A stretch of 64,000 nt of DNA from contig CAYOLO010000001.1 of the NCBI GenBank assembly GCA_964404855.1, forward strand, positions 222,894 through 286,893, written 5' to 3'. The notes under the pieces were generated by a model, which saw only the letters and a list, made by a program, of their open reading frames with translations, did no database searches and was not told the DNA's origin. The translations under genes were made by a program, and so were the position numbers. The stretch is from an uncultured Gammaproteobacteria bacterium. GTDB lineage: Bacteria; Patescibacteriota; Microgenomatia; CAYQLK01. Shown here piece after piece: positions 1 to 64,000 of this stretch (positions are counted from its first letter, which is position 1; each line of letters opens with the position of its first letter).

Positions 1-910
1 ATCAAGGTGCCTGAGATAGTATTTAAAAAGAACGTCTGACCAAGCAAGCTTATCTTTGAGATTTGAAGGAACGGGGGCCGATTGATATTTTTCGTAAGCA
101 GAAACAAAGTCCGGATTCGTTTGGGGGGATTTTAGGTTAATAATGTTTACTTGATTGGCTCTGTTATTTGATGTTGGATTTATAAATGTAAGCAGAATTG
201 GCAAACAAAAGATTAGTCCAAACAATAATGAAATTGATACAAATTTAATGTTTTTTATTAGTGATTTGAGATAGAGTACCGTAAAAACGATTAAGACTAT
301 TGGAACAATAATTCTGGTGTGGTAGTAGAAGTAGAAGGAGAGAGAAAAAAACAAACTAGAGAATAATAACTTGGATGGTTTTGTAAGACTAGCTAGTAGA
401 AAATATACTCCAAGTACATAAAGCGTAGTTGCGCTGTTGGCCTCGAAGGAGGCTCTTGAGAATTGTAAATGCCAAGGGGAGGTTGCGAGTAAAAAGGCAG
501 CAAATAGTGCTATGATTTTTGATCTTTTGGAGTGGTTTTTTTCTGTTAGTTTGGCAACTAGTAAGTAAATTGCATAAATAGCCAATATGCCCATTAATGC
601 GGAAGGTAGTCTAACTGAAAAATTATTAAGTCCAAAAATTAAGGTGAATGGAGCAGTTAAATAAATTTGGCCAGGAAGCTTGTATTCACCAAATGATTGA
701 AAACTTAGCGGTAAAAACTTACCCCATTCATCCCTTGCAGTTTGAGAAATCGAATATGCATTATATCCAATTGATGCTTCGTCCCAATATGGAGAAATTG
801 GATTACTGTTGATATTAAACAGTCTCAATATAGAGCCTAGAAAAATAATTGAAATTAATATTTTATGACGAATGAAAAACTTCTTTGGGTGTTTGATGTT
901 TGGCTGCACA
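1..910 (-). CDS. Polytopic membrane protein, 5' portion only, possibly a GT-C fold (ArnT/PMT-like) glycosyltransferase. No in-frame ATG; the likely GTG start is near 910 and the gene runs off the window start.
   Basis: The minus strand has an uninterrupted frame from about 910 down to 1, with a stop immediately upstream. The translation (…FIRHKILISIIFLGSILRLFNINSNPISPYWDEASIGYNAYSISQTARDEWGKFLPLSF…) is multi-TM with an N-terminal pattern resembling the ArnT/PMT family. The ORF track omits it for lack of an ATG. Confidence 0.35.
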
Positions 911-965
911 ATTATTTTTTTTACTTAGTTGATTATAAGACAGAATAAAATGGGTTTATAATTAA

Positions 966-1385
966 GTGATTATGATAAATATATTTAAACCTTCTCAAAA
1001 AGTTTTTGCTCACTGCGATGTTCCTTGCGGAATATATGACCCAAGGCCAGCTCAAATAGCTGCTGCAACTGTTTTAAAAATGGTAGAAAAAATTCTTGCT
1101 TTACCAAATGAAATGTCGCAGGCGGAGATGAATAGTTTTGTAAGAATGGTGGAGGCAAAAGAGGAGCATGCCAGAATATGTAAGCAAGAAATTTTGGTGC
1201 TTTGGACTGATTTTTTCAAACCAGAACACTTGGAAAAGTTTCCAGATTTGCACGAAAAGGTTTGGAATACTGCTAAGCTGGTTTCAGAAAACAAACAACA
1301 TGTTCATCTAGATGCTGCTCAGCGCCTAGTTAAATCTGTGGATGAGATTGCGAGTATTTTTGACCAAATTAAGATGGGTTCTTAG
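966..1385 (+). CDS. sodN: Nickel-containing superoxide dismutase precursor (Ni-SOD)
   Basis: A 15-aa propeptide is followed by the HCDVPCGIYDP Ni-hook motif. The C-terminal 'VLWTDFFKPEHLEKFPDLHEKV' matches the Streptomyces SodN core. The length of about 139 aa is typical. Confidence 0.9.
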   Translation: MIMINIFKPSQKVFAHCDVPCGIYDPRPAQIAAATVLKMVEKILALPNEMSQAEMNSFVRMVEAKEEHARICKQEILVLWTDFFKPEHLEKFPDLHEKVWNTAKLVSENKQHVHLDAAQRLVKSVDEIASIFDQIKMGS

Positions 1386-1403
1386 TTTTTTAGTATTTTA
1401 TTT

Positions 1404-1712
1404 ATGAGATTTGAGGTGTTTGGAGAAAGTATGTTGCCAACTTTTGTGGCAAATGATTATTTATTGGTATTTAAGTCAAGATCGGTAAAGTGTGGAGATT
1501 ATGTGGTTTTTTGTGATCCTAGAGACGGTGATCGAAGATTATTAAAGAAGGTAAACAGAGTAAGGCATGGTGAGATTTTCGTTGAGGGATTAAATAAAAA
1601 GCAGAGTACTGATTCACGGATATTTGGTTGGGTAAATAAAGATTTGATTGTTGGCAAGGTCTTTATGAGATATTATCCGCTTTTTGGTCGTGGTAAATTT
1701 TGGTTTTGGTAG
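1404..1712 (+). CDS. sodX: Ni-SOD maturation peptidase (signal peptidase I / S26 family, SodX-like)
   Basis: It carries the 'GESMLPTF' Ser-protease motif of the S26 family. It is small and lies immediately downstream of sodN, the conserved sodN-sodX arrangement. Confidence 0.8.
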   Translation: MRFEVFGESMLPTFVANDYLLVFKSRSVKCGDYVVFCDPRDGDRRLLKKVNRVRHGEIFVEGLNKKQSTDSRIFGWVNKDLIVGKVFMRYYPLFGRGKFWFW

Positions 1713-1730
1713 TGTAGAATTCATTTCGTT

Positions 1731-2414
1731 ATGGCACTTGGAATTTTTGATATTAAAACAATAATCGAATCAGTTGATCCTTCGTTAAGTAATGTCGTTG
1801 GAGTAGGGTTAGTTTCGCTGATTGTTTTTGCGGAATCGGGACTATTGGTTGGATTTTTCTTGCCTGGTGATTCAATGTTGATTTCGGTGGGAATTTTAGC
1901 TTCAAAAGGTTTGATAAATATATACTTTTTACTGTTTTTTGTTTTTTTATCGGCGGTTATTGGTGATAATGTTGGTTATTCGACTGGTAGGAGATTTGGG
2001 AAAAGATTATTTACTAGAAAGGAATCAAAATTTTTCAAACCAGAACATTTGATTAAGGCGCAGGAATTTTATGAAAAACATGGTGGTAAAACGATAATAT
2101 TGGCTAGATTTATACCATTTGTCAGAACCTTCGCGCCGGTGGTGGCAGGGATAGGTGATATGAACTATAAAACTTTTTTTCTTTATAATTTGACTGGTGG
2201 ATTTTTGTGGGCAGTTGGGGTTACTTTGTTGGGGTTTTTCTTAGGTAAAATACCAGGTATTGATAACTATCTCCTTGCAATTATTGGGATAATTATTTTT
2301 GTTTCAGTTGCTCCGGCTGTATGGCATATTTTTAAAGAGCCAGAGAATAGACAAACCTTAAGGAGGACTGCAGCTAGTTCTTACAGTAAAGTAAGACGCC
2401 GAAAAAATGTCTAA
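1731..2414 (+). CDS. DedA/SNARE-associated family membrane protein
   Basis: It has multiple TM helices and the DedA signature region 'GDNVGYSTGRRFGKRLF…ILARFIPFVRTF'. Confidence 0.8.
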   Translation: MALGIFDIKTIIESVDPSLSNVVGVGLVSLIVFAESGLLVGFFLPGDSMLISVGILASKGLINIYFLLFFVFLSAVIGDNVGYSTGRRFGKRLFTRKESKFFKPEHLIKAQEFYEKHGGKTIILARFIPFVRTFAPVVAGIGDMNYKTFFLYNLTGGFLWAVGVTLLGFFLGKIPGIDNYLLAIIGIIIFVSVAPAVWHIFKEPENRQTLRRTAASSYSKVRRRKNV

Positions 2415-4140
2415 ACATACAAACAACTTATTTGGTTTGGTAAAAAAAATTCAAAAATTTGTTTTGGATAACAAGGGGATTGTTCTCGTTTTTGCGCTTT
2501 TTTTGGTGCTTGCACTAGTTAATGCTGTTCATGAATCTTTCCCTGATGAGTACGATAATATTCTGGGGGGATATTATATAAACAAGGGGATGCTGCCCAA
2601 TATTGGGTTTTTTACTCATCATAATATTGGTGCATATTTTTTGGCGGCAATCAATGCGTTTTTTACTCAACAGTCGTTTGTTTGGTTTAGGTTGTTGTTC
2701 GCTTTTGAAATATGGGGAGCAATAATAGCTACCTATTTGTTATTTAGACGTGGATTTGGTGTAGAAAAAAGTAAATTTTATCTGTGGTTTGCGCTGTTTA
2801 TGCTCGTAGGATCGACATATTGGTGGGGGCAGATGTTTTTGTCGGAGACATTAATTTCGTATCTAATAATCCCTGTATATGGGTTGATTTTATTAAAATC
2901 TTTTTATAAGAAGATTTGGACACTTACCGATCTTGTTTTGGTGTCTATTCTGACATTTTTAAGTTTTTCTATTTCGTTAACTTACATTTATATATTTGCT
3001 TTGATTTACCCATTAGTTTTGGTGCTTTATGTATTGGGATTAAAGAACAGATTCGATATTAGAAAAATATTTATCGCGTTAGTTATTTTGGGAATGCCTT
3101 ATGTAATATTTGGAATTTATTTATTAGTTACTAATTCTTACGAAGAGTTTTATTTTCAGCAGTATTTTTATAACTTTAACTACTATATTTATAATTTCCC
3201 AGACGTAGCCGGCGTTCGATCCACGAATCCGATTAGATATGCGGTTTCTACTGCTTATCAGACTCTAAACGGGTTTTATGGATTGTTTATTCAAGTTAAA
3301 GATTTGAATTTGGAATACCCATTTAATGTTTCTTTGGTTTTGGGTAATTTGTTGGCTGTGGTTTATCTGATTGTTAGGAGAAGGTTTTGGATAGCTGGAA
3401 TGGTGGTGTTTGTAATTATCTTTTCAAACACAAGGAGTGAGCCATTAAATATTAAAGAAACGGATTTTCATGCGACGGTTTTTATAGCACTAACTTTATT
3501 TAATCTTGCTTGGGCAAGTTTTGAGATAGTTAAAAAATTGAACAAAAAAGTGTTTAATTATTCCCAAACGATATTGTTAACTGCGTTAATGATAATTGTT
3601 TGGATTTATGTGGTTTTTGCAATGTTATTACTGGCAGATAAATTTGGAGAAAAGGTTTATGCAAAATACATGGGGCAACAGCCATTGATTTATGACAGGC
3701 CTGAAGTCGCGCCAATCTTGAATAAGATTACTACAAAGGATGATTTTGTTTGGGTTGGTCCGTTTGCTTTTCACGAACTTTTGTATCTGAACGCAAAGAA
3801 TCCATCAAAGTACCATTGGTTTTTGCCGCAGAGTGAAGCCTTTGGAAGATTTAAAGAAGGAATAATTAATGATTTAACAATTAGAAGACCGAAGGTGATT
3901 GTTTTTGAAAAAGGGTATACAAACTTTGGTAAAAGAGCGGAAGAGTGGAATTATCCGATTACGGACTTTTTGTCAAAAAATTATTTTAGTTTTGAGCAGT
4001 TAAGCACTTTGGGTTATGTTTCAAAGGCTTCATCGGCTATGCATTTTGATTTTACTCAAACATATTATTTTGATAATAATCGTAGAGAAGAAATAATTAA
4101 CGATTTGGTTAGTACTGGTTTGATTGAGAAGATTAGGTAG
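2407..4140 (+). CDS. Large polytopic membrane protein (577 aa) of unknown function, possibly an envelope glycosyltransferase
   Basis: It has 10 or more predicted TM segments followed by a soluble C-terminal region. Its start overlaps the dedA stop (ATG…TAA overlap). Confidence 0.45.
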   Translation: MSKHTNNLFGLVKKIQKFVLDNKGIVLVFALFLVLALVNAVHESFPDEYDNILGGYYINKGMLPNIGFFTHHNIGAYFLAAINAFFTQQSFVWFRLLFAFEIWGAIIATYLLFRRGFGVEKSKFYLWFALFMLVGSTYWWGQMFLSETLISYLIIPVYGLILLKSFYKKIWTLTDLVLVSILTFLSFSISLTYIYIFALIYPLVLVLYVLGLKNRFDIRKIFIALVILGMPYVIFGIYLLVTNSYEEFYFQQYFYNFNYYIYNFPDVAGVRSTNPIRYAVSTAYQTLNGFYGLFIQVKDLNLEYPFNVSLVLGNLLAVVYLIVRRRFWIAGMVVFVIIFSNTRSEPLNIKETDFHATVFIALTLFNLAWASFEIVKKLNKKVFNYSQTILLTALMIIVWIYVVFAMLLLADKFGEKVYAKYMGQQPLIYDRPEVAPILNKITTKDDFVWVGPFAFHELLYLNAKNPSKYHWFLPQSEAFGRFKEGIINDLTIRRPKVIVFEKGYTNFGKRAEEWNYPITDFLSKNYFSFEQLSTLGYVSKASSAMHFDFTQTYYFDNNRREEIINDLVSTGLIEKIR

Positions 4141-4914
4141 TTGTATTTTATGCAGGTTATTTTTCAAGCTAGGGAGTATGTAATTAGAGGGTTAAGGCTT
4201 TGTGCAAAGGATCCTTTTGGGCTACTGGCTTTGGCTGGGCTTTTTGCATTGTTTGATGTTTCAAGTGTGGCTTTTTCTAACCAAAACAATATATGGGCAT
4301 CTTGGGTGGCCTTGGTATTGCCGTGGATTTCAATTGTCGGAGGAAATTTGGCGCTTATTTTTGCAGTTGAATCCCTTGCTAAAAATGAATTAGTGGTACC
4401 GGCTAAGATTTTGCCTCAGACGTTTAAATGGTTAAGACGGTATTTAGAAGTAAATGGTATTACCACAATAATTTTTTGGGGAATGTTTGTGCCACTAAAA
4501 ACCTTATTAGATTATTGGGCAACGAGAAACGGATATAGTGATATTCTTACTTGGATTATTATTTTGCCGTTTGCGGTTCTGGTGCATGTTCGGTTAGTTT
4601 TTGCGACCTATGCGGCTGTTGTAGATAATCAAAATGCAATTAAAGCAGTGGCAATAAGTTGGAGAGTGGCTCATAAAAGATGGGTACTTGTGACTTTAAG
4701 TTTTTTGTTTGCACTGGTTGCGGTTTCACCGTTTGCACTGCCCGCCTTGGTATTATCAATGTATTCGCCAAAAGAAATTCAAAATGGTATTAACTGGACA
4801 ATAATTCAGTTAATTAGGCCTGTCTTAATCGCAACTTTGCATGAATTATATGTAGATTATGGAATGAACGGAAAATTAAAAACCAAAAATGTTAATGGAA
4901 AAAAAGTTAAGTGA
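4141..4914 (+). CDS. Integral membrane protein, hypothetical
   Basis: It has hydrophobic helices throughout and is tightly packed between the neighbouring genes. Confidence 0.4.
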   Translation: MYFMQVIFQAREYVIRGLRLCAKDPFGLLALAGLFALFDVSSVAFSNQNNIWASWVALVLPWISIVGGNLALIFAVESLAKNELVVPAKILPQTFKWLRRYLEVNGITTIIFWGMFVPLKTLLDYWATRNGYSDILTWIIILPFAVLVHVRLVFATYAAVVDNQNAIKAVAISWRVAHKRWVLVTLSFLFALVAVSPFALPALVLSMYSPKEIQNGINWTIIQLIRPVLIATLHELYVDYGMNGKLKTKNVNGKKVK

Positions 4915-5974
4915 TAGACAGATTGAGCTGGATGTAATTAAGGCAGTTGCGATAATTGCTGTAGTGCTTGTTCACACTACAAGTCTTAGTTATTCGTATT
5001 TTCCAAGAAACGGAATTGGTTGGAGTAGTTTGTTGGTTATCGATCAGCTGACAAGATTTTGTGTACCTGTTTTTGTGGCGCTAAGCGGTTATGGGCTTGG
5101 AATAAAAAACATGGATATTGGCCGAGATTACAGGCAGTTTTTTAGAAGAAGAGTAGTTAAATTATTGCCATGGTATTTGTTTTGGTCGGGAATTATTTAT
5201 TTTTATATTAGATTAGGTGATGAGTGGAATCATGTGGAGCATTTTCCATTGTGGAAGATTATTTTTATGGGAAAAGCTGACTACCATTTGTACTTTGTGC
5301 CAATGATTGTGTCTTTATATTTAATATTTCCAATACTCGCTTTTTTAATTAAAAAGTTTGGATGGAGAATTATTTTATTTTTGGGTTTGCTGCAGGGTCT
5401 TTTGTTTTTTCTTACAAGCTTGGAGGCAGAAAAAATTATTAAATTGGGGTTTTCGTGGGGAGATCAGCAACAATATTTGTTTTTTGGGTCTTGGATATTT
5501 TATTTTGCTTTAGGAATTTACCTTAATTTTTTACCTGGTGTTATGTCGAAAAGAAATAATTTAATCAAGTTGGTTGCGGTTGTATCGTTGACTCTGGGTC
5601 TGGCCTTTATTTTGGTCGATACATTTAGATTGGTGGGTGAGGGTGCGGATATTATCGCGGCAACAAGGTTTACAAGAATTCCGGTATTGGTTTTTGCGAC
5701 TGGTTTTATATTATCGTCTTTGGTGTGGAGAAAGTTTTGGCTTGGGTTTCCTCGAATCTTTATTTGGATTGGGGAGAGGTCGTTTATTATTTATCTTTCT
5801 CATACATTAGTATTAAGAGAATTACTTGAACTGTTAAGACCCAGTAATTTGGTTGACTTTGTTTCATACTTTCTTTTGGCTTTTATGTTGTCGACAATTT
5901 TGGCCGAGGTGGCGTTTCAGATAGCGAGGTTTTTGTCGAAACAAAAGTTTCATAAATTATTAATTAGATTTTGA
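4889..5974 (+). CDS. Acyltransferase family 3 (OafA/OatA-like O-acyltransferase) membrane protein
   Basis: The N-terminal 'R…ELDVIKAVAIIAVVLVHT' motif and roughly 10 TM helices are typical of PF01757. Confidence 0.75.
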   Translation: MLMEKKLSDRQIELDVIKAVAIIAVVLVHTTSLSYSYFPRNGIGWSSLLVIDQLTRFCVPVFVALSGYGLGIKNMDIGRDYRQFFRRRVVKLLPWYLFWSGIIYFYIRLGDEWNHVEHFPLWKIIFMGKADYHLYFVPMIVSLYLIFPILAFLIKKFGWRIILFLGLLQGLLFFLTSLEAEKIIKLGFSWGDQQQYLFFGSWIFYFALGIYLNFLPGVMSKRNNLIKLVAVVSLTLGLAFILVDTFRLVGEGADIIAATRFTRIPVLVFATGFILSSLVWRKFWLGFPRIFIWIGERSFIIYLSHTLVLRELLELLRPSNLVDFVSYFLLAFMLSTILAEVAFQIARFLSKQKFHKLLIRF

Positions 5975-6039
5975 GTTATAGCCGTAAATTGTGCTAAAAT
6001 TCTTAGAATCGTTTTTGGGATACGGAATCAATTGTCTTT

Positions 6040-6650
6040 TCTTGACAATCCAAAACGTGTTTTTAGAGGAAAACACGAAAAGTCGAGGAGAGGTTTTTGG
6101 TTTGAGTTCCAACAACGAGCACATAACAATCGGAGAGGCACAGTTGACGAACATGTTGACGAGCACCGTGCATACCCTTGAGGAGTTGGCCGATATGGCT
6201 GATTCACCAAGGGCGGCGGATACCTATCGGGCATTCGCTAGTGCCGAGTGTCTCATGATGGTCGTAACCTCATCCAAGAATGTGGGCGAAGCCGCCGTCT
6301 GCGTTCCCCATTCCGGGCAGTCTGAAAGCCCCAGCGTGACTGTCGTGAAGCACCCCCGCTTCACCATCCCTGCGTCTGACTTGTTTCAGGTGATCTCGCC
6401 CGAAATGGCAAGCCGTCGCAGTCGCGAATCGCTGGCCATGAAGAGCACGCCGGTTAATCCGAAGTACTCGACGAACCATCAGGTCTTGCGGTTGCAACAG
6501 GAGAATGTTGCGAAGGTCGCAAGGCTTATGGCTGTTCTGACAGGGAAGCCGATCGAGGTCCGCTTCCAGGAAGCTGGTGGGCGCAACTTCCCTTACTTGG
6601 ACGAAGTGGTTCATCCTTAACCGGATTACGCGCCTTTAATTGGAACTGTG
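6040..6650 (+). other. GC-rich, ORF-poor island: a candidate large structured ncRNA or a foreign, pseudogenised fragment
   Basis: GC content rises sharply above both flanks. The only long frame (5991..6620) translates to a protein with no family resemblance and overlaps antisense ORFs rich in Arg, Pro and Gly. There are many local hairpins, for example a 7-bp stem at 6345-6364. A + strand intrinsic terminator follows. Confidence 0.25.
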
Positions 6651-6804
6651 AGGTATTTTTGGGCTTAGCACCCCTAGCTTCTTTAGTTTTGTTTGAGATG
6701 GAGAAATTTCATCACAGACAAACTTAGCGAAGCGTCTGTTTTTTTGCAGAGCTAGCCTCCTCACAATTACTTTTTAAGGCTTGTGGTTTGGTTGTTGTGT
6801 GAGT

Positions 6805-6851
6805 GGTGGGTGGTAGGATTAATTTCTTGCCCCCACCTCTTTTTTTGTTTT
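6805..6851 (+). terminator. Rho-independent terminator candidate
   Basis: The stem GGTGGG (6805-6810) pairs with CCCACC (6832-6837), followed by TCTTTTTTTGTTTT. It lies between the GC-rich island and the convergent rimK-like gene. Confidence 0.4.
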
Positions 6852-8190
6852 AGCTATGATTTGGTTTGGGAATTTTTGGAATGAATGGTTTGACAACGAA
6901 CCCTTGAATATCTCTGCGTCCAATAAGTAATGGATATTTTAAATGAGATCTGTCTGCAACTGAGGCATTTGAGGTAATAAGTTTGCCGGCGACTGAAAAT
7001 TTTAGACTAACATATTCTCTTTTCGATCTGCCGTGGGCAGATCTTACGCCTTTTATTTTGGTTATTAGGGTTGAGTGATATATTCCTAGGTTTTGAGCTA
7101 AATGTCTGTCGATTGAAGAAGATTTGGCTCCAGTATCGATGCGAGCTTTAATCTCAAGTCTTTTGCCAGTTGAACTGACGACTTTAACAACTTCGACTGC
7201 GTCTAAGATTGTACGATTTGGCTTGATTTTTTCTGACACAGATGAGGAAAAAATTGTTTTGGCTAGCGCAACACCTCTTTCGGTTGAGGTCACTTCCAGA
7301 TCCTCAACGCGTTTGAGTCGTCTAAGTAGTGGGGCTCGATTCGCGTTTTGAATAGAAAGTCCTGGCCTGGCGTTTATTTCGATAACGACGGGTCCTTTGT
7401 TTTCGTCGAGGATAATATCAACGCCAGCAAATCCAAGTTTGGAGGCAACTTGAGCTTCAACGGAAAGCCTGAGTATTTCTTCCCAGTGGGGAACTTTAAT
7501 TCCGTTAAGTTTGATTTTTGTGTCAGGAACATATTTGATTGGTTGGTCATAGCGAATAGCGTGGACTGTAACGCCTGTTGCGATATCTATACCGACGCCA
7601 ATTGCACCACCGTGGAGATTAGCTGTTCCGTTACTTTCTTCAGTAGGAAGCCTTAACATTGCCATTACTGGAACTTTGTTGAAAACTATAACGCGAATAT
7701 CGGGTGCTCCGCGCCAAGTATATTTTTTGAAAGTTTTGCTACGCCTAATTCTTTCTTCAATAAAGGCTGCATCTGGGACTTGGTTGAGGGAATAATTGCC
7801 ATCAAGTATGTCTTGAATATGTCTTTTGAGCCCAGCGCTGTCGATGTTGTTTTGATCAGTTGTTTCTCCTTTACCATTTTTGAATTTTCTAACAAGAAGA
7901 ATACCTTCTCCACCATAACCAGCGTTCGGTTTAACGACGAAGTCTTGTGGAAGACTGTCCCAGTCAAAATCATCAAGGTCTTTGAACCGATAAAAGGACG
8001 CGTAGAGTTTTGGGGTGGCGACGTTGTTTTTAATCAAAACTCGTTTGGTTAAGAGTTTTTCGTCGGCAAATCTGCGGGCGCGCATACGGTTGTAGCGTCC
8101 GATATAGAGAAGGTTCCTGGCGTTGATGCCTAGAACATGTTTACTCTTTACCATACTTGAGAACCTCTCTGAAGCGGAGATATTCGACAA
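6850..8190 (-). CDS. RimK-like ATP-grasp (alpha-L-glutamate ligase-related) protein fused to a C-terminal retropepsin-like aspartic peptidase domain
   Basis: The N-terminal two-thirds has the ATP-grasp ligase pattern (…FVVKPNAGYGGEGILL…IEINARPG…). The C-terminal roughly 130 aa contains 'ARIDTGAKSSSID', a retropepsin D[TS]G motif. This matches the RimK-associated peptidase family that is normally a separate neighbouring gene. Confidence 0.7.
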   Translation of the reverse strand: MSNISASERFSSMVKSKHVLGINARNLLYIGRYNRMRARRFADEKLLTKRVLIKNNVATPKLYASFYRFKDLDDFDWDSLPQDFVVKPNAGYGGEGILLVRKFKNGKGETTDQNNIDSAGLKRHIQDILDGNYSLNQVPDAAFIEERIRRSKTFKKYTWRGAPDIRVIVFNKVPVMAMLRLPTEESNGTANLHGGAIGVGIDIATGVTVHAIRYDQPIKYVPDTKIKLNGIKVPHWEEILRLSVEAQVASKLGFAGVDIILDENKGPVVIEINARPGLSIQNANRAPLLRRLKRVEDLEVTSTERGVALAKTIFSSSVSEKIKPNRTILDAVEVVKVVSSTGKRLEIKARIDTGAKSSSIDRHLAQNLGIYHSTLITKIKGVRSAHGRSKREYVSLKFSVAGKLITSNASVADRSHLKYPLLIGRRDIQGFVVKPFIPKIPKPNHS

Positions 8191-9058
8191 GTCTTAGTCC
8201 GGTCCATCTGCCGATAAGAATTATAAAGGCAATAATTGCGACGAAAGTTAGTTCGGGATTAATTAGCACGATTCTTTGTAAATAGCTCCACTGCATTATT
8301 AAAAACCCAATGACTGCGAGGACAAGTGTTTCAGCTGTTATCACGGCTGCTTGTCTAAGATTTTTATCTAATTGAATATTAACGAAGTTTTCTGTCAGGG
8401 TAATAAGAATCAAAATAGGGAAGATAGAAATCGTTTCAATCCTGACGATATCGAGCATTGATCCGAAAAATAGAGTAATAAACATTGCCATTGAAACAAA
8501 AAATAAAATCAGTGCTGTTCTGGGTAAATAGAGGATTTTGAGATAACGAAGAATGTATCTAGATAGAGTTGTCGTTAAAACAATGACAATGAATAAAGCT
8601 AACCCTACTTTTAATCCTGTAGCAACAAAGGCGACTGCTGTGACGGTTGGAGTGTAGATACCAAAACTTTTAAAACCAATGACTTGTCTTGAAAAGGCAG
8701 CAATTGCGGCAATAATTGGCAGCATCAAGACTAAAACAATTGTATTAGTTGGAACTCCATCGTTGACCATTGATCTGATTCCATAGGAAATAAAATTATT
8801 CCACGATAGTGAGGTGATTGGATTTTGGTCAAGTAGAGTTTTGAGCTGTGATTCGGACACCTCAGGATTAGTTAAATCGGAAGACGGCTTGATTGTTGAA
8901 CTGATTGATGCCTCTTGAGCTTGAGTAGTAGCTTCGATTGTGGGCTGGGTTGCGAGAGGGGTTGTAGTTGGATTTTTGGCTTGCGCGGAAATTTGTGGTG
9001 CGTAAATTAAGCCAGTCAACACGATAGAAAGAATAATTAGGGTTTGCAAGAATCTCAT
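8141..9058 (-). CDS. Multi-pass membrane protein (signal peptide plus about 7 TM), partner of the RimK-like ligase
   Basis: It has an N-terminal signal (MRFLQTLIILSIVLTGLIYAPQISA), a Thr/Pro-rich linker and then 6-7 TM helices. It is co-directional with the rimK-like gene and overlaps it by about 50 nt, suggesting an operon. Confidence 0.5.
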   Translation of the reverse strand: MRFLQTLIILSIVLTGLIYAPQISAQAKNPTTTPLATQPTIEATTQAQEASISSTIKPSSDLTNPEVSESQLKTLLDQNPITSLSWNNFISYGIRSMVNDGVPTNTIVLVLMLPIIAAIAAFSRQVIGFKSFGIYTPTVTAVAFVATGLKVGLALFIVIVLTTTLSRYILRYLKILYLPRTALILFFVSMAMFITLFFGSMLDIVRIETISIFPILILITLTENFVNIQLDKNLRQAAVITAETLVLAVIGFLIMQWSYLQRIVLINPELTFVAIIAFIILIGRWTGLRLVEYLRFREVLKYGKE

Positions 9059-9202
9059 TTTAGTTTAAAATTTTATTTCACTAAATTACTTTCGCTAAGA
9101 GCTAGTTAAGGTAACTTTAAAGCGCCCACATTATAATACTAAATATAGCTGTGACAAGTGTGTAGAAAATGTGCGGTTTGTAATTAAATAAAACAAATAA
9201 AT

Positions 9203-10120
9203 ATGAATGTTTCAGATGTTGTGATAATTGGTTCGGGGCCTGCAGGCTTAACGGCTGCTATTTATACGAGTAGAGCACTACTTTCAACGGTTGTAGTTTC
9301 TGGGGAAACTCCTGGTGGACAACTAATGATAACTAGTGAAGTTGAAAATTTTCCAGGATTTGATGAGGGAATAATGGGTCCGGAGTTGATGGATAAAATA
9401 AAAAAACAAGCTGAAAAGTTTGGAACTGAGTTCGTGGCGGGAAATGTAATAAGGGTGGATTTAAAAGGAGAATTAAAAAAACTGTGGGTGGGGGAAGTAG
9501 AAATTCAGGCAAAATCAGTAATAATTGCGACTGGATCTAATGCAAAATGGTTAGGTCTTCCTTCTGAGGAAAAATATTGGGGTAAGGGGGTTTCGGCGTG
9601 TGCAACTTGTGATGGGTTCTTTTTTAGAAACAAAGAGATAGCAGTTGTGGGTGGTGGAGATTCAGCCATGGAAGAAGCGACATTTTTAACTAAGTTTGCT
9701 AGTAAGGTGACAATTATTCACAGAAGAGATGAGTTTAAGGCATCAAAAATTATGCTTGAGAAAGCGAGGAATAATCCTAAAATTGAATTTTTAACTAATA
9801 AGTCAGTGTCGGAAGTTATAGGTGGAGAAATGTTGACAGGGGTAAAATTAGTCGACACAAATACAAATGAAGAAAGCGAGTTAAAAGTTGAAGGTTTATT
9901 TGTAGCCATTGGGCACGCTCCTAATACTGAAATTTTTAAAGGTCAGCTAGAAATAAATGAGAAAGGTTATTTGGTTGTGGTTGATTATGTGAAGAGTTCC
10001 ACAGAAGGAGTGTTTATAGCTGGAGATGTGTCTGATTACCGATACAGGCAGGCAATAACAGCATCTGGTGCAGGGTGTATGGCCGCACTTGAGGCTGGGA
10101 AGTTTTTGACTGGAGAATAG
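9203..10120 (+). CDS. trxB: Thioredoxin-disulfide reductase
   Basis: It has the GSGPAGLTAA FAD-binding fold, the CATCDG redox-active motif and a GGGDSAMEEA NADPH-binding fold, with the expected length. Confidence 0.9.
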   Translation: MNVSDVVIIGSGPAGLTAAIYTSRALLSTVVVSGETPGGQLMITSEVENFPGFDEGIMGPELMDKIKKQAEKFGTEFVAGNVIRVDLKGELKKLWVGEVEIQAKSVIIATGSNAKWLGLPSEEKYWGKGVSACATCDGFFFRNKEIAVVGGGDSAMEEATFLTKFASKVTIIHRRDEFKASKIMLEKARNNPKIEFLTNKSVSEVIGGEMLTGVKLVDTNTNEESELKVEGLFVAIGHAPNTEIFKGQLEINEKGYLVVVDYVKSSTEGVFIAGDVSDYRYRQAITASGAGCMAALEAGKFLTGE

Positions 10121-10124
10121 AGAT

Positions 10125-10703
10125 ATGGCAAAACAGATTACTTTGGATGTTGAGACAAAGAATATTTTTCAGGAGGTTGGGAATGAAACCAAGAAATTAG
10201 GCATTTCTTATGTTGGCTTGCACGATTCGGAAACTAATGAATATTTTGGATATTTTGAAAAAGATTTGGGGAAAATGTGGCCACTACTTGAATCTGCTGA
10301 TTTGTTGATTGGATACAATATTAAGAGTTTTGATTATGAGGTACTTGCGCCCTATTACCGCGGTGACCTCAAAAAATTTCCGACTATTGATTTGTTAGAG
10401 ATTGTTAAAGATATATTAGGTTTTAGGTTAAAGCTAGATAATTTGGCTAAGGCAACATTGAATAAGGGAAAAATCGGAGATGGGTTGGATGCGGTTAGAT
10501 ATTTCCGTGAGGGGAAGATGGATAAATTGGCAGAGTATTGCCTCGAAGATGTAAGAATTACAAGGGAAATTTTTGATTATGCAATGATGAATGGTAGGTT
10601 AAAATATCCTGACCTGGGTGGTGCGACTAAAGAATTTGTTGTTGATTTGGAAAAGTATTTACCAACATCAACGAATGATACTCAAATGAGTTTGGCGCTA
10701 TAA
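10125..10703 (+). CDS. DnaQ-like (DEDDy) 3'-5' exonuclease / RNase H-like superfamily protein
   Basis: Exo I is 'LDVETKN', Exo II is 'YNIKSFDYEVL' and Exo III is 'YCLEDVRITREIF'. Confidence 0.55.
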   Translation: MAKQITLDVETKNIFQEVGNETKKLGISYVGLHDSETNEYFGYFEKDLGKMWPLLESADLLIGYNIKSFDYEVLAPYYRGDLKKFPTIDLLEIVKDILGFRLKLDNLAKATLNKGKIGDGLDAVRYFREGKMDKLAEYCLEDVRITREIFDYAMMNGRLKYPDLGGATKEFVVDLEKYLPTSTNDTQMSLAL

Positions 10704-10721
10704 AAAGTTATAATTAATTGT

Positions 10722-11087
10722 ATGCAAGCGCAATCAAAAACTAAAAAATCAGAAAAATTTAAGGTCGATATATCAGATTTTTTGCTAAATACCGAGGATG
10801 ACGATTTGATGTCGCGGGCACTTGTTGCTCCAGATTTTGGAAGATTAGGAGAGAGAAGGTTGATGGCATTGGAGGATTTTTTGGTGGGTGAAGTTGGAGA
10901 AGATGGAGTGTTTGTTATCTCAGTGGGATTAAGAAAAGGCGGCAGGGTGTATTTGAAGTATCAGACGGCGGGAAATTTGTTTTTGAAACCAAAGGCGTTT
11001 ATTAAAAATGACCCCAAGGAGCTTGCACCTGAAGAAGTACTAGGTATGGCTACAATAGCTTGGGAAGATTTGGGAAGTTTTGTTTAA
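10722..11087 (+). CDS. Hypothetical protein
   Basis: The ORF has an in-frame ATG and typical local codon usage. No motif was recognised. Confidence 0.35.
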   Translation: MQAQSKTKKSEKFKVDISDFLLNTEDDDLMSRALVAPDFGRLGERRLMALEDFLVGEVGEDGVFVISVGLRKGGRVYLKYQTAGNLFLKPKAFIKNDPKELAPEEVLGMATIAWEDLGSFV

Positions 11088-11371
11088 TTTTTTTTTGACA
11101 AGTCAGCCTAATTGTTTAAAATAGCTTGATATGAATCATTGGATGCTTGTATCCAGTCCAGAAAATTTTGAAATTTCTCGAGGTTTAGGTTTTGGATTGG
11201 CTGGGATGCAGTTGCAATATAGAAAAAAAGCCATTGATGTCCGAATAGGGGATGAGGTTAATAGCAATGTTTTGATTGTGAAAAACTTGGCCGCAAAAAG
11301 TTATTGCGGTTGTGGAAGGAGTTTTTCGATTTAGTTATTTTTCGTATTGAAAAAAACATAAAAAAAGAATT

Positions 11372-12121
11372 ATGAAAGGTTTAATAATTAAAAATCTGTC
11401 TGTATCTGTTGCAGGAAAAAGAGTCGTTGATGGGCTTAACCTAGAGGTTAAACAAGGTGAAGTGTTAGCCTTTATGGGGCCTAATGGTTCTGGAAAGTCA
11501 TCACTGGCTATGGCTGTCGCTGGCTCGCCAAAATATATCGTTGAAAGTGGTCAAGTGTTACTAAATGGTATTGATTTGTTGAAGCTTAAACCTGATGAGA
11601 GAGCAAAAAAAGGAGTATTCGTTAGTTTTCAACACCCTGTTGAGGTGGTTGGGGTAACTGTGGCGTCTTTTTTGAGAATGGCTTATTTAGCCAAAAATAA
11701 GGGTAAAAAAATGGGCTTCGGTGAATTTGGCAAACTATTAAGCGAAAAAATGGAGTTAGTGGGAATAGACAGTAAATTTGCCTCGCGAGAACTTAATGTA
11801 GGGTTTTCTGGTGGAGAAAAAAAGAAACTTGAAGTATTGCAGTTATTAGTTCTTGAGCCTGAATTTGTGATTTTGGATGAATTGGATTCGGGATTAGATA
11901 TAGATTCTGTCGCTTTTTTGGCAAAAGCTGTTTCTGAGATGGTAAAAACGAGAAAAATTGGTGTGATTGTAATTACGCATTACGAAAGAATTTTGAAGTT
12001 TTTGAAGCCAGATAAGGTTGGGGTGTTTGTTGATTCTAAGCTTCGCACAGTTGGTGGCCGAGAAATTGTTAAAAAATTAGAAAAAGAGGGATACGTAAAT
12101 TTTAGAGGAGCAGGAGTTTAA
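11372..12121 (+). CDS. sufC: Fe-S cluster assembly ATPase SufC
   Basis: It has Walker A 'GPNGSGKSS' and the ABC signature 'LSGGEKKKLEVLQL', is about 250 aa and directly precedes sufB. Confidence 0.9.
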   Translation: MKGLIIKNLSVSVAGKRVVDGLNLEVKQGEVLAFMGPNGSGKSSLAMAVAGSPKYIVESGQVLLNGIDLLKLKPDERAKKGVFVSFQHPVEVVGVTVASFLRMAYLAKNKGKKMGFGEFGKLLSEKMELVGIDSKFASRELNVGFSGGEKKKLEVLQLLVLEPEFVILDELDSGLDIDSVAFLAKAVSEMVKTRKIGVIVITHYERILKFLKPDKVGVFVDSKLRTVGGREIVKKLEKEGYVNFRGAGV

Positions 12122-12122
12122 G

Positions 12123-13517
12123 ATGCAAAGTGTTGTTGGAATTGACCAGTCTGAAGTTTCAGCAAACAAGGAAAGGTTTGTTGTTAGGCCAAGTAAGGGT
12201 ATTAGCCGTCAAATAGTTGAGCTTATCTCGAAAGAAAAAAATGAGCCTCTCTGGATGCGCGAGAAGAGATTGGCAGCTTTTGAGATTTTTTTAAAAAAAC
12301 CAATGCCTACTTGGGGGGCGGATTTGTCTGGTTTGGACTTTGACGAAATTACTTTTTATCTCAAAGCTGATTATGGTAAATACGAAAGTTGGAAGGATGT
12401 CCCAAAGGACGTTAAAACAACATTTGAAAAATTAGGAATTCCCCAAGCTGAAAGAAAATTTTTGGCAGGGGTAGTTGGCCAATATGAGTCAGAAGGGTTT
12501 TATCAGAGTTTGATGGAAAAGTATTCTAAGCAGGGGGTGATTTTTTGCGATACAGATACGGCAATACAAAAGTACCCTGAAATATTAAAGGAATATTTTA
12601 TGACAAGGTGTGTGTCGATAGCCGATCACAAGTTTGCATCACTACACGGCGCTGTGTGGAGTGGTGGAAGTTTTGTTTATGTGCCTGCAGGAGTCAAAGT
12701 TGATTTGCCGCTTCAGACTTATTTTAGGATGAATGCAAAAAATTATGGGCAGTTTGAGCACACGTTAATTGTGGCCGAAGAAGGTAGTGATGTTCACTAT
12801 ATTGAGGGTTGTACGGCGCCAAAATATTCTTCGACATCGATGCATAGTGCGGTGGTTGAGATTTTTGTGAAGAAAAATGCGCATGTTAGATATACAACGG
12901 TTCAGAATTGGTCTACAGATGTTTATAACCTCAACACGAAAAGAGCAATCGTGGAAGAGGGCGGTTTTATTGAATGGGTTGGTGGTTCGATGGGTTCAGG
13001 GGTAACGATGCTGTATCCGGCCTCAATGCTAATTGGTAGAGGGGCTAGAGCTGATCATTTGAACATAGCTGTTGGTGGTCCAAATCAGTATAAAGATACG
13101 GGGGCTAAGGTCTTTCATGGAGCTTCAGACACCACATCGACTGTTGTATCTAAGTCCATAGTCTTTGGAGGAGGAGAAACGGTTTATAGGGGCTTACTTA
13201 GGGTTGCTAAGGGGGCTATAAACTCTAAGGCGCACGTACAGTGTGATGCATTAATGCTTGATGATATTTCTAAGTCAGATACAGTTCCAACGATGGAGGT
13301 TTTTGAAGATCAGGTTTCGGTTGGTCATGAAGCGACAGTGGGAAGAATTTCTGAAGAAATGCTTTTTTACTTACAGTCTCGGGGATTAACAGAAGCTGAG
13401 GCGATGGCAATGGTCGTGCGAGGATTCGTTGAACCTGTGGTTAAAAAATTACCCTTGGAATATGCTGTGGAGTTGAATCGTTTGATTGAGCTTGAGATGG
13501 AGGGATCAATTGGCTAA
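12123..13517 (+). CDS. sufB: Fe-S cluster assembly protein SufB
   Basis: It is 464 aa with a SufB-typical C-terminal beta-helix region (…YTTVQNWSTDVYNLNTKRA…). Confidence 0.9.
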   Translation: MQSVVGIDQSEVSANKERFVVRPSKGISRQIVELISKEKNEPLWMREKRLAAFEIFLKKPMPTWGADLSGLDFDEITFYLKADYGKYESWKDVPKDVKTTFEKLGIPQAERKFLAGVVGQYESEGFYQSLMEKYSKQGVIFCDTDTAIQKYPEILKEYFMTRCVSIADHKFASLHGAVWSGGSFVYVPAGVKVDLPLQTYFRMNAKNYGQFEHTLIVAEEGSDVHYIEGCTAPKYSSTSMHSAVVEIFVKKNAHVRYTTVQNWSTDVYNLNTKRAIVEEGGFIEWVGGSMGSGVTMLYPASMLIGRGARADHLNIAVGGPNQYKDTGAKVFHGASDTTSTVVSKSIVFGGGETVYRGLLRVAKGAINSKAHVQCDALMLDDISKSDTVPTMEVFEDQVSVGHEATVGRISEEMLFYLQSRGLTEAEAMAMVVRGFVEPVVKKLPLEYAVELNRLIELEMEGSIG

Positions 13518-14011
13518 TGAATCATAATTTGGTACTGGGTGATAATGAAGAAAAAAACATAAGAGAACAGATATTGCCTGGTAAGATAAATGTAGAAATC
13601 GAAATTAAAGGTAATGATAGTAGTTTTGATTATTATGGTGTTTTGGATGGCAAGGATGAGGAAGAATTTGATATTTCTACAGTTGTAACGCATGTTGGGC
13701 TTAAGGCTAAGAGTAATGTTTGGATTAAGGGAGTATTAAGAAATAATTCAAAAGTTGAGGTAAGCGGTTTGATTAAGGTACTAAATGGTGCAAAAGGCAG
13801 TGATGGTAGATTTAAGGCTGAGTTTTTGGTTTTTGATAATGCTGTAGCTAAGCCAATTCCTGGTTTGGAGATTGAAGAAAATGATGTTGCAGCTGGGCAT
13901 AGTGCGTGGGTTACTAAAGTAAGTGAAGATATGATTTTTTATCTAATGACAAAAGGCTTAAGTAGAAAAAAGTCTGAAAAGGCAATTATTGATGGGTTTT
14001 TGAAAATATAA
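13517..14011 (+). CDS. sufD: SufD-like protein (short form)
   Basis: Its start overlaps the sufB stop as TAATG. The C-terminal 'AGHSAWVTKVSEDMIFYLMTKGLS' resembles the SufB/D C-terminal motif. It is unusually short at 164 aa. Confidence 0.6.
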   Translation: MNHNLVLGDNEEKNIREQILPGKINVEIEIKGNDSSFDYYGVLDGKDEEEFDISTVVTHVGLKAKSNVWIKGVLRNNSKVEVSGLIKVLNGAKGSDGRFKAEFLVFDNAVAKPIPGLEIEENDVAAGHSAWVTKVSEDMIFYLMTKGLSRKKSEKAIIDGFLKI

Positions 14012-14013
14012 AA

Positions 14014-15231
14014 ATGAACAGAAAAGATTTTCCAATATTTGACAAAAAAGTTAATGGGAAAAGATTCGCTTACTTGGATAATGCTGCGACAACACATAAA
14101 CCTCAAGTGGTTATAGATAGAACTAATAAGTTTTATGGTCATGAATATGGAACAATTAATCGCGGGGTATATAAATACTCAGAAATGGCAACAGAAGCTT
14201 TTGAGACAGCTAGAAAGACAGTGGCTAATTTTCTTAATTGTCAAAAACCAAAAGAGATAATTTTTACTTCTGGAACAACGGAAAGTATTAATTTGGTGGC
14301 CTATTCTTGGGGACTAACTAATTTGAAAAAAGATGATGAGATAGTTCTTTCAGTGTCCGAGCATCATGCAAATATTGTGCCTTGGCAGATAATTGCAAAG
14401 ATTACTGGAGCGAAACTAGTGTTTGTAAATATTGACGATTTTGGACTAATTGATGTAGTAGATTTGAGGCAAAAAATAACCAAGAAAACAGCTTTAGTGG
14501 GACTGGTTCATGCTTCAAACGTATTAGGCGGGGTGAATGATGTAAAAACTTTAGTTAAAGAGGTTAGGAAAATAAACAGTAAAACGAAGATTCTAATTGA
14601 TTCCGCTCAAACAGTTGGAAAAATGAGAGTGAGTGTTCAGTCGATTGGAGCTGATTTTTTGGTATTTAGCGGACATAAAACATTAGGACCAACAGGAGTA
14701 GGAGTGCTTTGGATAAGGGAAGAGATTGCTCAAAACATGAATCCGTTTATGGGCGGAGGCTCGATGATTAAAGATGTCACAGAAAATGGCTCAATTTGGA
14801 ATGATATTCCTTACAGATTTGAGGCTGGTACGCCGAATATTGCTGGAGTATTGGGGTTAGCTACTGCAATTAATTATTTGGAACGTGTTGGATTAGATAA
14901 AATTGAAGAGGAAGATCAGAAACTGTCGGAATATATGATGGCGAAGTTTGAAGAGAAAAAGGTTGATTTTTTGGGACCAAATATTGCTAGTAACAGGGTG
15001 GGAATTTTTACATTTAATATAAAAGGTATTCATCCTCACGATTTGGCAAGTGTCTTGGATGCCCATGGTGTTGCGGTTAGATCTGGTTTGCATTGCGCGC
15101 ACCCTTTAATGAAAAGATTGAAATTGGATTCGGGTGTTAGAGCAAGTTTGTATTTTTATAACGACGAACAAGATATTGATCAATTATTTGACGGAATTGA
15201 AAAAGCTAAAAAAGTCTTAAAAATAACTTAA
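14014..15231 (+). CDS. sufS: Cysteine desulfurase SufS (class II aminotransferase V)
   Basis: It has the PLP-binding region 'SGHKTLGPTGVGVLW' and the active-site Cys region 'RSGLHCAHPLM'. Confidence 0.9.
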   Translation: MNRKDFPIFDKKVNGKRFAYLDNAATTHKPQVVIDRTNKFYGHEYGTINRGVYKYSEMATEAFETARKTVANFLNCQKPKEIIFTSGTTESINLVAYSWGLTNLKKDDEIVLSVSEHHANIVPWQIIAKITGAKLVFVNIDDFGLIDVVDLRQKITKKTALVGLVHASNVLGGVNDVKTLVKEVRKINSKTKILIDSAQTVGKMRVSVQSIGADFLVFSGHKTLGPTGVGVLWIREEIAQNMNPFMGGGSMIKDVTENGSIWNDIPYRFEAGTPNIAGVLGLATAINYLERVGLDKIEEEDQKLSEYMMAKFEEKKVDFLGPNIASNRVGIFTFNIKGIHPHDLASVLDAHGVAVRSGLHCAHPLMKRLKLDSGVRASLYFYNDEQDIDQLFDGIEKAKKVLKIT

Positions 15232-15233
15232 AA

Positions 15234-15593
15234 ATGGATAATTTATATCGAGACGAATTGTTAGATTTGGTAAGAGAGAGTGCAGTACAAAGAAAAGTTC
15301 GTAAGCCGGATATTATTGTAGAAGATTTTAATAGTCTTTGTGGTGATAAGTTGTTAATTAGTATCAAACTTGATGGCGACGAAATTATGCAATACGGATT
15401 TGAAGGGAGTGGGTGTTTGATTTCTCAAGCTTCGGCATACTTATTAAAAGAGAAGGTAATAGGGATGAAACTATCTGATTTGAAAAATATTAGTGACGAT
15501 GAGGTTTTGGCAGAACTAGGTATTCCAAAACTTACGCCATCGAGAATGAAGTGTGCTTTGATGGCTGTAAAAACTTTAAGAGAAAAGATATAA
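15234..15593 (+). CDS. sufU: SUF system Fe-S scaffold, NifU/IscU-like (SufU)
   Basis: It has conserved Cys ligands in 'NSLCGDKL…GSGCLISQASA…' and is about 120 aa. Confidence 0.8.
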   Translation: MDNLYRDELLDLVRESAVQRKVRKPDIIVEDFNSLCGDKLLISIKLDGDEIMQYGFEGSGCLISQASAYLLKEKVIGMKLSDLKNISDDEVLAELGIPKLTPSRMKCALMAVKTLREKI

Positions 15594-15603
15594 TTTGCAC
15601 TAA

Positions 15604-15924
15604 TTGAAAGTGAGTAAGTATACTAATAAAAAGTTTAGAAAGGTAGGAAATATGTCAGAGGAACAAATAAATAAAATAGTCGATGAGTTGCCAAAAGAAA
15701 AAGGTAAATATCGCATTGAGGTTAATCGAAGTTTGTGTATTGGGGCAGCATCATGTGTAGCCGTAGCTCCGAATACATTTGAATTGGATAATGAGAATAT
15801 TGCTGTATTAACATCTGGTGATTACGATTCTGATGAAACAAACTTGTTGGCGGCACAGAGTTGTCCGACGAAAGCGATTGTTATTACTGATATAGAAACT
15901 GGTCAGCAGGTATACCCTTCGTAA
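15604..15924 (+). CDS. Small single-cluster ferredoxin ([3Fe-4S]/[4Fe-4S] type)
   Basis: 'CIGAASCVAVAPNTF…SCPTKAI' gives a Cys-x5-Cys…Cys-Pro ligand pattern. Confidence 0.7.
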   Translation: MKVSKYTNKKFRKVGNMSEEQINKIVDELPKEKGKYRIEVNRSLCIGAASCVAVAPNTFELDNENIAVLTSGDYDSDETNLLAAQSCPTKAIVITDIETGQQVYPS

Positions 15925-15930
15925 AATTAA

Positions 15931-17118
15931 ATGGAAATTTTTGACTGCCTAATAATCGGTGGAGGTATAGCCGGTACTACTGCGGCGGAAACATATCGTA
16001 GGTACAATGCTGATGCGTCAATAGTAATTCTCAATAAAGAACCAGAATTACTGTACTCGAGAGTGTTGCTTTTTCAGCTGCTCAAACACGAAGTTTCTGA
16101 AGAGCAGGTTTTTATGCGAAAATTGGAGGAATATCAGGCAAAAAAAATCGATATTAGGACAGGTGTGACCGTTACAAAAATTAATACTGCTAATAAAATA
16201 GTAGTAACGGATAAGGGTGAAATTGGTTATCAAAAATTATTAATTGCGTCTGGTGGAATTCCCAGAAAATTAGGTGTTTTAGGAGAAAATTTGCCTGGAA
16301 TTTTTTATTGGAGATCAATTCATGATTCCAGAGCGATTGAAAAATATGTAAATGGTAAAAAATCGGCTGGGGTGGTAGGTGGAGGATTTATTGGGTTGGA
16401 GCTGGCGCAGGCGTTTGTAAAATTTGGTTTGGAAACAAACTTTTTTATCCTTGAGGAGTGGTTTTGGCAGAATATGCTTGGGGCCGAATCGGGTAAGCTT
16501 CTCGATCAAGTACTTACAAGAAATGGTGTAAAAACGATGTATAACGTGGCAGTTGATCATTTTGAAGGAGTAGATAAATTGCAAAAGACAGTGTTTAAAA
16601 ACGGTCAAAGTGTTGCGACAGATTTATGTGGAATTGGGGTAGGTATTGTTTCGGATACGGAATTTGTAGGAGAGGAGATTAAGCGTAATAAGGGTAAAGT
16701 TGTAACAGATGAATTCCTGAAGACTTCGGTTGCGGATGTCTGGGCGGCAGGAGATATGACAGAATTTTGGGATATGAATCTTAAGATGCCTATTAACTAT
16801 GGAACCTGGGTGAACGCATCTGAACAAGGCAGGATAGCAGGTGAAAATATGAGTGGGAATACAAAAGAATTTAAGCTGATTGCTGCTTATTCTGCGCCGG
16901 TGTTTGATGCGAATCTGACAACCGTTGGTGTAGTTAGGCGTGATTTGGCACAGCAAATTGAAGTAATTGGTAGCGCCACAGAAGGAAGCGTAGCGGAGGT
17001 ATTGATAAGTGGTGGAAAGGTATTAGGTGCGACGCTTGTTAATGCTCAAGCAATGCGAGGAAAAATTACAAAGATGATTGAGAGTGGGGAAGCGTTTGAT
17101 AGGGTGAAGCTGGTATAA
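15931..17118 (+). CDS. FAD-dependent pyridine nucleotide-disulfide oxidoreductase (ferredoxin/rubredoxin reductase-like)
   Basis: It has 'IIGGGIAGTTAAE' FAD and 'VVGGGFIGLELA' NAD Rossmann motifs. It lies adjacent to the ferredoxin. Confidence 0.75.
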   Translation: MEIFDCLIIGGGIAGTTAAETYRRYNADASIVILNKEPELLYSRVLLFQLLKHEVSEEQVFMRKLEEYQAKKIDIRTGVTVTKINTANKIVVTDKGEIGYQKLLIASGGIPRKLGVLGENLPGIFYWRSIHDSRAIEKYVNGKKSAGVVGGGFIGLELAQAFVKFGLETNFFILEEWFWQNMLGAESGKLLDQVLTRNGVKTMYNVAVDHFEGVDKLQKTVFKNGQSVATDLCGIGVGIVSDTEFVGEEIKRNKGKVVTDEFLKTSVADVWAAGDMTEFWDMNLKMPINYGTWVNASEQGRIAGENMSGNTKEFKLIAAYSAPVFDANLTTVGVVRRDLAQQIEVIGSATEGSVAEVLISGGKVLGATLVNAQAMRGKITKMIESGEAFDRVKLV

Positions 17119-17410
17119 GGTTATATTTTTCTTTTCGAGAAACAAGGTTTTTAAACTATTTTTTTAATTACATTCTTTTTTCAATCTACTTTCTTGGACG
17201 CAATTTTGGATGTTTGCTTTTTGCTAAAAGCGAACTCTGCGCAACCAAAGTTGCTTCGACCCGAGAGATTTCTTTCTTTCACTTTTTGCTCGCTCTTTTG
17301 CTAAAACAAAATCTGTGCCCACTCAAAAAAAGAGATCCAAGAAAACAGATTGAGGGATATGGGAGACAGAAAGAGATCAACAAAAGGAAAGTTTGGAGTA
17401 TTAAAAGATA

Positions 17411-17440
17411 AAAAAGAGCCCTCCTTTTTAGGGGAGGGCG
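17411..17440 (-). terminator. Intrinsic terminator: CCCTCC/GGAGGG hairpin plus U-tract on the minus strand (family member 1 of 3)
   Basis: GCCCTCC (17418-17424) pairs with GGGAGGGC, preceded on the + strand by an A-run, which is a T-run on the minus strand. It sits directly downstream of the 17457..17681 minus gene. Confidence 0.6.
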
Positions 17441-17456
17441 TGGGGTGTGAGGAGTG

Positions 17457-17681
17457 TTATTCCTCTTCGTCTTCTTTTTTGATCTTGACGATTCCCAGAA
17501 GGGAGATCAAGAAGAGGACGCCGTTGATGACGGCCGCAGTCACGAAGACGTAGCCGAACAGGCTCCAGAGATCTTGAGAGCTGGTTTCCGCTGCACTGTC
17601 CTGCGCAATGTCGATGAGAAAGAACGCAAGTACAGTGAGGGCCGTGTTGACGGCCAAAATTACGGGAACGATGTATTTCAA
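17457..17681 (-). CDS. Small two-TM membrane protein with an acidic C-terminus, GC-rich relative to its surroundings
   Basis: The 74-aa ORF has two hydrophobic helices and a higher GC than its neighbours, with the conserved terminator directly downstream. Confidence 0.45.
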   Translation of the reverse strand: MKYIVPVILAVNTALTVLAFFLIDIAQDSAAETSSQDLWSLFGYVFVTAAVINGVLFLISLLGIVKIKKEDEEE

Positions 17682-17828
17682 AGGACTTTACTCTCCTGCG
17701 GGGATAGGCGAGTGTTGCAGATGAAAAGTATTTCTACAACAGTACTATTATACCATATTTAGGCCTATAGTTCAATAATTTATTGTAATGTTTTTGGTTA
17801 AAAAACCAAAATTGTTTAGAATAGAGTA

Positions 17829-18260
17829 ATGATTTATGTTGCAAGTGATCACGCTGGTTGGCATTTAAAAAACAAAATTATTGAGTGGCTTGAAGCGTCT
17901 GAATATACAGTTGAAGATTTGGGACCAAAAGAACTAATAAAAGGGGATGATTATCCAGACTACGCCAAATTAGTTAGTGAAAAGGTCAAATTAAATGGCG
18001 GAACAAAAGGGATACTTATTTGTGATACGGGTATAGGGATGTCAATTGCAGCTAATAGATATAAAGGTATTCGAGCAGCATTAGTTGTAAATGATTTTAT
18101 GGCTATAAGAAGTCGGAAACATAACAACGCCAATATTTTGGTGTTGGGGACAGAACTAAATACTTTTGAGGAGCTTGAGAGAATAATGAATACTTTTTTG
18201 ACAACGGATTTCAGCGAAGAAGAGAGACATATTAGAAGATTAGAAAAGATAGAGAAATAA
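17829..18260 (+). CDS. rpiB: Ribose-5-phosphate isomerase B
   Basis: It has 'ILICDTGIGMSIAANR' in the RpiB/LacAB fold and is about 143 aa. Confidence 0.85.
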   Translation: MIYVASDHAGWHLKNKIIEWLEASEYTVEDLGPKELIKGDDYPDYAKLVSEKVKLNGGTKGILICDTGIGMSIAANRYKGIRAALVVNDFMAIRSRKHNNANILVLGTELNTFEELERIMNTFLTTDFSEEERHIRRLEKIEK

Positions 18261-18262
18261 TC

Positions 18263-18901
18263 ATGTTAAAAGTAGTTCCTGGAATTTTTGTTAATGACGA
18301 AGACCATTTGAATGGACTAATAAAAGTGGCGAGAAGTTTTAGTAATGAGATTCATGTGGATATTGCAGATGGTGAATTTGTTCCAACGAGGAGTGTTGGT
18401 ATCGAAGTCGTACAGAAGATTGTTCCAAATGGATATGAATATAATTTGCATCTAATGACATTTTTGACCAAAGAAGGGTTAATAACTTGGTCTGGAACAT
18501 CTGCAAAAAGAATATTTATTTATTCAAATGCTTTAAGAGGTGTGGAGTTTGAAGAAGCTTTTCGGATTATTGAGAGTACTGGTAAGTTGTCGGGTCTAGT
18601 AATCGAGCCAAACCAGTCGGTTTTGGAATTAACAGAACATATTAAACTTGTTGACGAAGTCATGATTATGGGAGTGAATAGTGGTCGCTCTGGTCAGCCT
18701 TTTATTGGTGGAGTATTGCCAAAATTAGGTCAGGTTAGATCAATTAGACGCGATGCAAGGATAGGTGTTGATGGAGGGATTAATTTGGAAACAATAAAAA
18801 GACTCAGGGGATTTGATTTTGCGGTGTCATCTAGTGCAATATTTGGTGGAGAGCCACAAAAAGGTTTTAATGACTTAACGGAGTTAGCAAAATATATATA
18901 A
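18263..18901 (+). CDS. rpe: Ribulose-phosphate 3-epimerase-like (TIM barrel)
   Basis: It has the 'IHVDIADGEFVP' metal-binding motif and sits in a pentose-phosphate gene context. Confidence 0.65.
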   Translation: MLKVVPGIFVNDEDHLNGLIKVARSFSNEIHVDIADGEFVPTRSVGIEVVQKIVPNGYEYNLHLMTFLTKEGLITWSGTSAKRIFIYSNALRGVEFEEAFRIIESTGKLSGLVIEPNQSVLELTEHIKLVDEVMIMGVNSGRSGQPFIGGVLPKLGQVRSIRRDARIGVDGGINLETIKRLRGFDFAVSSSAIFGGEPQKGFNDLTELAKYI

Positions 18902-18914
18902 AAGGGGGAAAATT

Positions 18915-20261
18915 TTGAAATTAGGTTTTTTTGGAGCAGATAGAGGGGTAACTGGAAGTAATCATCTAGTGGAATTCGGAGAGACTAAGGTGCTTTTCGA
19001 TTGTGGGATGTATCAGTGTGGTAAGTTTTGCGAAATCGAAAACCATAAACCTTTTGTTTACGATCCAGCGAGTGTAGCGGCAGTATTTGTCTCTCATCCC
19101 CATGCGGATCATTGTGGAAAGTTGCCAAAATTGTACAAAGATGGTTTCCGTGGCAAGGTTTATTGTACTGCTCCAGCAAGAAAATTGGCTCAGGTCGTAT
19201 TAGAGGATAGTGCGAAGTTGATTGGGAGAGAAGCGAGAAAAGATAATATTGAACCGCTTTTTACGCTCGAACATGTTGATGGGGTGATGCAACATTTTGT
19301 TGATTTGGACTATCATACTGAAGTAGAAATCGGAGGTGGAAGATTTAGACTACTTGATGCAGGACATATTTTGGGTTCAGCTATGGTGGTTGGAGAAATC
19401 GAAGGTCGAACTTTGGTTTTTAGTGGAGATTTGGGTAACTCACCAGCACCGCTATTGCAACCAACGGAGACATTACGAAAAGCTGATTTCGTAATTATGG
19501 AATCAACTTATGGTAATCGGTTGCATGAATCGGTAACGGAAAGAGAAAGAAAATTATTGGAAGTTATTCTCGAAGTTGTACAAAATCGCGGAGTATTATT
19601 AATTCCAAGTTTTGCGATTGAGAGGACTCAGGAGTTGTTGCACGATATTGACCATATCCTTGAGGCGAATAATTTAGGGAAGATTAAGGTTTTCCTTGAT
19701 TCGCCAATGGCTATAAAAGCTACAGAAATATACGAAGAATCGTTTAGTTACTTGTCGGACAAGATTAAGGATCACGAAACAGCAAACACTTTGTTTAATT
19801 TCCCACAACTTGAGTTTACGGAATCGAAAGAGGATTCATTAGATATTGATAACGAGAGTAATCCAAAAATAATTATCGCGGGAAGCGGAATGATGAATGG
19901 CGGAAGAATACTTTCGCATGCGGTAAAAGTGTTGCCTGATCCGAAAAACGTTTTGTTAATTGTTGGCTACCAGTCCGAAGGTACTTTAGGTAGGAGGTTA
20001 TTGGAAGGTGAGAGAAAGGTAAGAATTGAAGGGAAAGATGTGTCAGTACAAGCTAGGGTAAAAGCTATTGGTAGCTATTCGGCACACGCTGATCAAAACC
20101 AAATTTTGATGTGGTTTAAGGCAATGGGAAGAATGCCGGAAAAAGTGTTTTTGGTTCACGGTGAAATAGATCAAGCACAAGGACTAGCTGATAAATTAAA
20201 AGCTGAGGGTATTTGTGATGACGTTGTTATTCCATCGTTTGGAGAGGTATTTGAGATTTAG
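18915..20261 (+). CDS. Metallo-beta-lactamase fold beta-CASP ribonuclease (CPSF/RNase J-like)
   Basis: It has the 'HPHADHCG' MBL motif, is about 450 aa and carries C-terminal beta-CASP His motifs. Confidence 0.7.
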   Translation: MKLGFFGADRGVTGSNHLVEFGETKVLFDCGMYQCGKFCEIENHKPFVYDPASVAAVFVSHPHADHCGKLPKLYKDGFRGKVYCTAPARKLAQVVLEDSAKLIGREARKDNIEPLFTLEHVDGVMQHFVDLDYHTEVEIGGGRFRLLDAGHILGSAMVVGEIEGRTLVFSGDLGNSPAPLLQPTETLRKADFVIMESTYGNRLHESVTERERKLLEVILEVVQNRGVLLIPSFAIERTQELLHDIDHILEANNLGKIKVFLDSPMAIKATEIYEESFSYLSDKIKDHETANTLFNFPQLEFTESKEDSLDIDNESNPKIIIAGSGMMNGGRILSHAVKVLPDPKNVLLIVGYQSEGTLGRRLLEGERKVRIEGKDVSVQARVKAIGSYSAHADQNQILMWFKAMGRMPEKVFLVHGEIDQAQGLADKLKAEGICDDVVIPSFGEVFEI

Positions 20262-20305
20262 AAAATCAATTTGACACAAGTTATCTCAAAAGACAAAGAT
20301 TAGTT

Positions 20306-20917
20306 ATGGCAGTAAAAATCAAGCGCATTTCATTTTTGGGTTACTCAACAACTTATCCAGGTGAGGAGTTATATCGTGACGCTTATGAGACCGCAAAAGC
20401 TGTAGCAGAAGCTGGATACACGATTGTGAATGGTGGAGGGACTGGTGTAATGGAAGCAGCCAGTAAGGGTGGAAAAGCAGGCGGTGGCGAGGTAATTGGG
20501 GTAACATTTTATCCAAAAGGTGCAACGCACTTTGAAGGTAGGGACACACACAATCCAATGGATCGAGAAATAATTACTGAAAATTATCTCGAGCGAACCT
20601 TGAAACTACTTGAAATCGGAGAAATCTATGTGATTTTTAATGGCGGAACTGGGACGATTTCGGAGTTTGGGATGGCTTGGGGGATGAGTAGAATATATTT
20701 TGGCCACCACAAACCGATGGTTTTGTATGGAAATTTTTGGGAAAAAATTATTAAAACTTTTGAGGAAAATATGCTACTTAGACCAGAGGAGTTGAAGGTC
20801 TATGAGATTGCGACGACTCCAAAAGAAACCGTTGAAGCAATAAAGAGACTGCAAAAAAGGATGAAGAAGGTTCATGATCATGGTAATTTGGGAAGTGAAA
20901 AATCCTTTATTATTTAA
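20306..20917 (+). CDS. LOG-family (TIGR00730) nucleotide 5'-monophosphate nucleosidase-like protein
   Basis: It has 'VNGGGTGVMEAASKG' and a 'NGGTGTISEFGMAW' PGGxGTxxE-like motif. Confidence 0.7.
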   Translation: MAVKIKRISFLGYSTTYPGEELYRDAYETAKAVAEAGYTIVNGGGTGVMEAASKGGKAGGGEVIGVTFYPKGATHFEGRDTHNPMDREIITENYLERTLKLLEIGEIYVIFNGGTGTISEFGMAWGMSRIYFGHHKPMVLYGNFWEKIIKTFEENMLLRPEELKVYEIATTPKETVEAIKRLQKRMKKVHDHGNLGSEKSFII

Positions 20918-20941
20918 TGGTATTAACTGCATAATATAAAT

Positions 20942-21784
20942 ATGACTGTCCAAGAATTAGAGTTGACGGCAAATACCGTAAGGCAAGATATTATTAAGAT
21001 GTTAGTTGAAGCTGGATCTGGCCATTCTGCGGGACCATTAGGGTCAGCAGATATTTTTACCACACTTTATTTCGCAGAAATGGATGTCGATCCAAAAGAT
21101 CCAAGAAAAGAAGACAGAGATAGATTTGTTTTAAGCTGTGGACATTATTGTCCGGTTTGGTATGCGACGATGGCTAATCGCGGGTTTTTTTCCAGAGAAG
21201 AGCTTATGACTTTGAGAAAGTTCGGTACGCGTTTGCAGGGGCACCCGCACAATATGGCTTTACCTGGAGTAGAAAACTCTTCAGGACCATTGGGGCAGGG
21301 GCTTAGCCAGGCAATTGGTATGGCGATGACAGCAAGAATGGATAAGAAAAAATGGCGAACTTATTGTATGACTAGTGACGGGGAGCATAATGAAGGTCAG
21401 ATTTGGGAAGCGATAATGTTTGCAGGAAAAGAACGGCTAGATAATTTGGTTTCAATAATTGACAGAAATAATATTCAGATTGATGGGGACACTGAAGATG
21501 TGATGCCTTTGGAGCCGTTAGGGGATAAATATAAGGCTTTTGGTTGGCATGTAATAGATATTAATGGTAATGATATTAGTGCGCTTTTGGAGGCATATAA
21601 AGAGGCGGATAGCGTGAGACAAATGCCTTCAGTGATAATTGCGCACACGACACCTGGAATGGGTGTGGAGTTTATGGAAGATGATTTTAAGTGGCATGGA
21701 ATGCCGCCAAACAAAGAACAGGCTAAAGAGGCATTAAACGAATTAAGAACATTAAGAGGAAGGATAAGAGCAGAACATGAGTGA
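20942..21784 (+). CDS. tktA: Transketolase, N-terminal (TPP-binding) subunit
   Basis: It has the TPP-binding 'GHSAGPLGSADIFT…' region. Split two-gene transketolase is typical of small genomes. Confidence 0.9.
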   Translation: MTVQELELTANTVRQDIIKMLVEAGSGHSAGPLGSADIFTTLYFAEMDVDPKDPRKEDRDRFVLSCGHYCPVWYATMANRGFFSREELMTLRKFGTRLQGHPHNMALPGVENSSGPLGQGLSQAIGMAMTARMDKKKWRTYCMTSDGEHNEGQIWEAIMFAGKERLDNLVSIIDRNNIQIDGDTEDVMPLEPLGDKYKAFGWHVIDINGNDISALLEAYKEADSVRQMPSVIIAHTTPGMGVEFMEDDFKWHGMPPNKEQAKEALNELRTLRGRIRAEHE

Positions 21785-22751
21785 TATTAAGGATTATTTA
21801 GCAAAAGATTTTTTAACAAAGCCTGAATTAAAACCGACTCGAGATGGGTTTGGTACTGGTTTGGTTAAAGTTGGTCATTTGGACGAGAATGTGGTGGTAA
21901 TTTGTGCAGATCTGACTGATTCGACGAGAAGTGCGGCATTTGCAAAAGAATTTCCTGAAAGATTTATTGAGGTTGGGGTAGCTGAACAAAATATGATGGG
22001 AATAGCGGCTGGCATGGCTTTGTCTGGTAAGGTGCCATTTATTAGTTCTTATGCTGTATTTAATCCAGGTAGGAATTGGGATCAGTTGAGAGTGTCGGTC
22101 GCGTATTCTAAAGCAAATGTTAAAATAGCTGGAGCACATGCGGGGATTAGTGTTGGACCAGATGGTGCAACACATCAAGCTTTAGAAGATATGGCGATTG
22201 TTAGAGTGCTGCCAAATATGACGGTGATTGCGCCTTGTGATTGGGTCGAATGTGAGAAAGCAACGATTGCTGTTGGGAAAATGTATGGACCAGCTTATGT
22301 AAGATTTGGGAGAGAAAATGTGGTGACTGTTACGACTGACAAAACTCCATTTGAAATCGGTAAAGCAGAAGTTTACAGAGAAGGGAAAGATGTAACGGTT
22401 GTTGCTTGTGGAGTAATGGTTTTTGAGGCGTTAAAAGCCGCAGAAGAGATGTCAAAAGACGGGGTTGAGTTAGAGGTAATTAATTGCCACACAATTAAAC
22501 CAATAGACATTAGAACCATAATTGAGTCGGCCAAAAAAACAGGTAAAGTGGTGACAGCTGAAGAACATCAGATTAATGGTGCTCTAGGTAGTGCAGTTGC
22601 TGAAGCTTTAAGTGAAAATTGTCCTGTTCCTCTAGCTAGAGTAGGAGTACTTGATACTTTTGGTGAATCAGGCAAGCCAGATGAGCTTATGGACGCTTAC
22701 TTACTAAGATCAAAAGATATTGTAAGAAAAGTAAAAAGTTTAATTAAATAA
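21777..22751 (+). CDS. tktB: Transketolase, C-terminal (pyrimidine-binding) subunit
   Basis: It overlaps the preceding gene by 8 nt and carries 'EVGVAEQNMMGIAAGMA'. Confidence 0.9.
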   Translation: MSDIKDYLAKDFLTKPELKPTRDGFGTGLVKVGHLDENVVVICADLTDSTRSAAFAKEFPERFIEVGVAEQNMMGIAAGMALSGKVPFISSYAVFNPGRNWDQLRVSVAYSKANVKIAGAHAGISVGPDGATHQALEDMAIVRVLPNMTVIAPCDWVECEKATIAVGKMYGPAYVRFGRENVVTVTTDKTPFEIGKAEVYREGKDVTVVACGVMVFEALKAAEEMSKDGVELEVINCHTIKPIDIRTIIESAKKTGKVVTAEEHQINGALGSAVAEALSENCPVPLARVGVLDTFGESGKPDELMDAYLLRSKDIVRKVKSLIK

Positions 22752-22752
22752 A

Positions 22753-23730
22753 ATGTTTGATTTAATCGCCATTGGGGATACATCAAGAGATGTTTTTAAT
22801 GTTGTTCCTGAAGAAACGGCTTACTGTAGTATTGACACTAAAGAGTGCGTAATCGCGTTTAACTACGGAGACAAGATAATTGTTGAGGAGATGGTTACGA
22901 CAATTGGTGGTAATTCGGCAAACGTAGCAGTCGGAGCCTCAAGGCTTGGACTAAATTCTGCACTTTATACACAAATTGGTGACGACGAAGTGGGGCAGGT
23001 AATAATAAGTGAACTAAAAAAAGAAAAAGTTTCGCCAAATTATGTTTTGGTTGAAAAAAACAAGAGAAGTAATTACACAACGGCGATTTCTTTTCAGGGG
23101 GAGAGGACATTGTTTGTGTACCACGAGCCGAGAGTTTATGAGTTGCCTGATTTGGAAAAATCGGCCTGGGTATATCTAAGTTCAACTGGTAATGGGTTTG
23201 AAAAAATGCATAGCCAAGCTGTGGAGTATGTAAAAAGAGTAGGGGCAAAACTGGCTTATAATCCTGGGAGTCATCAGATGAAAGCTGGAATGAGTGTAAT
23301 GGGTCCGGTGATTATGAGTAGTGAAATTGTTTTTTTGAATCGTGAAGAGACGGCCAGAATATTAGGAGATGGTTATGATGCTTCGGATGATGTCAAAAAA
23401 TTAATGGATGGAGTAATTAATTTGGGGGCAAAAATTGCAGTACTTACTGATGGTCCATCTGGATCTTATGCAACGGACGGGAAAAATTACTGGAACTGTG
23501 GAATATTTGATGCACCAATTGTAGACAGAACTGGTTGTGGTGATGCTTTTTCTACTGGGTTTACTGTAGCTATTTCTAAAGGTTTGGATATACCAACAGC
23601 GATGGTTTGGGGAACAATGGAGAGCGCTGGAGTGATTGCAGTTATGGGACCGCAAGGCGGATTGTTAACAGCTCAAGAGATGGAGAGAGTGGTAAGTCAA
23701 AATCCAGATTTTAAAGCTAAGTTAATTTAA
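22753..23730 (+). CDS. PfkB-family carbohydrate/nucleoside kinase (ribokinase-like)
   Basis: It has the 'DRTGCGDAFSTGF' anion-hole/catalytic Asp motif and a GG motif near the N-terminus. Confidence 0.8.
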   Translation: MFDLIAIGDTSRDVFNVVPEETAYCSIDTKECVIAFNYGDKIIVEEMVTTIGGNSANVAVGASRLGLNSALYTQIGDDEVGQVIISELKKEKVSPNYVLVEKNKRSNYTTAISFQGERTLFVYHEPRVYELPDLEKSAWVYLSSTGNGFEKMHSQAVEYVKRVGAKLAYNPGSHQMKAGMSVMGPVIMSSEIVFLNREETARILGDGYDASDDVKKLMDGVINLGAKIAVLTDGPSGSYATDGKNYWNCGIFDAPIVDRTGCGDAFSTGFTVAISKGLDIPTAMVWGTMESAGVIAVMGPQGGLLTAQEMERVVSQNPDFKAKLI

Positions 23731-23802
23731 TTGTTTTTTATTCCATTGTTCACTTTAAGCTCTTTGGCTTGCATTGCGTTAGAGCACTTTATAGGATATA
23801 AA

Positions 23803-23843
23803 AAGTCAAAAAAAGCCCCTAAGTCTGTGAAGACTAAAGGGGC
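23803..23843 (-). terminator. Intrinsic terminator for the adenylosuccinate-lyase (purB) gene
   Basis: The + strand reads A-run, then GCCCCTaAGTCT-GTGA-AGACTaaAGGGGC. On the minus strand this is a hairpin followed by TTTTTTT. Confidence 0.55.
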
Positions 23844-23863
23844 TAAGGTAAGGCGGAGACAGC

Positions 23864-25330
23864 TTACAGGTTTAGCTGTTTTCTCCAGTTGGCGACGATT
23901 GTGCCTGTTTTGGTTTTGGCGATGCCAGTGTAGAGCGTTGGGTCTTGCAGGACGAGGCGTTGCTTCGGGCTCATTCTGGCGATGTACGAAGCAAGTTCTG
24001 GGTCTTGGTTAAGAATGTCTTCCATTCCTTTGCCTTCACGAATCGCTTGCTGTGTTAGTTTGCGGACTTTTTCGTGCGCGTCTGGGTGACCGAGGAAGGC
24101 GAGGATGATCTGAAGTGGTTCGGCCAAAATCAGACCTTTTTGTAGGTTGAGATTGGCTGACATGTTGCCTTGGTCGACTTCGAGCTTGGCGATGATACGG
24201 CTGAGTCTCTTGGAGCTGACAACGAGGTAATTGACGCTTTCGCCGTAGGTTCGACCCGAGGCAGAGTTGGTCAAATCTCTTTGGTGCTCGCTGAGCTGGT
24301 CTAGGAAAACCGTGACAAGACGGCCAATGCTGGTTTTCCAGAGACTTTTCGCGTTCTCGAGGCCGATAGGGTTTCGTTTTTGCGGCATTATCGAAGAGCC
24401 GACCTGTTCTTCTTCGAATGGTTCTCCAACTTCGCCGATTTCGGTCCGTTGCAGGTGCCTGAGGCTGTCTGAAAGATCAGCAAGGATTCCGTGTGCGATG
24501 GTTATTTCGCACATCAGACGAATCATTGGCTCGGGCGGAGCGATTTGGGTCGAGTGCTCGGCGGGTTTAAGGCCGAGAATGAAGAGGATTTCACGTTCGA
24601 ATTCCTCAGGGTCATCGAAAAAGAGTGAGGAGGCATTGTAGGCTCCAACTGAGCCTGAGAACTTGCCTTCGAGTTCTTTGGCGAGACTTTCGAGCTTTTC
24701 AATCGATTGGCCAAGCCTAACGACGAAGCCTGCGACGAAGAATCCGAAGGTGAGGGGCGAAGCGTGTTGTCCGTGAGTTCGGCCGACCTCGACTGTTTCT
24801 GCTTCGCGAGAAGCAAGTTCAATCAAAAATCGCTCGAGTTTTTTTAGTTCAGGAATGACGACTTTTATTGTCACATCCCTAAAGCGCATGGCCGTGGCGG
24901 TGTCTCTGATGTCAAAAGAAGTAGCCGGCGTGTGAACGAACGGCTTATTTTTTTTGCTCAGACGGTTTCTAATCAGGTTGACGAGGGCACGAATATCGTG
25001 CTTAATTCGGTTTTCTTCCTGATAGATTTGGTGGGTTGTGATCTGTTTGGCGGCGCGTTCAACTTGCTCAACCGCAGAAGCTGGAGCCATGCCTCGTCTG
25101 TTGAGCACAGTGACGAGAGCAAGTTCAACCTGCAGAAGGTAGCCAGTGAAGGCGTTCTCGGAGAGGTATTTGGCAACATCGGAATCCCAGTACCGATAGT
25201 CGGCGGGGGAGATGCTGTCGTAGACATCACGAGTAAGAAAGCGCGGAAGTCTGACCATCCTTTTGTCCTTGTAACGTGCGAAATTTCCAAGCTCGCTTAT
25301 TAGCGAACTATAGGTTGGCAAGGTTAGCAT
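23864..25330 (-). CDS. purB: Adenylosuccinate lyase family protein (fumarate lyase superfamily), compositionally GC-rich
   Basis: It has the 'GSSIMPQKRNPI' fumarate-lyase signature and is 488 aa. GC and codon usage (GCC, CTC, CCG, ACG) differ clearly from the surroundings. Confidence 0.8.
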   Translation of the reverse strand: MLTLPTYSSLISELGNFARYKDKRMVRLPRFLTRDVYDSISPADYRYWDSDVAKYLSENAFTGYLLQVELALVTVLNRRGMAPASAVEQVERAAKQITTHQIYQEENRIKHDIRALVNLIRNRLSKKNKPFVHTPATSFDIRDTATAMRFRDVTIKVVIPELKKLERFLIELASREAETVEVGRTHGQHASPLTFGFFVAGFVVRLGQSIEKLESLAKELEGKFSGSVGAYNASSLFFDDPEEFEREILFILGLKPAEHSTQIAPPEPMIRLMCEITIAHGILADLSDSLRHLQRTEIGEVGEPFEEEQVGSSIMPQKRNPIGLENAKSLWKTSIGRLVTVFLDQLSEHQRDLTNSASGRTYGESVNYLVVSSKRLSRIIAKLEVDQGNMSANLNLQKGLILAEPLQIILAFLGHPDAHEKVRKLTQQAIREGKGMEDILNQDPELASYIARMSPKQRLVLQDPTLYTGIAKTKTGTIVANWRKQLNL

Positions 25331-25406
25331 TTTTGTTTGGAAGTTGCAAATAAAACTTGGTAAAAATTAGTTAATGCGATATTGTTGAGATAGAGAGGAA
25401 AATTAA

Positions 25407-26375
25407 ATGATGAAAGTTTTTGTAACTAGGCCGATACCTGAACCTGGAATAAGTATGCTTAAAGAAGCAGGGTACGAGGTTGAAATAAATACAGAGGATA
25501 GAGTATTAACTACGGAAGAGCTTAAGGAAAAAATATCTGGAGTTGATGCAGTTTTATCTTTGTTAACTGACAAAATAACTCCTGACGTTTTGGAATCTGC
25601 GGGTAGTAACCTAAAAATCGTAGCTAATTATGCTGTGGGTTTTGACAATATTGATTTGGAGGTCGCAGCATCAAAAAATGTGGCGGTGACTAATACTCCA
25701 GGAGTTTTGACGGAAGCAGTGGCAGAACATTCCTTGGCACTTATTATGGCTGTAGCTAGAAAAATTGTGGAAGCTGATAAATATGTCAGAGATGGTAAAT
25801 ACAAACAGTGGGAGCCCGCACTTTTGGTGGGGGAAGAAATGTTTGGAAAGACAATTGGAATCGTTGGAATGGGTAGAATTGGCAGTTATTTAGCCAAAAT
25901 TTGCGCTGCAGGACTGGAGATGAAGGTTTTGTATCAGGATATGATGAGGAATGATTTGATGGAGGGTGAGTTTGGGATACAAAAAGTCGAGCTTGATCAA
26001 TTGGTGAGAGAATCTGACATTATTTCTGTTCACACACCACTAACTGACGAAACAAAACATTTGATTGATGAAGAAGAGTTCGCAGCTATGAAGCCAAATG
26101 TGATTCTTATAAATACTTCTCGTGGTCCAGTGGTGTCGGAGGCGGCACTTATTAATGCGCTTAAGTCTGGCAAAATTGCTGGGGCGGGAATTGATGTGTA
26201 TGAATTTGAGCCTGAAATATCACCAGAACTAATGAGTGTGCCCAATTTGGTAATGACGCCTCATATTGCTTCAGCTACGACAAAAGCCCGACAGAGTATG
26301 AGTGAGATTGCCGCGAAAAATATAATTGCTGTTCTTTCTGGACAGCCAGCACTTAACCAAGTTGTAAAAAAATGA
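25407..26375 (+). CDS. D-isomer specific 2-hydroxyacid dehydrogenase (glycerate/phosphoglycerate dehydrogenase family)
   Basis: It has the 'GIVGMGRIGSYLA' NAD-binding motif and the catalytic His/Glu/Arg pattern. Confidence 0.85.
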   Translation: MMKVFVTRPIPEPGISMLKEAGYEVEINTEDRVLTTEELKEKISGVDAVLSLLTDKITPDVLESAGSNLKIVANYAVGFDNIDLEVAASKNVAVTNTPGVLTEAVAEHSLALIMAVARKIVEADKYVRDGKYKQWEPALLVGEEMFGKTIGIVGMGRIGSYLAKICAAGLEMKVLYQDMMRNDLMEGEFGIQKVELDQLVRESDIISVHTPLTDETKHLIDEEEFAAMKPNVILINTSRGPVVSEAALINALKSGKIAGAGIDVYEFEPEISPELMSVPNLVMTPHIASATTKARQSMSEIAAKNIIAVLSGQPALNQVVKK

Positions 26376-27130
26376 CAACTCAAGAATCAATTAAGCTTTT
26401 AATCAAAAATTCAAAAGCCCTTTGGTTGGCTTATGATCAAGGAATGGAGCACGGAACGATTGATTTTAATGAAGATAACATTGACCCAAAATATATACTC
26501 GATATTGCGGTTTCAGGCTATTACAGTGGTGTAATTGTTGGACGTGGAATAGCCGAAAAATATTATCAGGATGAAAAATATAAAGGTAAAGTTCCTTTAA
26601 TTATTAAGGTCAACGGAAAGACAAGATTTCATAGGGATGATCCAATTTCTTCACAACTTTGTACGGTTGATGAGGCAAAAGCTTTGGGGGCTGTGGCTGT
26701 AGGCTACACGGTTTATGTCGGTGCGCCGTCGGAGCACATTATGATGAGGGAGTTTGCAAGACTAGTTAGTGAGGCTCACGAAAAAGGTTTGGCAGTAGTT
26801 GGGTGGATGTATCCGAGAGGTAAGTTGGTTGGAGAATTAACACCAGAAATAATTGCTTATGCGGCACGCGTTGGTATGGAAGTTGGGGCTGATTTTGTAA
26901 AGGTTAGTTATCCTAAGAGTTTGAAAAATATGGAGTGGACTGTTAAGGCTGCAGGAAGAACACATGTGATGATTGCGGGTGGTGATGCGAGTGAAGAAGC
27001 AGAGTTTTTAAAGATGACTAAAACCGTAATTGAGTCTGGAGCGACAGGGCTTGCGGTGGGTAGAAATGTCTGGCAGGCAAAAAACCCAGTTGAGATTAGT
27101 AAAAAGTTAAACGAGATTGTTTTTGGTTAA
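26372..27130 (+). CDS. Class I fructose-bisphosphate aldolase, DhnA/FbaB (archaeal-type) family
   Basis: It is a TIM barrel of about 250 aa with the 'VKVSYP…GLAVGRNVWQ' region typical of DhnA-type aldolases. Confidence 0.7.
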   Translation: MTTQESIKLLIKNSKALWLAYDQGMEHGTIDFNEDNIDPKYILDIAVSGYYSGVIVGRGIAEKYYQDEKYKGKVPLIIKVNGKTRFHRDDPISSQLCTVDEAKALGAVAVGYTVYVGAPSEHIMMREFARLVSEAHEKGLAVVGWMYPRGKLVGELTPEIIAYAARVGMEVGADFVKVSYPKSLKNMEWTVKAAGRTHVMIAGGDASEEAEFLKMTKTVIESGATGLAVGRNVWQAKNPVEISKKLNEIVFG

Positions 27131-27188
27131 AGAGTTAGTTGATTCAGGTTTGAATATTCATATTTTATTGGTCTAGAATAGCGGGAAG

Positions 27189-28055
27189 ATGTTTTTACCC
27201 TTTGTGGGAGCTTTTGTTTTGGCTCTAATTTTTATTACTAGCAGTGTTTTTTGGGGCAACCTAAATACCAAGGTTGAAATTAAGATGGAGCCTCAGGCGC
27301 AGATAAACCAAGTGTCTGTTTTGCCAGAAAATAGTGTAGAAATTAGAAAAGAAATTGATTTTGGTGAAATGCGGGACAAGGTCGAAGAGATTGTTAATCA
27401 GTATGAAAGTGACATTGGTGTAAGTTTTAAGGATTTGGTTACGAATGAAACTTGGGGAATAAACGATGACAAAGTATTTACTGCGGCTTCGACGATGAAA
27501 GTTTTGGCGGTTTCGGCTTTGTATGATGCTGTTGAAAGAGATGTAGTTAGTTTGGAGAAGAGTGTGGGTGGAATAGCGCTTAGGGAGCACGCAAGACTGG
27601 CTTTGGAAGTATCAGATAATAATTCTTGGGAGACAATAAATAACACGGTCGGATATAAAAATTTACAAAATTACGCTCTTAATTTGGACCTAGCTGATGT
27701 TGATGTTTTTAATAATTCTATAACCGCGCTTAATTTTCGAGTGCTTTTGGAAAAGCTATATCGAGGACAGTTGTTAAACAATACAAACACAAAAGAAGTG
27801 TTGTCGTTTATGGATCACACTGAGACTGAAAATAGGATACCTGCAGGTATTGATGGGGCGGAGGTTATTTATCACAAAACTGGAACGCTAGACGCATTGA
27901 CTCACGATGGGGCGATTGTTAAGAGCGGACAAGGAGATTATATTTTGACTGTTTATACGGAGTTTTTGGAAGGGGATGTTGATGAAAGATCAGCAGTAAT
28001 TGCAGAAATATCTAAAGTAGTTTGGGATGAATATAATCTCCAAATGCAAAATTAG
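27189..28055 (+). CDS. Class A beta-lactamase-related serine hydrolase (secreted or membrane-anchored)
   Basis: It has an N-terminal hydrophobic anchor plus the 'STMK' (SxxK), 'SDN' and 'KTG' motifs in canonical order. Confidence 0.65.
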   Translation: MFLPFVGAFVLALIFITSSVFWGNLNTKVEIKMEPQAQINQVSVLPENSVEIRKEIDFGEMRDKVEEIVNQYESDIGVSFKDLVTNETWGINDDKVFTAASTMKVLAVSALYDAVERDVVSLEKSVGGIALREHARLALEVSDNNSWETINNTVGYKNLQNYALNLDLADVDVFNNSITALNFRVLLEKLYRGQLLNNTNTKEVLSFMDHTETENRIPAGIDGAEVIYHKTGTLDALTHDGAIVKSGQGDYILTVYTEFLEGDVDERSAVIAEISKVVWDEYNLQMQN

Positions 28056-28098
28056 TTTTGCAACCTTATAAAAAGATATGTAAAATCAAAAGCTAATT

Positions 28099-28779
28099 AT
28101 GTTAAGTCGAATTCCTATTGCAGCTTGGTTCGCGATTGCCACAACAGTACTACTAGTTGTTGGTATGGTGATTGTTTGGAAGACAACAGGAGGGGCAAAA
28201 GCGCCTTCAGTGAATGCGACGGTTGATGCTCCAATCGAAATAAAACCTGAGCTGTATGACAAGGTTGTGCGCGATGATAGTTGGACAAGACAAGGGACAA
28301 GAGACGCAAAAGTAACAGTTGTTGAGTATGGTGATTTTCAATGTCCAGCTTGTGGTGTGGCTTATCAACCACTTAAAGAGCTTGAAGAAGAATACAAGGA
28401 AAAAAGTGTAAGGTTTGTTTACCGTCATTTTCCTTTAACACAAATACACCCGTTTGCTTACAGGGCTGCAGAAGCTGCTGAGGCAGCAGGTGCTCAGGGT
28501 AAGTTTTTTGAGATGCACGACAAAACTTATGAGAATCAAACCAAACTTAGTGATGATGATTTGAAGGCTTATGCTAAAGAGGTCGTGCCAGATTTTGCCA
28601 AATGGGAAGAGGATTTTAAATCTGGAAAATATAGAGGGAGAGTAGATCAAGATATGGCGGATGCAAATGTTTTGGGAGCATCATCGACGCCAACTTTTAT
28701 TGTTAATAATAAAATAATTGCTCACGGGCAGGGCTTGTCTAATTTGCGTGCGGTTATCGAAGCAGAATTGGCAAAATAA
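28099..28779 (+). CDS. DsbA-like thiol:disulfide oxidoreductase (thioredoxin fold), membrane-anchored
   Basis: It has an N-terminal TM and a 'CPAC' active site in a DsbA-like context. Confidence 0.75.
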   Translation: MLSRIPIAAWFAIATTVLLVVGMVIVWKTTGGAKAPSVNATVDAPIEIKPELYDKVVRDDSWTRQGTRDAKVTVVEYGDFQCPACGVAYQPLKELEEEYKEKSVRFVYRHFPLTQIHPFAYRAAEAAEAAGAQGKFFEMHDKTYENQTKLSDDDLKAYAKEVVPDFAKWEEDFKSGKYRGRVDQDMADANVLGASSTPTFIVNNKIIAHGQGLSNLRAVIEAELAK

Positions 28780-28803
28780 TTTTTAGTGAACTATAGAAAA
28801 TAA

Positions 28804-29970
28804 ATGACTAAGACTGACAGTATCAGTTATCACAAAGAGTTTGGCGGAAAATTGGCTGTATCCAGTAAGGTAAAGATTGAAAACAGAGAAGATCTTAGTT
28901 TGGCTTATACGCCTGGAGTTTCTGAAGTATCGAAGTATATAGCTGAAGACGCGACACGGGCATGGGAGGTTACAGGTAAAGGGAATGCAGTGGCGGTGGT
29001 GACTGATGGGTCGGCGGTTTTGGGCTTAGGAAATATTGGTGCTGAGGCGGCGTTACCAGTAATGGAAGGAAAAGCAATTTTGTTTAAAGAGTTAGGTGGA
29101 GTTGATGCTTATCCAATTTTAATAAAAACTCAAGATAACCAAACAATAATTGATTTGGTCAAAAATATTGCGCCAGGGTTTGGGGGCATAAATCTTGAAG
29201 ATATTGCAGCGCCGAATTGTTTTGTAATTGAAGAGGCTTTGCAGGGTATTGGTATTCCTGTTTTTCATGATGACCAATGGGGCACAGCGATTGTGGTGCT
29301 AGCTGCTTTACAAAATGCCTTGAAGGTGGTCGATAAGAATTTTACTAAGGTAAAAGTTGTTGTTTCTGGTGCAGGAGCTGCCGGAATGTCTATTTCGAAG
29401 TTGCTACTTAGGCGCGGTGTAGGGGACCTGATCTTGGTTGATTCAAAGGGGATTATTTATGACGGTAGAGAGGATATGAATGAGTACAAAAGAGAGATTG
29501 CTGATATTTCTAATTTTAATAAATTAACTGGAACGATTGAGGATGCGTTAGTTGGTGCGGATGTTTTTATTGGAGTTTCGAAAGGTGGAATTGTCGATAA
29601 AACAATGATTGAAAAGATGAATAGTAAGGCGATTGTTTTTGCAATGGCTAACCCTGATCCAGAAATTATGCCTGAAGAAGCAAAGTTGGGTGGGGCTTTT
29701 ATTGTGGGGACAGGAAGATCTGATTTTGATAATCAGATAAATAATTTATTGGCTTTTCCTGGTATTTTTAAGGGTGCTTTATCGGTTAGAGCAACTTCTA
29801 TAACGATGGAAATGAAACTTGCGGCGGTTGAGGCAATAGCAACTTCGGTTACAAATCCAACTGTTGATAAGATAGTGCCAGATTCGTTAGACAAGAGTGT
29901 GACAGGTAGGGTAGCGGTGGCGGTTGCTGAGGCTTGGGGAGAGAAAACAGAACCGAGTAAAAAGGGTTAG
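28804..29970 (+). CDS. NAD(P)-dependent malic enzyme (short form)
   Basis: It has 'LAYTPGVSEV…VVTDGSAVLGLGNIG' and a 'VVSGAGAAG' Rossmann motif, and is about 390 aa. Confidence 0.85.
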   Translation: MTKTDSISYHKEFGGKLAVSSKVKIENREDLSLAYTPGVSEVSKYIAEDATRAWEVTGKGNAVAVVTDGSAVLGLGNIGAEAALPVMEGKAILFKELGGVDAYPILIKTQDNQTIIDLVKNIAPGFGGINLEDIAAPNCFVIEEALQGIGIPVFHDDQWGTAIVVLAALQNALKVVDKNFTKVKVVVSGAGAAGMSISKLLLRRGVGDLILVDSKGIIYDGREDMNEYKREIADISNFNKLTGTIEDALVGADVFIGVSKGGIVDKTMIEKMNSKAIVFAMANPDPEIMPEEAKLGGAFIVGTGRSDFDNQINNLLAFPGIFKGALSVRATSITMEMKLAAVEAIATSVTNPTVDKIVPDSLDKSVTGRVAVAVAEAWGEKTEPSKKG

Positions 29971-30021
29971 CGTTTTTTTGCTAGAATTAAGCTGGGCTTA
30001 GGAGCCCTTAATCTGCCCTTA

Positions 30022-30354
30022 ATGAGTGAACTTACAGCCAATAATCACGATATAGCGGATACAACACAGCTTCCAGAAGAGAGGGTTGATTTTGTGCCGG
30101 AAGAAATAGTGCATTTTGAGCCAGTTTTGCCAACAATAGATATAAAAGGTGCAGAGGTTTTAGGGAATTTAGGAGAATCTCATACTGAACATATTCAGGC
30201 TGTTGGAGGAATAAATGTTGATTCTGAATCGGCTAAGGTCTTGCCAAATCATATACCTGAAACGGTATTGGTTGGAAAAGGTGATGTGGATAAATCATCA
30301 AGTTGGTTTATGGAAGTGAGAAATAGGATGTCTAAATTGAAAGGAGCGGCGTAA
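30022..30354 (+). CDS. Acidic hypothetical protein
   Basis: A 110-aa, D/E-rich ORF immediately upstream of the ATPase gene. Confidence 0.35.
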   Translation: MSELTANNHDIADTTQLPEERVDFVPEEIVHFEPVLPTIDIKGAEVLGNLGESHTEHIQAVGGINVDSESAKVLPNHIPETVLVGKGDVDKSSSWFMEVRNRMSKLKGAA

Positions 30355-30360
30355 GGGAAG

Positions 30361-32685
30361 ATGGATTTGGACTTAGCTAGTTTGATTAGCACACTACTAA
30401 CAATAATTGGAGTGGTTTTGATATTGGGTGTAACCAGTGCTGTTGGTGCGTATTTTGGGGCGATTAAGTATAGGAACAAAGATAGGGAGGAAAGATCATT
30501 AAATTTTGTTCTGCTTTCTGTAGCTGTACCAAGGGATAACGAGGTCAAAATCGATGCGATTGAGCAGATGTTTTCTTCACTTTCGGCTTTATCAGTGCCA
30601 GAAGGTTTTTTGAGTTTTCTTAAACCAAAGGATCATATTTCGTTCGAGATTGTGGCGTTACCTGGAGATATTAGATTCTATGTTTCTACGCCTAAAGAAT
30701 ATAAAGATTTATTGGTGAAGCAGATTTATGCTACTTATCCTGGAACGATGGTTCAGGAGGTCGAGGAATACAATATTTTTAATGAAACGGGGGAAGTAAG
30801 TTATGGGGCAATGAAGCTAGCTAAGGCGAATTATTTTCCGATTAAAACTTATAAAGAGCTGGTAACAGATCCTTTGTCATCACTAACATCACCTTTGGCT
30901 TCGTTGCAGGAGGGTGAGGGGGCTTGTATTCAAATATTGGTTTCTGGGGCTGATTCTAAGTGGAAAGATGCAGCCAAAGCGTTTGTGGCCAAGCAGAAAC
31001 ATGTATCGACAGACGATAAAGGTCCAAAGAGTAGTGGAGACCCAAGACAGATTGAGGCAGTTGAGTCCAAGGTGTCAAAATTGGGCTTGGAAACTTTAGT
31101 AAGAATTGTTGTCTCTAGTAATACAAAAGAAGGTTCAAAAATTCACTTCGACAATATTAAGAATGCTTTTTCACAATTTAGCTCAGACTTTAATAAGTTT
31201 TCTTCTGAGAAAGTAGGAAATAAACGAGCCTTTATGGAAGATTTTATATACAGGTATATGCCTGTAAGAGGTCGAGGGTCGATATTAAATATTGAGGAAC
31301 TTGCGAGTTTGTTCCATTTTCCAAATAAAAGTGTAGAGACACCGAATATTCACTGGCTGAATTTTAAGCGGGCTCCAACTAGTTCGAATATGGCGACGGA
31401 AGGATTACTTTTAGGCAAAAGTGTTTTTAGAGATACTGAGCGAAATGTTTACTTGGGCGATGATGATAGGAGAAGACATGTATATATTATTGGACGAACA
31501 GGAACAGGTAAAACGGAGCTACTTAAATCGATGATTTTGCAGGATATTAAGGCTGGAAAAGGTATTTGTTTTATTGATCCGCATGGTGACGCTGTTGAGG
31601 ATTTGTTAACAAAAATTCCAAAAGAAAGAGCCGAAGATGTTATATATTTTGACCCTTCTGACATGGAAAGGCCGATGGGGCTGAATATCATCGAAGCACA
31701 CACTGAAGAGCAAAAGGGAATGATTATTTCGAACTTTATTGGGCTAATGTACAAGCTTTATGATCCTCACCATCAAGGAATTGTGGGTCCGAGGCTTGAA
31801 CATGCGATTAGAAATTCAATGTTGACGGTAATGAGCATGCCAGGTGCTACATTAATTGAAACATATCGAGCTGTAACAGATTTAAATTATGTAAAAGAGA
31901 TTTTGCCAAAAGTAACTGATCCAGTAGTAAGAAGGTATTGGACGGACGAGATAGCCAATACAAACGAATATCACAGGTCGGAGACATTGGGATATTTTGC
32001 ATCAAAATTCGGCAGATTTGTGACTGATAGAATGATTAGAAACATTATTGGCCAGTCCGAGAGTGCTTTTGATATTCGTGAGGTAATGGATAATCAAAAA
32101 ATATTACTAATTAATCTTTCTAAAGGGAAGATTACTCCAGAAAATTCACAATTTTTGGGACTTATTTTGGTACCAAAAATACTAACTGCAGCGATGAGCA
32201 GGCAAGATATGCCGGAGGCTGATAGAAAAGACTTTTATTTGTATGTAGATGAGTTTCAGAATTTTGCGACTGAAACATTTGCTGAAATTTTGTCGGAGGC
32301 GAGAAAATATAGGTTGAACTTGATTGTCGCTAACCAGTTTATTAATCAGATGGAAGAGAATGTGAAAAATGCGGTGTTTGGTAACGTGGGTACCTTAATA
32401 TCTTTTAGAGTTGGTACTGAAGATGCGAATGTGTTAACCCATGAGTTTAAGGGGTTATTTAATGAGTTTGATTTGACCAATGTGGCGAGGTTTCAGACAT
32501 ATGTTCGGACGATTTACCGTAATGAACCACTTGAGCCGTTTTCGATGGATACTACAAGAGATTTAAGTAAGGATGTAAAAAATAACGAATTAGCTGAAAT
32601 TATTAGACAGTTGTCGAGACAGAAATTTGGCAAGGATGTTACAGTGCTCGAGCCTGAGATTGTGCAGAGAGCAAAGCTTGGTTAA
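30361..32685 (+). CDS. TM-anchored P-loop ATPase of the VirB4/TraC / HerA-FtsK superfamily (T4SS-like)
   Basis: It has an N-terminal TM helix, a long middle domain, Walker A 'GRTGTGKTE' and a Walker B-like 'FYLYVDEFQNFATE'. At 774 aa it is comparable in size to Gram-positive VirB4 homologues. Confidence 0.5.
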   Translation: MDLDLASLISTLLTIIGVVLILGVTSAVGAYFGAIKYRNKDREERSLNFVLLSVAVPRDNEVKIDAIEQMFSSLSALSVPEGFLSFLKPKDHISFEIVALPGDIRFYVSTPKEYKDLLVKQIYATYPGTMVQEVEEYNIFNETGEVSYGAMKLAKANYFPIKTYKELVTDPLSSLTSPLASLQEGEGACIQILVSGADSKWKDAAKAFVAKQKHVSTDDKGPKSSGDPRQIEAVESKVSKLGLETLVRIVVSSNTKEGSKIHFDNIKNAFSQFSSDFNKFSSEKVGNKRAFMEDFIYRYMPVRGRGSILNIEELASLFHFPNKSVETPNIHWLNFKRAPTSSNMATEGLLLGKSVFRDTERNVYLGDDDRRRHVYIIGRTGTGKTELLKSMILQDIKAGKGICFIDPHGDAVEDLLTKIPKERAEDVIYFDPSDMERPMGLNIIEAHTEEQKGMIISNFIGLMYKLYDPHHQGIVGPRLEHAIRNSMLTVMSMPGATLIETYRAVTDLNYVKEILPKVTDPVVRRYWTDEIANTNEYHRSETLGYFASKFGRFVTDRMIRNIIGQSESAFDIREVMDNQKILLINLSKGKITPENSQFLGLILVPKILTAAMSRQDMPEADRKDFYLYVDEFQNFATETFAEILSEARKYRLNLIVANQFINQMEENVKNAVFGNVGTLISFRVGTEDANVLTHEFKGLFNEFDLTNVARFQTYVRTIYRNEPLEPFSMDTTRDLSKDVKNNELAEIIRQLSRQKFGKDVTVLEPEIVQRAKLG

Positions 32686-32704
32686 TAAAAGTAAGGAAAA
32701 AATG

Positions 32705-32778
32705 TGGGCGCGCTTGGACTTGAACCAAGGACATCGACCTTATAAGAGTCGCGCTCTAACCAACTGAGCTACGCGCCC
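32705..32778 (-). tRNA. tRNA-Ile, anticodon UAU
   Basis: The reverse complement GGGCGCGTAGCTCAGTTGGTTAGAGCGCGACTCTTATAAGGTCGATGTCCTTGGTTCAAGTCCAAGCGCGCCCA folds as a cloverleaf with a 7-bp acceptor and a 5-bp T-stem. The anticodon loop is CTTATAA. CCA is not encoded. Confidence 0.8.
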
Positions 32779-32849
32779 ATGACTTCCTTCTGTTTGGGTA
32801 AAGGAGATTTTACTTCAAAAATCTGCCTGTGACAAAGATGTAAAATATA

Positions 32850-33041
32850 TTGGAACTAATAAATATGCTGAAACGTTACACAATTTTTGCAATGATTGGC
32901 TTGGCGGGAATCGGTGGATTGTTTTTGATTTTTTACCTTAGCTGGTTTTGGAGACTGTTTTTGGTACCAATTATGGTAATTGTTGGGTACGGGCTGATTT
33001 CGTCAGAGCTAGATAAAACAAGAGGGAAGAAGGATAAGTAA
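32850..33041 (+). CDS. Small membrane protein (2 TM), hypothetical
   Basis: A 63-aa hydrophobic ORF, which might be spurious. Confidence 0.3.
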   Translation: MELINMLKRYTIFAMIGLAGIGGLFLIFYLSWFWRLFLVPIMVIVGYGLISSELDKTRGKKDK

Positions 33042-33093
33042 GTACCTTTACTCCATAAAATAACAGAAAATACAGAAGTATATGAGCTTAAGT

Positions 33094-33990
33094 TTAAAGC
33101 TCTTCGAGTTTAACTTTTTCCGAATTTTTCTTTGGTTCGATTAAACCAAGGTAGCGTTCAGTTGTTGATAGTCTTTTGTGTCCAGCAAGTTTGGAGATAA
33201 GTACAACAGATGTTCCTCTTGAAAGGTGGTGGTGTACCCAAGTGTGGCGTAAGTCGTTGACCTTGGCGTGGGCGATACCGGCTTTTTTGAAGTAACGATC
33301 GATTGCTGTACGGATGTTGCGAATAAGAAGAGGTTTGTTGTTTTTGGTAACAAACAAGTTGTCATCAGGTTTGGCTTCTTTGCGTTCTTTAAGATAGCGT
33401 TTAACTGCTTCTTCGGCAGCAGTATTTAGTGGAATTGTACGCTCAGTGTGGCCTTCAAATGGGCGAATATAGATTCTGCCTTCTTTTTTGCCTTCGGAAA
33501 GAAAAATATCTTCGATTCTGATTCTGGCGAGTTCTCCGATACGCATACCGGTTTGAAGCAAAAGTTCAATTACAGCAGAAATTCTTGCATCACTGCGAGC
33601 AGCATCACGAAGAGCGCGATACTCAAGCGGCGTGAGAACTCGAGGCTGTTTGGTTTCGAATTTGGGGTGTGCGACCATTGCCGAAGGGTCATCAGTGATT
33701 ATTTCTTCTATTTTTAGAAAACGGAAGAATGTTTTAGTTGAATTAAGCTTTCTTGAAACGCTTTTTGGAGTGTATCCTTCTTTGCCGAGCTTGGCTAAAA
33801 AGGCATTAATATCAGCTGTTGAGACTTCGTGAACATGGTTTTTTTGCAGTTCTTGTAGGAATGCTACAAGCTGCTCAATATCTTTACCGTAAGCTAGAAC
33901 CGTAGCGGATGCTCGGTTTTTACCTCGAAGGTGGTCAATAAATGTTTGATGGGCATTTTTAAGGGCAATTGGATCTGATTTTGCGGCCAT
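33094..33990 (-). CDS. Tyrosine site-specific recombinase (XerC/XerD-size phage-integrase family)
   Basis: The C-terminal catalytic region '…LRHTWVHHHLSRGTSVVLISKLAGHKRLSTTERY' carries the R, H-x-x-R and Y residues. At 298 aa it is XerC/D-like in size. It lies between tRNA loci. Confidence 0.8.
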   Translation of the reverse strand: MAAKSDPIALKNAHQTFIDHLRGKNRASATVLAYGKDIEQLVAFLQELQKNHVHEVSTADINAFLAKLGKEGYTPKSVSRKLNSTKTFFRFLKIEEIITDDPSAMVAHPKFETKQPRVLTPLEYRALRDAARSDARISAVIELLLQTGMRIGELARIRIEDIFLSEGKKEGRIYIRPFEGHTERTIPLNTAAEEAVKRYLKERKEAKPDDNLFVTKNNKPLLIRNIRTAIDRYFKKAGIAHAKVNDLRHTWVHHHLSRGTSVVLISKLAGHKRLSTTERYLGLIEPKKNSEKVKLEEL

Positions 33991-34124
33991 AATTAATTTT
34001 TAAGTAATAATCAAATTTCAGGGTAAATTAGCTTTGATTGCCCTGGGGCATTATGAACTATGGGATAGTGTAGCTTATGTATAACAGTACTGTCAAGTAT
34101 GATTTTGGTTAATAATTTTTACGT

Positions 34125-34493
34125 TTGGTGCTTAAAAGATACAATGGAGATATGAGATCAAAATGGGTAATACAGTTAATAATGATAGCGTTTGGTTTGT
34201 GGCTAATAATTGTTTTTACTAGGCAGTTTTTAGAGTTTTTTGATAGTGGGGATAGAATTGAACAGACTCAAACAGAAATGCAAAAACTTGAGGCTGAAAA
34301 TGCCAAATTGAAGGAAGAAAAGGCTTATAGGCAGACTAATTTTTTTATTGAAAAAGAGGCTAGAGAGAAGCTGGGGTATGGCATTGAAGGAGAATCAACG
34401 GTGATTTTTAAACAAGAGCAGGCAACACCTGAGGCTCAGGTAAAAACTGAAGAGATTCCTAATTGGAAAAAGTGGCTTGATTTCTTGTTTTAA
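34125..34493 (+). CDS. FtsB/DivIC-like septum formation initiator (TM plus coiled coil)
   Basis: It has a single TM, a coiled coil (KLEAENAKLKEEK) and 'EKEAREKLGYGIEGE', which matches the septum-formation-initiator family motif. Confidence 0.6.
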   Translation: MVLKRYNGDMRSKWVIQLIMIAFGLWLIIVFTRQFLEFFDSGDRIEQTQTEMQKLEAENAKLKEEKAYRQTNFFIEKEAREKLGYGIEGESTVIFKQEQATPEAQVKTEEIPNWKKWLDFLF

Positions 34494-34550
34494 TTGACGG
34501 TTTTAGCTTCAAGTGATAGAATTCTGCGACGGATAGAATAACTTTAATAT

Positions 34551-34622
34551 AGCGGTGTGGTGTACCGGGAACACGCCAGGCTCATAATCTGGAGATACGT
34601 AGTTCGACTCTACGCGCCGCAA
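34551..34622 (+). tRNA. tRNA with CAU anticodon (Met/Ile2-lysidine class), with an A1·A72 acceptor mismatch
   Basis: The cloverleaf has acceptor AGCGGTG / CGCCGCA, D-stem GTGT/ACAC, anticodon stem CCAGG/TCTGG with loop CTCATAA, and T-arm CGTAG-TTCGACT-CTACG. U8, A14, U33 and A58 are present. Confidence 0.6.
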
Positions 34623-34635
34623 CAAGTAAGGAAAA

Positions 34636-34663
34636 ACCGACTCTAAAAGGGTCGGTTTTTTTT
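34636..34663 (+). terminator. Intrinsic terminator downstream of the tRNA
   Basis: ACCGAC…GTCGGT hairpin followed by TTTTTTTT. Confidence 0.55.
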
Positions 34664-34678
34664 GTTAAGATTTAGAAA

Positions 34679-34891
34679 ATGGGTGTAGAAAAAACTAAAA
34701 TTTGTCCGAAATGTAAGTCAAAAATGGAAGAGGGTGTTGTGCCTGACAGATCTGAAGATTGGCAAAAATATAATTTACAGTGGGGTAAGAAAGTGACGAG
34801 GTTGGGTTTTGGGTTAAAAGATACGACTGATTTAAGAGCTTTTAAGTGTGAAATTTGCGGTTATATTGAGCTATACACTAAAAAGGTTTAA
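34679..34891 (+). CDS. Small zinc-ribbon protein
   Basis: A 70-aa ORF with CPKC…CEIC Cys pairs. Confidence 0.45.
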   Translation: MGVEKTKICPKCKSKMEEGVVPDRSEDWQKYNLQWGKKVTRLGFGLKDTTDLRAFKCEICGYIELYTKKV

Positions 34892-34892
34892 G

Positions 34893-34965
34893 TGGCGACG
34901 GTTGGGCTCGAACCAACGACCGCGGGTTTATGAATCCCGTGCTCTACCAACTGAGCTACGCCGCC
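34893..34965 (-). tRNA. tRNA with CAU anticodon (elongator Met or Ile2 class; G1-C72 paired)
   Basis: The reverse complement GGCGGCGTAGCTCAGTTGGTAGAGCACGGGATTCATAAACCCGCGGTCGTTGGTTCGAGCCCAACCGTCGCCA forms a cloverleaf with T-stem GTTGG/CCAAC and anticodon loop TTCATAA. Confidence 0.75.
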
Positions 34966-35069
34966 AAGAAATAATTATTTATTTGAAGTGCCGAGGCATT
35001 CTCTCAATTTTTGGCATAATTTTCAATCATTTTTGAGTAAAAGTGTCTCTTTAAAGTACAATAAGGATT

Positions 35070-36053
35070 ATGAAAAAGAGAATTTTGACTGGTGATAGGC
35101 CGACTGGGCCATTGCATTTGGGTCACTATTTTGGGTCGCTTGCTAATAGAGTACAGTTGCAAGACGAGTTTGATACTTATATCTTGGTAGCTGATGTGCA
35201 AGCTTTGACGGATAATTTTGATAATCCAGAAAAGGTTAAGGAAAATGTTTTAGAGGTGGTTAAGGACAATTTGGCGGTAGGAGTGGATCCTAAAAAGGCG
35301 ACGATTTTTCTGCAATCAGCCATTCCGGAAATAGCAGAATTAACTGTGTTTTTTGCTAATTTGGTCACAGTTTCTCGTTTACAGCGTAATCCGACCGTAA
35401 AAGATGAGATGAAGCAGAAAAAAATGGAAGAGTCACTTCCTTTAGGATTTTTGATGTATCCAGTTTCTCAGGCGGCAGATATTTTGGTGGTTAAGGCTAA
35501 TCTTGTGCCTGTTGGTGAGGATCAAGTACCTCATATTGAGCAAACGAGAGAGATTGCAAGGAATTTTAATAAGATTTATGGAGAGGTTTTCCCTGAGCCT
35601 GTGGCTAGAGTAGGTGAAATGCCAAGGTTGGTGGGAATAGATGGAAAAGCAAAAATGAGTAAGAGTTTGGGGAATGCAATTTATTTGAAAGATTCCACCG
35701 ACGAGCTTAAGAAGAAGATAAATAAGATGTATACCGATCCGACAAGAATAAAAGCGACTGACCCTGGGCATATTGAGGGTAATGTGGTTTTTATGTATTT
35801 GGATATTTTTATGAAGGACAAGGGTATGTTGGATTCACTTAAAAGTGATTATAAAAAGGGCCAGTTGGGAGATGTGGTGATAAAAGAGTATTTGTTTGAT
35901 GAAATTAATAATTTTTTGACTCCAATTAGGCAAAAAAGAGAATCAATTAGCGATAAAGATGCTATGGAGGTATTAAGAGATGGTACGGATAGGGCGAGTG
36001 TGGTCACGCGAGAGACAATGAGGGAAGTTAGGAAAGCGATGAGGTTACTCTAA
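35070..36053 (+). CDS. trpS: Tryptophan--tRNA ligase
   Basis: It has the 'HLGH' HIGH motif near the N-terminus and 'KMSKS', and at 327 aa is TrpS-sized. Confidence 0.9.
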
Positions 36054-36303
36054 CTCCTGATATTTTAAGAGTTTTTTATTTTAAATACATATTTTTTTCA
36101 ATTCGCTTACTCGCACACTTGAATCCCCTTGCGACGACTCTCATTCATTTGTGTTTGATCGAAGGATGGGGTTGTCAAAGGACGGTTTCTCCTTGAAGGT
36201 GGAATTAACTGAGATGGATTTTAACATAAAAAGTTAACTATGAGCTTGCTATTAAAAAACTTGAGCTGATATACTTGGCGCTAGTTTTAACAAGATAAAT
36301 TTT

Positions 36304-36639
36304 ATGCCTCTTAAGCCGACAATTACTTATGACGACTTTGCAAAGCTTGATTTGCGGGTTGGTACAGTTGAGAGTTTTGAAGATGTAGAAAAATCTGAAA
36401 AACTTGTCAAATTGACTGTAAATATAGGCCTTAATACTCGCCAAATATTGGCTGGAATTAAGGACGCGGTCAAAAAAGAAGATTTGGTCGGTAAACAGAT
36501 AATAATTGTGGTTAATTTAGAAGCAAAAAAAATGGCAGGACTTGAATCTCAGGGCATGATACTTGCAGCTGATGAGGATGGGAAGGCTATAATTGTTTCT
36601 CCAGTTAGAGAATTGGAGAACGGGACAGTGGTGAGATAA
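36304..36639 (+). CDS. tRNA-binding domain protein (CsaA/Trbp111-like OB fold)
   Basis: 'DFAKLDLRVGTVESFEDVEKSEKLVKLTVNIG' matches the EMAP/Trbp111 tRNA-binding domain. Confidence 0.7.
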   Translation: MPLKPTITYDDFAKLDLRVGTVESFEDVEKSEKLVKLTVNIGLNTRQILAGIKDAVKKEDLVGKQIIIVVNLEAKKMAGLESQGMILAADEDGKAIIVSPVRELENGTVVR

Positions 36640-36641
36640 AT

Positions 36642-38549
36642 ATGAGAAAAATACCAAAAGTTAATTCAAAATTTAAAAATAAAGTAAAAAAACAAACTCT
36701 TATTCCTGCGTCTGGTAAGGGTAGCCCTTGGCGAGGATATTTGATTTATGGTGTCATGGCCTTACTGCTTTTTATGGTGTTTTTTAACTTTTCTGGTAGT
36801 GGAGTGGCTGGAGAAAAAATAACCTTGTCTCAAGCTCTTTCTGATATTAAAGAGGATAAAGTTAAAAATGTTTTGGTCGATGGGGATAAAGTTAATTTGA
36901 CATATAAAGATGGTGCAGAAAAACTTGCGCAAAAAGAGAAGAATGAATCGTTAGTTGAGACTTTTTCGGCAAGTAGTATTGATCCATCAAAAATTTCCTA
37001 TGAAGTTAAAGATAATTCGACGAGTGAGCTAATTAGTTCGGTATTGATTAACTTTTTGCCAATTATTGTAATTATTGTGGTGTTTTTTCTTATTTTTAGA
37101 CAAGCAAGAGAAGGCGCAAACTCGGTTTTTTCTTTTGGGCAATCTAAAGCTAAAAGATTTAGTAAAGATAATCCTACTGCAACATTTAAAGATGTGGCTG
37201 GCGTTGATGAAGCTAAAAAAGAACTTGAGGAGGTTGTTGAGTTTTTGAAAAATCCGAAAAAATTCACCGCACTTGGTGCTAAGACCCCAAAAGGAGTGTT
37301 GTTGGTTGGTCCAGCTGGAACAGGTAAAACTTTACTTGCTCGAGCAGTAGCAGGGGAAGCTGGGGTACCGTTTTTTTCAGTGGCAGGAAGTGAATTTATG
37401 GAAATGTTAGTTGGTGTAGGAGCAGCTAGAGTTCGTGATTTGTTTGCTAACGCGAAAGCTTCTGGTAGTGCAATTATTTTTATTGACGAAATCGAATCTA
37501 TTGGTCGCCAGAGAGGAATGAGTATGTCTGGTGGACACGATGAGCGCGAACAGACTTTGAATCAGATACTAGTTGAGATGGATGGGTTTAATCCTAACGA
37601 TAATGTGATTGTAATGGCTGCAACTAATAGACCAGATTTGCTTGATCCAGCATTGGTACGACCTGGAAGATTTGACAGAACTGTGGTTTTGTCGCTGCCT
37701 GATATTGAAGAGCGAAAAGCAATTTTATCGATTCATAAAACAGGCAAGCCGTTTGTTAAAAATGTTGATTGGACAAAAATTGCCAAACGTACGGTTGGGT
37801 TTTCTGGGGCTGATTTAGCAAATATGTTGAATGAAGCAGCAATATTAACTGCCAGAGAAGGTAAAAAAGAAATTACATCGCTTCAGCTTGAAGAAGCGGC
37901 CACAAAAGTAAAAATGGGTCCACAGAAGAAGAGATTGCAGAGCCAAGAAGAGAAGGAAATGACGGCGTATCATGAAGGTGGACATGCGATAGTTGCCCAC
38001 TTTAGTCCGAATATGGATCCTGTACATAGAATTTCTATTGTTTCTAGAGGAATGACAGGTGGGCATACTTTGATTCCACCATCAGTTGATAGAACAACAG
38101 AGAAGAAATCACACTTACTTGAACAGATTGCGACATTGTTGGGTGGTAGAGCAGCAGAGGAGCTAGTTTATGGAGAGGTTTCGACAGGGGCTTCTAATGA
38201 TTTGTCGGTTGCAACGAATATTGCCAGACAAATGGTAACTGAATTCGGTATGAGTAATTTGGGAGCTATTAATGTTGGAGGACAAAAAGACTTTGGAGTA
38301 TGGGGTGTTGATTCTGGCCCTGGATATTCTGAAGAGTTTGCTGCCAAAATCGACAAAGAAATTGTAAGAATATTAGACGAAGGTTACAAGGATGCTGTTG
38401 TATTGTTAAAGAAAAATAAGAAGGTATTGGATTTGGTCGTAAAAAGATTAGTAGAAGTTGAGACAATGGAGTCAGAAGAGTTTGAGAAAATTGCGGGACC
38501 AAGGCCAATGGTGGCTAAAAAAGTCGAAGCATCCAAGAGCTTGAGTTAA
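36642..38549 (+). CDS. ftsH: ATP-dependent zinc metalloprotease FtsH
   Basis: It has N-terminal TMs, AAA Walker A 'GPAGTGKT', the second region of homology (SRH) and the HEGGH zinc motif. Confidence 0.9.
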   Translation: MRKIPKVNSKFKNKVKKQTLIPASGKGSPWRGYLIYGVMALLLFMVFFNFSGSGVAGEKITLSQALSDIKEDKVKNVLVDGDKVNLTYKDGAEKLAQKEKNESLVETFSASSIDPSKISYEVKDNSTSELISSVLINFLPIIVIIVVFFLIFRQAREGANSVFSFGQSKAKRFSKDNPTATFKDVAGVDEAKKELEEVVEFLKNPKKFTALGAKTPKGVLLVGPAGTGKTLLARAVAGEAGVPFFSVAGSEFMEMLVGVGAARVRDLFANAKASGSAIIFIDEIESIGRQRGMSMSGGHDEREQTLNQILVEMDGFNPNDNVIVMAATNRPDLLDPALVRPGRFDRTVVLSLPDIEERKAILSIHKTGKPFVKNVDWTKIAKRTVGFSGADLANMLNEAAILTAREGKKEITSLQLEEAATKVKMGPQKKRLQSQEEKEMTAYHEGGHAIVAHFSPNMDPVHRISIVSRGMTGGHTLIPPSVDRTTEKKSHLLEQIATLLGGRAAEELVYGEVSTGASNDLSVATNIARQMVTEFGMSNLGAINVGGQKDFGVWGVDSGPGYSEEFAAKIDKEIVRILDEGYKDAVVLLKKNKKVLDLVVKRLVEVETMESEEFEKIAGPRPMVAKKVEASKSLS

Positions 38550-38558
38550 GATTAAATC

Positions 38559-39458
38559 ATGACCAAAAAATTTATTGTCGTTGATGGTAACTCGGTATTT
38601 CACCGTGCATATCACGCTATTCCATATTTGAGCACAAAAAACGGAGAGACTGTGAACGCTGTTTATGGTTTTAGTAGCATTATTTTGCGCACAATAGCTG
38701 AACTCAAGCCAGAGAAAATAGTGGTGGCTTTTGACAGAGCTGCGCCGACATTTAGACACATTGAATACGAGGCATACAAGGCCAAAAGAAGTGTTCCTCC
38801 TGAAGATTTGTATCCACAATTACCTTTAGTTAAAGAGTTTTTGGATTCTTCTGATATTAAGTATTTTGAGTTGGATGGTTATGAGGCTGATGATTTGATT
38901 GCAACAATTGTAACGAAGGTAGAGAGAGATAGTGATGAGCATATTTATATTGTGTCGGGGGATAGAGATGGTTTGCAGTTGGTTAACTCGAGGATTAGGG
39001 TATGGGCGGCAGGGTCAAAGGTAACTGAAGGAATTATTTTTGATTATGACAAGGTTAAAGAACGCTACGGAGTAACACCTGATCAAATAATTACTTATAA
39101 ATCTTTAGTTGGTGACAGCTCTGATAATATTCCAGGAGTTAACGGAATTGGCCCTAAGGGGGCAGCGGATTTGATTAATAGGTTTGGTGACCTTGAAGGA
39201 ATATATGAGAATATTGATCAGATAACAGGTGGTATTAAGCAAAAACTAATTGACGGAAAAGAACAAGCTTTTAAGGCAAGGTCTTTAGTTATTTTGGACA
39301 AGGAAGTGCCGTTTGATTTTGAATGCGAGAATATTCCTTCGGAGATTAATTGGGATGGAATGCATGAATTTTTTAAGAGGTTAGAGTTTAAATCTTTAGT
39401 AGCAAAACTACCTATGGGTGTTGTTAAAAATGATGATAATCAAACTAAATTAATATAA
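38559..39458 (+). CDS. Stand-alone 5'-3' exonuclease / flap endonuclease (Pol I N-terminal domain-like)
   Basis: 'VDGNSVFHRAYHAIP' in a PIN-like domain plus an H3TH region 'LVGDSSDNIPGVNGIGPK'. Confidence 0.8.
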   Translation: MTKKFIVVDGNSVFHRAYHAIPYLSTKNGETVNAVYGFSSIILRTIAELKPEKIVVAFDRAAPTFRHIEYEAYKAKRSVPPEDLYPQLPLVKEFLDSSDIKYFELDGYEADDLIATIVTKVERDSDEHIYIVSGDRDGLQLVNSRIRVWAAGSKVTEGIIFDYDKVKERYGVTPDQIITYKSLVGDSSDNIPGVNGIGPKGAADLINRFGDLEGIYENIDQITGGIKQKLIDGKEQAFKARSLVILDKEVPFDFECENIPSEINWDGMHEFFKRLEFKSLVAKLPMGVVKNDDNQTKLI

Positions 39459-39504
39459 GTAGTTAAAAAGTGTTCATTTGTTTTAGTTTTTATTATTAAA
39501 CCTA

Positions 39505-40599
39505 ATGAAAAAAAATATTAAAATTGCCCTAGTTCACGATTTTTTAACAGAATATGGTGGAGCCGAAAGAGTCCTAGAAACATTAGTTGAAATGTATCCA
39601 TCGGCTAAAGTTTATACTGCTTATTTTGATAAAACTAAGTTTGGTAAAGGTGGAATATATTTAACTGAAACCGAAATTGAAGGAAGCTTGTTTCAAAATA
39701 TTCCATTGTTTCCAAAGATACTTTCACCCATGAGAATATTTGCACCTATGGTGTTTAGGAAGTTTGATTTGAATGGATATGATTTGGTTATTTCTTCGAC
39801 AAATACTTATTTTGCAAAAGCGGTTAATTTTGACAGTGTTCATATTTGCTACTGTCATACACCACCGCGATATTTGTATGGGTATCCAACGGCAAGAAAC
39901 TGGAAAAAGAGTTTTGTCGGCCGAGTCGTGGGAGAATTTATGAATTTTTGGCTAAGGCAGATTGATTTTAATGTTTCACAAAAACCAACGGTAATGATAG
40001 CTAACTCAAAAGAGGTTCAAAAAAGGATTAAGAAATTTTATCGCCGTAATTCGATTGTTGTTTATCCACCAATAGATACTAATAAGGCACAAAAACCTCA
40101 AAAAGGAGAATATTATTTGGTTGTGTCGAGGCTGGCTCGCGCAAAAAGGGTTGATTTGGCTGTAAGGGCAGCGAAAAAGTTAAACACGAAATTATTAGTT
40201 GTTGGAACGGGAATAGAAATGGAGGGGTTAAAAGAAATAGCTGGTAATAAAACGAAGTTTTTGGGCTTTGTGCCAGATAACGAGCTTTGGAAAGTTTATT
40301 CTAAAGCTAAAGCCTTTATTTTTTCAGCTGAAGAAGAAGATTTTGGAATGACGGCTGTGGAGGCGATGGCGGCAGGAAAACCGGTAATTGCTTTAAGACA
40401 GGGTGGAGTTAAAGAATCGGTAGTTGAAGGAGAAACAGGAATATTTTTTGATGAAGCTACAGTAGAAAGTTTGGTAAATGCGATTAAACAATTTGAAAAA
40501 ATGAAGTTTGATACAAATAAAATATTAAATCAGTCGAAAGAATTTTCTAAGGAAAAATTTGAAGAGGGAATTAAGGCAGTAATTGAAAAATATGCCTGA
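39505..40599 (+). CDS. Glycosyltransferase family 4 (GT-B, group 1)
   Basis: It has the 'EDFGMTAVEAMAAGKPVIA' E-x7-E motif. Confidence 0.8.
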   Translation: MKKNIKIALVHDFLTEYGGAERVLETLVEMYPSAKVYTAYFDKTKFGKGGIYLTETEIEGSLFQNIPLFPKILSPMRIFAPMVFRKFDLNGYDLVISSTNTYFAKAVNFDSVHICYCHTPPRYLYGYPTARNWKKSFVGRVVGEFMNFWLRQIDFNVSQKPTVMIANSKEVQKRIKKFYRRNSIVVYPPIDTNKAQKPQKGEYYLVVSRLARAKRVDLAVRAAKKLNTKLLVVGTGIEMEGLKEIAGNKTKFLGFVPDNELWKVYSKAKAFIFSAEEEDFGMTAVEAMAAGKPVIALRQGGVKESVVEGETGIFFDEATVESLVNAIKQFEKMKFDTNKILNQSKEFSKEKFEEGIKAVIEKYA

Positions 40600-41452
40600 G
40601 TTACCTGAGGTTGAAACAATTAAGAGAGGATTGGAAAAGGCAGTAATTGGTTTGAAGCTTATTTCTGTGGAAACTGATAATCCTAAGAAATTTATTGGAG
40701 ATAAGGCGGAAATTATTGGTGCAAAGATTAAAGATGTTAGACGAAGAGCAAAAGTACTAATAATCGACTTTGATAATAATAATTCACTACTAATTCATCT
40801 AAAAATGACTGGTCAATTGATATTTGAAGATTCAAAAGGCGGGCGGATAAAAGGTGGTCATCCGATACCGCCACTTAATTTGCCAGTACCAAATAAATCG
40901 ACACACGCAGTTTTTAAGTTTGATTATGGAGTAATTTATTTTAATGACATCCGAAAGTTTGGTTGGTTATTAGTCACAAAAACAAAAGAAATTGAGCTTT
41001 TGAGTTTTTTTGTTGGACTTGGTCCGGAACCGCTAGAAAGTGGTTTTAGTAAAGATAAGCTAAAAGAGCTTTTGGTTAAGAAAAAGAATTTAAAAATAAA
41101 ACCGACATTGATGGATCAGAAGATTTTGTCGGGAATTGGGAATATTTATGCTGATGAAGCGTTATTTTTAGCTAAAATTCACCCAGAAGAGAGAATATCT
41201 AACTTGGTGGATGGAGACTATTTAGCACTCTATGAGGGAATTATTAAAGCACTTAAAACTGGAATTAAACATAAGGGGGCGTCTGATAGCAGTTATGTTG
41301 ATTTAGGTGGTGAAAAAGGTGTTTTTTTGACTTATGCGAATGTTTATCACAGGACTGGAATGGAGTGTAAGGTGTGTAAAACACTAATTGAGCGTATTGT
41401 GGTTGGCGGAAGGGGGACTCATTTTTGTCCAAAGTGTCAGAAGTTAAAGTAA
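40583..41452 (+). CDS. mutM: Formamidopyrimidine-DNA glycosylase
   Basis: It has the N-terminal 'MPELPEVE' with catalytic Pro2/Glu3 and a C-terminal zinc finger CKVC…CPKC. Confidence 0.85.
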   Translation: MKNMPELPEVETIKRGLEKAVIGLKLISVETDNPKKFIGDKAEIIGAKIKDVRRRAKVLIIDFDNNNSLLIHLKMTGQLIFEDSKGGRIKGGHPIPPLNLPVPNKSTHAVFKFDYGVIYFNDIRKFGWLLVTKTKEIELLSFFVGLGPEPLESGFSKDKLKELLVKKKNLKIKPTLMDQKILSGIGNIYADEALFLAKIHPEERISNLVDGDYLALYEGIIKALKTGIKHKGASDSSYVDLGGEKGVFLTYANVYHRTGMECKVCKTLIERIVVGGRGTHFCPKCQKLK

Positions 41453-41455
41453 ATT

Positions 41456-42502
41456 ATGCTAATTAGAAAACTTAAACTGGTTAACTTCCGTAGCTGGAAA
41501 AAGATTGAATTGGAGTTTAGTTCGGAAACTAATATTATCTGGGGACTTAATGCGTCAGGAAAGACAAATATTCTTGAGGCGATTGCGGTTGTTTCTTTGG
41601 GCAAAAATATTCGTGGTGAATATGAGTCAGAAGTTATTAGGCAAGGCAAGGAAGCAGGTATTGTTGAGGCAAGGGTTGAAAGAAATAGTGAGATTGTAAG
41701 GCTAAGATACTCCATTGGTAAAACAGAGTATGGTAGGGTAAGTAAAAAATTTGCTGTTAATGGAGTCGCAAAAACCAGAAATGCTTTTGTGGGTAATTTG
41801 GCGGTTGTTTATTTTGGACCAGAAGAGCTGGATTTGGTTGTTGGGTCACCAGGACAAAGAAGGAAGTTTTTGGATACTACTTTGTCGATTGCTAGCCGTG
41901 AATATGCCAAGAATCTTTTGGAATACGGCAAAGTGGTTAGGGTAAGAAACAGACTGCTTTTTCGGATTAGGGAAGGCCATTCAAAGCTGAATGAATTGAG
42001 TTTTTGGAATGAAAAAATGCTGGAATTTGGGGAGCAAATAGGAAAAGAACGTGAAGGGTTTTTTTTGTTTATTAATAATTTTGAAAATCCATCCAAAAAA
42101 GTTAATTGGGAGTACAGGCGTTCAGTTTTGGGCAGGCAGAAAATGGCAGATAATTTAAATCGCGAAATAGCGGCTGGTGTTACGTTGTCTGGTCCACACA
42201 GGGATGATTTTAAGTTTTTTGATGGGACTAGGAATTTGGCAAGTTATGGATCAAGGGGCGAACAAAGAATGGCAGTGTTGGCATTAAAAACAGCGGAAAT
42301 TGATTACTTGTCAAAAGTTTTTTCCAGCAAGCCGGTTTTGCTTTTGGATGATATTTTTTCTGAGCTGGACTTAGTAAATCAAGAAAAAGTGTTGGGTCTT
42401 ATAAAAAATCAACAGAGCATTATTACTTCGACAGAAAATCATAACGACCTTAATGGGTTGGAAAATGTGAAGGAGTTTCGAACTAAAGATTTGATTAATT
42501 AA
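41456..42502 (+). CDS. recF: DNA replication and repair protein RecF
   Basis: It has the N-terminal 'LKLVNFRSW…GLNASGKTNILEAI' Walker A and a C-terminal signature/Walker B '…LLLDDIFSELD'. Confidence 0.85.
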   Translation: MLIRKLKLVNFRSWKKIELEFSSETNIIWGLNASGKTNILEAIAVVSLGKNIRGEYESEVIRQGKEAGIVEARVERNSEIVRLRYSIGKTEYGRVSKKFAVNGVAKTRNAFVGNLAVVYFGPEELDLVVGSPGQRRKFLDTTLSIASREYAKNLLEYGKVVRVRNRLLFRIREGHSKLNELSFWNEKMLEFGEQIGKEREGFFLFINNFENPSKKVNWEYRRSVLGRQKMADNLNREIAAGVTLSGPHRDDFKFFDGTRNLASYGSRGEQRMAVLALKTAEIDYLSKVFSSKPVLLLDDIFSELDLVNQEKVLGLIKNQQSIITSTENHNDLNGLENVKEFRTKDLIN

Positions 42503-42703
42503 TAACCTTTTAAGTTAAAGAGATTATAGGTTCTCGCTCAAATTCGCAAAATAATTTGAGTCCCCCAAAATTTTAAGTGAGTGCTCGTTTTCTGGTGAAA
42601 ACTACACCTCGGTTTTGATTCTCAAAAACTCAGTTTGAGCTACAAGCCTTCTTTAATGTGAAACACGCAAAAAAGGAACACTCCTAACTCTCGCAAACTC
42701 AAG

Positions 42704-42731
42704 AAAAAACCCTCCTTTTGAGGGGAGGGTT
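42704..42731 (-). terminator. Intrinsic terminator: CCCTCC/GGAGGG hairpin family member 2
   Basis: The + strand reads AAAAAACCCTCCTTTTGAGGGGAGGGTT, directly downstream of the 42749..42997 minus gene. Confidence 0.6.
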
Positions 42732-42748
42732 GTGGTAAGCGATTAGCT

Positions 42749-42997
42749 TTAGACGGCTCGCGGTGGAAGGTCGATGAGGCCGATGAGGCAGGCCATTCCG
42801 AAGACCGAAAGAAGTATTGCTACTGCTCCGGTTCCGAATACGCCAAATGCCTCGTTGCGACCGAGAGAGAAAAACTCGATGGCTTGATGAGTTGGTTGAC
42901 TGTATGTCGGACGACTTTGTTCTTGGTGTGTACCGAGGGACATTAGTCCAAAGATAGCTCCAAAAACGAGGAAGAAGATTCCGATCGGGATTTCCAC
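42749..42997 (-). CDS. Small two-TM membrane protein, GC-rich
   Basis: An 82-aa ORF with the same architecture as the 17457..17681 gene and elevated GC. Confidence 0.45.
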   Translation of the reverse strand: MEIPIGIFFLVFGAIFGLMSLGTHQEQSRPTYSQPTHQAIEFFSLGRNEAFGVFGTGAVAILLSVFGMACLIGLIDLPPRAV

Positions 42998-43027
42998 GTG
43001 AGATTAAGTCTCCTTTTTGCCGAGGAA

Positions 43028-43510
43028 TTAGGCTTCGCTTGTGCGCATTGCCAGCTTGACTAGCAGGTAAACCCCCGAAAGGATAAGTCCTGCGTATAGC
43101 ATGAACGGATCTTCGTCCATGCTACTGATCATTGCGCCGAGGGTGGCAATTGCGACCATTCCTAAGATGTCTCCAAGGGAGATTCTCCAGAAAAGCCTAA
43201 TCGAGTCCATTTCGTAAGCGTTCACTATTACACCAAGCAGAAGCAAGGCGAAAAGCGGAACGGCGAGAATACAGAGAACGAGGGCGACTTCTTCGATTGC
43301 CAGAAAGTCCTTAAAGAAGTACCACGGCATGGCCGAAGCAAAGACTTTGAGGATAATTTCTGCGATTGAGGGGAAGCGTCTTGGGCACTGTTCGTCTGCT
43401 TTGCGAAACAGCTCTTGGATGTTGTTCCTAAAGAGAAAGATTAGGGCAGCTAAGGAGAGGATGACCCCTCCAAGGTTTTGGATGACCCAGAGAAACACGT
43501 AATAGGGCAA
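43028..43510 (-). CDS. Membrane protein (4-5 TM), hypothetical, GC-rich
   Basis: A 160-aa ORF, co-directional with the small membrane gene and separated from it by 30 nt. Confidence 0.5.
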   Translation of the reverse strand: MPYYVFLWVIQNLGGVILSLAALIFLFRNNIQELFRKADEQCPRRFPSIAEIILKVFASAMPWYFFKDFLAIEEVALVLCILAVPLFALLLLGVIVNAYEMDSIRLFWRISLGDILGMVAIATLGAMISSMDEDPFMLYAGLILSGVYLLVKLAMRTSEA

Positions 43511-43675
43511 CGCTCATTCCTTCTTTTTTGCGCGAGTTAAAGTACAGATCTTACCCACCTATTATATCACATTTTAAGCCTATAGTCAACTGATTTGAAG
43601 CTAAATTTTTGAATTTTAGAAAAGTTTTTATTCTGCGGGAATTGTGCGATAATATGAGTATAATTATAGGTAATT

Positions 43676-44740
43676 ATGATTCAATATCAGCCGAAATTTA
43701 CGATTAATAATCAGATTCTTACTAATATCGCCAATATTGTGGCGGCTAAAGAATTTATTGAAGATGCACCACTTATTCCTGCATGGGAAGCTAAGTTTAG
43801 GCGTGAGGCTATGGAGCGAACTGTTCATCATGGAACGCATTTGGAAGGCAATAAGTTGAATATGGAACAGGCCAAAGAAGTGCTCGATGGAAGGCAGATT
43901 TTGGCAAAACAGGATGATATTCAAGACATTATTAACTATCGGGAGGTTCTTAGTTATATCGATAGTGTGGCTAAAAAGGAAGGAAAATTGACTGAGGAAG
44001 TATTACTTAAAATTCATAGTTTAACGGTTGATAAGTTGTTGCCTGACGACCAAAAAGGGAAGTATCGTACTTTGCAGGTTTATGTGACGAACAGTCGAAC
44101 TGGAGAGGTGTCTTTTACACCACCAAAACCTGAAGAGGTGGCTGGTGAAATTAGATATTTTTTGGATTGGCTTAATTCAAAGGAATCGGAAAATATTCAT
44201 CCGACTCTAAAAGCCGGTGTGGTTCACTATAATTTGGCCAGAATTCATCCGTTTGTTGATGGTAATGGGAGAACTTCTAGGGCGTGTGCAACATTAGTTT
44301 TGTTCTTGTCTGGCTATGATATTAAAAAGTTTTTTGCGTTGGAAGAGTATTACGATATGGATGCAGCTAGTTACTACCAAGCTTTACAGGAAACAAGTAA
44401 TCAGATAGTTGTGAAAGAATCTGAGCGTGATTTGACTGGGTTTTTGGAATATTTTACGAAAGGTCTGGCGGTAGAGCTTATGCGTGTACGAGAAAGAGTT
44501 CAGCATCTCTCTAGTGATTTGAGGCTCAAAAAACGTGTGGGACAGTTGGCTCTGACTGAGAGACAGGCAAAGATTGTGGAATATATTCAATCGTATGGAA
44601 AAATTACAAACAGAGAGTGGAGATCTTTGTTGCCTGACTATTCTGACGATACGGTTTTGAGGGATTTGAAGGATTTGATTAAGAAAAAAATCATTAAGAA
44701 AAAAGGAATGACAAAGTCGGCTGCTTACGTGATGAAATAA
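43676..44740 (+). CDS. Fic-family protein (AMPylation fold) with C-terminal winged-helix domain
   Basis: It has the canonical Fic motif 'HPFVDGNGRTSRA' and a C-terminal HTH-like region. Confidence 0.85.
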   Translation: MIQYQPKFTINNQILTNIANIVAAKEFIEDAPLIPAWEAKFRREAMERTVHHGTHLEGNKLNMEQAKEVLDGRQILAKQDDIQDIINYREVLSYIDSVAKKEGKLTEEVLLKIHSLTVDKLLPDDQKGKYRTLQVYVTNSRTGEVSFTPPKPEEVAGEIRYFLDWLNSKESENIHPTLKAGVVHYNLARIHPFVDGNGRTSRACATLVLFLSGYDIKKFFALEEYYDMDAASYYQALQETSNQIVVKESERDLTGFLEYFTKGLAVELMRVRERVQHLSSDLRLKKRVGQLALTERQAKIVEYIQSYGKITNREWRSLLPDYSDDTVLRDLKDLIKKKIIKKKGMTKSAAYVMK

Positions 44741-44770
44741 AAAAAAGACCCTCCTTTTTAGGGGAGGGTG
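44741..44770 (-). terminator. Intrinsic terminator: CCCTCC/GGAGGG hairpin family member 3, between convergent genes
   Basis: The + strand reads AAAAAAGACCCTCCTTTTTAGGGGAGGGTG. The minus-strand reading gives a hairpin plus T-run. It is 5 nt after the fic stop. Confidence 0.6.
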
Positions 44771-44791
44771 TGAGGTGAGTTGATGTTTTGT

Positions 44792-45373
44792 CTAGCTTGG
44801 TGGGGCCAGATGTTCGATGAGGGCGGTGAACTCGCGAATTTGGCACTGAACCAGACCCGCTCTAAGGTGTTTGGCTAGGGCGTTTACAATTGCAGTGTCG
44901 AACCTTTGGGTGAGTTCGATTTTGGCGACATTACCAGTTGTGGTAATAGAAACCAGCCAATGATCGCCAGCGTTGCCGTGTTTGGTGAGTTCGATTCTCA
45001 GCTCAACTTGGTCAGTGTCAGCCTCTTGATATACAAGAGGGTTTGGTTCAGATAACTTGGCTGTGGTTTTGACGCTCCCTACTGAACCGATTGTTTTTAG
45101 GCCTTCGGTTATGGCAGGCAAAATGGTTTGGGTCAGGAGAATGAAGTGCGGATTTTGAGGGTCTGAGATTCGATGTTTTTCGGCTGTTCCGATCGAAGCA
45201 TCAGTGATATTGCCACAGAAGGCAAAGTGGTTGAGCGAATCGGTTTCGAATCTGACGTTTACACTTGTTCGGAGCATTGTGTTAGCGGTGACCACCTTTT
45301 TGATTAAAGTGCTGTTTTGGGCTTTGCGGATTGAGATTGTAAATATTTTGAGATTCAAATGCAAACAAAACAC
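44792..45373 (-). CDS. Hypothetical protein, GC-rich (start likely at an internal Met)
   Basis: A 193-aa ORF with higher GC than its neighbours and no recognised motif. Confidence 0.4.
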   Translation of the reverse strand: MFCLHLNLKIFTISIRKAQNSTLIKKVVTANTMLRTSVNVRFETDSLNHFAFCGNITDASIGTAEKHRISDPQNPHFILLTQTILPAITEGLKTIGSVGSVKTTAKLSEPNPLVYQEADTDQVELRIELTKHGNAGDHWLVSITTTGNVAKIELTQRFDTAIVNALAKHLRAGLVQCQIREFTALIEHLAPPS

Positions 45374-45582
45374 TTAAAAAGGTAAAAGAGTTACTCGTCA
45401 AAACTTTTCCAAAAACTGCCTCCGGCATTTTTGTCATCAGTTTTGGCTACGTCCTGCGCTTTAGGAGGCCTAAAGCTATAGAATAATCATATTTTATAAG
45501 ACTGTTTTTTTTAGCTTTTTGGATTAAGTGCTTGAATTAACAGTATTAACTGCGAGGTATAGATTTGAGTTAAAATTGTAGT

Positions 45583-47367
45583 GTGAAATTTAGTGAATTG
45601 GCAGCAAGTTTTAATGAAATAGACATGACGGCTTCTCGAAACGAGATGACGGCAATGTTGGCGAACTTGTTTAAAAAGGCAACCCCAGAAGAACTGGAAA
45701 AAATTACGTATTTATCGCTTGGTAGACTTGCGCCTTTGTATGAGCCAATTGAGTTTGGAATGGCGGACAAGTCGGTGGTTATGGCTTTGTCACGCGCTTT
45801 TGATATTAACCAAGCAGAACTTACAAAAGATCTTAAAAGTTTGGGGGATGTGGGAGAGTTGGCGAGAAAGGTTGCAAAAAATGACAATTTTAATGAGAGT
45901 GTGACGGAAGTTTTTGCGAAGCTGTATCAACTTGCTATGGAGCATGGGGCTGGATCGGTTGAGCGTAAAAGTATTATTTTGGCGGACTTATTAAGAAATG
46001 CTGATGAGATATCAGCAAAATATTTGGCAAAAATTCCAACTGGCAAGTTACGGCTTGGGTTTTCGGACATGACAATACTTGATGCTTTGTCTGTGATGGA
46101 GGTTGGAGACAAATCGATAAAAAAGACTTTAGAAAATTTTTATAATTTGGGTCCAGATTTGGGAAGAATTTCAAAAATATTTAAACAAAAAGGGCTGAAA
46201 GGATTGTCTGGAGATTTAATCAAAGTGGGAACTCCGGTTTTGATGGCAAGGTGTGAAAGGTTAAATGATGCAAAAGAAATTTTGGAAAAGTCTGGAGGAA
46301 AAGTTGCTTTGGAGCCCAAATATGATGGTTTTCGGTTGCAGGTTCATTTGGATAGAAAAGGCGGGCTTAAAACCAGAGATAAGGATGGGGAAATAATAAG
46401 TGCCAAGGTTAAGCTTTTTACGCGTAATTTGGAAGATGTGACTTACATGTACCCTGATATTGTTGAGGGAACACTAAAGGAGGTTAAGGCAGATAGGGCG
46501 ATATTTGAAGGTGAGGCTCTAGCATATGAGGAATCGACGGGAGAGTTTAGACCTTTTCAAGAGACGGTACAGAGAAAGCGTAAGCATGGAATTGAGGCAA
46601 AAGTATTAGAAATACCGCTAAGGCTTTTTGTGTTTGAATTTTTGTATTCAGATGGGGTGAGTTTAATTGATGAGCCTTATGAGAAAAGACGAGAAACTAT
46701 GAGAAAGAGTTTTAATCAGGGAGAGATTGTGGTTTTGTCTGAAGAGGTTGTAGCTACGACAGAAAAGGAAATAGAGGATTATTTTGTTCGAGAGATTGAG
46801 CGTGGTTTGGAGGGAATTGTTGCAAAGAAACTAGATGGAGTTTATCAGGCAGGAGCTAGAGGCTGGAACTGGATTAAGTATAAGAGGGGATTTTCTGGTA
46901 AGAATTTAACAGACACCATTGATTGTGTTGTGCTTGGTTATGATTACGGAAGCGGAAAAAGGGCAAAATTTGGAATTGGGGATTTTTTGATTGGTGTTTA
47001 TGACGAAGAGAATGATTGTTTTACAACAATTGCAAAAGTAGGGACTGGTTTAACTGATGAGGAGTGGGTGAATATTCGTGAGTCTCTAGACAAAATAAAA
47101 ACGGACGGAATACCTAAGAATGTTGTGGTTAAAAAATTAGCAGAGGTTGACGTTTGGGCTGATCCTCAAATTGTGGTTGTGATTAGGGCTGACGAAATAA
47201 CTAAATCGCCAATGCATACTACGGCAGAAAAAGACGGGTTAGGATTAGCTCTTAGGTTTCCTAGGCTAATTGAGTTCGGTAGAAAAGATAAAAAACCAAC
47301 CGACGCAACCTCTGTAAAGGAGATTATTTCGATGTACAATGGACAGAAGAAACAAAAGTCTACATGA
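45583..47367 (+). CDS. ATP-dependent DNA ligase (archaeal/eukaryotic Lig1-like architecture)
   Basis: It has the motif I adenylation lysine 'KYDGFRLQVH', an N-terminal DNA-binding domain and a C-terminal OB domain. At 594 aa it is Lig1-sized. Confidence 0.85.
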   Translation: MKFSELAASFNEIDMTASRNEMTAMLANLFKKATPEELEKITYLSLGRLAPLYEPIEFGMADKSVVMALSRAFDINQAELTKDLKSLGDVGELARKVAKNDNFNESVTEVFAKLYQLAMEHGAGSVERKSIILADLLRNADEISAKYLAKIPTGKLRLGFSDMTILDALSVMEVGDKSIKKTLENFYNLGPDLGRISKIFKQKGLKGLSGDLIKVGTPVLMARCERLNDAKEILEKSGGKVALEPKYDGFRLQVHLDRKGGLKTRDKDGEIISAKVKLFTRNLEDVTYMYPDIVEGTLKEVKADRAIFEGEALAYEESTGEFRPFQETVQRKRKHGIEAKVLEIPLRLFVFEFLYSDGVSLIDEPYEKRRETMRKSFNQGEIVVLSEEVVATTEKEIEDYFVREIERGLEGIVAKKLDGVYQAGARGWNWIKYKRGFSGKNLTDTIDCVVLGYDYGSGKRAKFGIGDFLIGVYDEENDCFTTIAKVGTGLTDEEWVNIRESLDKIKTDGIPKNVVVKKLAEVDVWADPQIVVVIRADEITKSPMHTTAEKDGLGLALRFPRLIEFGRKDKKPTDATSVKEIISMYNGQKKQKST

Positions 47368-47747
47368 GTGAAATGTCAGGTGCTCCTCTTCAATCAGAAA
47401 TGATCGAGGGCAAGTCTCAAGGTCAAGGGGATAGTCAGTTGCTTGCGGCTCTAGGTTGTTTTTATCTGTTTTCCGTTTTGGTTGTACTACTAAAGCCTAA
47501 AGATCAGTTTGTTTTATGGTATGCCAAACATGGTGTTTTGTACACTGGTTTAGCTATTTTTTTCTGGATAACAACTTTTTTTGGAATACTTTCGATTTTT
47601 GGACTAATTGGTGAGTTGGTGGTACTTGCTTTGGCGGTAACTAGTTCCGCAAAAGCAATGACTGGGGAAAAATATTTAATTCCACATGTGTCACCAATTG
47701 CAGCCAAAATTGAGCTTAAATGGCTAACTGATATATTGCAAAAGTAA
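47364..47747 (+). CDS. Small membrane protein, paralog of the next gene (DUF4870-like)
   Basis: It has a TM core and a C-terminal 'KAMTGEKYLIP' resembling the downstream paralog's 'KAYQGETYKLP'. Confidence 0.45.
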   Translation: MSEMSGAPLQSEMIEGKSQGQGDSQLLAALGCFYLFSVLVVLLKPKDQFVLWYAKHGVLYTGLAIFFWITTFFGILSIFGLIGELVVLALAVTSSAKAMTGEKYLIPHVSPIAAKIELKWLTDILQK

Positions 47748-47822
47748 CAAGGTTAGGGTAAAAAGAACAGGTAATTTTTATAATGCTATAGAGAATTTTT
47801 GGAAGGGGGTGTTTGAGGGAAA

Positions 47823-48170
47823 ATGGCAAAAACTAATGTAAATAATCCAATGTCAATTGTTGCTTACCTTTGGTTTGTTGGGGCAATTATTGTTTTGGTT
47901 CAGAACCCATCGGACAAATTTTTGAAATTTCATGCATGGCAATCAATATATCTATCAGGTGTTTGGATTGCTGTTTGGATAGTACTGAATATTGTTATGG
48001 GGGCAATGTACAATCCTTATAATGGATTGGGTCTACTTGGACTTCTAACTCCGCTATTATCATTGACTTTCTTGGTCGCTTGGATAATGTGTGTTGTAAA
48101 GGCATATCAAGGAGAAACCTACAAGCTTCCGGTAATTGGTGATATGGCAGAGAAACAAGCTGCTAAGTAA
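47823..48170 (+). CDS. DUF4870-like small membrane protein
   Basis: It has the 'KFHAWQSIYLS' conserved motif and 3 TM helices. Confidence 0.5.
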   Translation: MAKTNVNNPMSIVAYLWFVGAIIVLVQNPSDKFLKFHAWQSIYLSGVWIAVWIVLNIVMGAMYNPYNGLGLLGLLTPLLSLTFLVAWIMCVVKAYQGETYKLPVIGDMAEKQAAK

Positions 48171-48322
48171 AAGTTTGGTAAAAATTTTGTTACCAAACAA
48201 CGAAATTAACAACTAAATAGAGGCTGCACTGTACGCTTACTTGTGAGGTGTTTTAGGAAATCTACGCAAAAATTACGGCAGAGCGGCCTCTTTTTTAATG
48301 CAGTTTTGTATAGAATAAGTGG

Positions 48323-48856
48323 ATGAGCAAAAAAATTATTATTGGTTTAGGTAACCCAGGTGAAGAGTACGAAGAGACGAGACATAATATAGGCAAGGAG
48401 ATTGTTGGTGAAGTTGTGAGTGGTTTTGGTTTGAAATGGGTTGACTTAGGGTACGGCCAAAAGGCAGTTTTGAATAATACAGTTACTTTTTTTATCCCAA
48501 AGACATTTATGAACAATTCTGGAACGGCCGTGTACCAAATGTTGAAATCTGCTGATTTTTCTCCGATTCAGACATTGATAGTCAGAGATGATTTGGATAT
48601 GGAATTAGGTAAGGTTAAGGGGGTGGTTTTTAGGTCGGGTGCCGGAGGTCATAATGGAGTAGTTTCAATAATTGAAGAGCTTGGCACTAATGACTTTGGT
48701 CAAATAAAAATTGGTATTGGTAGACCAGAAAATAAAGATCAGATTGATGAGTTTGTAGTGGGAAAATTCACAGATCTTGAGAAGGAAACTATTGATGTAT
48801 CTCGTGTAGAGGTAATTTCAAGAATAAAAGATTGGATTAATAGTCGTGAAGAGTAG
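48323..48856 (+). CDS. pth: Peptidyl-tRNA hydrolase
   Basis: It has the N-terminal 'IIGLGNPGEEYEETRHNIG' and is about 177 aa. Confidence 0.85.
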   Translation: MSKKIIIGLGNPGEEYEETRHNIGKEIVGEVVSGFGLKWVDLGYGQKAVLNNTVTFFIPKTFMNNSGTAVYQMLKSADFSPIQTLIVRDDLDMELGKVKGVVFRSGAGGHNGVVSIIEELGTNDFGQIKIGIGRPENKDQIDEFVVGKFTDLEKETIDVSRVEVISRIKDWINSREE

Positions 48857-49151
48857 TGAAGTTGATAAGTTAACGATTACTGTTTTTGGTAGGGTGACTA
48901 TGGTTGGTTATCGGGCATTTGTGGCTAAAAGGGCACAAAAGTTAGGTTTGACTGGTTGGATAAGGAATTCAAAAGAGAAACTTTTTTTTCTAAATGGTGA
49001 GGTAGATGCTTATTTTGAGGGTTCTAAAAATGACCTTGAGCAGATTCTGGTTGAGTGTAAGCGGGGGCCGATAGGGTCAGGAGTAAAGCAGATTAAAACA
49101 AAGTGGGGAAGAGGTAAAAAGGTCTTTGGAAGTTTTGAGATCTTAAGATAA
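48846..49151 (+). CDS. acyP: Acylphosphatase
   Basis: 'VFGRVTMVGYRAFV…LGLTGWIRNS' matches the acylphosphatase signature, and it is about 100 aa. Confidence 0.75.
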   Translation: MKSSEVDKLTITVFGRVTMVGYRAFVAKRAQKLGLTGWIRNSKEKLFFLNGEVDAYFEGSKNDLEQILVECKRGPIGSGVKQIKTKWGRGKKVFGSFEILR

Positions 49152-49180
49152 TATTAGATTTAGGTAAAAAATTAATAATT

Positions 49181-49957
49181 TTGGTAGAATTGGCCGATAA
49201 TTTTTTGCAGAGACTGTTTATGCAGATTATAAAAAGAGTTTTAGGAAATAAAAAAGTTGATGAAAAGCCGGACTTTGATCCGGAGCTTTTGCCGAAGCAT
49301 GTAGTTCTTATTCCTGATGGTAATAGAAGATGGGCTAAGGAACGGCACTTGCCTTCGATAGAAGGCCACAGAAGGGGATTGGAGTTAGCTAAACAATTAG
49401 CAACTGCTTGTCGTGATTGGGGGATTAGAACTGTCTCGATTTGGGCTTTTTCGACTGAGAATTGGGGAAGAGCGAAAGAGGAGGTTGGATATTTAATGAA
49501 GGCATTTGATCAGTATTTGAACGATAATCTCAAACAGTTTATTGAAGACGGAGCCAGAATAAGAATTTTGGGAAGGAAAGACAGAATTCCAAAACATTTA
49601 TTAAAAACGATTGAGAAAGTTGAAAAAATGACAGCTAAAGGGAATGAGTATCAGTTAAATATTTGTTTGGATTATGGTGGAAGGGATGAAATAATTAGGG
49701 CTGTAAATGGACTTATAAAGAAAGGTAAAAGTGTTACTGAACAGGTTTTTTCAGATACGCTCGATACTGCTGGATTACCTGATCCGGATTTTATAATTAG
49801 AACTTCGGGGGAGATGAGAACTTCGGGAATGATGCCTTGGCAGGCGGCTTATGCGGAATATTATTTTTCGCCTGTTTATTTTCCTGATTTTAATGTAGAT
49901 AGGTTAAGGGAAGCGATTGCTTCTTTTGCAAGCAGACAAAGGCGTTTTGGTAAGTAA
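49181..49957 (+). CDS. uppS: Undecaprenyl diphosphate synthase (cis-prenyltransferase)
   Basis: It has 'HVVLIPDGNRRWA' and a C-terminal 'RTSGE…R' region. Confidence 0.85.
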   Translation: MVELADNFLQRLFMQIIKRVLGNKKVDEKPDFDPELLPKHVVLIPDGNRRWAKERHLPSIEGHRRGLELAKQLATACRDWGIRTVSIWAFSTENWGRAKEEVGYLMKAFDQYLNDNLKQFIEDGARIRILGRKDRIPKHLLKTIEKVEKMTAKGNEYQLNICLDYGGRDEIIRAVNGLIKKGKSVTEQVFSDTLDTAGLPDPDFIIRTSGEMRTSGMMPWQAAYAEYYFSPVYFPDFNVDRLREAIASFASRQRRFGK

Positions 49958-49974
49958 AAAAAATAAAAAAAATT

Positions 49975-50514
49975 ATGTTAGATAAAAGTAGTCAGAGAGT
50001 GGGAGTTTTTCTTGATGTAGCCAATTTATACCATTCGGCAAAGTCTTTATATAATGCAAGGGTAGATTTTCAGGAGTTACTTAATGAGGCGATTGGAAAC
50101 AGAAAGTTAGTTAGGGCTTTGGGGTACACGGTTTCTTCAGGTGAAGAGGATGAGAAGGAGTTTTTTTCAGCACTAAATAAAATGGGCGTTGAGGTGAGAA
50201 CTAAGGAATTGCAGACATTTTCATCAGGTAAGCAAAAAGGAAATATGGATATGGAGATTGCGATTGAGGCGATGGCGATGGCACCCAAGTTGGATGTGAT
50301 TATTCTTGGAAGCGGTGATGGCGATTTTTCGGTGTTGGTAAACTATCTAAAAAGTATGAGTTGTTTAGTTGAGGTTGTGGCTTTTGGAAAGAGTACTTCA
50401 TCAAAATTAATTGAATCCGCCGATAGGTTTGTTGACTTGGACGGTGATGTGCCAAGGTTTACCAGAATAAGAAATCGAGGAATCGTATCAAAGGTTATAA
50501 GAAACAGAAGGTAA
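49975..50514 (+). CDS. NYN-domain (LabA-like) protein
   Basis: It has 'VGVFLDVANLY' and an Asp-rich PIN-like core. Confidence 0.65.
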   Translation: MLDKSSQRVGVFLDVANLYHSAKSLYNARVDFQELLNEAIGNRKLVRALGYTVSSGEEDEKEFFSALNKMGVEVRTKELQTFSSGKQKGNMDMEIAIEAMAMAPKLDVIILGSGDGDFSVLVNYLKSMSCLVEVVAFGKSTSSKLIESADRFVDLDGDVPRFTRIRNRGIVSKVIRNRR

Positions 50515-50530
50515 AGAGTCAAAAAATAAA

Positions 50531-51604
50531 ATGTTTCGACTGGACGATATTGACGAACTAAAAAAATTTAATAACTCTCATTTGGCTGATTCGATTCGTG
50601 GTTTAGATAAGCAAGTTGAACAGGTTTTTGAAGACTTAAAAAGTTTTGAATATTCGGAAAAATATAAAGGGATAGGGAATATTGTTGTTTGTGGAATGGG
50701 TGGATCTGGTTTGGGTATGAGGGTTTTTCAGAGTGTGTTTTCAGATAAGGTAAAAGTTCCAATGGAACTTATAAATGGCTACTCTCTGCCTAATTATGTA
50801 GATAGTGATACTTTGGTTATGCTTTGTTCGTATTCCGGATCAACTGAAGAGGTTTTGTCTTGTTTTGTTGACGCGCAAAGAAGAAACGCAAAAATTAGTT
50901 ATTTTTGTGCTGGAGGAGAATTGGCTGATAAGGCGTCAAGTGCTGGTGCGGAAGGGTATGTATTTGATCCAAAAAATAATCCGTCTAATCAACCAAGAAT
51001 GGGGCTTGGTTATGCGATAACAGCTCAAATTGTCCTTTTTGCTAAATTGGGTTTAATTGAATTTAGTCAGGAGGATAGAGAGAGTATTTTGAATTCTATT
51101 AAGGAAACTAATTTTAGATTTGGGGAATTAGTGGTAACTGAGAATAATCAAGCCAAAAGGGTGGCTTTGGAGATTTTGGATAGACAGCCGGCGATTGTTG
51201 GAGCTGAACACTTGAGAGGATTGGCGTGGGTTATGAGAAATCAAATTCATGAGAATGCAAAAAATTATGCAAATGCTTATTTTTTGCCAGAGCTAAATCA
51301 CCATCTATTAGAAGGTTTGGGTTATCCGGAAGGTATAGAAGAAAAATTGTATTTTGTAATGTTGGAGTCAGAAAATTATTCCAAAAGAATCAAACAACGA
51401 TTTGAAATAACCAGAAAAGTTTTGGATAAACAGTCGGTTGAATATGCAATTTTTGTTCCGGATCAGAAATCGTTATTGGGTGAAATTTATGAAGTTTTAG
51501 TGTTTGGGTCTTGGGTTTCTTATTATTTGGCATATTTAAATGGCATAGATCCAGCACCGATACCGTTTGTTGATTTTTTCAAGGAAGAATTGGGCAAGTT
51601 ATAG
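50531..51604 (+). CDS. SIS-domain bifunctional phosphoglucose/phosphomannose isomerase (archaeal-type)
   Basis: It has the 'VVCGMGGSGLGMRVF' SIS motif and a two-SIS architecture, and is about 357 aa. Confidence 0.7.
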   Translation: MFRLDDIDELKKFNNSHLADSIRGLDKQVEQVFEDLKSFEYSEKYKGIGNIVVCGMGGSGLGMRVFQSVFSDKVKVPMELINGYSLPNYVDSDTLVMLCSYSGSTEEVLSCFVDAQRRNAKISYFCAGGELADKASSAGAEGYVFDPKNNPSNQPRMGLGYAITAQIVLFAKLGLIEFSQEDRESILNSIKETNFRFGELVVTENNQAKRVALEILDRQPAIVGAEHLRGLAWVMRNQIHENAKNYANAYFLPELNHHLLEGLGYPEGIEEKLYFVMLESENYSKRIKQRFEITRKVLDKQSVEYAIFVPDQKSLLGEIYEVLVFGSWVSYYLAYLNGIDPAPIPFVDFFKEELGKL

Positions 51605-51638
51605 CCTGAATTTGTTTTGACATATTGTCTCAACGATT

Positions 51639-54600
51639 GTGTTGTTTTATTATTTGGGGCAGTATATGGCTGCCTCAAAAAATGATTATCCAGTATATAG
51701 ATTGACGCTTAGTCGCAAGAGTAAGTTTGGCGGGGCGTTAAAGAAATTGGTCGTTTTGAATGTTTTGTCTTTGTTAATTTTTTCTTCACTTTTTGCCCCA
51801 CTTATACAATTTAATATTTTGAACTCTAGACCATTAGATGGGCTGTTTGAAGCTATGGCGGCCGAGCAAAGTTTTGACGATGAGTCTCCACAGACTGATA
51901 AAGAAATCGTTATTATCAGAGAGGTTTGTGGAATATCAGGTTCGGTTGAGGTGACTTTTGCGTGGAAAGAAATTGATAACGCTTCGAAATACAGTTTAGA
52001 GATTTCGAGAATGGCTGAATTTGACCCTGCATCGACATTAACAGCAGTAACTTCGTCACTGGAACACACAGTAACATTGGAGGCAGATGTAAGGTTTAGA
52101 GTTAGAGTGGTTGGCGAAGGTCAAAATGGCGAGACAAAATCGTCACTGGCTGCTACCTATTACAACACTGATTGTGCACAAGAAAAAGAGACAAATAGAT
52201 TGGCAGCTTATTCCAAAACGTTAAGTGAAAATATTGGAGCGGGTGGTAGTGGTGCAGTCGCTGGGGAAAAACTGATTGCTCAGTCTAGCTCAATGACTTG
52301 TACTATGAATCCCGATAATGTGTTTAGTATTAATGTAGGACCGTCGACGGTAGTTACTAATTTTAGTGTCAATATTAATAATCTTGATCAGGGTGAATTA
52401 TATGTTGGCGCAACTTATGTGGATGGTACGGTAAGGTTTTTTAAGCAACAGCCAAACGCGGAGCTAACTTTGTCGGGCAATGCCAGAATTCGTGCTGGAG
52501 CAGATCAGGGATATTATAATTCCTCGTCTCAGGGTGGAAATAAGACAATGTATTTTTCTATCTATACAGATGGGGGGCATGTAGCCCAACAGAATGCATA
52601 TACGCTTAGCGCTTTTTATGTTCAGACAGTTGTTAATGGTCAGCAAGTAGGAAGCAATAAACAGTGTAATGGTGCTTCAAGCGGTTTGGGTGGACTAGTA
52701 ATTCATACTGTAGCCAGTGCTACGCCAACACCAACACCAACAAGGACGCCAACACCAACAAGAACACCTACGCCTACGCCAACAACAACGGCTGCAACAC
52801 CTACACCAACAAGAACACCTACGCCTACGCCAACAACAACGGCTGCAACACCTACACCAACAACTCCAGTTAGTGCGATGACTTGTAAAATGAATCCTGA
52901 TACGACATTTAATTTGACAGTTGGATCATCTCCGGTTGAGCAGAATTTTAATATTACTGTTTCAAATCTTGAAAAAGGAGAGTTGTATGTTGGGGCTACA
53001 TATGTTGATGGGACTGTAAGATTTTTCAAACAACAGCCGAATGCAGAATTGTCGTTATCTGGCAACGCTAGGATTAAATCGTCATCTGATCAAGGATTTT
53101 ATAACTCTCCAAGTGCTGGAGGAAGTAAGACTTTTAACTTTTCAATCTCATTAGACTCTAATCATGTTGCACAGAGTAGGGCATATGAACTTAGCGCTTT
53201 TTATGTTCAGACAGTTGTTAATGGTCAGCAAGTAGGAAGCAATAAACAGTGTAATGGTGCTTCAAGCGGTTTGGGTGGAATGGTGATTAATACCCTTGCT
53301 GGACCAACTCCGACTCCGACACCAACACCGCCTTCAGTTGGTACTTTTTCGATTAGTTATTCTGGGGTGTCTTCAGTTGAATCATTAGATCGTGGTCAAA
53401 ACAAAACATTTAGTGTTATTTATAAAGATACAGGTGGTTGGGGAGGGAAACCTGTAGAGATTTATGTTAACGATAGTGCTTTGACGAGTAATAATACAGC
53501 TTCTTTGGACAACGGAAATGTCTATTTGTCTTTTGTTCAAAAAACGATTTATCCAACGACAACTCAACAGTCTTTGTCTTTTACATTGAGCGCGAACGAG
53601 TATGCGGCCGCAAAGGACTTTGTTTTTAAGTTACAGGGTTTATATGTCGCGTCTTCTCTAGTTCTACCGTCATCATCGTCAACTGGTTTTGCGGTATCGA
53701 ATCAGTTTACCGCTCGAGTTGCTGCCCCTGTTAGTCCAACACCTACTGCGACCAGCGTTCAAAACACGCCTACTCCTACAACTACGGTTCAAAACACGCC
53801 TACTCCTACTACCTTTGTTTCAAATATGGCCTGTGTGATGAATCCGGCTAGTGGGGTATTTAATATTCAGGCAAGTTCGACTCAACAGACTCTTTCGCCG
53901 TTTACAATAACGGCTAATAATTTGGACAGAGGAGAATTGTACATTGGAGTCAACTATGAGGAAGCAGGAGTGTACAAGTTTTTTAATTATGAACCGAACA
54001 ACACAATTATCTTATCGGATCAGCCTAATTTTTCTGCAACGATAAGATCGGAAGATACGGGTTACTACAACTCTCCAGGAGGTGGTTCAAAAACATTTAG
54101 GTTTAATATTATTCTGAGTGCAAATCATCCAGGTGCAACTCCAGCTTATCGTTTACCGGAAATCTATATTCAAACTGTAGATCGAAGCAGTGGAACAGCT
54201 CAGCAGATTGGTAGCAACAAGAACTGTACGACTAATGGTATTACCGTAAACACAATCGGTGCACCAACCCCAACAGCGACTAATGCACCGACTTCGACGC
54301 CGACTCCAACAGTCACTCCGTCAGCTAATATTGCCTGTTCGTTAAGTGTTACGGCTACTAATTTTGTTCGTGGAACCGCGGCAAGTAGTTTGGGAAATAT
54401 AGTGATGAGTGGAGGAGTAAGTGGAACAGCATATTATATTGGCTTAATTAGTGGAGTAAATAACACTCTTTTTGCAAATCAACCTGGAAATAAAATTGAA
54501 ATTGGAGATAAAGATTTTAATCCATTAAAAGTTTATCCACAGGCAACTACATTCTCTGGTTCTAGCGGTCAGACTGCAGTGTTTATTGATCCGTCAAATA

Positions 54601-57600
54601 CGGTTTTAAGTGGAAGTTACAGTTTTGAACTGGGCTTGTTTACACAATCAGCTGTTTTGGTTAAGAATTGTGGAAATCCTGTTACTCTGACTGTTTCGGA
54701 TGGGGGATCTAATCCGACACCACTAGGCAAAGTAACACTTGAAACATGTAGTAATGGCAAGGTTAACGCTACTTTGGACTGGTCGCTTTGGTCCTCGACA
54801 ATTGGATCAACTCCAACAAAATATATTTGGGAATATAATTATGGGGGATTAATTGGGACAGGAGAGAGTGGGTATACAACCAGTGAAAGTTTTTCAAGAA
54901 CAGCAAATATAACAGGGCTTACTTCTCAATCAGAAATTGCTTGGAGAGCTAAGGCGTATAACGGTACTACTTTGTTAGCAACCTCTCCGGTTTTTACTCA
55001 CACAATAATATATTGTGAGCCACCAGTAGCTACAGGAACGACTGGTGTAGGTGATTCAATAATGTTGGGAGCAAAGAGTACTTTGGAAGCAAATATTCCA
55101 GGAATTGATATTGATGCGGTTGTGAGTCGAGGGGCAGCAGCAGGAATTTCAGTATTACAAGCAAAACTGGATTCTGGAACCCTTGGAGCCAAAGTAATAG
55201 TTGGATTAGGAACTAATAATGGAATTACTGATTCTCAAATTGATCAAATTGCTTCAATAGTTGCGTCTCCGAGAAAACTTTTCTTGATTACTGTAAAAGT
55301 TCCTCAAGGCCATGAATCTTCATCAAACAACACGATTATAAATGGAGCCAGTAGGCATGGGGCTACATTAATTGATTGGTATTCGAATTCGATTAATCAT
55401 CCCGAATATTTTGCGTCTGACGGAATACATTTAACTGGCCAAGGTATTAGTGCTTATTCAAACCTAGTTTTGGCTGCATTAGGCTCAGCTCCAGTGACTA
55501 CACCACCAGGCGAGTTTACAGTTTTGAATAGAGTGTTTAATTGTGTTGATGCGAATAATATAAATATTGTTTTCACTTGGTCTCAGTCATCAGGAGCTGT
55601 CAGATATGATTTGTATTGGGAGAGGACTCCAAATGGTACGGCCTCGTTTGATATTAGAGACGAACAATATCTTGCTGGCTCAAGTACAACTCTTAGCCAT
55701 TCCAACTCAACATTTGCTCCGAACCAGAGACTTTGGTATGACGTAAAAGCCGTAAGTGCCAGCGGTGGAAGTGTTTGGTCCAAGAATGGTACATATTATG
55801 TCGACTTGCCAACTTGTTCATCTCCAACCGCAACGCCGACAAATACTCCAGTACCAACTGCAACAGCTACGCCAACGAAAACCCCAACAAATGTACCAAC
55901 CGCAACGCCGACAAATACTCCAGTACCAACGGCTACCCCAACTCCACAAATTGCTATGTCTTGCTCGATTAATCCAACATTGCTTGCATTAAAAACTGGC
56001 CAAATATTGCCATTTACAGTGACGGTAAATAATCTTGATCAAGGAGAATTGTATGTAGGTGCTTACTATTTTGACGATCCAAATGGACACTTCTTTAAGC
56101 TTCAAAGCGGAATAGTTACACTTAGTGACCAAGCCAGAATTGTTTCGGCTGATGCAAGTGCAGGGTATTATCAATCAGCTTCAGGTGGCGGATCGAGACA
56201 GTTTGCGTTTAAGATTGAGGCTGATGCTAATGGCCCAGTTGGTCAATATACTTTAAGAGAATTTTTTATTCAGACAGTTAGGAATGGACAGTTTATTCGA
56301 AATACAAATTGTGTAACTGGAGGAACTCAATTAGTTATTAATGTTAGTGCAGGCATAGTGCCAACAAATACTCCTACAAAAACTCCAACGCCAACCGCAA
56401 CGCCTCAACCTGGAACGCCCACAAATACTCCTGCAGTTAATACTCCTACACCAACCATAACGAGTACGCCTGGAAACTTTAAGCCAGTAATTAGTGATAC
56501 TTCTGCAAAATGTAGTTCAATTAGCAACGCAGAAATCTTAGTTAATTGGGGAGCTGTTAGTGGTATCGAGGGCTTTGGAATTGAAATGACGACTGCAGCG
56601 TTTAGCCCATCTGACTTTAGTTACTTTAGGTACCCATCAGATTGGAGCAATTTAACAAGTCTATATCAACAGACAAGAATTAGTGATTATGGTTTTATTT
56701 CGAATACAAATTATCAGATTAGGATAACGGCAATTAAATCTGATGGAACTCAATATCAATCCGATGTTCAAACTGTACAAACTGGTGACTGTGCGAAATT
56801 ATCAGCTGATGTCGGTGGCCTGAATGGTTCGGCGTCTAACAAGCTAGTGCCAATGACAATTGGTGGAGATGTTGTACCAAACGCCTTCGTGGCAGTTGCT
56901 TTGTATAACAACGGTTGGGAGAGGCCTGTTCAAATTGAGGTTAAGGGAGTTGGCGGGGTTTATCAGCCAATAACTGCTTCTGGTCAGGAAGTACAAATTG
57001 GTGCAGGAGTATTTGTTAAGGCTAAAGCGTCTGGAACACTTACTTCGCCGTTTGCAAAAAACGCACCTTCATATCGAGAGATATCTTATCGAACAGTGTA
57101 CTTTGATGCTTATGCAACGGCAGATGCGCAGGTTGGTAGCGATCCGATTTTTATGATTAGAATTAAAGATGGGGCTGTTTATTATGATGGTGCTAGTTAC
57201 GGGGCTGCAATTCCGATTGCGAAAAAAGCTACATATAATGGAACAAAAGAGTCGGGGTTTGAGTTTATGAAGGTATTGACTGGTGGAGCTAACGGAGGAG
57301 GGTGTAGAGGGTCGAGTTGTTACGAGGTGAATTACAATCCTCAAAGGGCAAAATTACTGGTAGGAATGTGGGGAACGGAATCTGGTTGGAGTACTGTGGG
57401 TACCAGTGGGTGTGACCAGTTTGGATGTCACTCAGAATCAATGTACTCATTCGGTGCAACCGATTGGGACAGATGGGGTGGCGAGACAGGGTTTTATGAT
57501 AGTAGTTTGCCGAATAGTGGAAGGGGTAATTTTGAGACAGAAACACGGGCTGTTGATAGGATGTTTACTCAATCGTTTAACGACCCTTCGTCAGGATCGT

Positions 57601-57755
57601 TCCGAATGTATGCGCCAACATATTTTGGCCCATGGAATTTAGGGGATGATAATCCAACATATGGTGGAAACTGGTGCACGCATCCATCAAATGGATATAG
57701 AGCTGCTTATAATACGGGACTACTTAACGACTTAGGGCCTAACTGTTACGATTAA
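51639..57755 (+). CDS. Giant (2038 aa) secreted/surface multidomain protein with Pro/Thr-rich linkers, repeated Cys-containing modules, FN3-like modules and an SGNH (GDSL) hydrolase domain
   Basis: It has an N-terminal TM/signal. PT linkers recur at about 52720-52870, 53290-53330, 53740-53820, 54250-54310, 55820-55940 and 56360-56470. Four paralogous modules of about 145 aa begin at about 52290, 52880, 53825 and 55960. The SGNH motifs are GDSIM, GLGTNNG and DGIHLT, at about 55040-55480. The C-terminal roughly 420 aa form a Cys/Trp/Gly-rich domain. Confidence 0.7.
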   Translation: MLFYYLGQYMAASKNDYPVYRLTLSRKSKFGGALKKLVVLNVLSLLIFSSLFAPLIQFNILNSRPLDGLFEAMAAEQSFDDESPQTDKEIVIIREVCGISGSVEVTFAWKEIDNASKYSLEISRMAEFDPASTLTAVTSSLEHTVTLEADVRFRVRVVGEGQNGETKSSLAATYYNTDCAQEKETNRLAAYSKTLSENIGAGGSGAVAGEKLIAQSSSMTCTMNPDNVFSINVGPSTVVTNFSVNINNLDQGELYVGATYVDGTVRFFKQQPNAELTLSGNARIRAGADQGYYNSSSQGGNKTMYFSIYTDGGHVAQQNAYTLSAFYVQTVVNGQQVGSNKQCNGASSGLGGLVIHTVASATPTPTPTRTPTPTRTPTPTPTTTAATPTPTRTPTPTPTTTAATPTPTTPVSAMTCKMNPDTTFNLTVGSSPVEQNFNITVSNLEKGELYVGATYVDGTVRFFKQQPNAELSLSGNARIKSSSDQGFYNSPSAGGSKTFNFSISLDSNHVAQSRAYELSAFYVQTVVNGQQVGSNKQCNGASSGLGGMVINTLAGPTPTPTPTPPSVGTFSISYSGVSSVESLDRGQNKTFSVIYKDTGGWGGKPVEIYVNDSALTSNNTASLDNGNVYLSFVQKTIYPTTTQQSLSFTLSANEYAAAKDFVFKLQGLYVASSLVLPSSSSTGFAVSNQFTARVAAPVSPTPTATSVQNTPTPTTTVQNTPTPTTFVSNMACVMNPASGVFNIQASSTQQTLSPFTITANNLDRGELYIGVNYEEAGVYKFFNYEPNNTIILSDQPNFSATIRSEDTGYYNSPGGGSKTFRFNIILSANHPGATPAYRLPEIYIQTVDRSSGTAQQIGSNKNCTTNGITVNTIGAPTPTATNAPTSTPTPTVTPSANIACSLSVTATNFVRGTAASSLGNIVMSGGVSGTAYYIGLISGVNNTLFANQPGNKIEIGDKDFNPLKVYPQATTFSGSSGQTAVFIDPSNTVLSGSYSFELGLFTQSAVLVKNCGNPVTLTVSDGGSNPTPLGKVTLETCSNGKVNATLDWSLWSSTIGSTPTKYIWEYNYGGLIGTGESGYTTSESFSRTANITGLTSQSEIAWRAKAYNGTTLLATSPVFTHTIIYCEPPVATGTTGVGDSIMLGAKSTLEANIPGIDIDAVVSRGAAAGISVLQAKLDSGTLGAKVIVGLGTNNGITDSQIDQIASIVASPRKLFLITVKVPQGHESSSNNTIINGASRHGATLIDWYSNSINHPEYFASDGIHLTGQGISAYSNLVLAALGSAPVTTPPGEFTVLNRVFNCVDANNINIVFTWSQSSGAVRYDLYWERTPNGTASFDIRDEQYLAGSSTTLSHSNSTFAPNQRLWYDVKAVSASGGSVWSKNGTYYVDLPTCSSPTATPTNTPVPTATATPTKTPTNVPTATPTNTPVPTATPTPQIAMSCSINPTLLALKTGQILPFTVTVNNLDQGELYVGAYYFDDPNGHFFKLQSGIVTLSDQARIVSADASAGYYQSASGGGSRQFAFKIEADANGPVGQYTLREFFIQTVRNGQFIRNTNCVTGGTQLVINVSAGIVPTNTPTKTPTPTATPQPGTPTNTPAVNTPTPTITSTPGNFKPVISDTSAKCSSISNAEILVNWGAVSGIEGFGIEMTTAAFSPSDFSYFRYPSDWSNLTSLYQQTRISDYGFISNTNYQIRITAIKSDGTQYQSDVQTVQTGDCAKLSADVGGLNGSASNKLVPMTIGGDVVPNAFVAVALYNNGWERPVQIEVKGVGGVYQPITASGQEVQIGAGVFVKAKASGTLTSPFAKNAPSYREISYRTVYFDAYATADAQVGSDPIFMIRIKDGAVYYDGASYGAAIPIAKKATYNGTKESGFEFMKVLTGGANGGGCRGSSCYEVNYNPQRAKLLVGMWGTESGWSTVGTSGCDQFGCHSESMYSFGATDWDRWGGETGFYDSSLPNSGRGNFETETRAVDRMFTQSFNDPSSGSFRMYAPTYFGPWNLGDDNPTYGGNWCTHPSNGYRAAYNTGLLNDLGPNCYD
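52285..53325 (+). repeat. Two tandem near-identical copies, about 450 bp each, of a protein module inside the giant gene. A third copy is at about 53823-54260 and a fourth at about 55957-56350.
   Basis: Long identical nucleotide runs are shared, for example 'agcgctttttatgttcagacagttgttaatggtcagcaagtaggaagcaataaacagtgtaatggtgcttcaagcggtttgggtgga' at about 52607-52696 and about 53195-53284. Confidence 0.7.
52758..52859 (+). repeat. Perfect 2 x 51-nt tandem repeat encoding the PT linker (RTPTPTPTTTAATPTPT x2)
   Basis: The unit 'acaagaacacctacgcctacgccaacaacaacggctgcaacacctacacca' occurs at 52758 and again at 52809. Confidence 0.75.
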
Positions 57756-57758
57756 AAT

Positions 57759-58253
57759 ATGGAAAATAACTTGGATATGCCAAATAGTACTAATAATAAA
57801 CGACTTACAAAAAAACACTTGTTGATATTTGGTTTAGTAACACTTGTGATTGGTGTTGGTGTGCATATGTTTACCAGAAGTAATAAGCCTAATTACGAAC
57901 AAGCCGATTTGGTTAAAACCGAACTTTATATTGATCCTAAAGTAGAAGATTTGGCTAGTTTTGTTTCAGAATTGCCTTATGAAACCGAAGGTTATATGGT
58001 TGAATATTATCCAAACTCTGGATTTTATTTCATTACATTACGAGGTCAAACTGATGCGGAAGTAAATAATAATAAGAATAAGGCGAATGATTGGATTGTT
58101 TCTCATACGGCTTTTTCAGAAAACAATAGTTTTTGTGGGCAAAAATACCAAATAGTATTACCACCTAAGGGTGATAATGTTGAGGTTAATAACTTGGAAA
58201 GTATGTTGACAATGCCGGGCTGTAATTACGCAAAACCTGAGAATACAAATTAA
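57759..58253 (+). CDS. Small secreted/membrane-anchored hypothetical protein
   Basis: A 164-aa ORF with an N-terminal TM, starting 4 nt after the giant gene's stop. Confidence 0.4.
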   Translation: MENNLDMPNSTNNKRLTKKHLLIFGLVTLVIGVGVHMFTRSNKPNYEQADLVKTELYIDPKVEDLASFVSELPYETEGYMVEYYPNSGFYFITLRGQTDAEVNNNKNKANDWIVSHTAFSENNSFCGQKYQIVLPPKGDNVEVNNLESMLTMPGCNYAKPENTN

Positions 58254-58268
58254 ACGAAAATAGAATTT

Positions 58269-60056
58269 TTAGTTGGTTAGACTCTTTCTAAGAGTATCGA
58301 AATAGTTTGTGTATGGATTGTTTTCTTGCGGGGCAGGGGTTGGGCTTTGAATGGAAAATCTAGACCCTTCGGCCCATGTTTCAAAATCAGCGTGTTGAAT
58401 TAAGGCAAGAATGTTGGTAGTAAGAAGTTTTTGATCTTGTTCGGATAGCGAGAGATATAGGCTATTAATTTCTGAGTGTCCAGAAATTAATCCAACAATA
58501 AAAGCTGAATCGCAATAATATTCAACAAAAAACCTTACATAATTACTTTCAGATTGATAATTGTGATTGGCAATTGAGTTTTTGCCTATTTTTGAAGCTA
58601 AATTATCCATTGTTTCCGGATTATCGATAAGCATTTTTACGAAAATTGCATAAAAATCAGAAGATTCGGCTAGTTTTTGAAGTTGGGGTAGTTTGGCATC
58701 AACAAATTCTTTGGATGACTGATATTGATTAGGTTGGAGTTCTAAAATTTGAGCAACTTCACCCAATGTGAATTTTTCTTCAGTTTGACTGTTTGTGGCA
58801 AAAGTGTGAGGCTCAATTTTGTAGAGCTTTTCTTGACTATTTGCTTCGGTGTTGGTGGTAAAGGTCTCAAATGCATAGTTAGACATTCCTGCAATATATG
58901 GATCTAGTTCCGAATATTTCTTAAACAACTGGTCCAGAGACCTGAACTGACTGCCGAAATCTGGATCTGTTAAGGCTTTTTCTTGAAGAGTGGCTAATTT
59001 AACTAGCTCTTCGGGTGAAAGTGAAGCAATAATCGATTTGTTTTGTGACAAGTTCGTCGCATGTGCCCATTCATGACGCAAACTTTGAGGGTTATTAGGA
59101 TTAACAACTAATAGATAACTATTACCGAGATCTTGGAAATAGTTAGGTTCAAAATTGCCGGCTTTTCTAATTGTGAATTTGCCACTAAGGGGAGCAAGTT
59201 CATCGACTAATGATTGTAAAGAATTAATTTCTGTTTCGGATAGATTTTCGTAAGTTATTTCATTGGACTTCTCGTTCTCTGCGTTGTTAAGGCGTAAGTA
59301 GTCGGACAAGGATATATTTAAGCCAAAATAAGGGCCATCTGGATTGAATACATGGTTGGTGTTGAATTGTATCTGCTCTAAGGTATTTTTCAGATCGACA
59401 ACATTAAAGTTTATAGTTAGTGTGTCGAGTTGTGGTTTAACAATAGTGTCAAGTATTTCTTGGTTTTGAAGAATAAAAATTTGTGATTCAGCTTCGAAAT
59501 TTGGAAGGGAAGGGTATTTTAATTTGGTTAGATGTAGAAGCTCTGGGGTTTTGTTATCTGAACTTAGATTTGAAGAGTATGAAGCAAGTAGTTTAGCTTG
59601 AATTGATTCTATTTTTTTAAGGTTCTCTACTTGGTTTATGTATTCACCTTTTTCTTTTTCTGTAAGATTAGAAGATGAAATTTGGCTTATTAGATTTTCG
59701 TAGGTTCCTTGTTCTGGAGTAGGGGTGACTTCAGGAGTTTGAGTCGGTGATATTTCAGGGGTAGATGTAGCAGTTGGTATCTCGATGGTTACCGTTGAGC
59801 CATCAGGTGTGGTGGCGGTAAATACTGGTTTAGGTGGTGTTTCGATTGTTAGGGTGGCTTCAGGACTTATTGTGGGGTATGAATTTGGATTGTCGGATTC
59901 ACAGGCTTGAGCTAGGCCGGCAATAATTGTGCTACCAACGGCAGCTCCAGCTGTGCCAAGAATAAACTGCTGACGTCTTGTGAGGCGAGATTTGTTTTTG
60001 GCTAGGTTTTTGGGATTAAATTCTTGAGGTTCGTACGGTTCGCGTTCGGTAGGCAT
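58269..60056 (-). CDS. Secreted HExxH zinc metalloprotease candidate with a Tat-like signal and PT-rich linker
   Basis: The N-terminus 'TRRQQFILGTAGAAVG' is a twin-arginine-like signal. A Pro/Thr linker follows. 'HEWAH' is an HExxH motif in the C-terminal domain. Confidence 0.5.
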   Translation of the reverse strand: MPTEREPYEPQEFNPKNLAKNKSRLTRRQQFILGTAGAAVGSTIIAGLAQACESDNPNSYPTISPEATLTIETPPKPVFTATTPDGSTVTIEIPTATSTPEISPTQTPEVTPTPEQGTYENLISQISSSNLTEKEKGEYINQVENLKKIESIQAKLLASYSSNLSSDNKTPELLHLTKLKYPSLPNFEAESQIFILQNQEILDTIVKPQLDTLTINFNVVDLKNTLEQIQFNTNHVFNPDGPYFGLNISLSDYLRLNNAENEKSNEITYENLSETEINSLQSLVDELAPLSGKFTIRKAGNFEPNYFQDLGNSYLLVVNPNNPQSLRHEWAHATNLSQNKSIIASLSPEELVKLATLQEKALTDPDFGSQFRSLDQLFKKYSELDPYIAGMSNYAFETFTTNTEANSQEKLYKIEPHTFATNSQTEEKFTLGEVAQILELQPNQYQSSKEFVDAKLPQLQKLAESSDFYAIFVKMLIDNPETMDNLASKIGKNSIANHNYQSESNYVRFFVEYYCDSAFIVGLISGHSEINSLYLSLSEQDQKLLTTNILALIQHADFETWAEGSRFSIQSPTPAPQENNPYTNYFDTLRKSLTN

Positions 60057-60106
60057 AACGTAATTATATTATTTTTTGACTTGGCTCGAAGAGGAAACCC
60101 CTTTTT

Positions 60107-60574
60107 TTAGGCTGCTTTTTCTATGGTGCTGTCTGAGGGTGTGCTAGCTGGAAGGTTGGGATTTTGTATTTGATCCTTTTTGGCTTCAAAGCTTGTGATG
60201 TTTTCTGGGACTGGTGATGATAACGGTGCTTGTTTTTTGGAAAAAAGTCCCAAGATTAACGCCTTGAGGCCAGTTTTTGGTTTAGGTTCTTGAGTATTTA
60301 CTACTGCTGTTTCTGTGGCAGAGGGAAGAGTTGAACTGATTTCGTGTCTAATATTTGGGTTTGGATTAACATTTTCTTCAATAGGTGTCGAAGGCATAGA
60401 GGCGAGGTCTTTGCGAATCAATGCGATGGCTTCTTGGTCAATATCCACCTCATTGGTTGCAGGAGTAACTGGAGTTGGGGTTTCATTGTAAGTAGTAGTT
60501 GCAGGTGTGATTGGAGATTCTGCTGGTTGTGGTGTAGGCGTGGTGGAAGGTGTTTCTAAGGTATTTGTACTCAT
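60107..60574 (-). CDS. Pro/Thr-rich low-complexity protein, hypothetical
   Basis: A 155-aa ORF, co-directional with the metalloprotease gene. Confidence 0.35.
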   Translation of the reverse strand: MSTNTLETPSTTPTPQPAESPITPATTTYNETPTPVTPATNEVDIDQEAIALIRKDLASMPSTPIEENVNPNPNIRHEISSTLPSATETAVVNTQEPKPKTGLKALILGLFSKKQAPLSSPVPENITSFEAKKDQIQNPNLPASTPSDSTIEKAA

Positions 60575-60653
60575 TGTTTATTAGTATAACAAGATTAGTT
60601 TTTGAAGTAAAAAGTTTAATGTTTTTGTTTGGTTTTTCAATTAGAATAAAGGC

Positions 60654-61799
60654 ATGAGTTTTACGCGTTTTGCTATTTTGTTTTTGTTTGCAATATTTTT
60701 GGCAATTTTATTGAATGCACTTTTTTTTCGTAAATCTGAGAATGGGTGTAGCAAGTGTGATGTGGTGCTTGTAACACTAGATAGTTGGAGATATGAAGAT
60801 TTTGATAAATTAAAAATGCCAAAGGGCGGTGTTTTTTTTAAAAATGCGATAGTGAACTCAACATGGACACTACCAAGCTATGCATCTATTTATACAAGTG
60901 ATTATCCAGCCAAACAGGCGGTTTGGCTTCCTTCTGATAAATTGAACCCAGATAGTGAAAATTTTGTATCAAAATTAAAGAGTTTGGGATATAAGACAAA
61001 TGCATATTCAGTTGGTCCGTTTTTTCAAAAAGAGTGGGGTTTTGAATCTGGATTTGATAAATTTCTAAATATTTCTAATACTGATGAGCTGAAAAAAGCT
61101 TGGACAACAGATCTGAATGCAAATAGCGCAAATAGTCAGCCGGATTTTTATTGGATTAGATTAGGAAGTAGGGAGTTGGTTTTGGATTATGAAAATAATA
61201 TCGATAAGACTTTGACAGGTGTTCAGGATTTGTTAAGCCAAATTGTAGATGATAAAAATACTGAGATTGTAGTTGTCGGGGCGTTTGGGAAATTGTCCGA
61301 AAAGCCTAGCTTAGATTCTATTAAGGTGCCAATGTTTTTTTATAGCCCAAAAACTTCGAATATAAATACTAAGGATGTTTTTGAGGTCAAAGATGTTAGT
61401 AAATTGATTTTGGGTGAAGCAGAGTTTTTGAAAAATAGAAATTCCAAAAATTCTTTAGTCGCTTTGACTTCGGTTACTGAGAGTGAAAAGTTGGTCAGAG
61501 AGATTTATGAGAAGGGTAAAGAGTTAGAGGTTAAGCCAGTGGTAAGAAATAAAGAGTGGAATCAGCCTTATTTTTCCTCATCAATCTCAAATAATTGGCA
61601 TTTAATAAAGGATTTAAGTGGAGAATATTTTTTATACGATTTGCAGTCTGATCCAGATGAGAAAAATAACCTATTTTCTAGTTGGAATTCATTGGCTGGA
61701 GAAAAGAGAGCTCACGCAATTGATGTAATACGCTCAATAGGTGGGGATGTGCCAGAGTTATGCGGAATATATTGTGGTTCAGATGAATTTTTTAAGTAA
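60654..61799 (+). CDS. Sulfatase-fold (alkaline phosphatase superfamily, PF00884-like) protein, paralog 1, likely degenerate
   Basis: It has an N-terminal TM, then 'CDVVLVTLDSWRYEDF' and 'WTLPSYASIY' aligning with paralogs 2 and 3. It lacks a clear C-terminal DHGE motif. Confidence 0.5.
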   Translation: MSFTRFAILFLFAIFLAILLNALFFRKSENGCSKCDVVLVTLDSWRYEDFDKLKMPKGGVFFKNAIVNSTWTLPSYASIYTSDYPAKQAVWLPSDKLNPDSENFVSKLKSLGYKTNAYSVGPFFQKEWGFESGFDKFLNISNTDELKKAWTTDLNANSANSQPDFYWIRLGSRELVLDYENNIDKTLTGVQDLLSQIVDDKNTEIVVVGAFGKLSEKPSLDSIKVPMFFYSPKTSNINTKDVFEVKDVSKLILGEAEFLKNRNSKNSLVALTSVTESEKLVREIYEKGKELEVKPVVRNKEWNQPYFSSSISNNWHLIKDLSGEYFLYDLQSDPDEKNNLFSSWNSLAGEKRAHAIDVIRSIGGDVPELCGIYCGSDEFFK

Positions 61800-63138
61800 T
61801 AAAAGAGTAACTATATTGTTTGCTGTTATTTTGATTGTCGTGGTTTGTTTGGTTATTAAAAACGATAATCTGTTTACGCATAATACTAGTCTGAGATGCG
61901 GTGGTCGTCAGTGTAATGTGATCTTGATTGTTTCTGATACATTATCAGCCCAACATATGAGTGTATATGGGTATGAGAGAGAGACTACACCTTTTATAAA
62001 GAGTTATTTTGAAAATAATGGTGTAATTTTTGATTCAGCATCAAGTACAGCTTCATGGACAATGCCGTCTTTTGCTTCGATGTTTAGATCTCAGTACCCT
62101 TCACAGATTTTAATGAAGGATTTGGCATCAAAAAAAGACCCAAATACTTTTGTTGATGTTTTGAGAATGCAGGGGGTGGAGATAAAAGGGGCAGTAGATA
62201 CGGGCCAGTTAATAAAAGAAAGTGTAGCGAATGTTTTTGAACCTAAAGAAGTTTTGGGTGGTAGTGGAGAGGCTAGGTTTATATCCGCTGGTCAGTGGCT
62301 AACGGAGCGAAATAATAAAAAGCCTTTTTTTATGATGATTCATGATTGGACAGTCCATGATCCATATACACCACAAAAGCAGTACCAGCATCTTTTTGGG
62401 GAGCCAGATGTATATGAAGGTGATGTTTCGCATGAAGAGATTGAGGGTGTGAAAGAAAATAAATTTCAATCAAATAGCCAAAAAGAAAAATTTGTCAGAA
62501 GATACGATCAGGAAGTTAAAGAATTTGATGATTTAATAAAAAAGTTTGTGGGCTCTTTAAGTCAGGATATACTTGATAGTTCAATAATAATTATTACTAG
62601 TGATCATGGAGAGGGTTTTGATGAACACGGATTTTTTTATCATGGAGCACACGTCTATGAGGAGTTTGTAAAGATTCCAATGCTTATTAAATTTCCCGAT
62701 AATGCATTTGCTGGAAAAAGAGTATCGGCTCCAATATCTTTAATTGATATGGGGCCAACAGTTCTTAATATCTTTGATAAAAAGGTTCCAGAAAGTTATT
62801 TGGGGGTTAACTTTTTTGATTTGATTGGTGATGAAAATCGATATAATGAAAGGAGTATTATTTCTGAGTTGGGAACTTTTGATTTGAGCTTAGGTGGAGA
62901 AGTAACATCGTTTGATCAGCTAGATAGTAGTGTTTTGGATAAGTTCATTTTTAATGATCGAGCGCAGTTAGCGGTACGCAAAAAGAATTGGAAATTAATT
63001 AAAAGCCTTAAAGGTATTGAATTGTTTAATCTTGAAAGTGATAGCTTAGAAAAAAATAACTTGATTCAGAAATGGGAGAGTTATCCTGAGGGGGATAAGA
63101 AAATTATAAAAGAATTACTTAAAGCTACAAAAAATTAA
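61741..63138 (+). CDS. Sulfatase-fold (alkaline phosphatase superfamily) membrane-anchored protein, paralog 2. The likely start is at the internal ATG at 61783.
   Basis: 'CNVILIVSDTLSAQHMS' is a metal-binding Asp region. 'ASWTMPSFASMF' is a Thr nucleophile region as in LtaS/EptA. 'ITSDHGEGFDEHG' is present. Confidence 0.7.
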   Translation: MGMCQSYAEYIVVQMNFLSNKRVTILFAVILIVVVCLVIKNDNLFTHNTSLRCGGRQCNVILIVSDTLSAQHMSVYGYERETTPFIKSYFENNGVIFDSASSTASWTMPSFASMFRSQYPSQILMKDLASKKDPNTFVDVLRMQGVEIKGAVDTGQLIKESVANVFEPKEVLGGSGEARFISAGQWLTERNNKKPFFMMIHDWTVHDPYTPQKQYQHLFGEPDVYEGDVSHEEIEGVKENKFQSNSQKEKFVRRYDQEVKEFDDLIKKFVGSLSQDILDSSIIIITSDHGEGFDEHGFFYHGAHVYEEFVKIPMLIKFPDNAFAGKRVSAPISLIDMGPTVLNIFDKKVPESYLGVNFFDLIGDENRYNERSIISELGTFDLSLGGEVTSFDQLDSSVLDKFIFNDRAQLAVRKKNWKLIKSLKGIELFNLESDSLEKNNLIQKWESYPEGDKKIIKELLKATKN

Positions 63139-63140
63139 TT

Positions 63141-64000
63141 GTGACTATTAAACGCATATCGTTAACTATTGTTTTTTTGATTGTGTTGGTAATTGGTGTA
63201 GTCTTTGTTAATTCCACCGGAAGTAAAAATATTAAAACCCATAAAGAGCTGTGCGGTAGTAAGAAATGCAATGTGGTGCTTATATATGTTGACACGTTAT
63301 CAGCCCAACATTTAAGTGGAAATGGATATTCTAGGCAAACATCTCCATTTATTGATGAGTTTTTTCTAAATCAAGGATTAGTATTTAAAAACGCGTTCAG
63401 TAATGGCACTTGGACTGTACCGTCTTTTGCTTCAATGTTTAAATCAAAACTTCCTTCTGAAATTACGGTAAATGAAATGATAAATAGTAATGATAATGGG
63501 GATTTTATCGATTACTTAAGAGAAGCTGGGGTAGAAGTAAAAGCAGTTCTTAGGAATCAGCCCACAACTGTTGACCAAGCTGTTGATTCAAGATTTAAAC
63601 AGGAAGAAATTATTCAGGCTTCAAGAGGCCATGCATTTGAGAAATCGACTGAATGGATCAGTAAAAGAGCAAGTTCAGAAAACGAAAGGCCGTTTTTTTT
63701 GATGGTGCATAGCTGGGATGTCCACCATCCTTTTGATCCACCTGAACCTTATCGAAATTTGTTTTCAGATAATCCAGACTACCAAGGTCCAATGGGTTTA
63801 GAGGAATTTCAGCCGCTTAGGAAAGTGCCAATTGAACAGTGGCAGGATAAGTTGGACAGCGTAAAGCTACAGTATGATCAAGGTATTAGAAAAACAGATG
63901 ACTATTTGAAAAATTTTATAGAGAGCTTTCCTCGAGAACTTGCTAAGGATACAGTTTTTATATTAACTGCTGATCATGGTGAGGGTTTTGCGCAGCACGA
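63141..64000 (+). CDS. Sulfatase-fold protein, paralog 3 (GTG start; 3' end beyond the window)
   Basis: 'CNVVLIYVDTLSAQHLS', 'GTWTVPSFASMF' and 'LTADHGEGFAQH' are colinear with paralog 2. Confidence 0.65.
   Translation, partial: MTIKRISLTIVFLIVLVIGVVFVNSTGSKNIKTHKELCGSKKCNVVLIYVDTLSAQHLSGNGYSRQTSPFIDEFFLNQGLVFKNAFSNGTWTVPSFASMFKSKLPSEITVNEMINSNDNGDFIDYLREAGVEVKAVLRNQPTTVDQAVDSRFKQEEIIQASRGHAFEKSTEWISKRASSENERPFFLMVHSWDVHHPFDPPEPYRNLFSDNPDYQGPMGLEEFQPLRKVPIEQWQDKLDSVKLQYDQGIRKTDDYLKNFIESFPRELAKDTVFILTADHGEGFAQH

Follow-up and report, generated by a model that had tools for sequence, protein, structure and literature searches.

Two families of systems are the closest described relatives of the locus analysed here. 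The rloABC genes of Pseudomonas aeruginosa have been characterized both genetically and structurally (Lormand et al., mBio 2025, PMC12239564). In Pseudomonas the Rlo system has been connected with biofilm formation, tolerance of beta-lactams and survival under hypo-osmotic conditions, and the cell-shape, beta-lactam and hypo-osmotic phenotypes of rlo mutants were tentatively related to peptidoglycan by the authors (PMC12239564). Cells deprived of the RloA proteases die unless rloB or rloC is lost as well, and thus the ligase and the 7TM protein seem to produce what the protease takes away (PMC12239564). RloA is a secreted, periplasmic enzyme with a conserved Cys pair, and 96% of RloB matches were reported in Proteobacteria (PMC12239564). 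In the second family, RimB is a binding partner of RimK that shortens poly-glutamate tails and also promotes the synthesis of poly-glutamate (PMC11957791). A RimB-RimK hybrid from Desulfotalea psychrophila, RimBK, which has the opposite domain order to the fusion described below, was published in 2025 (PMC11957791; PMC7343187).

We analysed a stretch of 64,000 nucleotides, hereafter the window, from Candidatus Curtissbacteria, which is a small, uncultured, groundwater-type host. A first-pass annotation made without database searches had related positions 6850-9058 to a conserved three-gene module of proteobacteria; that module does exist, but it is rloABC, and the "unknown function" ascribed to it was outdated by its characterization in 2025 (PMC12239564). 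The region contains two overlapping genes on the minus strand, as are all features given below, and both open reading frames were recovered at the positions first annotated. The upstream 7TM gene (8141-9058) encodes a protein of 305 aa with a PF14402 match, and the downstream gene (6850-8154, stop codon 6850-6852 included) encodes an ATP-grasp-retropepsin fusion of 434 aa. The mechanically called frame of the fusion extends from 6850 to 8190 with a TTG start and gives the 446 aa that had been annotated. The coordinates stood, but the length probably did not: the start is more likely the ATG at 8154, because a database protein that is almost identical, P0001, has 434 aa and a Shine-Dalgarno-like GAGAGG lies 9 nt upstream. 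From this ATG the overlap with the 7TM gene is 14 nt (ATGGTAAAGAGTAA), compared to 50 nt from the TTG, and translation of the two genes is coupled. A promoter-like site at 9130-9157 (TTGTCA-16 nt-TATAAT, ~72 nt ahead of the first codon of the 7TM gene) was the best site of the region in a consensus scan and is a consensus match only, with 11 of 12 positions matching. On balance, we favor reading the cassette as an operon of two genes, complete in itself, for a minimal machine of the Rlo type. The GC-rich spacer downstream was also considered as a structured RNA and dismissed; it had no Rfam match up to E 1, and the pattern of its substitutions suggests that it encodes a protein instead.

The ligase domain comprises residues 1-300 of the fusion in the 434-aa numbering (7255-8154). 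PF14397 (ATPgrasp_ST) matched the fusion protein with an E value of 4e-68 and 230 bits against a cut-off of 31.4, over residues 25-296 in the 446-aa numbering, while TIGR02291 gave 287.1 bits over 293 residues. As the latter score is below the cut-off of 314.2, the sequence places the ligase in a divergent subfamily within the broader RloC-type family and not as a clear RloC orthologue. The RimK family model TIGR00768 gave 55 bits, under its cut-off of 143.4. The Pfam families concerned were reportedly defined in the amidoligase paper of Iyer et al. 2009. The predicted Mg/ATP site is formed by K75 with a Gly-rich loop, D246, E259 and N261, all of which are invariant in our alignment of diverse homologues (alignment A1), and the last three residues align with D248, E260 and N262 of RimK. 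In the AF2 model of the fusion (pLDDT 83), the ligase fold matches ArgX/LysX, RimK and cyanophycin synthetase by structure comparison. These are enzymes of amino-acid addition to peptide or protein carboxylates. A flexible linker of residues 301-315 (IFSSSVSEKIKPNRT; 7210-7254), with pLDDT values below 50 for residues 305-313, connects the ligase to the protease, and both active sites look intact from their sequences.

The retropepsin-like aspartic peptidase domain covers residues 316-425 (6880-7209) and matched PF05618 (Zn_protease/RimB-like) with 35.1 bits against a cut-off of 27. Hence the joining of a RimK-like ATP-grasp and a retropepsin-like peptidase in one chain, as first annotated, was borne out by PF14397 and PF05618 matches in a continuous frame. 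The catalytic motif D340-T-G-A lies within ARIDTGAKSSSID at residues 337-349 (434-aa numbering), with the DTG codons at window positions 7129-7137. D340, T341 and G342 are invariant in alignment A1, as are the whole DTGA motif, R379, R402 and G412-R-R-D415 across its 24 diverse homologues, and D[TS]G[AS] recurs in the C-terminal domain of every one of the 120 best homologues. The AF2 model of the domain consists of strands between residues 320 and 411 followed by a helix at 413-416, where G412 and D415 are invariant. A GR[DN] motif on the C-terminal helix is characteristic of retropepsins. Foldseek searches with the C-terminal domain matched it to retroviral proteases and to an acid protease of a phage (target TM-score 0.78, E 1e-9), so that both the motif and the predicted fold agree with the aspartic peptidase first proposed; the product name "ATP-dependent zinc protease" is misleading.

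By sequence, the matches of the protease in the PDB were the RloA-type structures 9g58, 9g59 and 2pma, and the PF05618 family profile also finds ApRick. The NCBIfam RloA1-3 models scored 19-42 bits on the fusion against cut-offs of 210-280, and the whole fusion protein is devoid of cysteine, the RloA Cys pair included. In RloA, residues K46, R114 and R137 bind poly-glutamate by experiment (PMC12239564). Alignment to 9g58 and 9g59 maps them, by alignment and not by structure, to R338, R379 and R402 of the fusion. The retropepsin domain carries a net charge of +16, and the mean over 120 homologues is +10.7. There is neither a signal peptide nor a hydrophobic segment in the fusion, which, like the missing Cys pair, points to the cytoplasm. 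Since the protease sits on the C-terminus of an RloC-type ligase, it is predicted to be cytoplasmic together with the rest of the fusion protein.

The fusion could in principle be an artefact, with separate ligase and protease genes joined by a frameshift or by chimeric assembly, and in one relative (locus L013) the gene is indeed split into ORFs of 236 aa and 189 aa. We tested and rejected this explanation, which we regard as having next to no chance of being correct: the reading frame is continuous, the 120 best homologues, drawn from independent JGI, ENA, NCBI and Logan assemblies, are without exception full-length fusions (425-460 aa, 93-97% query coverage), and five near-identical contigs from different samples agree on the fusion. 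The fusion was found in at least 576 species-level genomes, and those that are informatively titled all belong to the Patescibacteria. It is therefore not peculiar to the window but is the standard form in Patescibacteria. Our literature search found no published mention of the cassette in this group. A Saccharibacteria Tn-seq study was considered as a source of genetic data and set aside; the organism has RimK and RimB only, both non-essential, and no PF14402 protein.

Gene neighborhoods were compared at 83 loci, and at 82 of them the 7TM gene is the immediate upstream neighbor of the fusion gene, in the same orientation. This coupling bears on the idea that the fusion is a cytoplasmic regulator of the RimK/RimB type, which glutamylates and de-glutamylates ribosomal protein S6 or another soluble protein next to an unrelated 7TM neighbor. 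Such a regulator would fit a protease that is cytoplasmic like RimB, the RimB-RimK hybrid already known (PMC11957791) and the presence of RimK among the best structural matches. However, the RimK model reaches only 55 bits against its cut-off of 143, compared to 230-287 bits for the RloC-type models, the 7TM gene is coupled to the fusion gene and almost always present, in relatives the 7TM domain forms part of the same polypeptide as the other two domains, and no credible acidic-tailed protein or acidic-run substrate is encoded in the window. We consider a RimK/RimB-type regulator very improbable. A 74-aa antisense ORF that ends in KKEDEEE was examined as an acidic-tail substrate and is doubtful, as it has no family match.

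The partner protein matched PF14402 (7TM_transglut) over residues 105-299 with an E value of 1e-31 and 110.5 bits against a cut-off of 25, and its AF2 model (pLDDT 76) contains seven helices. Together with a hydrophobic N-terminal segment, these data substantiate the signal peptide plus 7-TM protein that had been annotated. The NCBIfam RloB model (NF052267) aligned through profile positions 296-507 only, scoring 80 bits where the cut-off is 900, and profile searches revealed no transglutaminase domain in the 305-aa protein, in agreement with the first reading. The signal peptide or signal anchor is formed by residues 1-21 (MRFLQTLIILSIVLTGLIYAP; 8996-9058), which are hydrophobic and modelled as a helix at 2-19. 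It is followed by an extracytoplasmic N-terminal region (8750-8992) composed of a T/S/A/P/Q-rich, low-complexity, disordered linker (residues 23-61, pLDDT below 50) and a juxtamembrane helical segment (residues 62-103) that is conserved in our alignment of partner proteins (alignment A2). The position of this region is occupied elsewhere by an inactive transglutaminase (RloB), a PKD domain (other Patescibacteria) or a retropepsin (some relatives). None of the related Patescibacteria partners checked had a transglutaminase domain; these were bare 7TM proteins or carried PKD domains.

The seven-transmembrane core (residues 104-285; 8204-8749) contains helices 104-127, 135-147, 149-173, 178-201, 212-231, 234-256 and 268-285 in the AF2 model. 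The polar residues R124, R180, E223, Q229 and T244 are invariant and E269 is nearly so (alignment A2), and when alignment and model are combined, most invariant residues fall on the predicted cytoplasmic face. Finally, a cytoplasmic, amphipathic C-terminal helix (residues 286-305; 8144-8203) contains the motif GLRLxEYxRFR, in which G287, L288, R289, E292 and F296 are invariant (alignment A2). The predicted topology, drawn from sequence and model, has the N-terminus outside and this basic helix inside. We propose the helix as a putative docking site for the ligase, because one relative, P0310, carries its ATP-grasp domain immediately behind it in the same chain. The motif was found in ~80 partner proteins, the last residue of which varies (K 23, S 12, Q 12, E 4). 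We had also considered the cytoplasmic tail as a target of glutamylation and rejected it; the window protein ends in Glu, and the terminal residue is otherwise variable.

Among relatives, the three domains recur in several arrangements. A retropepsin is located N-terminal to the 7TM domain in 14 of the 150 best cluster representatives, and in 12 of these 14 proteins a signal peptide or anchor was detected ahead of the retropepsin. At locus L089 a retropepsin-7TM gene is followed by an unfused ligase gene with the same kind of overlap. In P0310, which is known from one 4-kb contig, a single chain comprises retropepsin, 7TM and ATP-grasp, with the ligase on the cytoplasmic C-terminus. The retropepsin-7TM fusions (P0286, P0296, P0346, P0256) and the triple fusion P0310 thus resemble the window cassette in treating the same three domains as a unit. 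The difference is that their protease is N-terminal on the 7TM protein and mostly (12/14) outside, whereas that of the window is on the opposite face of the membrane. Tandem-duplicated retropepsins are present in relatives P0256 and P0255, consistent with a need for two copies. A MATCAP carboxypeptidase domain is added to the fusion at locus L066, and a separate MATCAP gene is found at L030.

Most relatives also have larger operons. One to three further RimK-type ligases are encoded at 52 of 79 Patescibacteria loci, and the multi-ligase operons of many relatives contain up to four ATP-grasp genes plus a methyltransferase. The product at these loci may be a peptide more complex than poly-glutamate, and the window form may be a reduced version. 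Such operons, along with the 7TM proteins of relatives that bear PKD or protease domains outside the cell, would also suit a small, defined secreted peptide (a signal, siderophore-like or antimicrobial), with the protease as its maturation enzyme and the 7TM protein as its dedicated exporter. We regard a secreted peptide as improbable. The window has a single ligase and no additional tailoring genes, and tblastn revealed no further ligase or MATCAP genes in its 64 kb. Moreover, the cassette is near-universal across very different, reduced-genome lineages of Patescibacteria, and a housekeeping role in the envelope or in osmotic balance therefore fits better than a specialised metabolite.

The neighborhoods further contain a class A penicillin-binding protein (PBP) gene within the same block in 26 of 79 loci, and GT4 glycosyltransferases or methyltransferases in some. 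These genes raise the alternative that the cassette modifies a cell-envelope polymer, with the ATP-grasp enzyme decorating a lipid-linked, peptidoglycan or glycopolymer intermediate with amino acids, the 7TM protein holding or flipping that intermediate and the protease editing the peptide decoration or taking it off. The Pfam family of the ATP-grasp domain is named "sugar-transfer associated", the rlo phenotypes of Pseudomonas were tentatively linked to peptidoglycan (PMC12239564) and mscL adjoins the cassette in two close relatives, all of which agrees with modification of an envelope polymer. The PBP linkage, however, is accompanied by yebC and ruvC in the same block and may therefore be plain lineage synteny, and no PBP, glycosyltransferase or mscL gene adjoins the cassette in the window. 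In addition, the protease appears to retain the poly-glutamate-binding arginines, and the closest structural relatives of the ligase use peptide carboxylates and not sugars. Modification of an envelope polymer thus seems to us unlikely, if still deserving of some weight. A functional link to MscL was rejected: mscL lies beside the cassette only at L086 and L087, is absent from this position in the window and the other loci and, being limited to two close relatives, was treated as local synteny.

Placed next to the described systems, the window cassette shares with rloABC the same families (a PF14397/TIGR02291 ATP-grasp, a PF14402 7TM protein and a PF05618 retropepsin) in one operon, and a retropepsin with DTGA and the two arginines that are needed for poly-glutamate cleavage. 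It differs in that the protease is carried on the C-terminus of a cytoplasmic ligase, whereas RloA is separate, secreted and disulfide-stapled, and in that a short disordered linker of the 7TM protein stands in for the inactive transglutaminase domain of RloB. There are two genes in place of the three in Pseudomonas, the host belongs to the Patescibacteria and scores stay below the equivalog NCBIfam cut-offs. RimK-RimB and RimBK combine a cytoplasmic glutamate ligase of the ATP-grasp type with a retropepsin-like endopeptidase, separate or in the same chain, that shortens poly-glutamate; the cassette has the same combination, with both activities predicted, and like RimB its protease is without a signal peptide and without the conserved Cys pair. 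The protease is N-terminal in RimBK, however, and C-terminal in the window fusion, and unlike that of RimK-RimB the window ligase is of the RloC type, has an obligatory 7TM partner and has no evident link to S6. Tubulin tyrosine ligase with MATCAP, and LysX/ArgX with LysW, offer a parallel by analogy and fold similarity only: an ATP-grasp enzyme extends an acidic C-terminus and a peptidase removes the addition. The window lacks the carrier protein, the tubulin-like target and the MATCAP gene of those systems. What is new here is the combination of an RloC-type ligase bearing a C-terminal cytoplasmic protease with a 7TM partner that has no transglutaminase, an arrangement that is previously undescribed and very widespread.

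By analogy with these systems, we consider it somewhat probable that the cassette is a membrane-docked ligase that builds acidic, poly-glutamate-type peptides and has a trimming protease built in. Two fusion chains would pair via their retropepsin domains, each contributing one catalytic Asp (D340), and the dimer would dock on the cytoplasmic face of the 7TM protein, a step for which the all-in-one protein P0310 argues. The ATP-driven ligase would then add acidic residues, most probably alpha-linked L-glutamate as the analogy with RimK/RimB and RloA suggests, either building free chains or extending an acceptor at its C-terminus. Chains of sufficient length would be cut by the endopeptidase with its strongly basic groove, which would set a length limit or release short oligomers. 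The 7TM protein would either pass the product outside, as relatives with the same protease on the outer face suggest, or couple the ligase to the state of the envelope.

A broader scheme can be drawn from this, which we offer as speculative and rather doubtful. Here, the 7TM protein and the RloC-type ligase would constitute a new type of ATP-driven, non-ribosomal machine that makes and exports a polyanionic peptide (poly-alpha-glutamate or similar), and the retropepsin would serve as a chain-length ruler on either face of the membrane. The product in Patescibacteria would be an anionic envelope or osmoprotective polymer, and the two-gene form would represent the ancestral core of the proteobacterial rlo system, rather than rlo having arisen from rim within Gammaproteobacteria. 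With regard to the ruler, the window has its retropepsin in the cytoplasm, and RloA and the retropepsin-7TM fusions have theirs on the outside.

The finding defines the conserved Rlo core as a 7TM domain, a ligase and a protease, with the transglutaminase domain being dispensable. Rlo-like systems are not confined to Proteobacteria but are common in Patescibacteria. Because the same partners can occur with the protease inside or outside, the comparison provides an argument, open to testing, for passage of the ligase product across the membrane, and the two-protein, cysteine-free system may be easier to reconstitute in vitro. For the Patescibacteria, it adds a conserved envelope-associated module.

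The cassette comprises two minus-strand genes, an upstream gene encoding a 7TM protein of 305 aa (ORF 8141..9058) and a downstream gene encoding an ATP-grasp ligase fused to a retropepsin-like protease (ORF 6850..8190). The first-pass annotation described a 446-aa fusion polypeptide; we confirmed the ORF, but this length assumes a TTG start, and initiation at the ATG at 8154 is more likely because P0001, a 99% identical database protein, has 434 aa and a GAGAGG motif lies 9 nt 5' of that ATG. With this start, the stop codon of the 7TM gene sits within ATGGTAAAGAGTAA and the two genes overlap by 14 nt, which would be typical of translational coupling. The region's best sigma-70-like site, TTGTCA-16-TATAAT (9157..9130, minus strand; 11 of 12 consensus matches), is located 5' of the 7TM gene. 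Since the neighbouring genes are almost all on the plus strand, the pair appears to be a separate transcription unit. The plus-strand GC skew is very strong over window positions 1-16000 (+0.25 to +0.41), where nearly all genes lie on the plus strand, and drops to 0.06-0.14 over the cassette; an unusual disparity in strand composition has been reported for a Microgenomates genome (PMC7143001).

That ligase and retropepsin reside in one polypeptide, with no misassembly, was borne out by the best 120 database matches, which come from separate JGI, ENA, NCBI and Logan assemblies. All are full-length (425-460 aa, 93-97% query coverage) and all 120 carry the D[TS]G[AS] motif. A scan with one genome per species revealed fusion relatives in at least 576 genomes, the best 80 of which include Woesebacteria, Levybacteria, Moranbacteria, Saccharibacteria, Dojkabacteria/WS6, Kerfeldbacteria, Beckwithbacteria and Andersenbacteria. 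A PF14402 (7TM) gene lies immediately 5' on the same strand in 82 of the 83 loci with a recovered fusion ORF, the exception being a contig end, and the fusion gene is divided in two in a single locus (L013). Thus, the fusion is genuine, ancient and the usual form in Patescibacteria.

The host is a low-GC (~35%) member of this phylum, and near-identical proteins are deposited under Candidatus Curtissbacteria. Some relatives' records carry the titles Gammaproteobacteria, Bdellovibrionales or DPANN archaea, which we regard as unreliable because the loci are syntenic with Patescibacteria-titled ones and show 42-50% identity to the query protein; such labels are unreliable for many metagenome-assembled genomes. 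The species-representative genome (L006, CAYQLK010000020.1) is titled 'uncultured Gammaproteobacteria bacterium', and its proteins are Curtissbacteria-like. Public product names include 'hypothetical protein' and 'ATP-dependent zinc protease' (e.g. MBP6979791.1), the latter a misnomer carried over from the old name of PF05618.

The AF2 model of the fusion protein (pLDDT 83) contains an ATP-grasp domain, which matches PF14397 ATPgrasp_ST (E 4e-68) and scores 287 bits against TIGR02291 'alpha-L-glutamate ligase-like', slightly short of the required 314; the score against the RimK family model is only 55 bits (cut-off 143). Among solved structures, the ATP-grasp domain best matches ArgX/LysX, RimK and cyanophycin synthetase, each of which joins amino acids onto peptide or protein carboxylates. 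In a profile alignment of 24 diverse homologues, residues D246, E259 and N261 align with the Mg-binding D248, E260 and N262 of RimK; all three are invariant, as are K75 and the glycine-rich loop.

The C-terminus scores 35.1 bits against PF05618 (cut-off 27), and sequence comparison of its last 125 residues yields matches to the RloA-type crystal structures 9g58, 9g59 and 2pma. The earlier retropepsin assignment is borne out: the D-T/S-G motif is present, as DTGA, and the modelled domain resembles a phage 'acid protease' (target TM-score 0.78) as well as retroviral and caulimoviral proteases. D340-T-G-A, R379, R402 and G412-R-R-D415 are invariant. The 9g58/9g59 alignments place R338, R379 and R402 at the positions of K46, R114 and R137 of Pseudomonas aeruginosa RloA, which mutagenesis showed to be required for poly-glutamate cleavage (PMC12239564). 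The domain is strongly basic, with a net charge of +16 (mean +10.7 over 120 homologues).

The 7TM protein matches PF14402 with 110 bits and the RloB model in its C-terminal half only, consistent with the initial description of an upstream gene devoid of a transglutaminase domain. In its AF2 model (pLDDT 76), a signal/anchor helix leads into a T/S/A/P/Q-rich region that is disordered, followed by two short helices, the seven membrane helices and a C-terminal amphipathic helix of basic character; the placement of basic residues is consistent with a predicted N-out, C-in topology. The invariant residues (R124...G128..FG133, YLPR180, E223-N-F..Q229 and G287-L-R..E292...F296) are mostly on the predicted cytoplasmic face. 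No informative relative of the fold was found among solved structures. The 7TM partners fall into three size classes: bare 7TM proteins of ~215-230 aa, proteins of ~290-335 aa that carry a short extension at the N-terminus (the window's type), and proteins of ~510-550 aa bearing an extracellular PKD domain, and no transglutaminase domain was seen among those checked. In loci of the Saccharibacteria, Kerfeldbacteria and Andersenbacteria type (L049:4395-5987, L057:4377-5948, L065:4359-6020, L066:4455-6017, L077:316-1926 and L082:1072-2706), the PKD domain takes the place that the transglutaminase domain has in RloB.

The operons of relatives are usually larger. One to three extra RimK-type ATP-grasp genes lie directly 3' of the fusion in 52 of 79 distinct loci (for example L010:7323-9094, L015:7293-9928 and L022:7293-10028), a different ATP-grasp gene is found in 7 and none in 16, among them the window type. 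A class A penicillin-binding protein (PBP) gene occurs in the same block in 26/79 loci, with the order yebC-ruvC-7TM-fusion-(ligases)-class A PBP, and some loci contain a glycosyltransferase, methyltransferase or MATCAP-type carboxypeptidase gene. L066 (6001-8403) encodes an 800-aa protein in which the ATP-grasp and retropepsin regions are followed by a MATCAP (tyrosine-carboxypeptidase family) domain, and L030 (9992-11374) harbors a separate MATCAP gene within the operon; in these loci the ligase is thus paired with two kinds of peptidase. None of these additional genes was present in the window's 64 kb, which holds the minimal two-gene form.

In two close relatives the mechanosensitive-channel gene mscL lies directly 3' of the fusion gene in convergent orientation (L087:6315-6647 and L086:6139-6471, on the minus strand of each locus). 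The osmotic phenotype of rlo mutants makes this adjacency suggestive, yet it appears to be local synteny. The window and other loci lack mscL there; the window carries at this site, between the fusion and acyltransferase genes, a segment of 47-64% GC (6075-6650; genome ~35%) with a plus-strand ORF (5991/6182..6620, ~146-209 aa) that has no Pfam or Rfam match. Compared with relatives (86% DNA identity), this segment is gap-free and has 39 mismatches at third codon positions versus 18 and 13 at the others, and the ORF therefore looks like a real protein-coding gene, possibly horizontally acquired. The EVE-domain gene at 11087-11372 is apparently truncated to a 67-aa ORF (11131..11334); L001 and L087 have, between the same flanking genes, EVE genes of 142-149 aa and another ~100-aa gene, which suggests a ~550-nt deletion in this strain. 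Two ORFs that resemble membrane-protein genes and lie upstream of the cassette (2407-4140 and 4141-4914, plus strand) and a 2038-aa ORF (51639-57755, plus strand) have no Pfam match at E<=0.01. The sole window ORF with an acidic tail (KKEDEEE; 17457-17681, minus strand, 74 aa) runs antisense to a second ORF, matches no family and probably does not represent a gene.

Using only the protease domain as query, we searched 1.84 billion cluster representatives, obtained 647 matches at E<=1e-3 and sorted the best 150 with our own HMMs, confirming architectures by Pfam and sequence reading. Among these 150, 28 have the window's ligase-protease order, 14 have a protease followed by a 7TM region (signal peptide or anchor detected in 12), one (P0256) has a signal peptide/anchor, two tandem proteases and a 7TM region, one (P0310) combines protease, 7TM and ATP-grasp in a single chain, and one is RimBK-like. 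Lone proteases with an N-terminal hydrophobic segment, likely secreted, account for 17, tandem proteases or split hits without a partner domain for 10, and proteases only, without such a segment (many short and possibly fragments), for 78. N-terminal retropepsins on 7TM proteins occur in P0286, P0296, P0346, P0256 and P0310 and in loci L088:2008-3981 and L089:99-2062; the tandem domains of P0256 suggest a pepsin-like pseudo-dimer. The L089 gene overlaps an unfused 283-aa ATPgrasp_ST gene by 4 nt, and the 657-aa P0310 is known from one 4-kb contig only.

Because ligase, 7TM protein and protease are fused in several pairwise and triple combinations, they are, judged by these architectures, one functional unit. 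The window's ligase may dock at the conserved cytoplasmic face of the 7TM protein, a placement supported by P0310, in which the 7TM region's cytoplasmic C-terminal helix leads into the ligase. The protease is intracellular in the window type, in RimB (the protease that accompanies RimK) and in RimBK, and extracellular in RloA and the protease-7TM fusions, while the ligase and 7TM partners remain the same. The simplest reading is that its substrate would be present on both membrane faces, so that the ligase product would cross the membrane, possibly through or alongside the 7TM protein. This agrees with Pseudomonas genetics, in which deletion of rloB or rloC suppresses the hypo-osmotic lethality caused by loss of three periplasmic RloA proteases (PMC12239564). 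Glutamate is our best guess for the amino acid ligated by this RloC-type enzyme, given that the RimK product is poly-alpha-glutamate, that RimB and RloA cleave runs of ~8 or more glutamates (PMC11957791; PMC12239564), and that the protease domain is basic and conserves the poly-glutamate-binding arginines. Dimerisation, docking, substrate and export are putative for the window's system.

The proteobacterial module to which the first-pass annotation assigned no known function was described in 2025 as rloABC (PMC12239564). The window's proteins belong to all three underlying domain families and fall outside three of the named subgroups: unlike RloA, the protease has neither signal peptide nor Cys pair; unlike RloB, the 7TM protein lacks a transglutaminase domain; and the ligase lies outside the RimK family. 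RimBK, the hybrid of Desulfotalea psychrophila, differs in that its protease is N-terminal, its ligase belongs to the RimK family and a membrane partner is absent (PMC11957791). We found no description of the cassette in Patescibacteria in the literature searched. On these grounds we consider it genuine, well conserved and able to inform the Rlo question, rather than a new category. RloB was reported to be 96% proteobacterial, and rlo was proposed to stem from rim in Gammaproteobacteria (PMC12239564), an account that leaves out the broad spread of the 7TM-ligase-protease core in Patescibacteria.

Follow-up and report, generated by a model that had tools for sequence, protein, structure and literature searches.

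The stretch of DNA analyzed here, 64 kb that we call the window, carries three copies of one short hairpin, each behind a gene on the minus strand. A preliminary description saw in this shared 3' element, and in the shared base composition of the genes, a cohort of co-acquired cassettes or a mobile 3' module. The locus raises the question of what the hairpin does and of whether the genes in front of it are recent arrivals.

Sequence, placement, and direction of the hairpins

The consensus CCCTCCTTTT[T/G]AGGGGAGGG is present three times in the window, where no copy is expected by chance. The pattern CCCTCC-N8-GGAGGG occurs at exactly three positions (17419-17438, 42710-42729, and 44749-44768), always in the same orientation, and was absent from 100 shuffled sequences, so the threefold occurrence first described holds. 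So does the A-run on the + strand, which lies on the 5' side of every copy, and the placement just 3' of minus-strand ORFs (17457-17681, 42749-42997, and 44792-45373). The conserved GTG(R)GGTG tail fared less well: it fits sites 1 and 3 only, and the corresponding position in ~30 related copies is merely G/T-rich and variable, its only constant being the first C, which extends the stem. The three sites read as follows.

17405-17439, minus strand: putative terminator 1, G-CCCTCC-CCTAAAAA-GGAGGG-C, then TCTTTTTTATC; RNA fold -14.7 kcal/mol, z -4.3; stop codon of a 74-aa gene 18 nt upstream
42698-42731, minus strand: putative terminator 2, AA-CCCTCC-CCTCAAAA-GGAGGG-TT, then TTTTCTTGAG; RNA fold -14.6 kcal/mol; stop codon of an 82-aa gene 19 nt upstream
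44738-44769, minus strand: putative terminator 3, A-CCCTCC-CCTAAAAA-GGAGGG-T, then CTTTTTTTT; RNA fold -12.2 kcal/mol; stop codon of a 161-aa gene 23 nt upstream

Read on the minus strand, the hairpins have stems of 7-8 bp with 5-6 G-C pairs and a loop of 8 nt; loops of this size on stems of 6-8 bp are at the weak end of the canonical terminator range. Their folds span -12.2 to -14.7 kcal/mol with z-scores of -2.5 to -4.3, and none of 200 shuffles was as stable. The hairpin proper measures 20-24 nt and the entire conserved stretch only ~35 nt. The minus-strand tails after the three stems are TCTTTTTTAT, TTTTTTCTTG, and CTTTTTTTTA, and there is no T-run on the + side. Terminator-like sites as a whole are not enriched in the window over shuffles (17, 12, and 21 found, compared to 11.7, 13.4, and 13.5 expected); the three hairpins are the best three of them and the only strong ones.

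A stable G+C-rich hairpin, an adjoining U-tract that sets the direction, and a same-strand stop codon shortly upstream (8-44 nt in ~40 related copies) are shared with Rho-independent terminators, as are fold energies around -12 to -15 kcal/mol. From this anatomy we consider it probable, with good confidence, that the hairpins are unidirectional Rho-independent terminators of short minus-strand units with promoters of their own. We hold with equal confidence that the units are old syntenic residents, now and then gained or lost, rather than recent imports. The transcript of a unit would carry 5'-(G)CCCUCC-CCUNAAAA-GGAGGG(C)-3' with 6-8 U in the next 9 nt; as in canonical terminators, its release would come from the hairpin together with the weak rU:dA hybrid. 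Unlike in the usual Rho-independent terminators, the sequence, with its loop and tail, hardly varies between non-homologous genes of one clade, and the hairpin is confined to one compositional and strand class of genes, most genes having no intrinsic terminator.

In the + direction the hairpin formed by the same DNA is more stable and has a tetraloop and additional G-U pairs; it lacks a U-tract, however, and so should not stop + strand transcription. Examined as bidirectional terminators, all three hairpins proved to have a U-tract in the minus-strand reading only. Their + reading may instead shield the 3' ends of convergent + strand transcripts from degradation. Terminator 3 adjoins the stop codon of such a convergent gene, the Fic-motif gene at 43676-44740. 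At site 1, read-through from the + strand is probably stopped by a hairpin of its own.

17449-17480, plus strand: hairpin GAGGAGTGTTATTCCTC with a T-run, overlapping the end of the 74-aa gene (last codons and stop)

The structure of this hairpin is kept in relatives while its sequence has changed, to GAGGAGGATTACTCCTCCTC in L079 and L101 and to GGAAGTCTTTTAGACTTCC in L207. Just upstream of the window (L208, ~2760-2810) there is a bidirectional terminator of a different sequence.

The hairpin units of the window form antisense islands within long co-directional arrays of + strand genes that lack intrinsic terminators, and a terminator placed there would insulate essential + strand genes from antisense transcription. 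Such insulation, or avoidance of polarity, does not extend to a general rule that the units are always antisense to their neighbors, since units on the related contig CAYGIG010000004 are co-oriented with rpoBC, fusA, and tuf.

The attached genes and their composition

The units that end in the hairpins, and one that has decayed, comprise the following features.

17457-17681, minus strand: gene for a 74-aa two-TM protein; GC 0.50, GC3 0.68
17747-17775, minus strand: predicted promoter of the 74-aa gene, TTGAAC, 17-nt spacer TATAGGCCTAAATATGG, TATAAT
42749-42997, minus strand: gene for an 82-aa two-TM protein, distal in a two-gene unit; GC 0.51
43028-43510, minus strand: gene for a 160-aa polytopic membrane protein, in the same unit; GC 0.49, GC3 0.60
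43561-43589, minus strand: predicted promoter of the two-gene unit, TTGACT, 17-nt spacer ATAGGCTTAAAATGTGA, TATAAT; 11 of 12 consensus positions, with TG
44792-45277, minus strand: gene for a 161-aa soluble, lineage-restricted protein; GC 0.47, GC3 0.50
45336-45365, minus strand: promoter-like TTTGCA, 18-nt spacer, TACAAT, upstream of the 161-aa gene
36166-36303, minus strand: decayed unit of the same class, with promoter, Shine-Dalgarno (SD) sequence, and the first 13 nt of the ORF left

The genes appear to be real, as substitutions concentrate at third codon positions. The 74-aa gene has 21/29, 13/15, 11/14, and 32/53 of its substitutions there in comparisons with orthologues, and the third-position shares against L060 are 28/41 mismatches for the 160-aa gene and 72/123 for the 161-aa gene; coding evidence is weaker for the 82-aa gene (13/25). 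The third ORF probably runs for 161 aa from the ATG at 45277, which matches homologues of 161-162 aa, and not for 193 aa (44792-45373). The 74-aa gene starts with TTG behind a GGAG SD sequence, and automatic gene callers place + strand ORFs at its locus instead. The SD sequences and near-consensus promoters suggest that the hairpin genes are expressed as separate units. The promoters at 17747-17775 and 43561-43589 have a family of spacers in common with those of hairpin units in relatives, and the promoter-like sequence at 45336-45365 is found in L060 and L084 too; a fixed promoter pattern with CTATAG had no match in the window, and a looser, spacer-based pattern was used in its place.

Little else is recognizable in the products. 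No Pfam domain was found in the four hairpin-unit proteins, and homologue searches returned only 4-5 domain-free clusters for the attached proteins, with 4 clusters among 5.8e9 proteins for the 74-aa one. The 74-aa and 82-aa proteins had been called similar; they share a two-TM topology, but BLASTP gave no alignment between them at E≤100. Rfam at gathering thresholds reported just 3 tRNAs in the whole window, and scans of both intergenic regions at relaxed thresholds returned nothing but noise.

The attached genes are GC-richer, as described at the outset. Those of the hairpin units, 43028-43510 included, have GC contents of 0.47-0.51 and GC3 of 0.49-0.68; the 53 + strand genes of the window average 0.378 and 0.316. 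In an unselected 72 kb, made up of the window and the 8.3 kb from L208 that precede it, we counted the motif in 3 of 4 GC-rich minus-strand units and in none of 6 with normal GC (Fisher p ~0.03). The fourth GC-rich gene, the purB-like 23864-25330, has a different terminator.

23807-23844, minus strand: other intrinsic terminator, AGCCCCT...AGGGGCT with T6, after the purB-like gene

Among relatives the association recurs: GC-richness and a place on the C-rich DNA strand characterize all 32 hairpin-terminated genes, which have a mean GC of 0.509 and GC3 of 0.554 compared to 0.412 and 0.375 in 193 other ORFs (p ~1e-10). The hairpin is therefore not a generic terminator of most genes, in agreement with the preliminary description; it marks a compositionally distinct class across the clade.

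The association with GC-rich genes could be incidental if the hairpin were the optimal or default terminator of the lineage, used for instance by strongly expressed monocistronic genes with C-ending codons. The units do have near-consensus promoters and good SD sequences, the 20-mer of the hairpin serves as a terminator in many unrelated genomes, and the cohort strongly prefers NNC codons (TTC 65%, ATC 62%, AAC 76%, and TAC 78%). Yet every G/C-ending codon is raised, CTG, CCG, TCG, and AAG included, and not only the tRNA-matched NNC. On a related contig, GC3 is only 0.34-0.48 in tuf, fusA, rpoBC, and ribosomal-protein genes compared to 0.56-0.67 in the hairpin genes interleaved with them on the same strand, which rules out translational selection as the only cause of high GC3, and tuf there has a terminator that differs from the hairpin. 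Other minus-strand units of the genome, normal-GC operons among them, have no motif or have other hairpins (CTCCCC...GGGGAG, AGCCCCT...AGGGGCT). We regard a default terminator as an improbable explanation.

Synteny and the question of co-acquisition

A mobile 3' module, or a set of recently co-acquired genes that brought their own terminator and a foreign GC content, would also link hairpin and composition. Near-identical sequences of 20-35 nt stand behind non-homologous genes, these genes are GC-rich and encode orphan proteins, and units come and go between close relatives. An extra unit lies beside site 1 in L205, L041 and L081 have the unit that the window has lost, and the 82-aa gene is missing in L016, where the hairpin directly follows the 160-aa homologue. 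The islands of relatives are mosaics with indel boundaries near hairpins.

Against recent acquisition, all three units of the window are syntenic in several other species. Terminator 1 is kept at the orthologous site in L007, L079, L101, L205, L207, and L086, and terminator 2 persists in L016, L041, and L086-type relatives, even with a different gene upstream. Terminator 3 has an orthologous copy in L060, and the syntenic site of L084 has one behind the homologous gene. A metagenome synteny scan with the neighboring Pyr_redox protein yielded 3 loci, too few for a population view.

Third-position divergence between orthologues does not exceed that of the flanking AT-rich genes, with the sole exception of one case equalled by the neighboring pth gene, and yet GC3 is still 0.5-0.7, which indicates that the GC-richness is maintained and is not the trace of a recent import. 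At the protein level, the 82-aa protein is 84% identical to its L060 orthologue, and the 161-aa protein is fast-evolving, with identities of 72% and 42% compared to 95-97% and ~80% for neighboring genes. Third positions also follow the strand asymmetry of the host, with GC3 skews of -0.3 to -0.56 in the hairpin genes, unlike the foreign-looking gene 5991-6620 (skew 0.07). Neither recent transfer nor simple codon optimization accounts for a GC-rich composition maintained in this way.

Signs of a mobility mechanism were likewise not found. No terminal inverted repeats or target site duplications were seen around the hairpin copies examined (64 kb plus fragments), nor any transposase domain among the scanned proteins, and the only recombinase in the window is a XerC/D-type integrase (33094-33990), which matches just the Phage_integrase and SAM-like N-terminal domains. 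Units are present or absent as wholes, but at the one boundary that could be resolved, the loss at 36166-36303, the event was an imprecise deletion and not an excision at the hairpin: L041 still has a 188-aa GC-rich gene with a variant hairpin, AGCTCTCC...GGAGAGCT, and both have been deleted in the window. A phage or plasmid origin of the units is rejected, since tblastn of phages with the 161-aa protein and blastn of plasmids with the site-2 unit gave no matches and the viral stretches that carry the hairpin sequence hold a single match each. A co-acquired cohort and a mobile 3' module, both proposed at first, are thus not borne out, and we judge this reading quite unlikely.

The word "cassettes" remains apt, in that the units are self-contained, with a promoter and terminator of their own, and are gained and lost between close relatives. 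As in integron cassettes, the ORFs are small and mostly orphan, deviate in composition, and are each followed by an imperfect palindrome. Unlike attC sites (57-141 nt), the hairpin has 20-24 nt and no R''/R' core sites (RYYYAAC/GTTRRRY); unlike integron cassettes, each unit has its own promoter, and those of the window are dispersed and syntenic, with no intI/attI array. Identity as integron attC cassettes is rejected on these grounds.

The hairpin in other genomes and the repeat beside it

The units appear to be old residents that end in Rho-independent terminators, and the hairpin is best described as the clade-typical version of an intrinsic terminator signal. It is the commonest strong terminator in related Patescibacteria/Saccharibacteria-like metagenome-assembled genomes (MAGs), where, in ~8 MAGs, 35 of the 47 strong hairpin+T sites have the CCCTCC/GGAGGG stem, a share biased upward because the related loci were gathered via the motif itself. 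Stem variants carry compensating double changes (GCCTCC/GGAGGC in L205, CTCTCC/GGAGAG in L041). The standard layout in the clade would be an optional element A (described below), a near-consensus sigma-70 promoter with a conserved spacer, often of one stereotyped form, an SD sequence, a GC-rich ORF, and the CCCTCC terminator with its UUUUCUUG tail; the proteins encoded are lineage-restricted, and many are small membrane proteins.

Species-representative genomes also contain the exact 20-mer, in 125 copies, as do viral contigs, in 96, and the lineages concerned are unrelated. The A-run precedes it nearly always (89 of the 96 viral copies). All 96 viral stretches hold a single match, and most represent the orthologous terminator of one unrelated low-GC phage family. 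Judging from these occurrences, the 20-mer arises as a terminator independently among unrelated phyla and among phages, and so sequence identity alone does not require mobility.

Nevertheless, the loop and the UUUUCUUG tail are near-invariant across non-homologous genes, beyond the needs of termination or of a stem-loop, which may point to common descent or to an additional function. The hairpin could, besides or instead of terminating, be a specific recognition site, either in a DNA uptake pair or for an RNA-binding regulator of a post-transcriptional regulon. The 3' arm and loop form AAAAGGAGG, an SD-like sequence sequestered by the anti-SD-like CCUCC. We know of no protein that binds a CCCTCC hairpin, and no candidate emerged here. 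For the uptake alternative, Saccharibacteria are described as naturally competent (PMC10187176, PMC10633639), and uptake signals built into terminators provide a precedent: as in the DUS/USS terminators of Neisseria and Pasteurellaceae, one short sequence builds a large share of terminators, ~55% of high-confidence terminators in Neisseria containing the exact DUS (Kingsford, Ayanbule & Salzberg 2007, PMC1852404). However, uptake sequences number at least 1000 per genome and also lie outside hairpins (PMC1852404), in both orientations, whereas the half-motifs CCCTCCTT, GGGGAGGG, and AAGGAGGG are confined, in the 64 kb, to the three hairpins and one extra GGGGAGGG, with ~1 hairpin per 20 kb. 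These counts do not amount to the over-representation typical of uptake sequences, and a DUS-like role is rejected. All copies, moreover, have one orientation relative to the gene, and the 20-mer is a terminator in unrelated phyla and phages, which makes any recognition site very unlikely.

Next to the hairpin units lies a previously unannotated, covarying repeat of ~105 nt, which we call element A.

45374-45477, minus strand: element A copy directly upstream of the promoter-like 45336-45365; model R1, 52 bits, E 3e-9
42513-42672, minus strand: long form of element A with an insertion of ~60 nt, between terminator 2 and the stop codon of the convergent recF-like gene

The first has orthologous copies in L060 and L084; at the position of the second, the element is absent from L041, whose proteins are ~95% identical to those of the window. 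Element A is found beside terminators and promoters and in the 3' untranslated region of tuf, and is similar to no Rfam family. Its ends pair in a long imperfect stem with many G-U pairs, which favor structure at the RNA level over DNA. ERIC/IRU, Correia/NEMIS, and Bacillus bcr1 are transcribed MITE-like repeats with conserved RNA structure, and element A resembles them in its multiple intergenic copies, its end-pairing stem, and a length in the range of ~100-160 nt. Unlike them, it showed no target site duplication or cognate transposase, and it keeps a single orientation with respect to the strand asymmetry.

This fixed orientation could reflect a single-stranded DNA mobile system of the IS200/IS605 or REP-RAYT kind, the hairpins being transposon ends or recognition structures and not terminators. 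The 32 hairpin genes of relatives are without exception on the C-rich strand, each of the 27 matches to element A shares the strand of the terminators of its own locus, and the orientation bias of single-stranded DNA transposons is linked to replication. Similarly to the REP/BIME sequences of enterobacteria, the hairpins are short repeated palindromes at the 3' ends of units that form mosaics with other intergenic modules, here with elements A-D and a promoter module; REP/BIME can stabilize upstream mRNA, and the hairpins may do likewise. Unlike REP/BIME, the hairpin has a canonical U-tract, no GTAG head, and a far lower copy number. The window proteins that were scanned include none with a Y1 transposase, TnpB, or RAYT domain, a position 18-23 nt past the stop codon with a U-tract is terminator geometry, and the many G-U pairs of element A speak for RNA. 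Whereas paired transposon ends are related in sequence, the first hairpin of element A, TTTCGGGTTTCCCGAAA, bears no relation to the CCCTCC hairpin. We consider such a system extremely unlikely.

A broader reading, which we offer as speculative and rather doubtful, is that this Saccharibacteria-like clade keeps some of its accessory genes as standardized expression units, a homology-based analogue of the integron cassette pool. The unit may consist of the structured element A and the consensus promoter in its stereotyped form, followed by an orphan ORF that is GC-rich and by the CCCTCC terminator, strictly on the C-rich strand. Shared ends and a gene-specific GC-biased process would let units be swapped, lost, and regained; biased gene conversion accompanying frequent recombination in a naturally competent organism would be one such process. 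The data further hint that the strand with ~84% of the window genes is not the one that carries the rpoBC-tuf-ribosomal-protein cluster, and if so, the extreme strand asymmetry of the lineage is not the usual leading/lagging pattern.

For annotation, the hairpin and its matching promoter point to genuine small genes on the "wrong" strand that automatic callers overlook or supplant with spurious + strand ORFs, as the 74-aa gene illustrates. They also offer a native terminator/promoter pair to the genetics now being developed for Saccharibacteria and other Patescibacteria. For genome evolution, they delimit a sharply defined class of genes, lineage-restricted and often encoding membrane proteins, with a GC3 of 0.5-0.7 compared to ~0.3 for the genome and a fixed place on the C-rich strand. 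Because this GC-rich state has persisted through long divergence and neither recent transfer nor simple codon optimization explains it, the class makes biased gene conversion or mRNA-level selection testable in ultra-small genomes.

Hairpin terminators and the genes attached to them

The window holds exactly three matches to the pattern CCCTCC-N(3-9)-GGAGGG, all in the same orientation, and 100 dinucleotide-preserving shuffles of the window gave none, so that the hairpin family reported in the preliminary description is real. Each hairpin closes a unit of one or two GC-rich minus-strand genes, named here by product length.

17457-17681, minus strand: 74-aa gene, hairpin unit 1
17419-17438, read on the minus strand: terminator 1
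43028-43510 and 42749-42997, minus strand: 160-aa and 82-aa genes, hairpin unit 2
42710-42729, read on the minus strand: terminator 2
44792-45277, minus strand: 161-aa gene, hairpin unit 3
44749-44768, read on the minus strand: terminator 3

On the minus strand each hairpin reads (G/A)CCCTCC-CCTNAAAA-GGAGGG(C/T), followed by TCTTTTTT, TTTTTTCTT or CTTTTTTTT, and lies 18, 19 or 23 nt beyond the stop codon of its ORF. The 20-mer is identical in two copies and differs at one loop base in the third. Terminators 1, 2 and 3 fold at -14.7, -14.6 and -12.2 kcal/mol, values reached by 0 of 200 shuffles. They are the top three terminator-like sites of the window and the only matches of a strict scan (perfect stem of at least 6 pairs, at least 4 G-C pairs, at least 6 T in 9). 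For terminator-like sites as a whole, the window has no excess over shuffled sequence, and most window genes are therefore without an intrinsic terminator.

Minus-strand transcription would stop at the U-tract after the hairpin; in the plus direction, where the U-tract is absent, it would continue. The plus-strand RNA of the hairpins folds more strongly (-18 to -21 kcal/mol, local fold). At site 1, a second hairpin with a T-run (17449-17480, plus) extends over the final codons of the 74-aa gene and keeps its structure with a different sequence in three database loci (L079, L101 and L207), so that the site resembles a pair of convergent terminators set back to back. The window hairpins would likely keep antisense transcription out of essential plus-strand arrays that have no terminators of their own. 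The 161-aa gene is convergent with a gene (43676-44740, plus) for a protein with the Fic motif HPFVDGNGRTSR, the stop codon of which abuts the A-run of terminator 3.

The ORFs of the units are real genes, judging from the share of substitutions at third codon positions against orthologues: 21/29, 13/15, 11/14 and 32/53 for the 74-aa gene, 28/41 for the 160-aa gene, 72/123 for the 161-aa gene and, more weakly, 13/25 for the 82-aa gene. A 193-aa reading of the third gene is not supported by its homologues, and 161 aa was used. Public assemblies omit the 74-aa gene and call plus-strand ORFs through the hairpin, antisense to it; in L001-L003 these are 17350-17553 and 17454-17762. The 74-aa and 82-aa proteins, described earlier as similar, both contain two hydrophobic segments, but no sequence similarity between them was detected. 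None of the four unit proteins has a Pfam domain, and only four or five homologous clusters among 5.8 billion were found for the 74-aa and 161-aa proteins. Nearly identical promoters, TTGAAC-TATAGGCCTAAATATGG-TATAAT and TTGACT-ATAGGCTTAAAATGTGA-TATAAT, precede two of the three units; their pattern has no further match in the window.

Distribution of the hairpin in related and unrelated genomes

An exact-match scan for the 20-mer, with one genome per species, returned 125 copies in 102 stretches. About 40 of these fall in about eight related MAGs and share the context ..AAGAAAAAG-hairpin-C... Orthologues were found for site 1 (L007, L079, L101 and L086), site 2 (L016) and site 3 (L060); L084 has a copy after a homologous gene at the syntenic position of site 3, and two metagenome contigs carry loop variants of site 1. 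An extra neighboring unit in L205 ends in GGCCTCC-TTTTTGG-GGAGGCC, a compensatory stem variant. What the sequences show is the anatomy, position and strand of the hairpin, its conservation with compensatory variants and its association with one class of genes. The CCCTCC/GGAGGG stem accounts for 35 of 47 strong hairpin-plus-T sites in the related loci, usually with the tail (A/T)TTTTCTTG; these loci were chosen by the motif, which biases that share upward and leaves the GC and strand of the attached genes unbiased.

All 32 assignable hairpin genes of the related loci are GC rich (mean GC 0.509, GC3 0.554), compared with 0.412 and 0.375 for the 193 other ORFs (Mann-Whitney p ~1e-11 and ~1e-10). 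The third positions of neighboring genes place all 32 hairpin genes on the C-rich DNA strand. The GC difference noted earlier for the window genes is robust: GC is 0.47-0.51 and GC3 0.49-0.68 in the unit genes, against plus-strand means of 0.378 and 0.316. An unselected 72 kb, made up of the window and 8.3 kb upstream of it, has the motif in 3/4 GC-rich and 0/6 normal-GC minus-strand units. Minus-strand units lacking it have no canonical terminator or one of another type; a purB-like unit ends in AGCCCCT...AGGGGCT plus T6, and immediately before the window there is a bidirectional terminator, CTCCCC...GGGGAG. The motif is not a generic terminator used by most genes. In PAT3, a more distant MAG of the Patescibacteria group (L031 and L042), the hairpin likewise follows strongly GC-rich genes (GC 0.59-0.60 in loci of GC 0.38).

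The other genome copies of the 20-mer are spread across Bacteroidota, Leptospira, Elusimicrobia, Chloroflexota, Alphaproteobacteria and others. Viral contigs gave 96 single copies, mostly at one orthologous site of a low-GC phage family, with an A-run ahead of the 20-mer in 89 of the 96. This precise hairpin has thus evolved repeatedly as a terminator in unrelated lineages, and the identity of the three window copies therefore does not by itself demand mobility. The site in the abundant IMG/VR phage group (L109-L204; GC ~0.33) reads AAAAAGAAA-hairpin-TYGGTCYAAGGATACTATCC. Saprospiraceae MAGs carry a distinct kind of repeat, in which the 20-mer hairpin runs into a conserved G-tract tail, GTCGGGGGTGGGGTTGA, in dozens of copies, often as inverted pairs 20-40 nt apart (L012, L018, L020, L024, L035, L036, L046, L057, L062, L073, L095, L106 and others); the four G-runs of the tail are a potential G-quadruplex. 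Single copies with similar GGGG(T/A)GGGG tails occur in Sphingomonadales, Bacteroidales and Ktedonobacterales.

Other assignments of the hairpin were weighed. A DUS-like role was rejected, as in the 64 kb the half-motifs are restricted to the hairpins apart from one stray copy, unlike uptake sequences (PMC1852404). An integron attC assignment does not hold, for reasons of size, core sites, promoters and arrangement; the hairpin may belong to the REP or MITE families, though the 64 kb lends this no support. An ssDNA-transposon reading has the strict strand rule as the single point in its favor. The kind to which the hairpin belongs, the intrinsic terminator, is thoroughly known, and this version of it is specific to the clade.

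Age and composition of the units

All three window units sit at syntenic positions in other species, with divergence like that of their neighbors.

Third-position divergence of unit genes and flanking genes, window versus related locus
82-aa gene, L060: 0.16; flanking genes 0.14-0.43
160-aa gene, L060: 0.17; flanking genes 0.14-0.43
161-aa gene, L060: 0.44; flanking genes 0.14-0.43
74-aa gene, L007: 0.28; flanking genes 0.32-0.52

The orthologues keep GC3 at 0.5-0.72, and the third positions of the unit genes share the resident strand asymmetry (GC3 skew -0.3 to -0.56). Synteny, divergence, retained GC3 and resident skew together reject a recent co-acquisition; the cohort of co-acquired cassettes or mobile 3' module proposed in the preliminary description is not supported. 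Probably a recent acquisition is the only GC-rich plus-strand gene, 5991-6620 (GC 0.52, GC3 0.63, GC3 skew 0.07), the product of which has no Pfam match. A terminator-like GGTGGG...CCCACC plus T-run (6805-6847, plus) lies ~190 nt downstream of it.

The units are dispensable all the same. Between the trpS-like and tRNA-binding genes, L041 and L081 have a GC-rich gene for a 188/213-aa protein, followed by a variant hairpin (AGCTCTCC-CCTCAAAA-GGAGAGCT), and of this unit just the promoter, SD and first 13 nt remain in the window (36166-36303; the whole region is 36054-36303). The C terminus of the 188/213-aa protein looked DUF1653-like by eye. L205 has its one extra unit, L016 lacks the 82-aa gene, and several MAGs differ by whole units in the homologous islands that precede rpoB.

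The window has a GC content of 38.6% and a GC skew of +0.28 throughout, an extreme strand asymmetry. The plus strand, the G-rich one, carries 53 of the 63 genes (84%), with G at 24.5% and C at 7.4% of third positions; normal-GC minus-strand genes are the mirror image (C3 24.6%, G3 8%), and the asymmetry therefore goes with the DNA strand and not with the direction of transcription. The genes (SUF, split transketolase, FtsH, a TrpRS/TyrRS-type synthetase, RecF and Fpg) are those of a reduced cellular genome, and the closest species-representative MAG contigs encode proteins up to 98% identical in the same order. The lineage is tentatively Patescibacteria/Saccharibacteria-like. Matching contigs (L007-L105) are titled Candidatus Saccharibacteria, Candidatus Paceibacterota, "uncultured Gammaproteobacteria" or "Pseudomonadales," and some of these conflicting titles must be wrong. 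A TraG/VirD4-like coupling-protein gene (30361-32685) is followed by tRNA-Ile(UAU) (32704-32778, minus), which has an uncommon anticodon, an XerC/D-type integrase gene (33094-33990, minus) and two tRNA-Met genes; the region (30361-34965) may be a remnant of an integrative element or plain dif/Xer housekeeping.

G- and C-ending codons are all raised in the hairpin genes (C3 0.40 and G3 0.16, versus 0.25 and 0.08 in normal genes of the same strand), including CTG, CCG, TCG and AAG beyond the tRNA-matched NNC. On contig CAYGIG010000004, from a related MAG, hairpin units are interleaved and co-oriented with rpoB, rpoC, rpsL, rpsG, fusA, tuf, rpsJ and rplC, with GC3 of 0.34-0.48 in these core genes and 0.56-0.67 in the hairpin genes; tuf has a terminator of another type. 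Simple translational selection thus falls short as an explanation of the composition. The candidates left are a gene-specific GC-biased process (e.g., recombination-linked biased gene conversion) and selection on the mRNA itself. The units are not antisense to their neighbors there, and the invariant feature is the C-rich DNA strand. Across CAYGIG010000004.1 1-24000 (L039+L098+L030) the rpoB-rpoC-rpsL-rpsG-fusA-tuf-...-rpsJ-rplC cluster has C3>G3 (GC3 skew -0.1 to -0.4). This RNA polymerase/translation cluster thus seems to occupy the C-rich strand and not the one that bears most window genes, which is unexpected for such genes.

Element A and other intergenic repeats

Element A, a repeat of ~105 nt with an optional insertion of ~60 nt, lies downstream of many hairpins, precedes or overlaps many of the stereotyped promoters, and also occurs upstream of rpoB. 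A covariance model built from 7 copies and searched in 168 kb of related loci plus the window gave 27 matches at E<=0.01, each on the strand that also bears the terminators of its locus. Further copies are in L039, L096, L007, L085, L030, L026, L081, L101 and others; those of the window are two.

42513-42672, minus strand: element A
45374-45477, minus strand: element A

Of the cells in the alignment, 92.8% are paired, against 68% in shuffles. Compensatory double changes are present in 26 of 28 pairs, and the covariation score is 0.51 (shuffles 0.16, slid controls 0.05-0.09); the alignment is fitted to the model, which biases these figures toward the structure. The many G-U pairs favor RNA in this orientation. 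In two MAGs a copy follows the stop codon of tuf and precedes its terminator, and so must be transcribed there. At site 2 the element is present in the window and absent from the same site in L041. No Rfam match was found for it; possible identities are a MITE-like repeat structured at the RNA level and a new RNA, small or cis-acting.

A second dispersed noncoding repeat, element B (..GGATCTCTTTTT..AGCGGGCA..TTTTGCTTTAGCAAAAGAGCGAGCAAAAAG; window 17130-17400, minus; also L079, L051, L053, L085 and L010), fills the gap between terminator 1 and a convergent Pyr_redox gene. Further modules recur in relatives (C, D and "AGTTACTCGCGC...CACTACGTCCTG"), and intergenic DNA in this clade is a mosaic of such reused modules.

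Two things keep the hairpin of interest: one terminator, along with one promoter, is strictly tied to a maintained class of GC-rich, C-strand, lineage-restricted genes, and a structured repeat adjoins these units.

Follow-up and report, generated by a model that had tools for sequence, protein, structure and literature searches.

The purB-type gene and its neighbours

The 64-kb stretch of DNA analysed here (64,000 nucleotides; the window, or W when compared with other genomes) comes from a CPR (Patescibacteria) bacterium with a small genome and contains a purB-like gene on the minus strand. Its longest open reading frame extends over 23864..25330, encodes 488 aa and includes VGSSIMPQKRNPIGLEN in its translation. 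Close homologues are all 458–464 aa long and cover 93–95% of this ORF, and their start, MVRLP, corresponds to the internal Met25. An AAGGA Shine-Dalgarno motif is located at 25266–25270, 7 nt 5' of the ATG at 25258, and inspection of the sequence revealed no such motif before the ATG at 25330. Because the homologues begin at Met25 and AAGGA precedes this codon by 7 nt, the true CDS is most likely 23864..25258 (464 aa). From the same homologue lengths and Shine-Dalgarno position, the remaining 24 codons (25259..25330, minus strand) are probably an untranslated leader, outside the protein.

The gene has its own intrinsic terminator at 23807..23844 on the minus strand, in which U7 follows a bulged, GC-rich hairpin of 12 bp. 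A simple consensus scan missed it; it was found by folding against shuffled sequences (centroid −17.8 kcal/mol, z = −3.08, with 1 of 200 shuffles as good), and it is kept in the relatives L002 and L089. On its left, purB converges with a plus-strand gene for a PfkB-family sugar or nucleoside kinase (22753..23730; Pfam PfkB, 110 bits), which reached no NCBIfam equivalog cut-off and adjoins the slot in all relatives compared. On its right, it diverges from a plus-strand gene for a D-2-hydroxyacid dehydrogenase (25407..26375; Pfam 2-Hacid_dh and 2-Hacid_dh_C), which resembles glyoxylate reductase (368 bits with the NCBIfam model, under its cut-off). The divergent intergenic region (25259..25406), compared with relatives by blastn and scanned for tRNAs, is AT-rich, with a GC content of 0.345.

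The wider upstream flank consists of transketolase N and C subunit genes and the PfkB kinase, with RpiB and RPE further upstream, while a DeoC-type aldolase and malic enzyme follow the 2-hydroxyacid dehydrogenase downstream. A tblastn search of the window returned no purA, and a Pfam scan of 40 other window ORFs revealed no purine-pathway domains. Hence, the initial annotation correctly described an isolated gene on the opposite strand, with its own terminator and no purine genes nearby.

The predicted product

The translation matches Pfam Lyase_1 (PF00206) with 123.3 bits over residues 85–328 of the 488-aa ORF (gathering cut-off 27 bits). An ASL-type C-terminal domain is present as well (ASL_C, PF08328; 65.5 bits, cut-off 35); the match to ADSL_C (PF10397), at 23.7 bits, is below cut-off. 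The best NCBIfam model is purB TIGR00928, with 286.9 bits against an equivalog cut-off of 326.2, and NF006764, also purB, scored 216.3 bits against a cut-off of 446. The allele of L127 reached 279 and 210 bits with these two models. Among solved structures, the best relative is the adenylosuccinate lyase (ASL) 1c3u of Thermotoga maritima (E = 1.6e-46), and the two align at the TS.D, GRTHGxHA and GSSxMPxKxNP motifs. The signature loop GSSIMPQKRNPI aligns to GSSAMPHKKNPI of the T. maritima enzyme and is invariant in 27 homologues. In the same 27-sequence alignment H109, T113, S114, D116, R160–H165 and Q238 are invariant, and the H..TS.D and GRTHGxHA regions match 1C3U residue for residue. These regions hold His68 and His141, the conserved catalytic histidines of the T. 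maritima and Bacillus subtilis enzymes; the GSSxMPxKxNP loop carries the catalytic serine. The domain matches and the signature motif support the view, already put forward in the initial annotation, that the protein belongs to the fumarate-lyase superfamily and resembles adenylosuccinate lyase.

With known PurB proteins (TIGR00928 / PRK09285; 1C3U of T. maritima, 2X75 of Staphylococcus aureus, 2PTR of Escherichia coli) the predicted protein thus shares the Lyase_1 and ASL_C domains and the three motif regions, with catalytic His and Ser aligned, and its subfamily is likewise linked to purA in several lineages. It differs from them in being only about 30% identical to characterised enzymes, in scoring under both equivalog cut-offs, and in having no further purine gene within the 64 kb. 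It also falls into a distinct subfamily, which centres on CPR, DPANN and other archaea, Bacillota, Poribacteria and spirochaetes.

The linkage to purA comes from seven subfamily loci (L014, L051, L048, L072, L075, L077, L083), two of them CPR (L014, L051), where purA lies next door or no more than a few kb away. Judging from homology and this linkage, the most likely reaction of the enzyme is the cleavage of adenylosuccinate into AMP and fumarate; PurB enzymes also split SAICAR, yielding AICAR and fumarate. We infer this substrate rather than assign it, because the NCBIfam scores are sub-cut-off and identity to characterised enzymes is about 30%. A different member of the superfamily, such as a cycloisomerase or another succinyl-adduct lyase, seems quite improbable. 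It would fit the two sub-cut-off scores, the substantial scores that the protein also obtains with the 3-carboxymuconate cycloisomerase and XcbD models, and the absence of purA from the window. Against it, no other models match nearly as well as those for purB, which outscore non-ASL models by about 100 bits, and ASLs stand at the top of 40 solved-structure matches with other lyases lower. Moreover, the C-terminal domain is ASL-specific, purA is adjacent or nearby at the seven loci, and the sources of the homologues annotate them as adenylosuccinate lyase.

De novo nucleotide synthesis is generally missing from CPR genomes (PMC11809585); we found nothing specific in the literature on purA or purB in Patescibacteria. 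Since other loci link purA to the subfamily, the gene may plausibly serve the IMP-to-AMP branch in a purine auxotroph: the host would scavenge purines, and ASL would perform the second step of the branch. The gene would then support the view that some CPR bacteria retain the two-step conversion of IMP to AMP without de novo purine synthesis. The initial annotation proposed such an AMP-forming salvage step, and this part of its reading remains plausible; its suggestion that the step was acquired horizontally finds little support, as discussed below.

A GC-rich gene in a conserved slot

The GC content of the purB ORF is 0.509, compared to 0.386 ± 0.038 in 60 other window ORFs, and its GC3 is 0.562 (0.567 in a second calculation), compared to 0.327 ± 0.072. 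The strongly raised GC and G/C-ending codons noted in the initial annotation are therefore real, and the gene truly outlies the other window ORFs. The excess is due mainly to C-ending codons, with a C-ending share in two-fold boxes of 0.72 for TTC, 0.82 for TAC, 0.76 for AAC and 1.0 for CAC; G-ending codons are also raised. No other GC-rich block in the window is as long as that at 23801–25350, whose edges match the gene borders. In W, L002 and L005 there is no spill-over of GC into flanking gene ends or intergenic DNA, while in L127 and L130 the slot-proximal end of PfkB is GC3-enriched. The third-position strand skew of purB (−0.42) is in line with that of the other resident minus-strand genes. 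Smaller GC-rich patches occur at 6051–6750, 17351–17750, 42601–43550 and 44701–45300; as RNAs, these had no Rfam match even at E ≤ 1.

Across 73 other homologues, GC3 of the gene tracks GC3 of the host (slope 1.03, r = 0.95, residual SD 0.049). Against this family-wide regression the window-type clade deviates by z = +3.9 to +4.4, with the window itself at z = +4.4. GC1, GC2 and the Arg/Lys ratio of the clade are also shifted (z = 1–2), a pattern that a gene once housed in a GC-richer genome would be expected to show. In the closest outgroup, L090, host GC3 is 0.54 and purB GC3 is 0.57. A family-wide need for GC-rich codons can be rejected, because AT-rich hosts carry AT-rich homologues (GC3 0.34 against a host value of 0.31 in the CPR hosts L093 and L095).

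The gene occupies the same slot, inverted between PfkB and the 2-hydroxyacid dehydrogenase, in L002, L005, L008, L089 and L127. These five relatives are independent genomes, and a chimeric assembly of the related contigs, which came from NCBI, JGI and Logan, is unlikely. Divergence of purB keeps pace with that of its neighbours: amino-acid identity between W and L002 is 0.94 for purB and 0.92–0.98 for neighbours, the corresponding values between W and L005 are 0.79 and 0.72–0.92, and the purB/neighbour distance ratios are proportional at three depths. The purB tree, ((W,L089,L002),(L005,L008)),L127, mirrors the host tree, with 100% bootstrap for clade A and 70% for A+B, a neighbour-joining value that may reflect long-branch attraction. 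The best 120 matches are 59–94% identical; all those with a named source are CPR or unclassified, with no name from outside CPR. The window clade nests within the CPR group, inside no sampled donor lineage. Its long stem is explained by an isolated host lineage, because TktC, a core gene nearby, has an equal gap in its identities (82%, then ≤70%). The L127 allele is 59–61% identical to the window type and 67–69% to unrelated CPR homologues. Viral contigs contained no close copy (best match 39% identical) and neither did plasmids (matches below 30%), and a phage or plasmid reservoir was rejected.

The slot itself is variable. It holds purB in six genomes but not in L130, and the contig of L131 breaks off at PfkB. 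For L130, loss and gain are about equally parsimonious. Just upstream of purB in L005 and L127 lies a tRNA-Ala(CGC) gene, identical to the one in the purB-less slot of L130; according to tRNA scans it is absent from the equivalent region of the window. In L002 the slot contains an extra GC-rich SDR gene, of which no remnants were found in the window or the other relatives. Inserted DNA typically looks like this, with a variable slot on the 3' side of a tRNA gene. Accordingly, the locus resembles tRNA-associated genomic islands and horizontally acquired genes of atypical GC in several respects: the odd GC and codon usage of the window gene, its opposite strand and own terminator, its position 3' of a tRNA in relatives, its presence/absence polymorphism, and the GC-rich extra gene in one lineage. 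It is unlike them in that purB is one housekeeping-type gene, co-diverges with its host, has a stationary rather than ameliorating composition, and has its relatives all within one phylum-level group. The window also shows no flanking direct or inverted repeats, att-like duplication or integrase at purB, and the lack of such repeats speaks against a mobile cassette.

Stationary composition across six genomes

The GC3 offset recurs in all six genomes (+0.239, +0.254, +0.236, +0.223, +0.217 and about +0.17), whose host GC3 spans 0.31 to 0.47. Between W and L005 the neighbour genes retain a four-fold S/W memory of only 0.07 (0.02–0.12), so that a neutral offset is expected to shrink to 14–35% per lineage. 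Such decay would imply an ancestral GC4 above 1, which is impossible. The four-fold sites of purB are as randomised as those of the neighbours (memory 0.06, W vs L005), yet GC4 is still about 0.6 in both genomes. Polarised changes in purB are balanced, with 14 S>W and 13 W>S changes, a count that relied on a nearly saturated outgroup. S>W changes per S site are depleted in purB relative to its neighbours (odds ratio 0.22, p = 5.6e-6), and the pair L005/L008 replicates this deficit (odds ratio 0.28, p = 0.0035). Per site, purB fixes GC-to-AT changes 2–2.5 times less often than its neighbours, and a fixation bias of about 1 describes these rates. Among close relatives, four-fold identity is 0.745 in purB vs 0.51–0.62 in neighbours.

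Because the offset is constant, four-fold sites have turned over without loss of GC, changes are balanced and GC-to-AT fixation is lower, the GC-rich composition is a maintained equilibrium and not a decaying relic. No amelioration toward the host was observed in any of the six genomes. We infer that selection on the gene or its transcript, and not biased gene conversion, underlies the fixation bias.

Origin and maintenance of the GC offset

Overall, we consider it probable that purB is a resident, functional adenylosuccinate lyase, as predicted from sequence, that belongs to a divergent subfamily, has long been in its slot, and has its G+C at a stable equilibrium. Its place on the minus strand of this slot would date back to the common ancestor of a CPR clade of genus or family rank, where tRNA-Ala(CGC) followed by purB formed the original unit. 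The sub-lineage of the window would later have lost the tRNA gene, and one relative may have lost purB. The offset is stable, confined to the gene and about +1 logit relative to the host genome, and it follows the drift in host GC; it is kept up because G/C-to-A/T synonymous changes are fixed 2–2.5 times less often than in neighbouring genes. For annotation, this means that CPR-type adenylosuccinate lyase is a suitable name for the gene, without a flag for recent foreign insertion. The case also bears on the use of atypical GC alone to call horizontal transfer in CPR genomes.

The initial annotation had interpreted the foreign composition as a sign of horizontal acquisition, and proposed phylogeny as a check. 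A recent arrival from a compositionally foreign donor would account for the strong deviation in GC and GC3, the opposite strand, the own terminator, and the lack of purB in one close relative (L130). It is nevertheless extremely unlikely. The phylogeny of the gene largely fits vertical inheritance, its nearest homologues being all CPR, and five other independent genomes, with protein identities as low as 61%, have it in the same position and with an equal GC shift. Co-divergence with neighbours, a third-position skew matching that of resident minus-strand genes, the lack of ongoing decay and the absence of a close copy on viral contigs or plasmids point in the same direction. An ancient lateral transfer within CPR is a possible origin of the composition, if a doubtful one. 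In this scenario, a donor with GC3 of about 0.55–0.65 contributed the gene once or twice (alleles A and B) by insertion 3' of tRNA-Ala(CGC). This might explain why purB lies directly behind the tRNA in L005 and L127 while L130 has the tRNA without purB, and why L002 gained a GC-rich SDR gene at this very position. It is also consistent with codon positions and an Arg/Lys ratio that all look equilibrated to a host GC3 of about 0.5–0.65, with the GC3 values of L090, and with raw identities by which alleles A and B are mutually no closer than to unrelated CPR homologues. However, such a transfer explains the origin of the composition and not its persistence, given a four-fold memory of 0.06–0.07 without GC loss and balanced substitutions. 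Furthermore, the clade lies inside no sampled donor lineage, A and B are sisters in 70% of bootstraps, as in the host tree, no integrase, direct repeats or att-like duplication accompany purB, and the XerC-type recombinase located 8 kb away has host composition.

Persistence might instead be explained by GC-biased gene conversion, if the slot were a hotspot of homologous recombination in which biased repair raises the G+C of the resident gene. In bacteria, enrichment of G/C-ending codons irrespective of their optimality has been attributed to this process (Lassalle et al., 2015; PMC4450053). Like the genes enriched in that study, purB has enriched G/C-ending codons and a fixation bias toward G/C that opposes AT-biased mutation. 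The enrichment extends to C- and G-ending codons alike, whatever their likely optimality, all codon positions are affected, and the fixation bias of about 1 would fit. The slot shows gain, loss and insertion, the relationships among W, L089 and L002 are mosaic with one breakpoint within purB, and the slot-proximal end of PfkB is GC3-enriched in L127 and L130. Even so, we regard this explanation as unlikely. Mosaic windows are as common in the AT-rich neighbour genes, and conversion tracts must end in the flanks, where W, L002 and L005 show no spill-over; the GC block starts and stops at the borders of the gene. Mosaicism across the whole 10-kb block without GC spill-over speaks against a purB-specific recombination hotspot. 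In our judgement, the offset of +0.22 in GC3 for a single gene also looks far larger than in the genes of that study. Very improbable, in our view, is a second function in the same DNA, such as a protein gene on the antisense strand or an RNA, structured or antisense, that constrains synonymous sites. Slower synonymous evolution (the four-fold identities given above) and a sense-strand folding mean of z = −1.23, compared to −0.03 to −0.44 for neighbours, would agree with it. In contrast, synonymous conservation and GC3 are uniform along purB, which argues against any embedded element, and stop-free antisense or alternative-frame stretches shift position among four genomes, which rules out a conserved ORF of this kind. 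Rfam matches in the window are limited to tRNAs. The folding values overlap between carriers of the offset (−0.6 to −1.2) and non-carriers (+0.2 to −1.0). A structured mRNA thus found no support as a cause, because the modest folding excess overlaps with the values of homologues without the offset.

The offset of purB is a curiosity and not a new kind of system. As an offset of +0.22 in GC3 that has come through complete synonymous turnover, it offers a clean natural test case that could help to tell selection on GC or codons from biased gene conversion where selection is assumed to be weak. Possibly, though we would only tentatively suggest this and think it rather unlikely, purB and several small membrane-protein genes form a small class of minus-strand, self-terminated genes that a gene-confined bias of about 1 logit holds stably at a much higher G+C than the AT-rich plus-strand backbone. 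If true, this would be evidence of effective selection on nucleotide content or transcript properties of individual genes in an ultra-small, strongly mutation-biased genome, and a possible purpose would be to keep head-on or antisense-exposed transcripts functional.

purB is not among the classically highly expressed genes. The gene resembles highly expressed genes, which favour NNC over NNU, in its strong C-ending preference in two-fold boxes, and its ancestral position right behind a tRNA gene could mean strong transcription. It differs from them in that its G-ending codons and its first and second positions are GC-shifted too. Transcription-associated deamination was rejected by reasoning, since it would deplete C on the coding strand of purB, the opposite of what is observed. 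An effect of strand or orientation does not explain the offset either: five other minus-strand genes have normal GC3, and the homologue of L012, which is co-oriented with its neighbours, is still GC-shifted.

Identity and setting of the purB gene

The 488-aa ORF at 23864..25330 on the minus strand matches the Pfam domains Lyase_1 (123 bits) and ASL_C, the adenylosuccinate-lyase C-terminal domain (65.5 bits). Its best curated model is TIGR00928 (purB), at 286.9 bits, which is under the equivalog cut-off of 326.2. The top of 40 matches among solved structures are adenylosuccinate lyases, the first being Thermotoga maritima 1C3U (E = 1.6e-46, ~30% identity). Its H..TS.D, GRTHGxHA and GSSxMPxKxNP regions line up with those of 1C3U, and their residues are invariant across 27 homologues. 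purB belongs to an established enzyme family and stands out by an unusual, if modestly interesting, evolutionary property.

Homologues are 458–464 aa long and begin at Met25 of the window ORF. An AAGGA motif lies at the right spacing 5' of the Met25 ATG, while the upstream ATG of the longest ORF lacks an AAGGA-type motif. Hence, the true coding sequence is probably 23864..25258. In line with the initial annotation, the gene has its own terminator, a 12-bp hairpin with U7 immediately 3' of the stop on the minus strand (−17.8 kcal/mol, z = −3.1), which was overlooked by a simple terminator scan but revealed by folding.

On its upstream side, purB is flanked by RpiB, RPE, a beta-CASP nuclease, a LOG-family protein, a split transketolase and a PfkB kinase, and on its downstream side by a 2-hydroxyacid dehydrogenase, a DeoC-type aldolase, a class-A beta-lactamase-like protein, DsbA and malic enzyme. 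The gene was correctly described as isolated, since neither purA (tblastn of the 64-kb window) nor any purine-pathway domain (Pfam scan of 40 other window ORFs) was found nearby. In seven other loci, including the CPR loci L014 and L051, purA adjoins or is near members of the same subfamily, which supports assignment of purB to the AMP branch. As a rule, CPR genomes are reported to be without de novo nucleotide synthesis (PMC11809585).

The beta-CASP/metallo-beta-lactamase nuclease (18915–20261) has the type VII CRISPR-associated Cas14 as its top NCBIfam model, ahead of aCPSF1, at 432 bits and under the cut-off of 800. No CRISPR context was seen for this gene, which probably encodes a housekeeping RNase J/CPSF-like enzyme.

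Residence of purB in its lineage

purB occupies the same slot between the PfkB kinase and dehydrogenase genes, in the same inverted orientation, in five other independent genomes drawn from NCBI, JGI and Logan assemblies (L089, L002, L005, L008 and L127). Protein identity between the window and L002 is 0.94 for purB vs 0.92–0.98 for its neighbours; between the window and L005 it is 0.79 vs 0.72–0.92. L127 is the most distant host (neighbours 78–88% identical) and carries the most distant allele (61%). With corrected distances, 70% of bootstraps place this allele as sister to the window-type clade. The purB tree thus matches the host relationships. Judging from position and divergence, purB is resident rather than newly arrived. 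The initial annotation had proposed a horizontally acquired gene for AMP-forming salvage in a purine auxotroph. Its functional reading holds in part; the recent foreign origin is wrong or at best unproven, given the shared slot in five other genomes and a divergence that tracks the neighbours.

The best 120 database matches to the purB protein start at 94%, 79% and 77% identity, followed by a wide plateau at 59–64%; where the source gives a name, they are Kaiser-, Sung-, Pace- or Yonathbacteria, other Patescibacteria, or an unclassified bacterium. In a survey of species-representative genomes, purB falls into a distinct subfamily, with 53–62% identity to other CPR, 47–50% to Bacillota, Halanaerobiales, DPANN and methanogen-related archaea, and 41–45% to Saccharibacteria, Poribacteria and spirochaetes. 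In neighbour-joining trees, the window's clade falls within the CPR (Parcubacteria-type) group on a long stem. This stem is not peculiar to purB: in the adjacent transketolase subunit, identity goes down to 82% among clade members and to ≤70% beyond them, the same gap.

L005 and L127 share an identical tRNA-Ala(CGC) gene immediately upstream of purB, on its strand. The window's sub-lineage has purB but no tRNA-Ala, while the slot of L130 (7472–7761), a close relative and natural comparison genome without purB, holds only tRNA-Ala(CGC) and a hairpin; L131, another relative, ends at PfkB. The simplest history is an ancestral minus-strand unit of tRNA-Ala followed by purB, with later losses, although purB may instead have been inserted independently 3' of tRNA-Ala.

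Base composition and its maintenance

The window is AT-rich (mean GC 0.386), with a very strong plus-strand G-over-C skew of ~+0.3 throughout that falls to near zero across 52–57 kb. About 90% of its genes are on the plus strand. Against 60 other window ORFs, the elevated composition of purB reported by the initial annotation is real, with a GC of 0.509 vs 0.386 ± 0.038 and a GC3 of 0.562 vs 0.327 ± 0.072. The GC-rich block (23801–25350) matches the extent of the gene, and the intergenic DNA on either side is AT-rich (0.39 and 0.345). C-ending codons, which plus-strand genes almost never use (TTC 0.06) and minus-strand genes use often (0.42), account for most of the purB excess (GGC 0.65, GTC 0.60, TAC 0.82, CAC 1.0). 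The third-position skew of purB (−0.42) is like that of resident minus-strand genes. Orientation alone is ruled out as the cause, because five other minus-strand genes have an ordinary GC3 of 0.30–0.36. G-ending codons, too, are 2–3 times more frequent in purB than in the other minus-strand genes. A 2038-aa giant ORF (51639–57755) with weak skew and an unusually high second-position GC (0.507) is probably a repetitive surface protein.

The GC3 offset of purB from its neighbours is near-constant over genomes with host GC3 from 0.31 to 0.47: +0.239 in the window, +0.254 in L089, +0.236 in L002, +0.223 in L005, +0.217 in L008 and about +0.17 in L127. Computed from these offsets, the logit shift is likewise near-constant (0.74–1.06). 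Neutral decay of an older excess was tested with a two-state model of four-fold sites in the window and L005. Neighbouring genes kept only 0.07 (0.02–0.12) of their S/W state (G/C or A/T), so a neutral offset would drop to 14–35% per lineage, and the present GC4 excess of +0.23 to +0.29 would need an ancestral GC4 above 1, which excludes this explanation. The four-fold sites of purB are equally randomised (memory 0.06), with GC4 at ~0.6 in both copies. In the lineages of the window and L002, polarised changes go in either direction about equally often (14 S>W vs 13 W>S). G/C sites in purB undergo S>W fixation far less often than those in its neighbours (odds ratio 0.22, p = 5.6e-6), a result repeated with L005/L008 (odds ratio 0.28, p = 0.0035), and there is a tendency towards more W>S fixation (odds ratio about 2, p = 0.09 and 0.16). 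Because the near-saturated outgroup biases parsimony towards S>W in purB, finding no excess of such changes is a conservative result. The GC excess of purB is an equilibrium.

The offset is also lineage-specific and confined to the gene. In 73 other homologues, GC3 rises and falls with that of the host (slope 1.03, r = 0.95, residual SD 0.049), and the window's clade deviates from this regression by z = +3.9 to +4.4. GC1 (z about 2), GC2 (z about 1) and the Arg/Lys ratio (z about 1.3) are shifted the same way. Where the CPR host is AT-rich, so is its homologue (L093/L095, 0.34 vs 0.31), and some outgroups have intermediate offsets (L009, L012 and L092, +0.11 to +0.15). The adjoining ends of the PfkB and dehydrogenase genes show no GC enrichment in the window, L002 or L005. 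A distant homologue in the GTDB locus L066 ('bacterium isolate BP7.bin59') has a still larger offset (GC3 0.91 vs host 0.62), so offsets of this kind in single genes may also occur in other parts of the family.

Several causes of the maintained GC were not supported: a conserved antisense ORF, a localised element within the gene, flanking repeats, a purB-specific recombination hotspot, and a phage or plasmid reservoir. mRNA structure gave a weak signal only, overlapping with non-carriers of the offset, and transcription-driven deamination, as reasoned from codon usage, would push composition the wrong way. What remains is a fixation bias towards G/C on purB itself. Our preferred guess is selection on its transcript or codons, because the effect ends at the gene borders; strong transcription would fit the ancestral place behind a tRNA gene. 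Biased gene conversion (PMC4450053) might maintain the excess instead, but is the weaker alternative.

Other GC-rich patches and a tRNA-Ile

Three further patches with a GC of 0.47–0.48 share a minus-strand intrinsic terminator (CCCTCCCC, loop, GGAGGG, T-run): 17351–17750 (terminator at 17405–17447), 42601–43550 (42701–42739) and 44701–45300 (44735–44777). They contain apparent small hydrophobic proteins on the minus strand, of 74 aa (17457–17681) in the first patch, 82 aa (42749–42997) and 160 aa (43028–43510) in the second, and 193 aa (44792–45373) in the third. Neither patches nor proteins have Pfam or Rfam matches. The patch at 17.4 kb is conserved in L005, where it is GC-shifted too. Together with purB, these genes would form a class of GC-rich, minus-strand, self-terminated genes.

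A 210-bp AT-rich element after recF (42521–42730), with the shared terminator at its end, has a counterpart of 94% identity at L002 12219–12427. There it stands behind an additional GC-rich SDR gene that was inserted between purB and PfkB, which suggests that cargo genes rich in GC travel together with a common 3' module.

A 700-bp block at 6051–6750 (GC 0.52, GC skew almost nil) contains no convincing ORF in either orientation and matches nothing in Pfam or, even at E ≤ 1, in Rfam. Possibly, it is an undescribed structured RNA or an orphan gene.

A tRNA-Ile with anticodon UAU (32704–32778) lies beside a XerC-type recombinase gene, an arrangement conserved in relatives (tRNA at L002 2415–2489 and L130 15130–15204). 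It may be noteworthy, because in most bacteria AUA is read by a lysidine-modified CAU tRNA.
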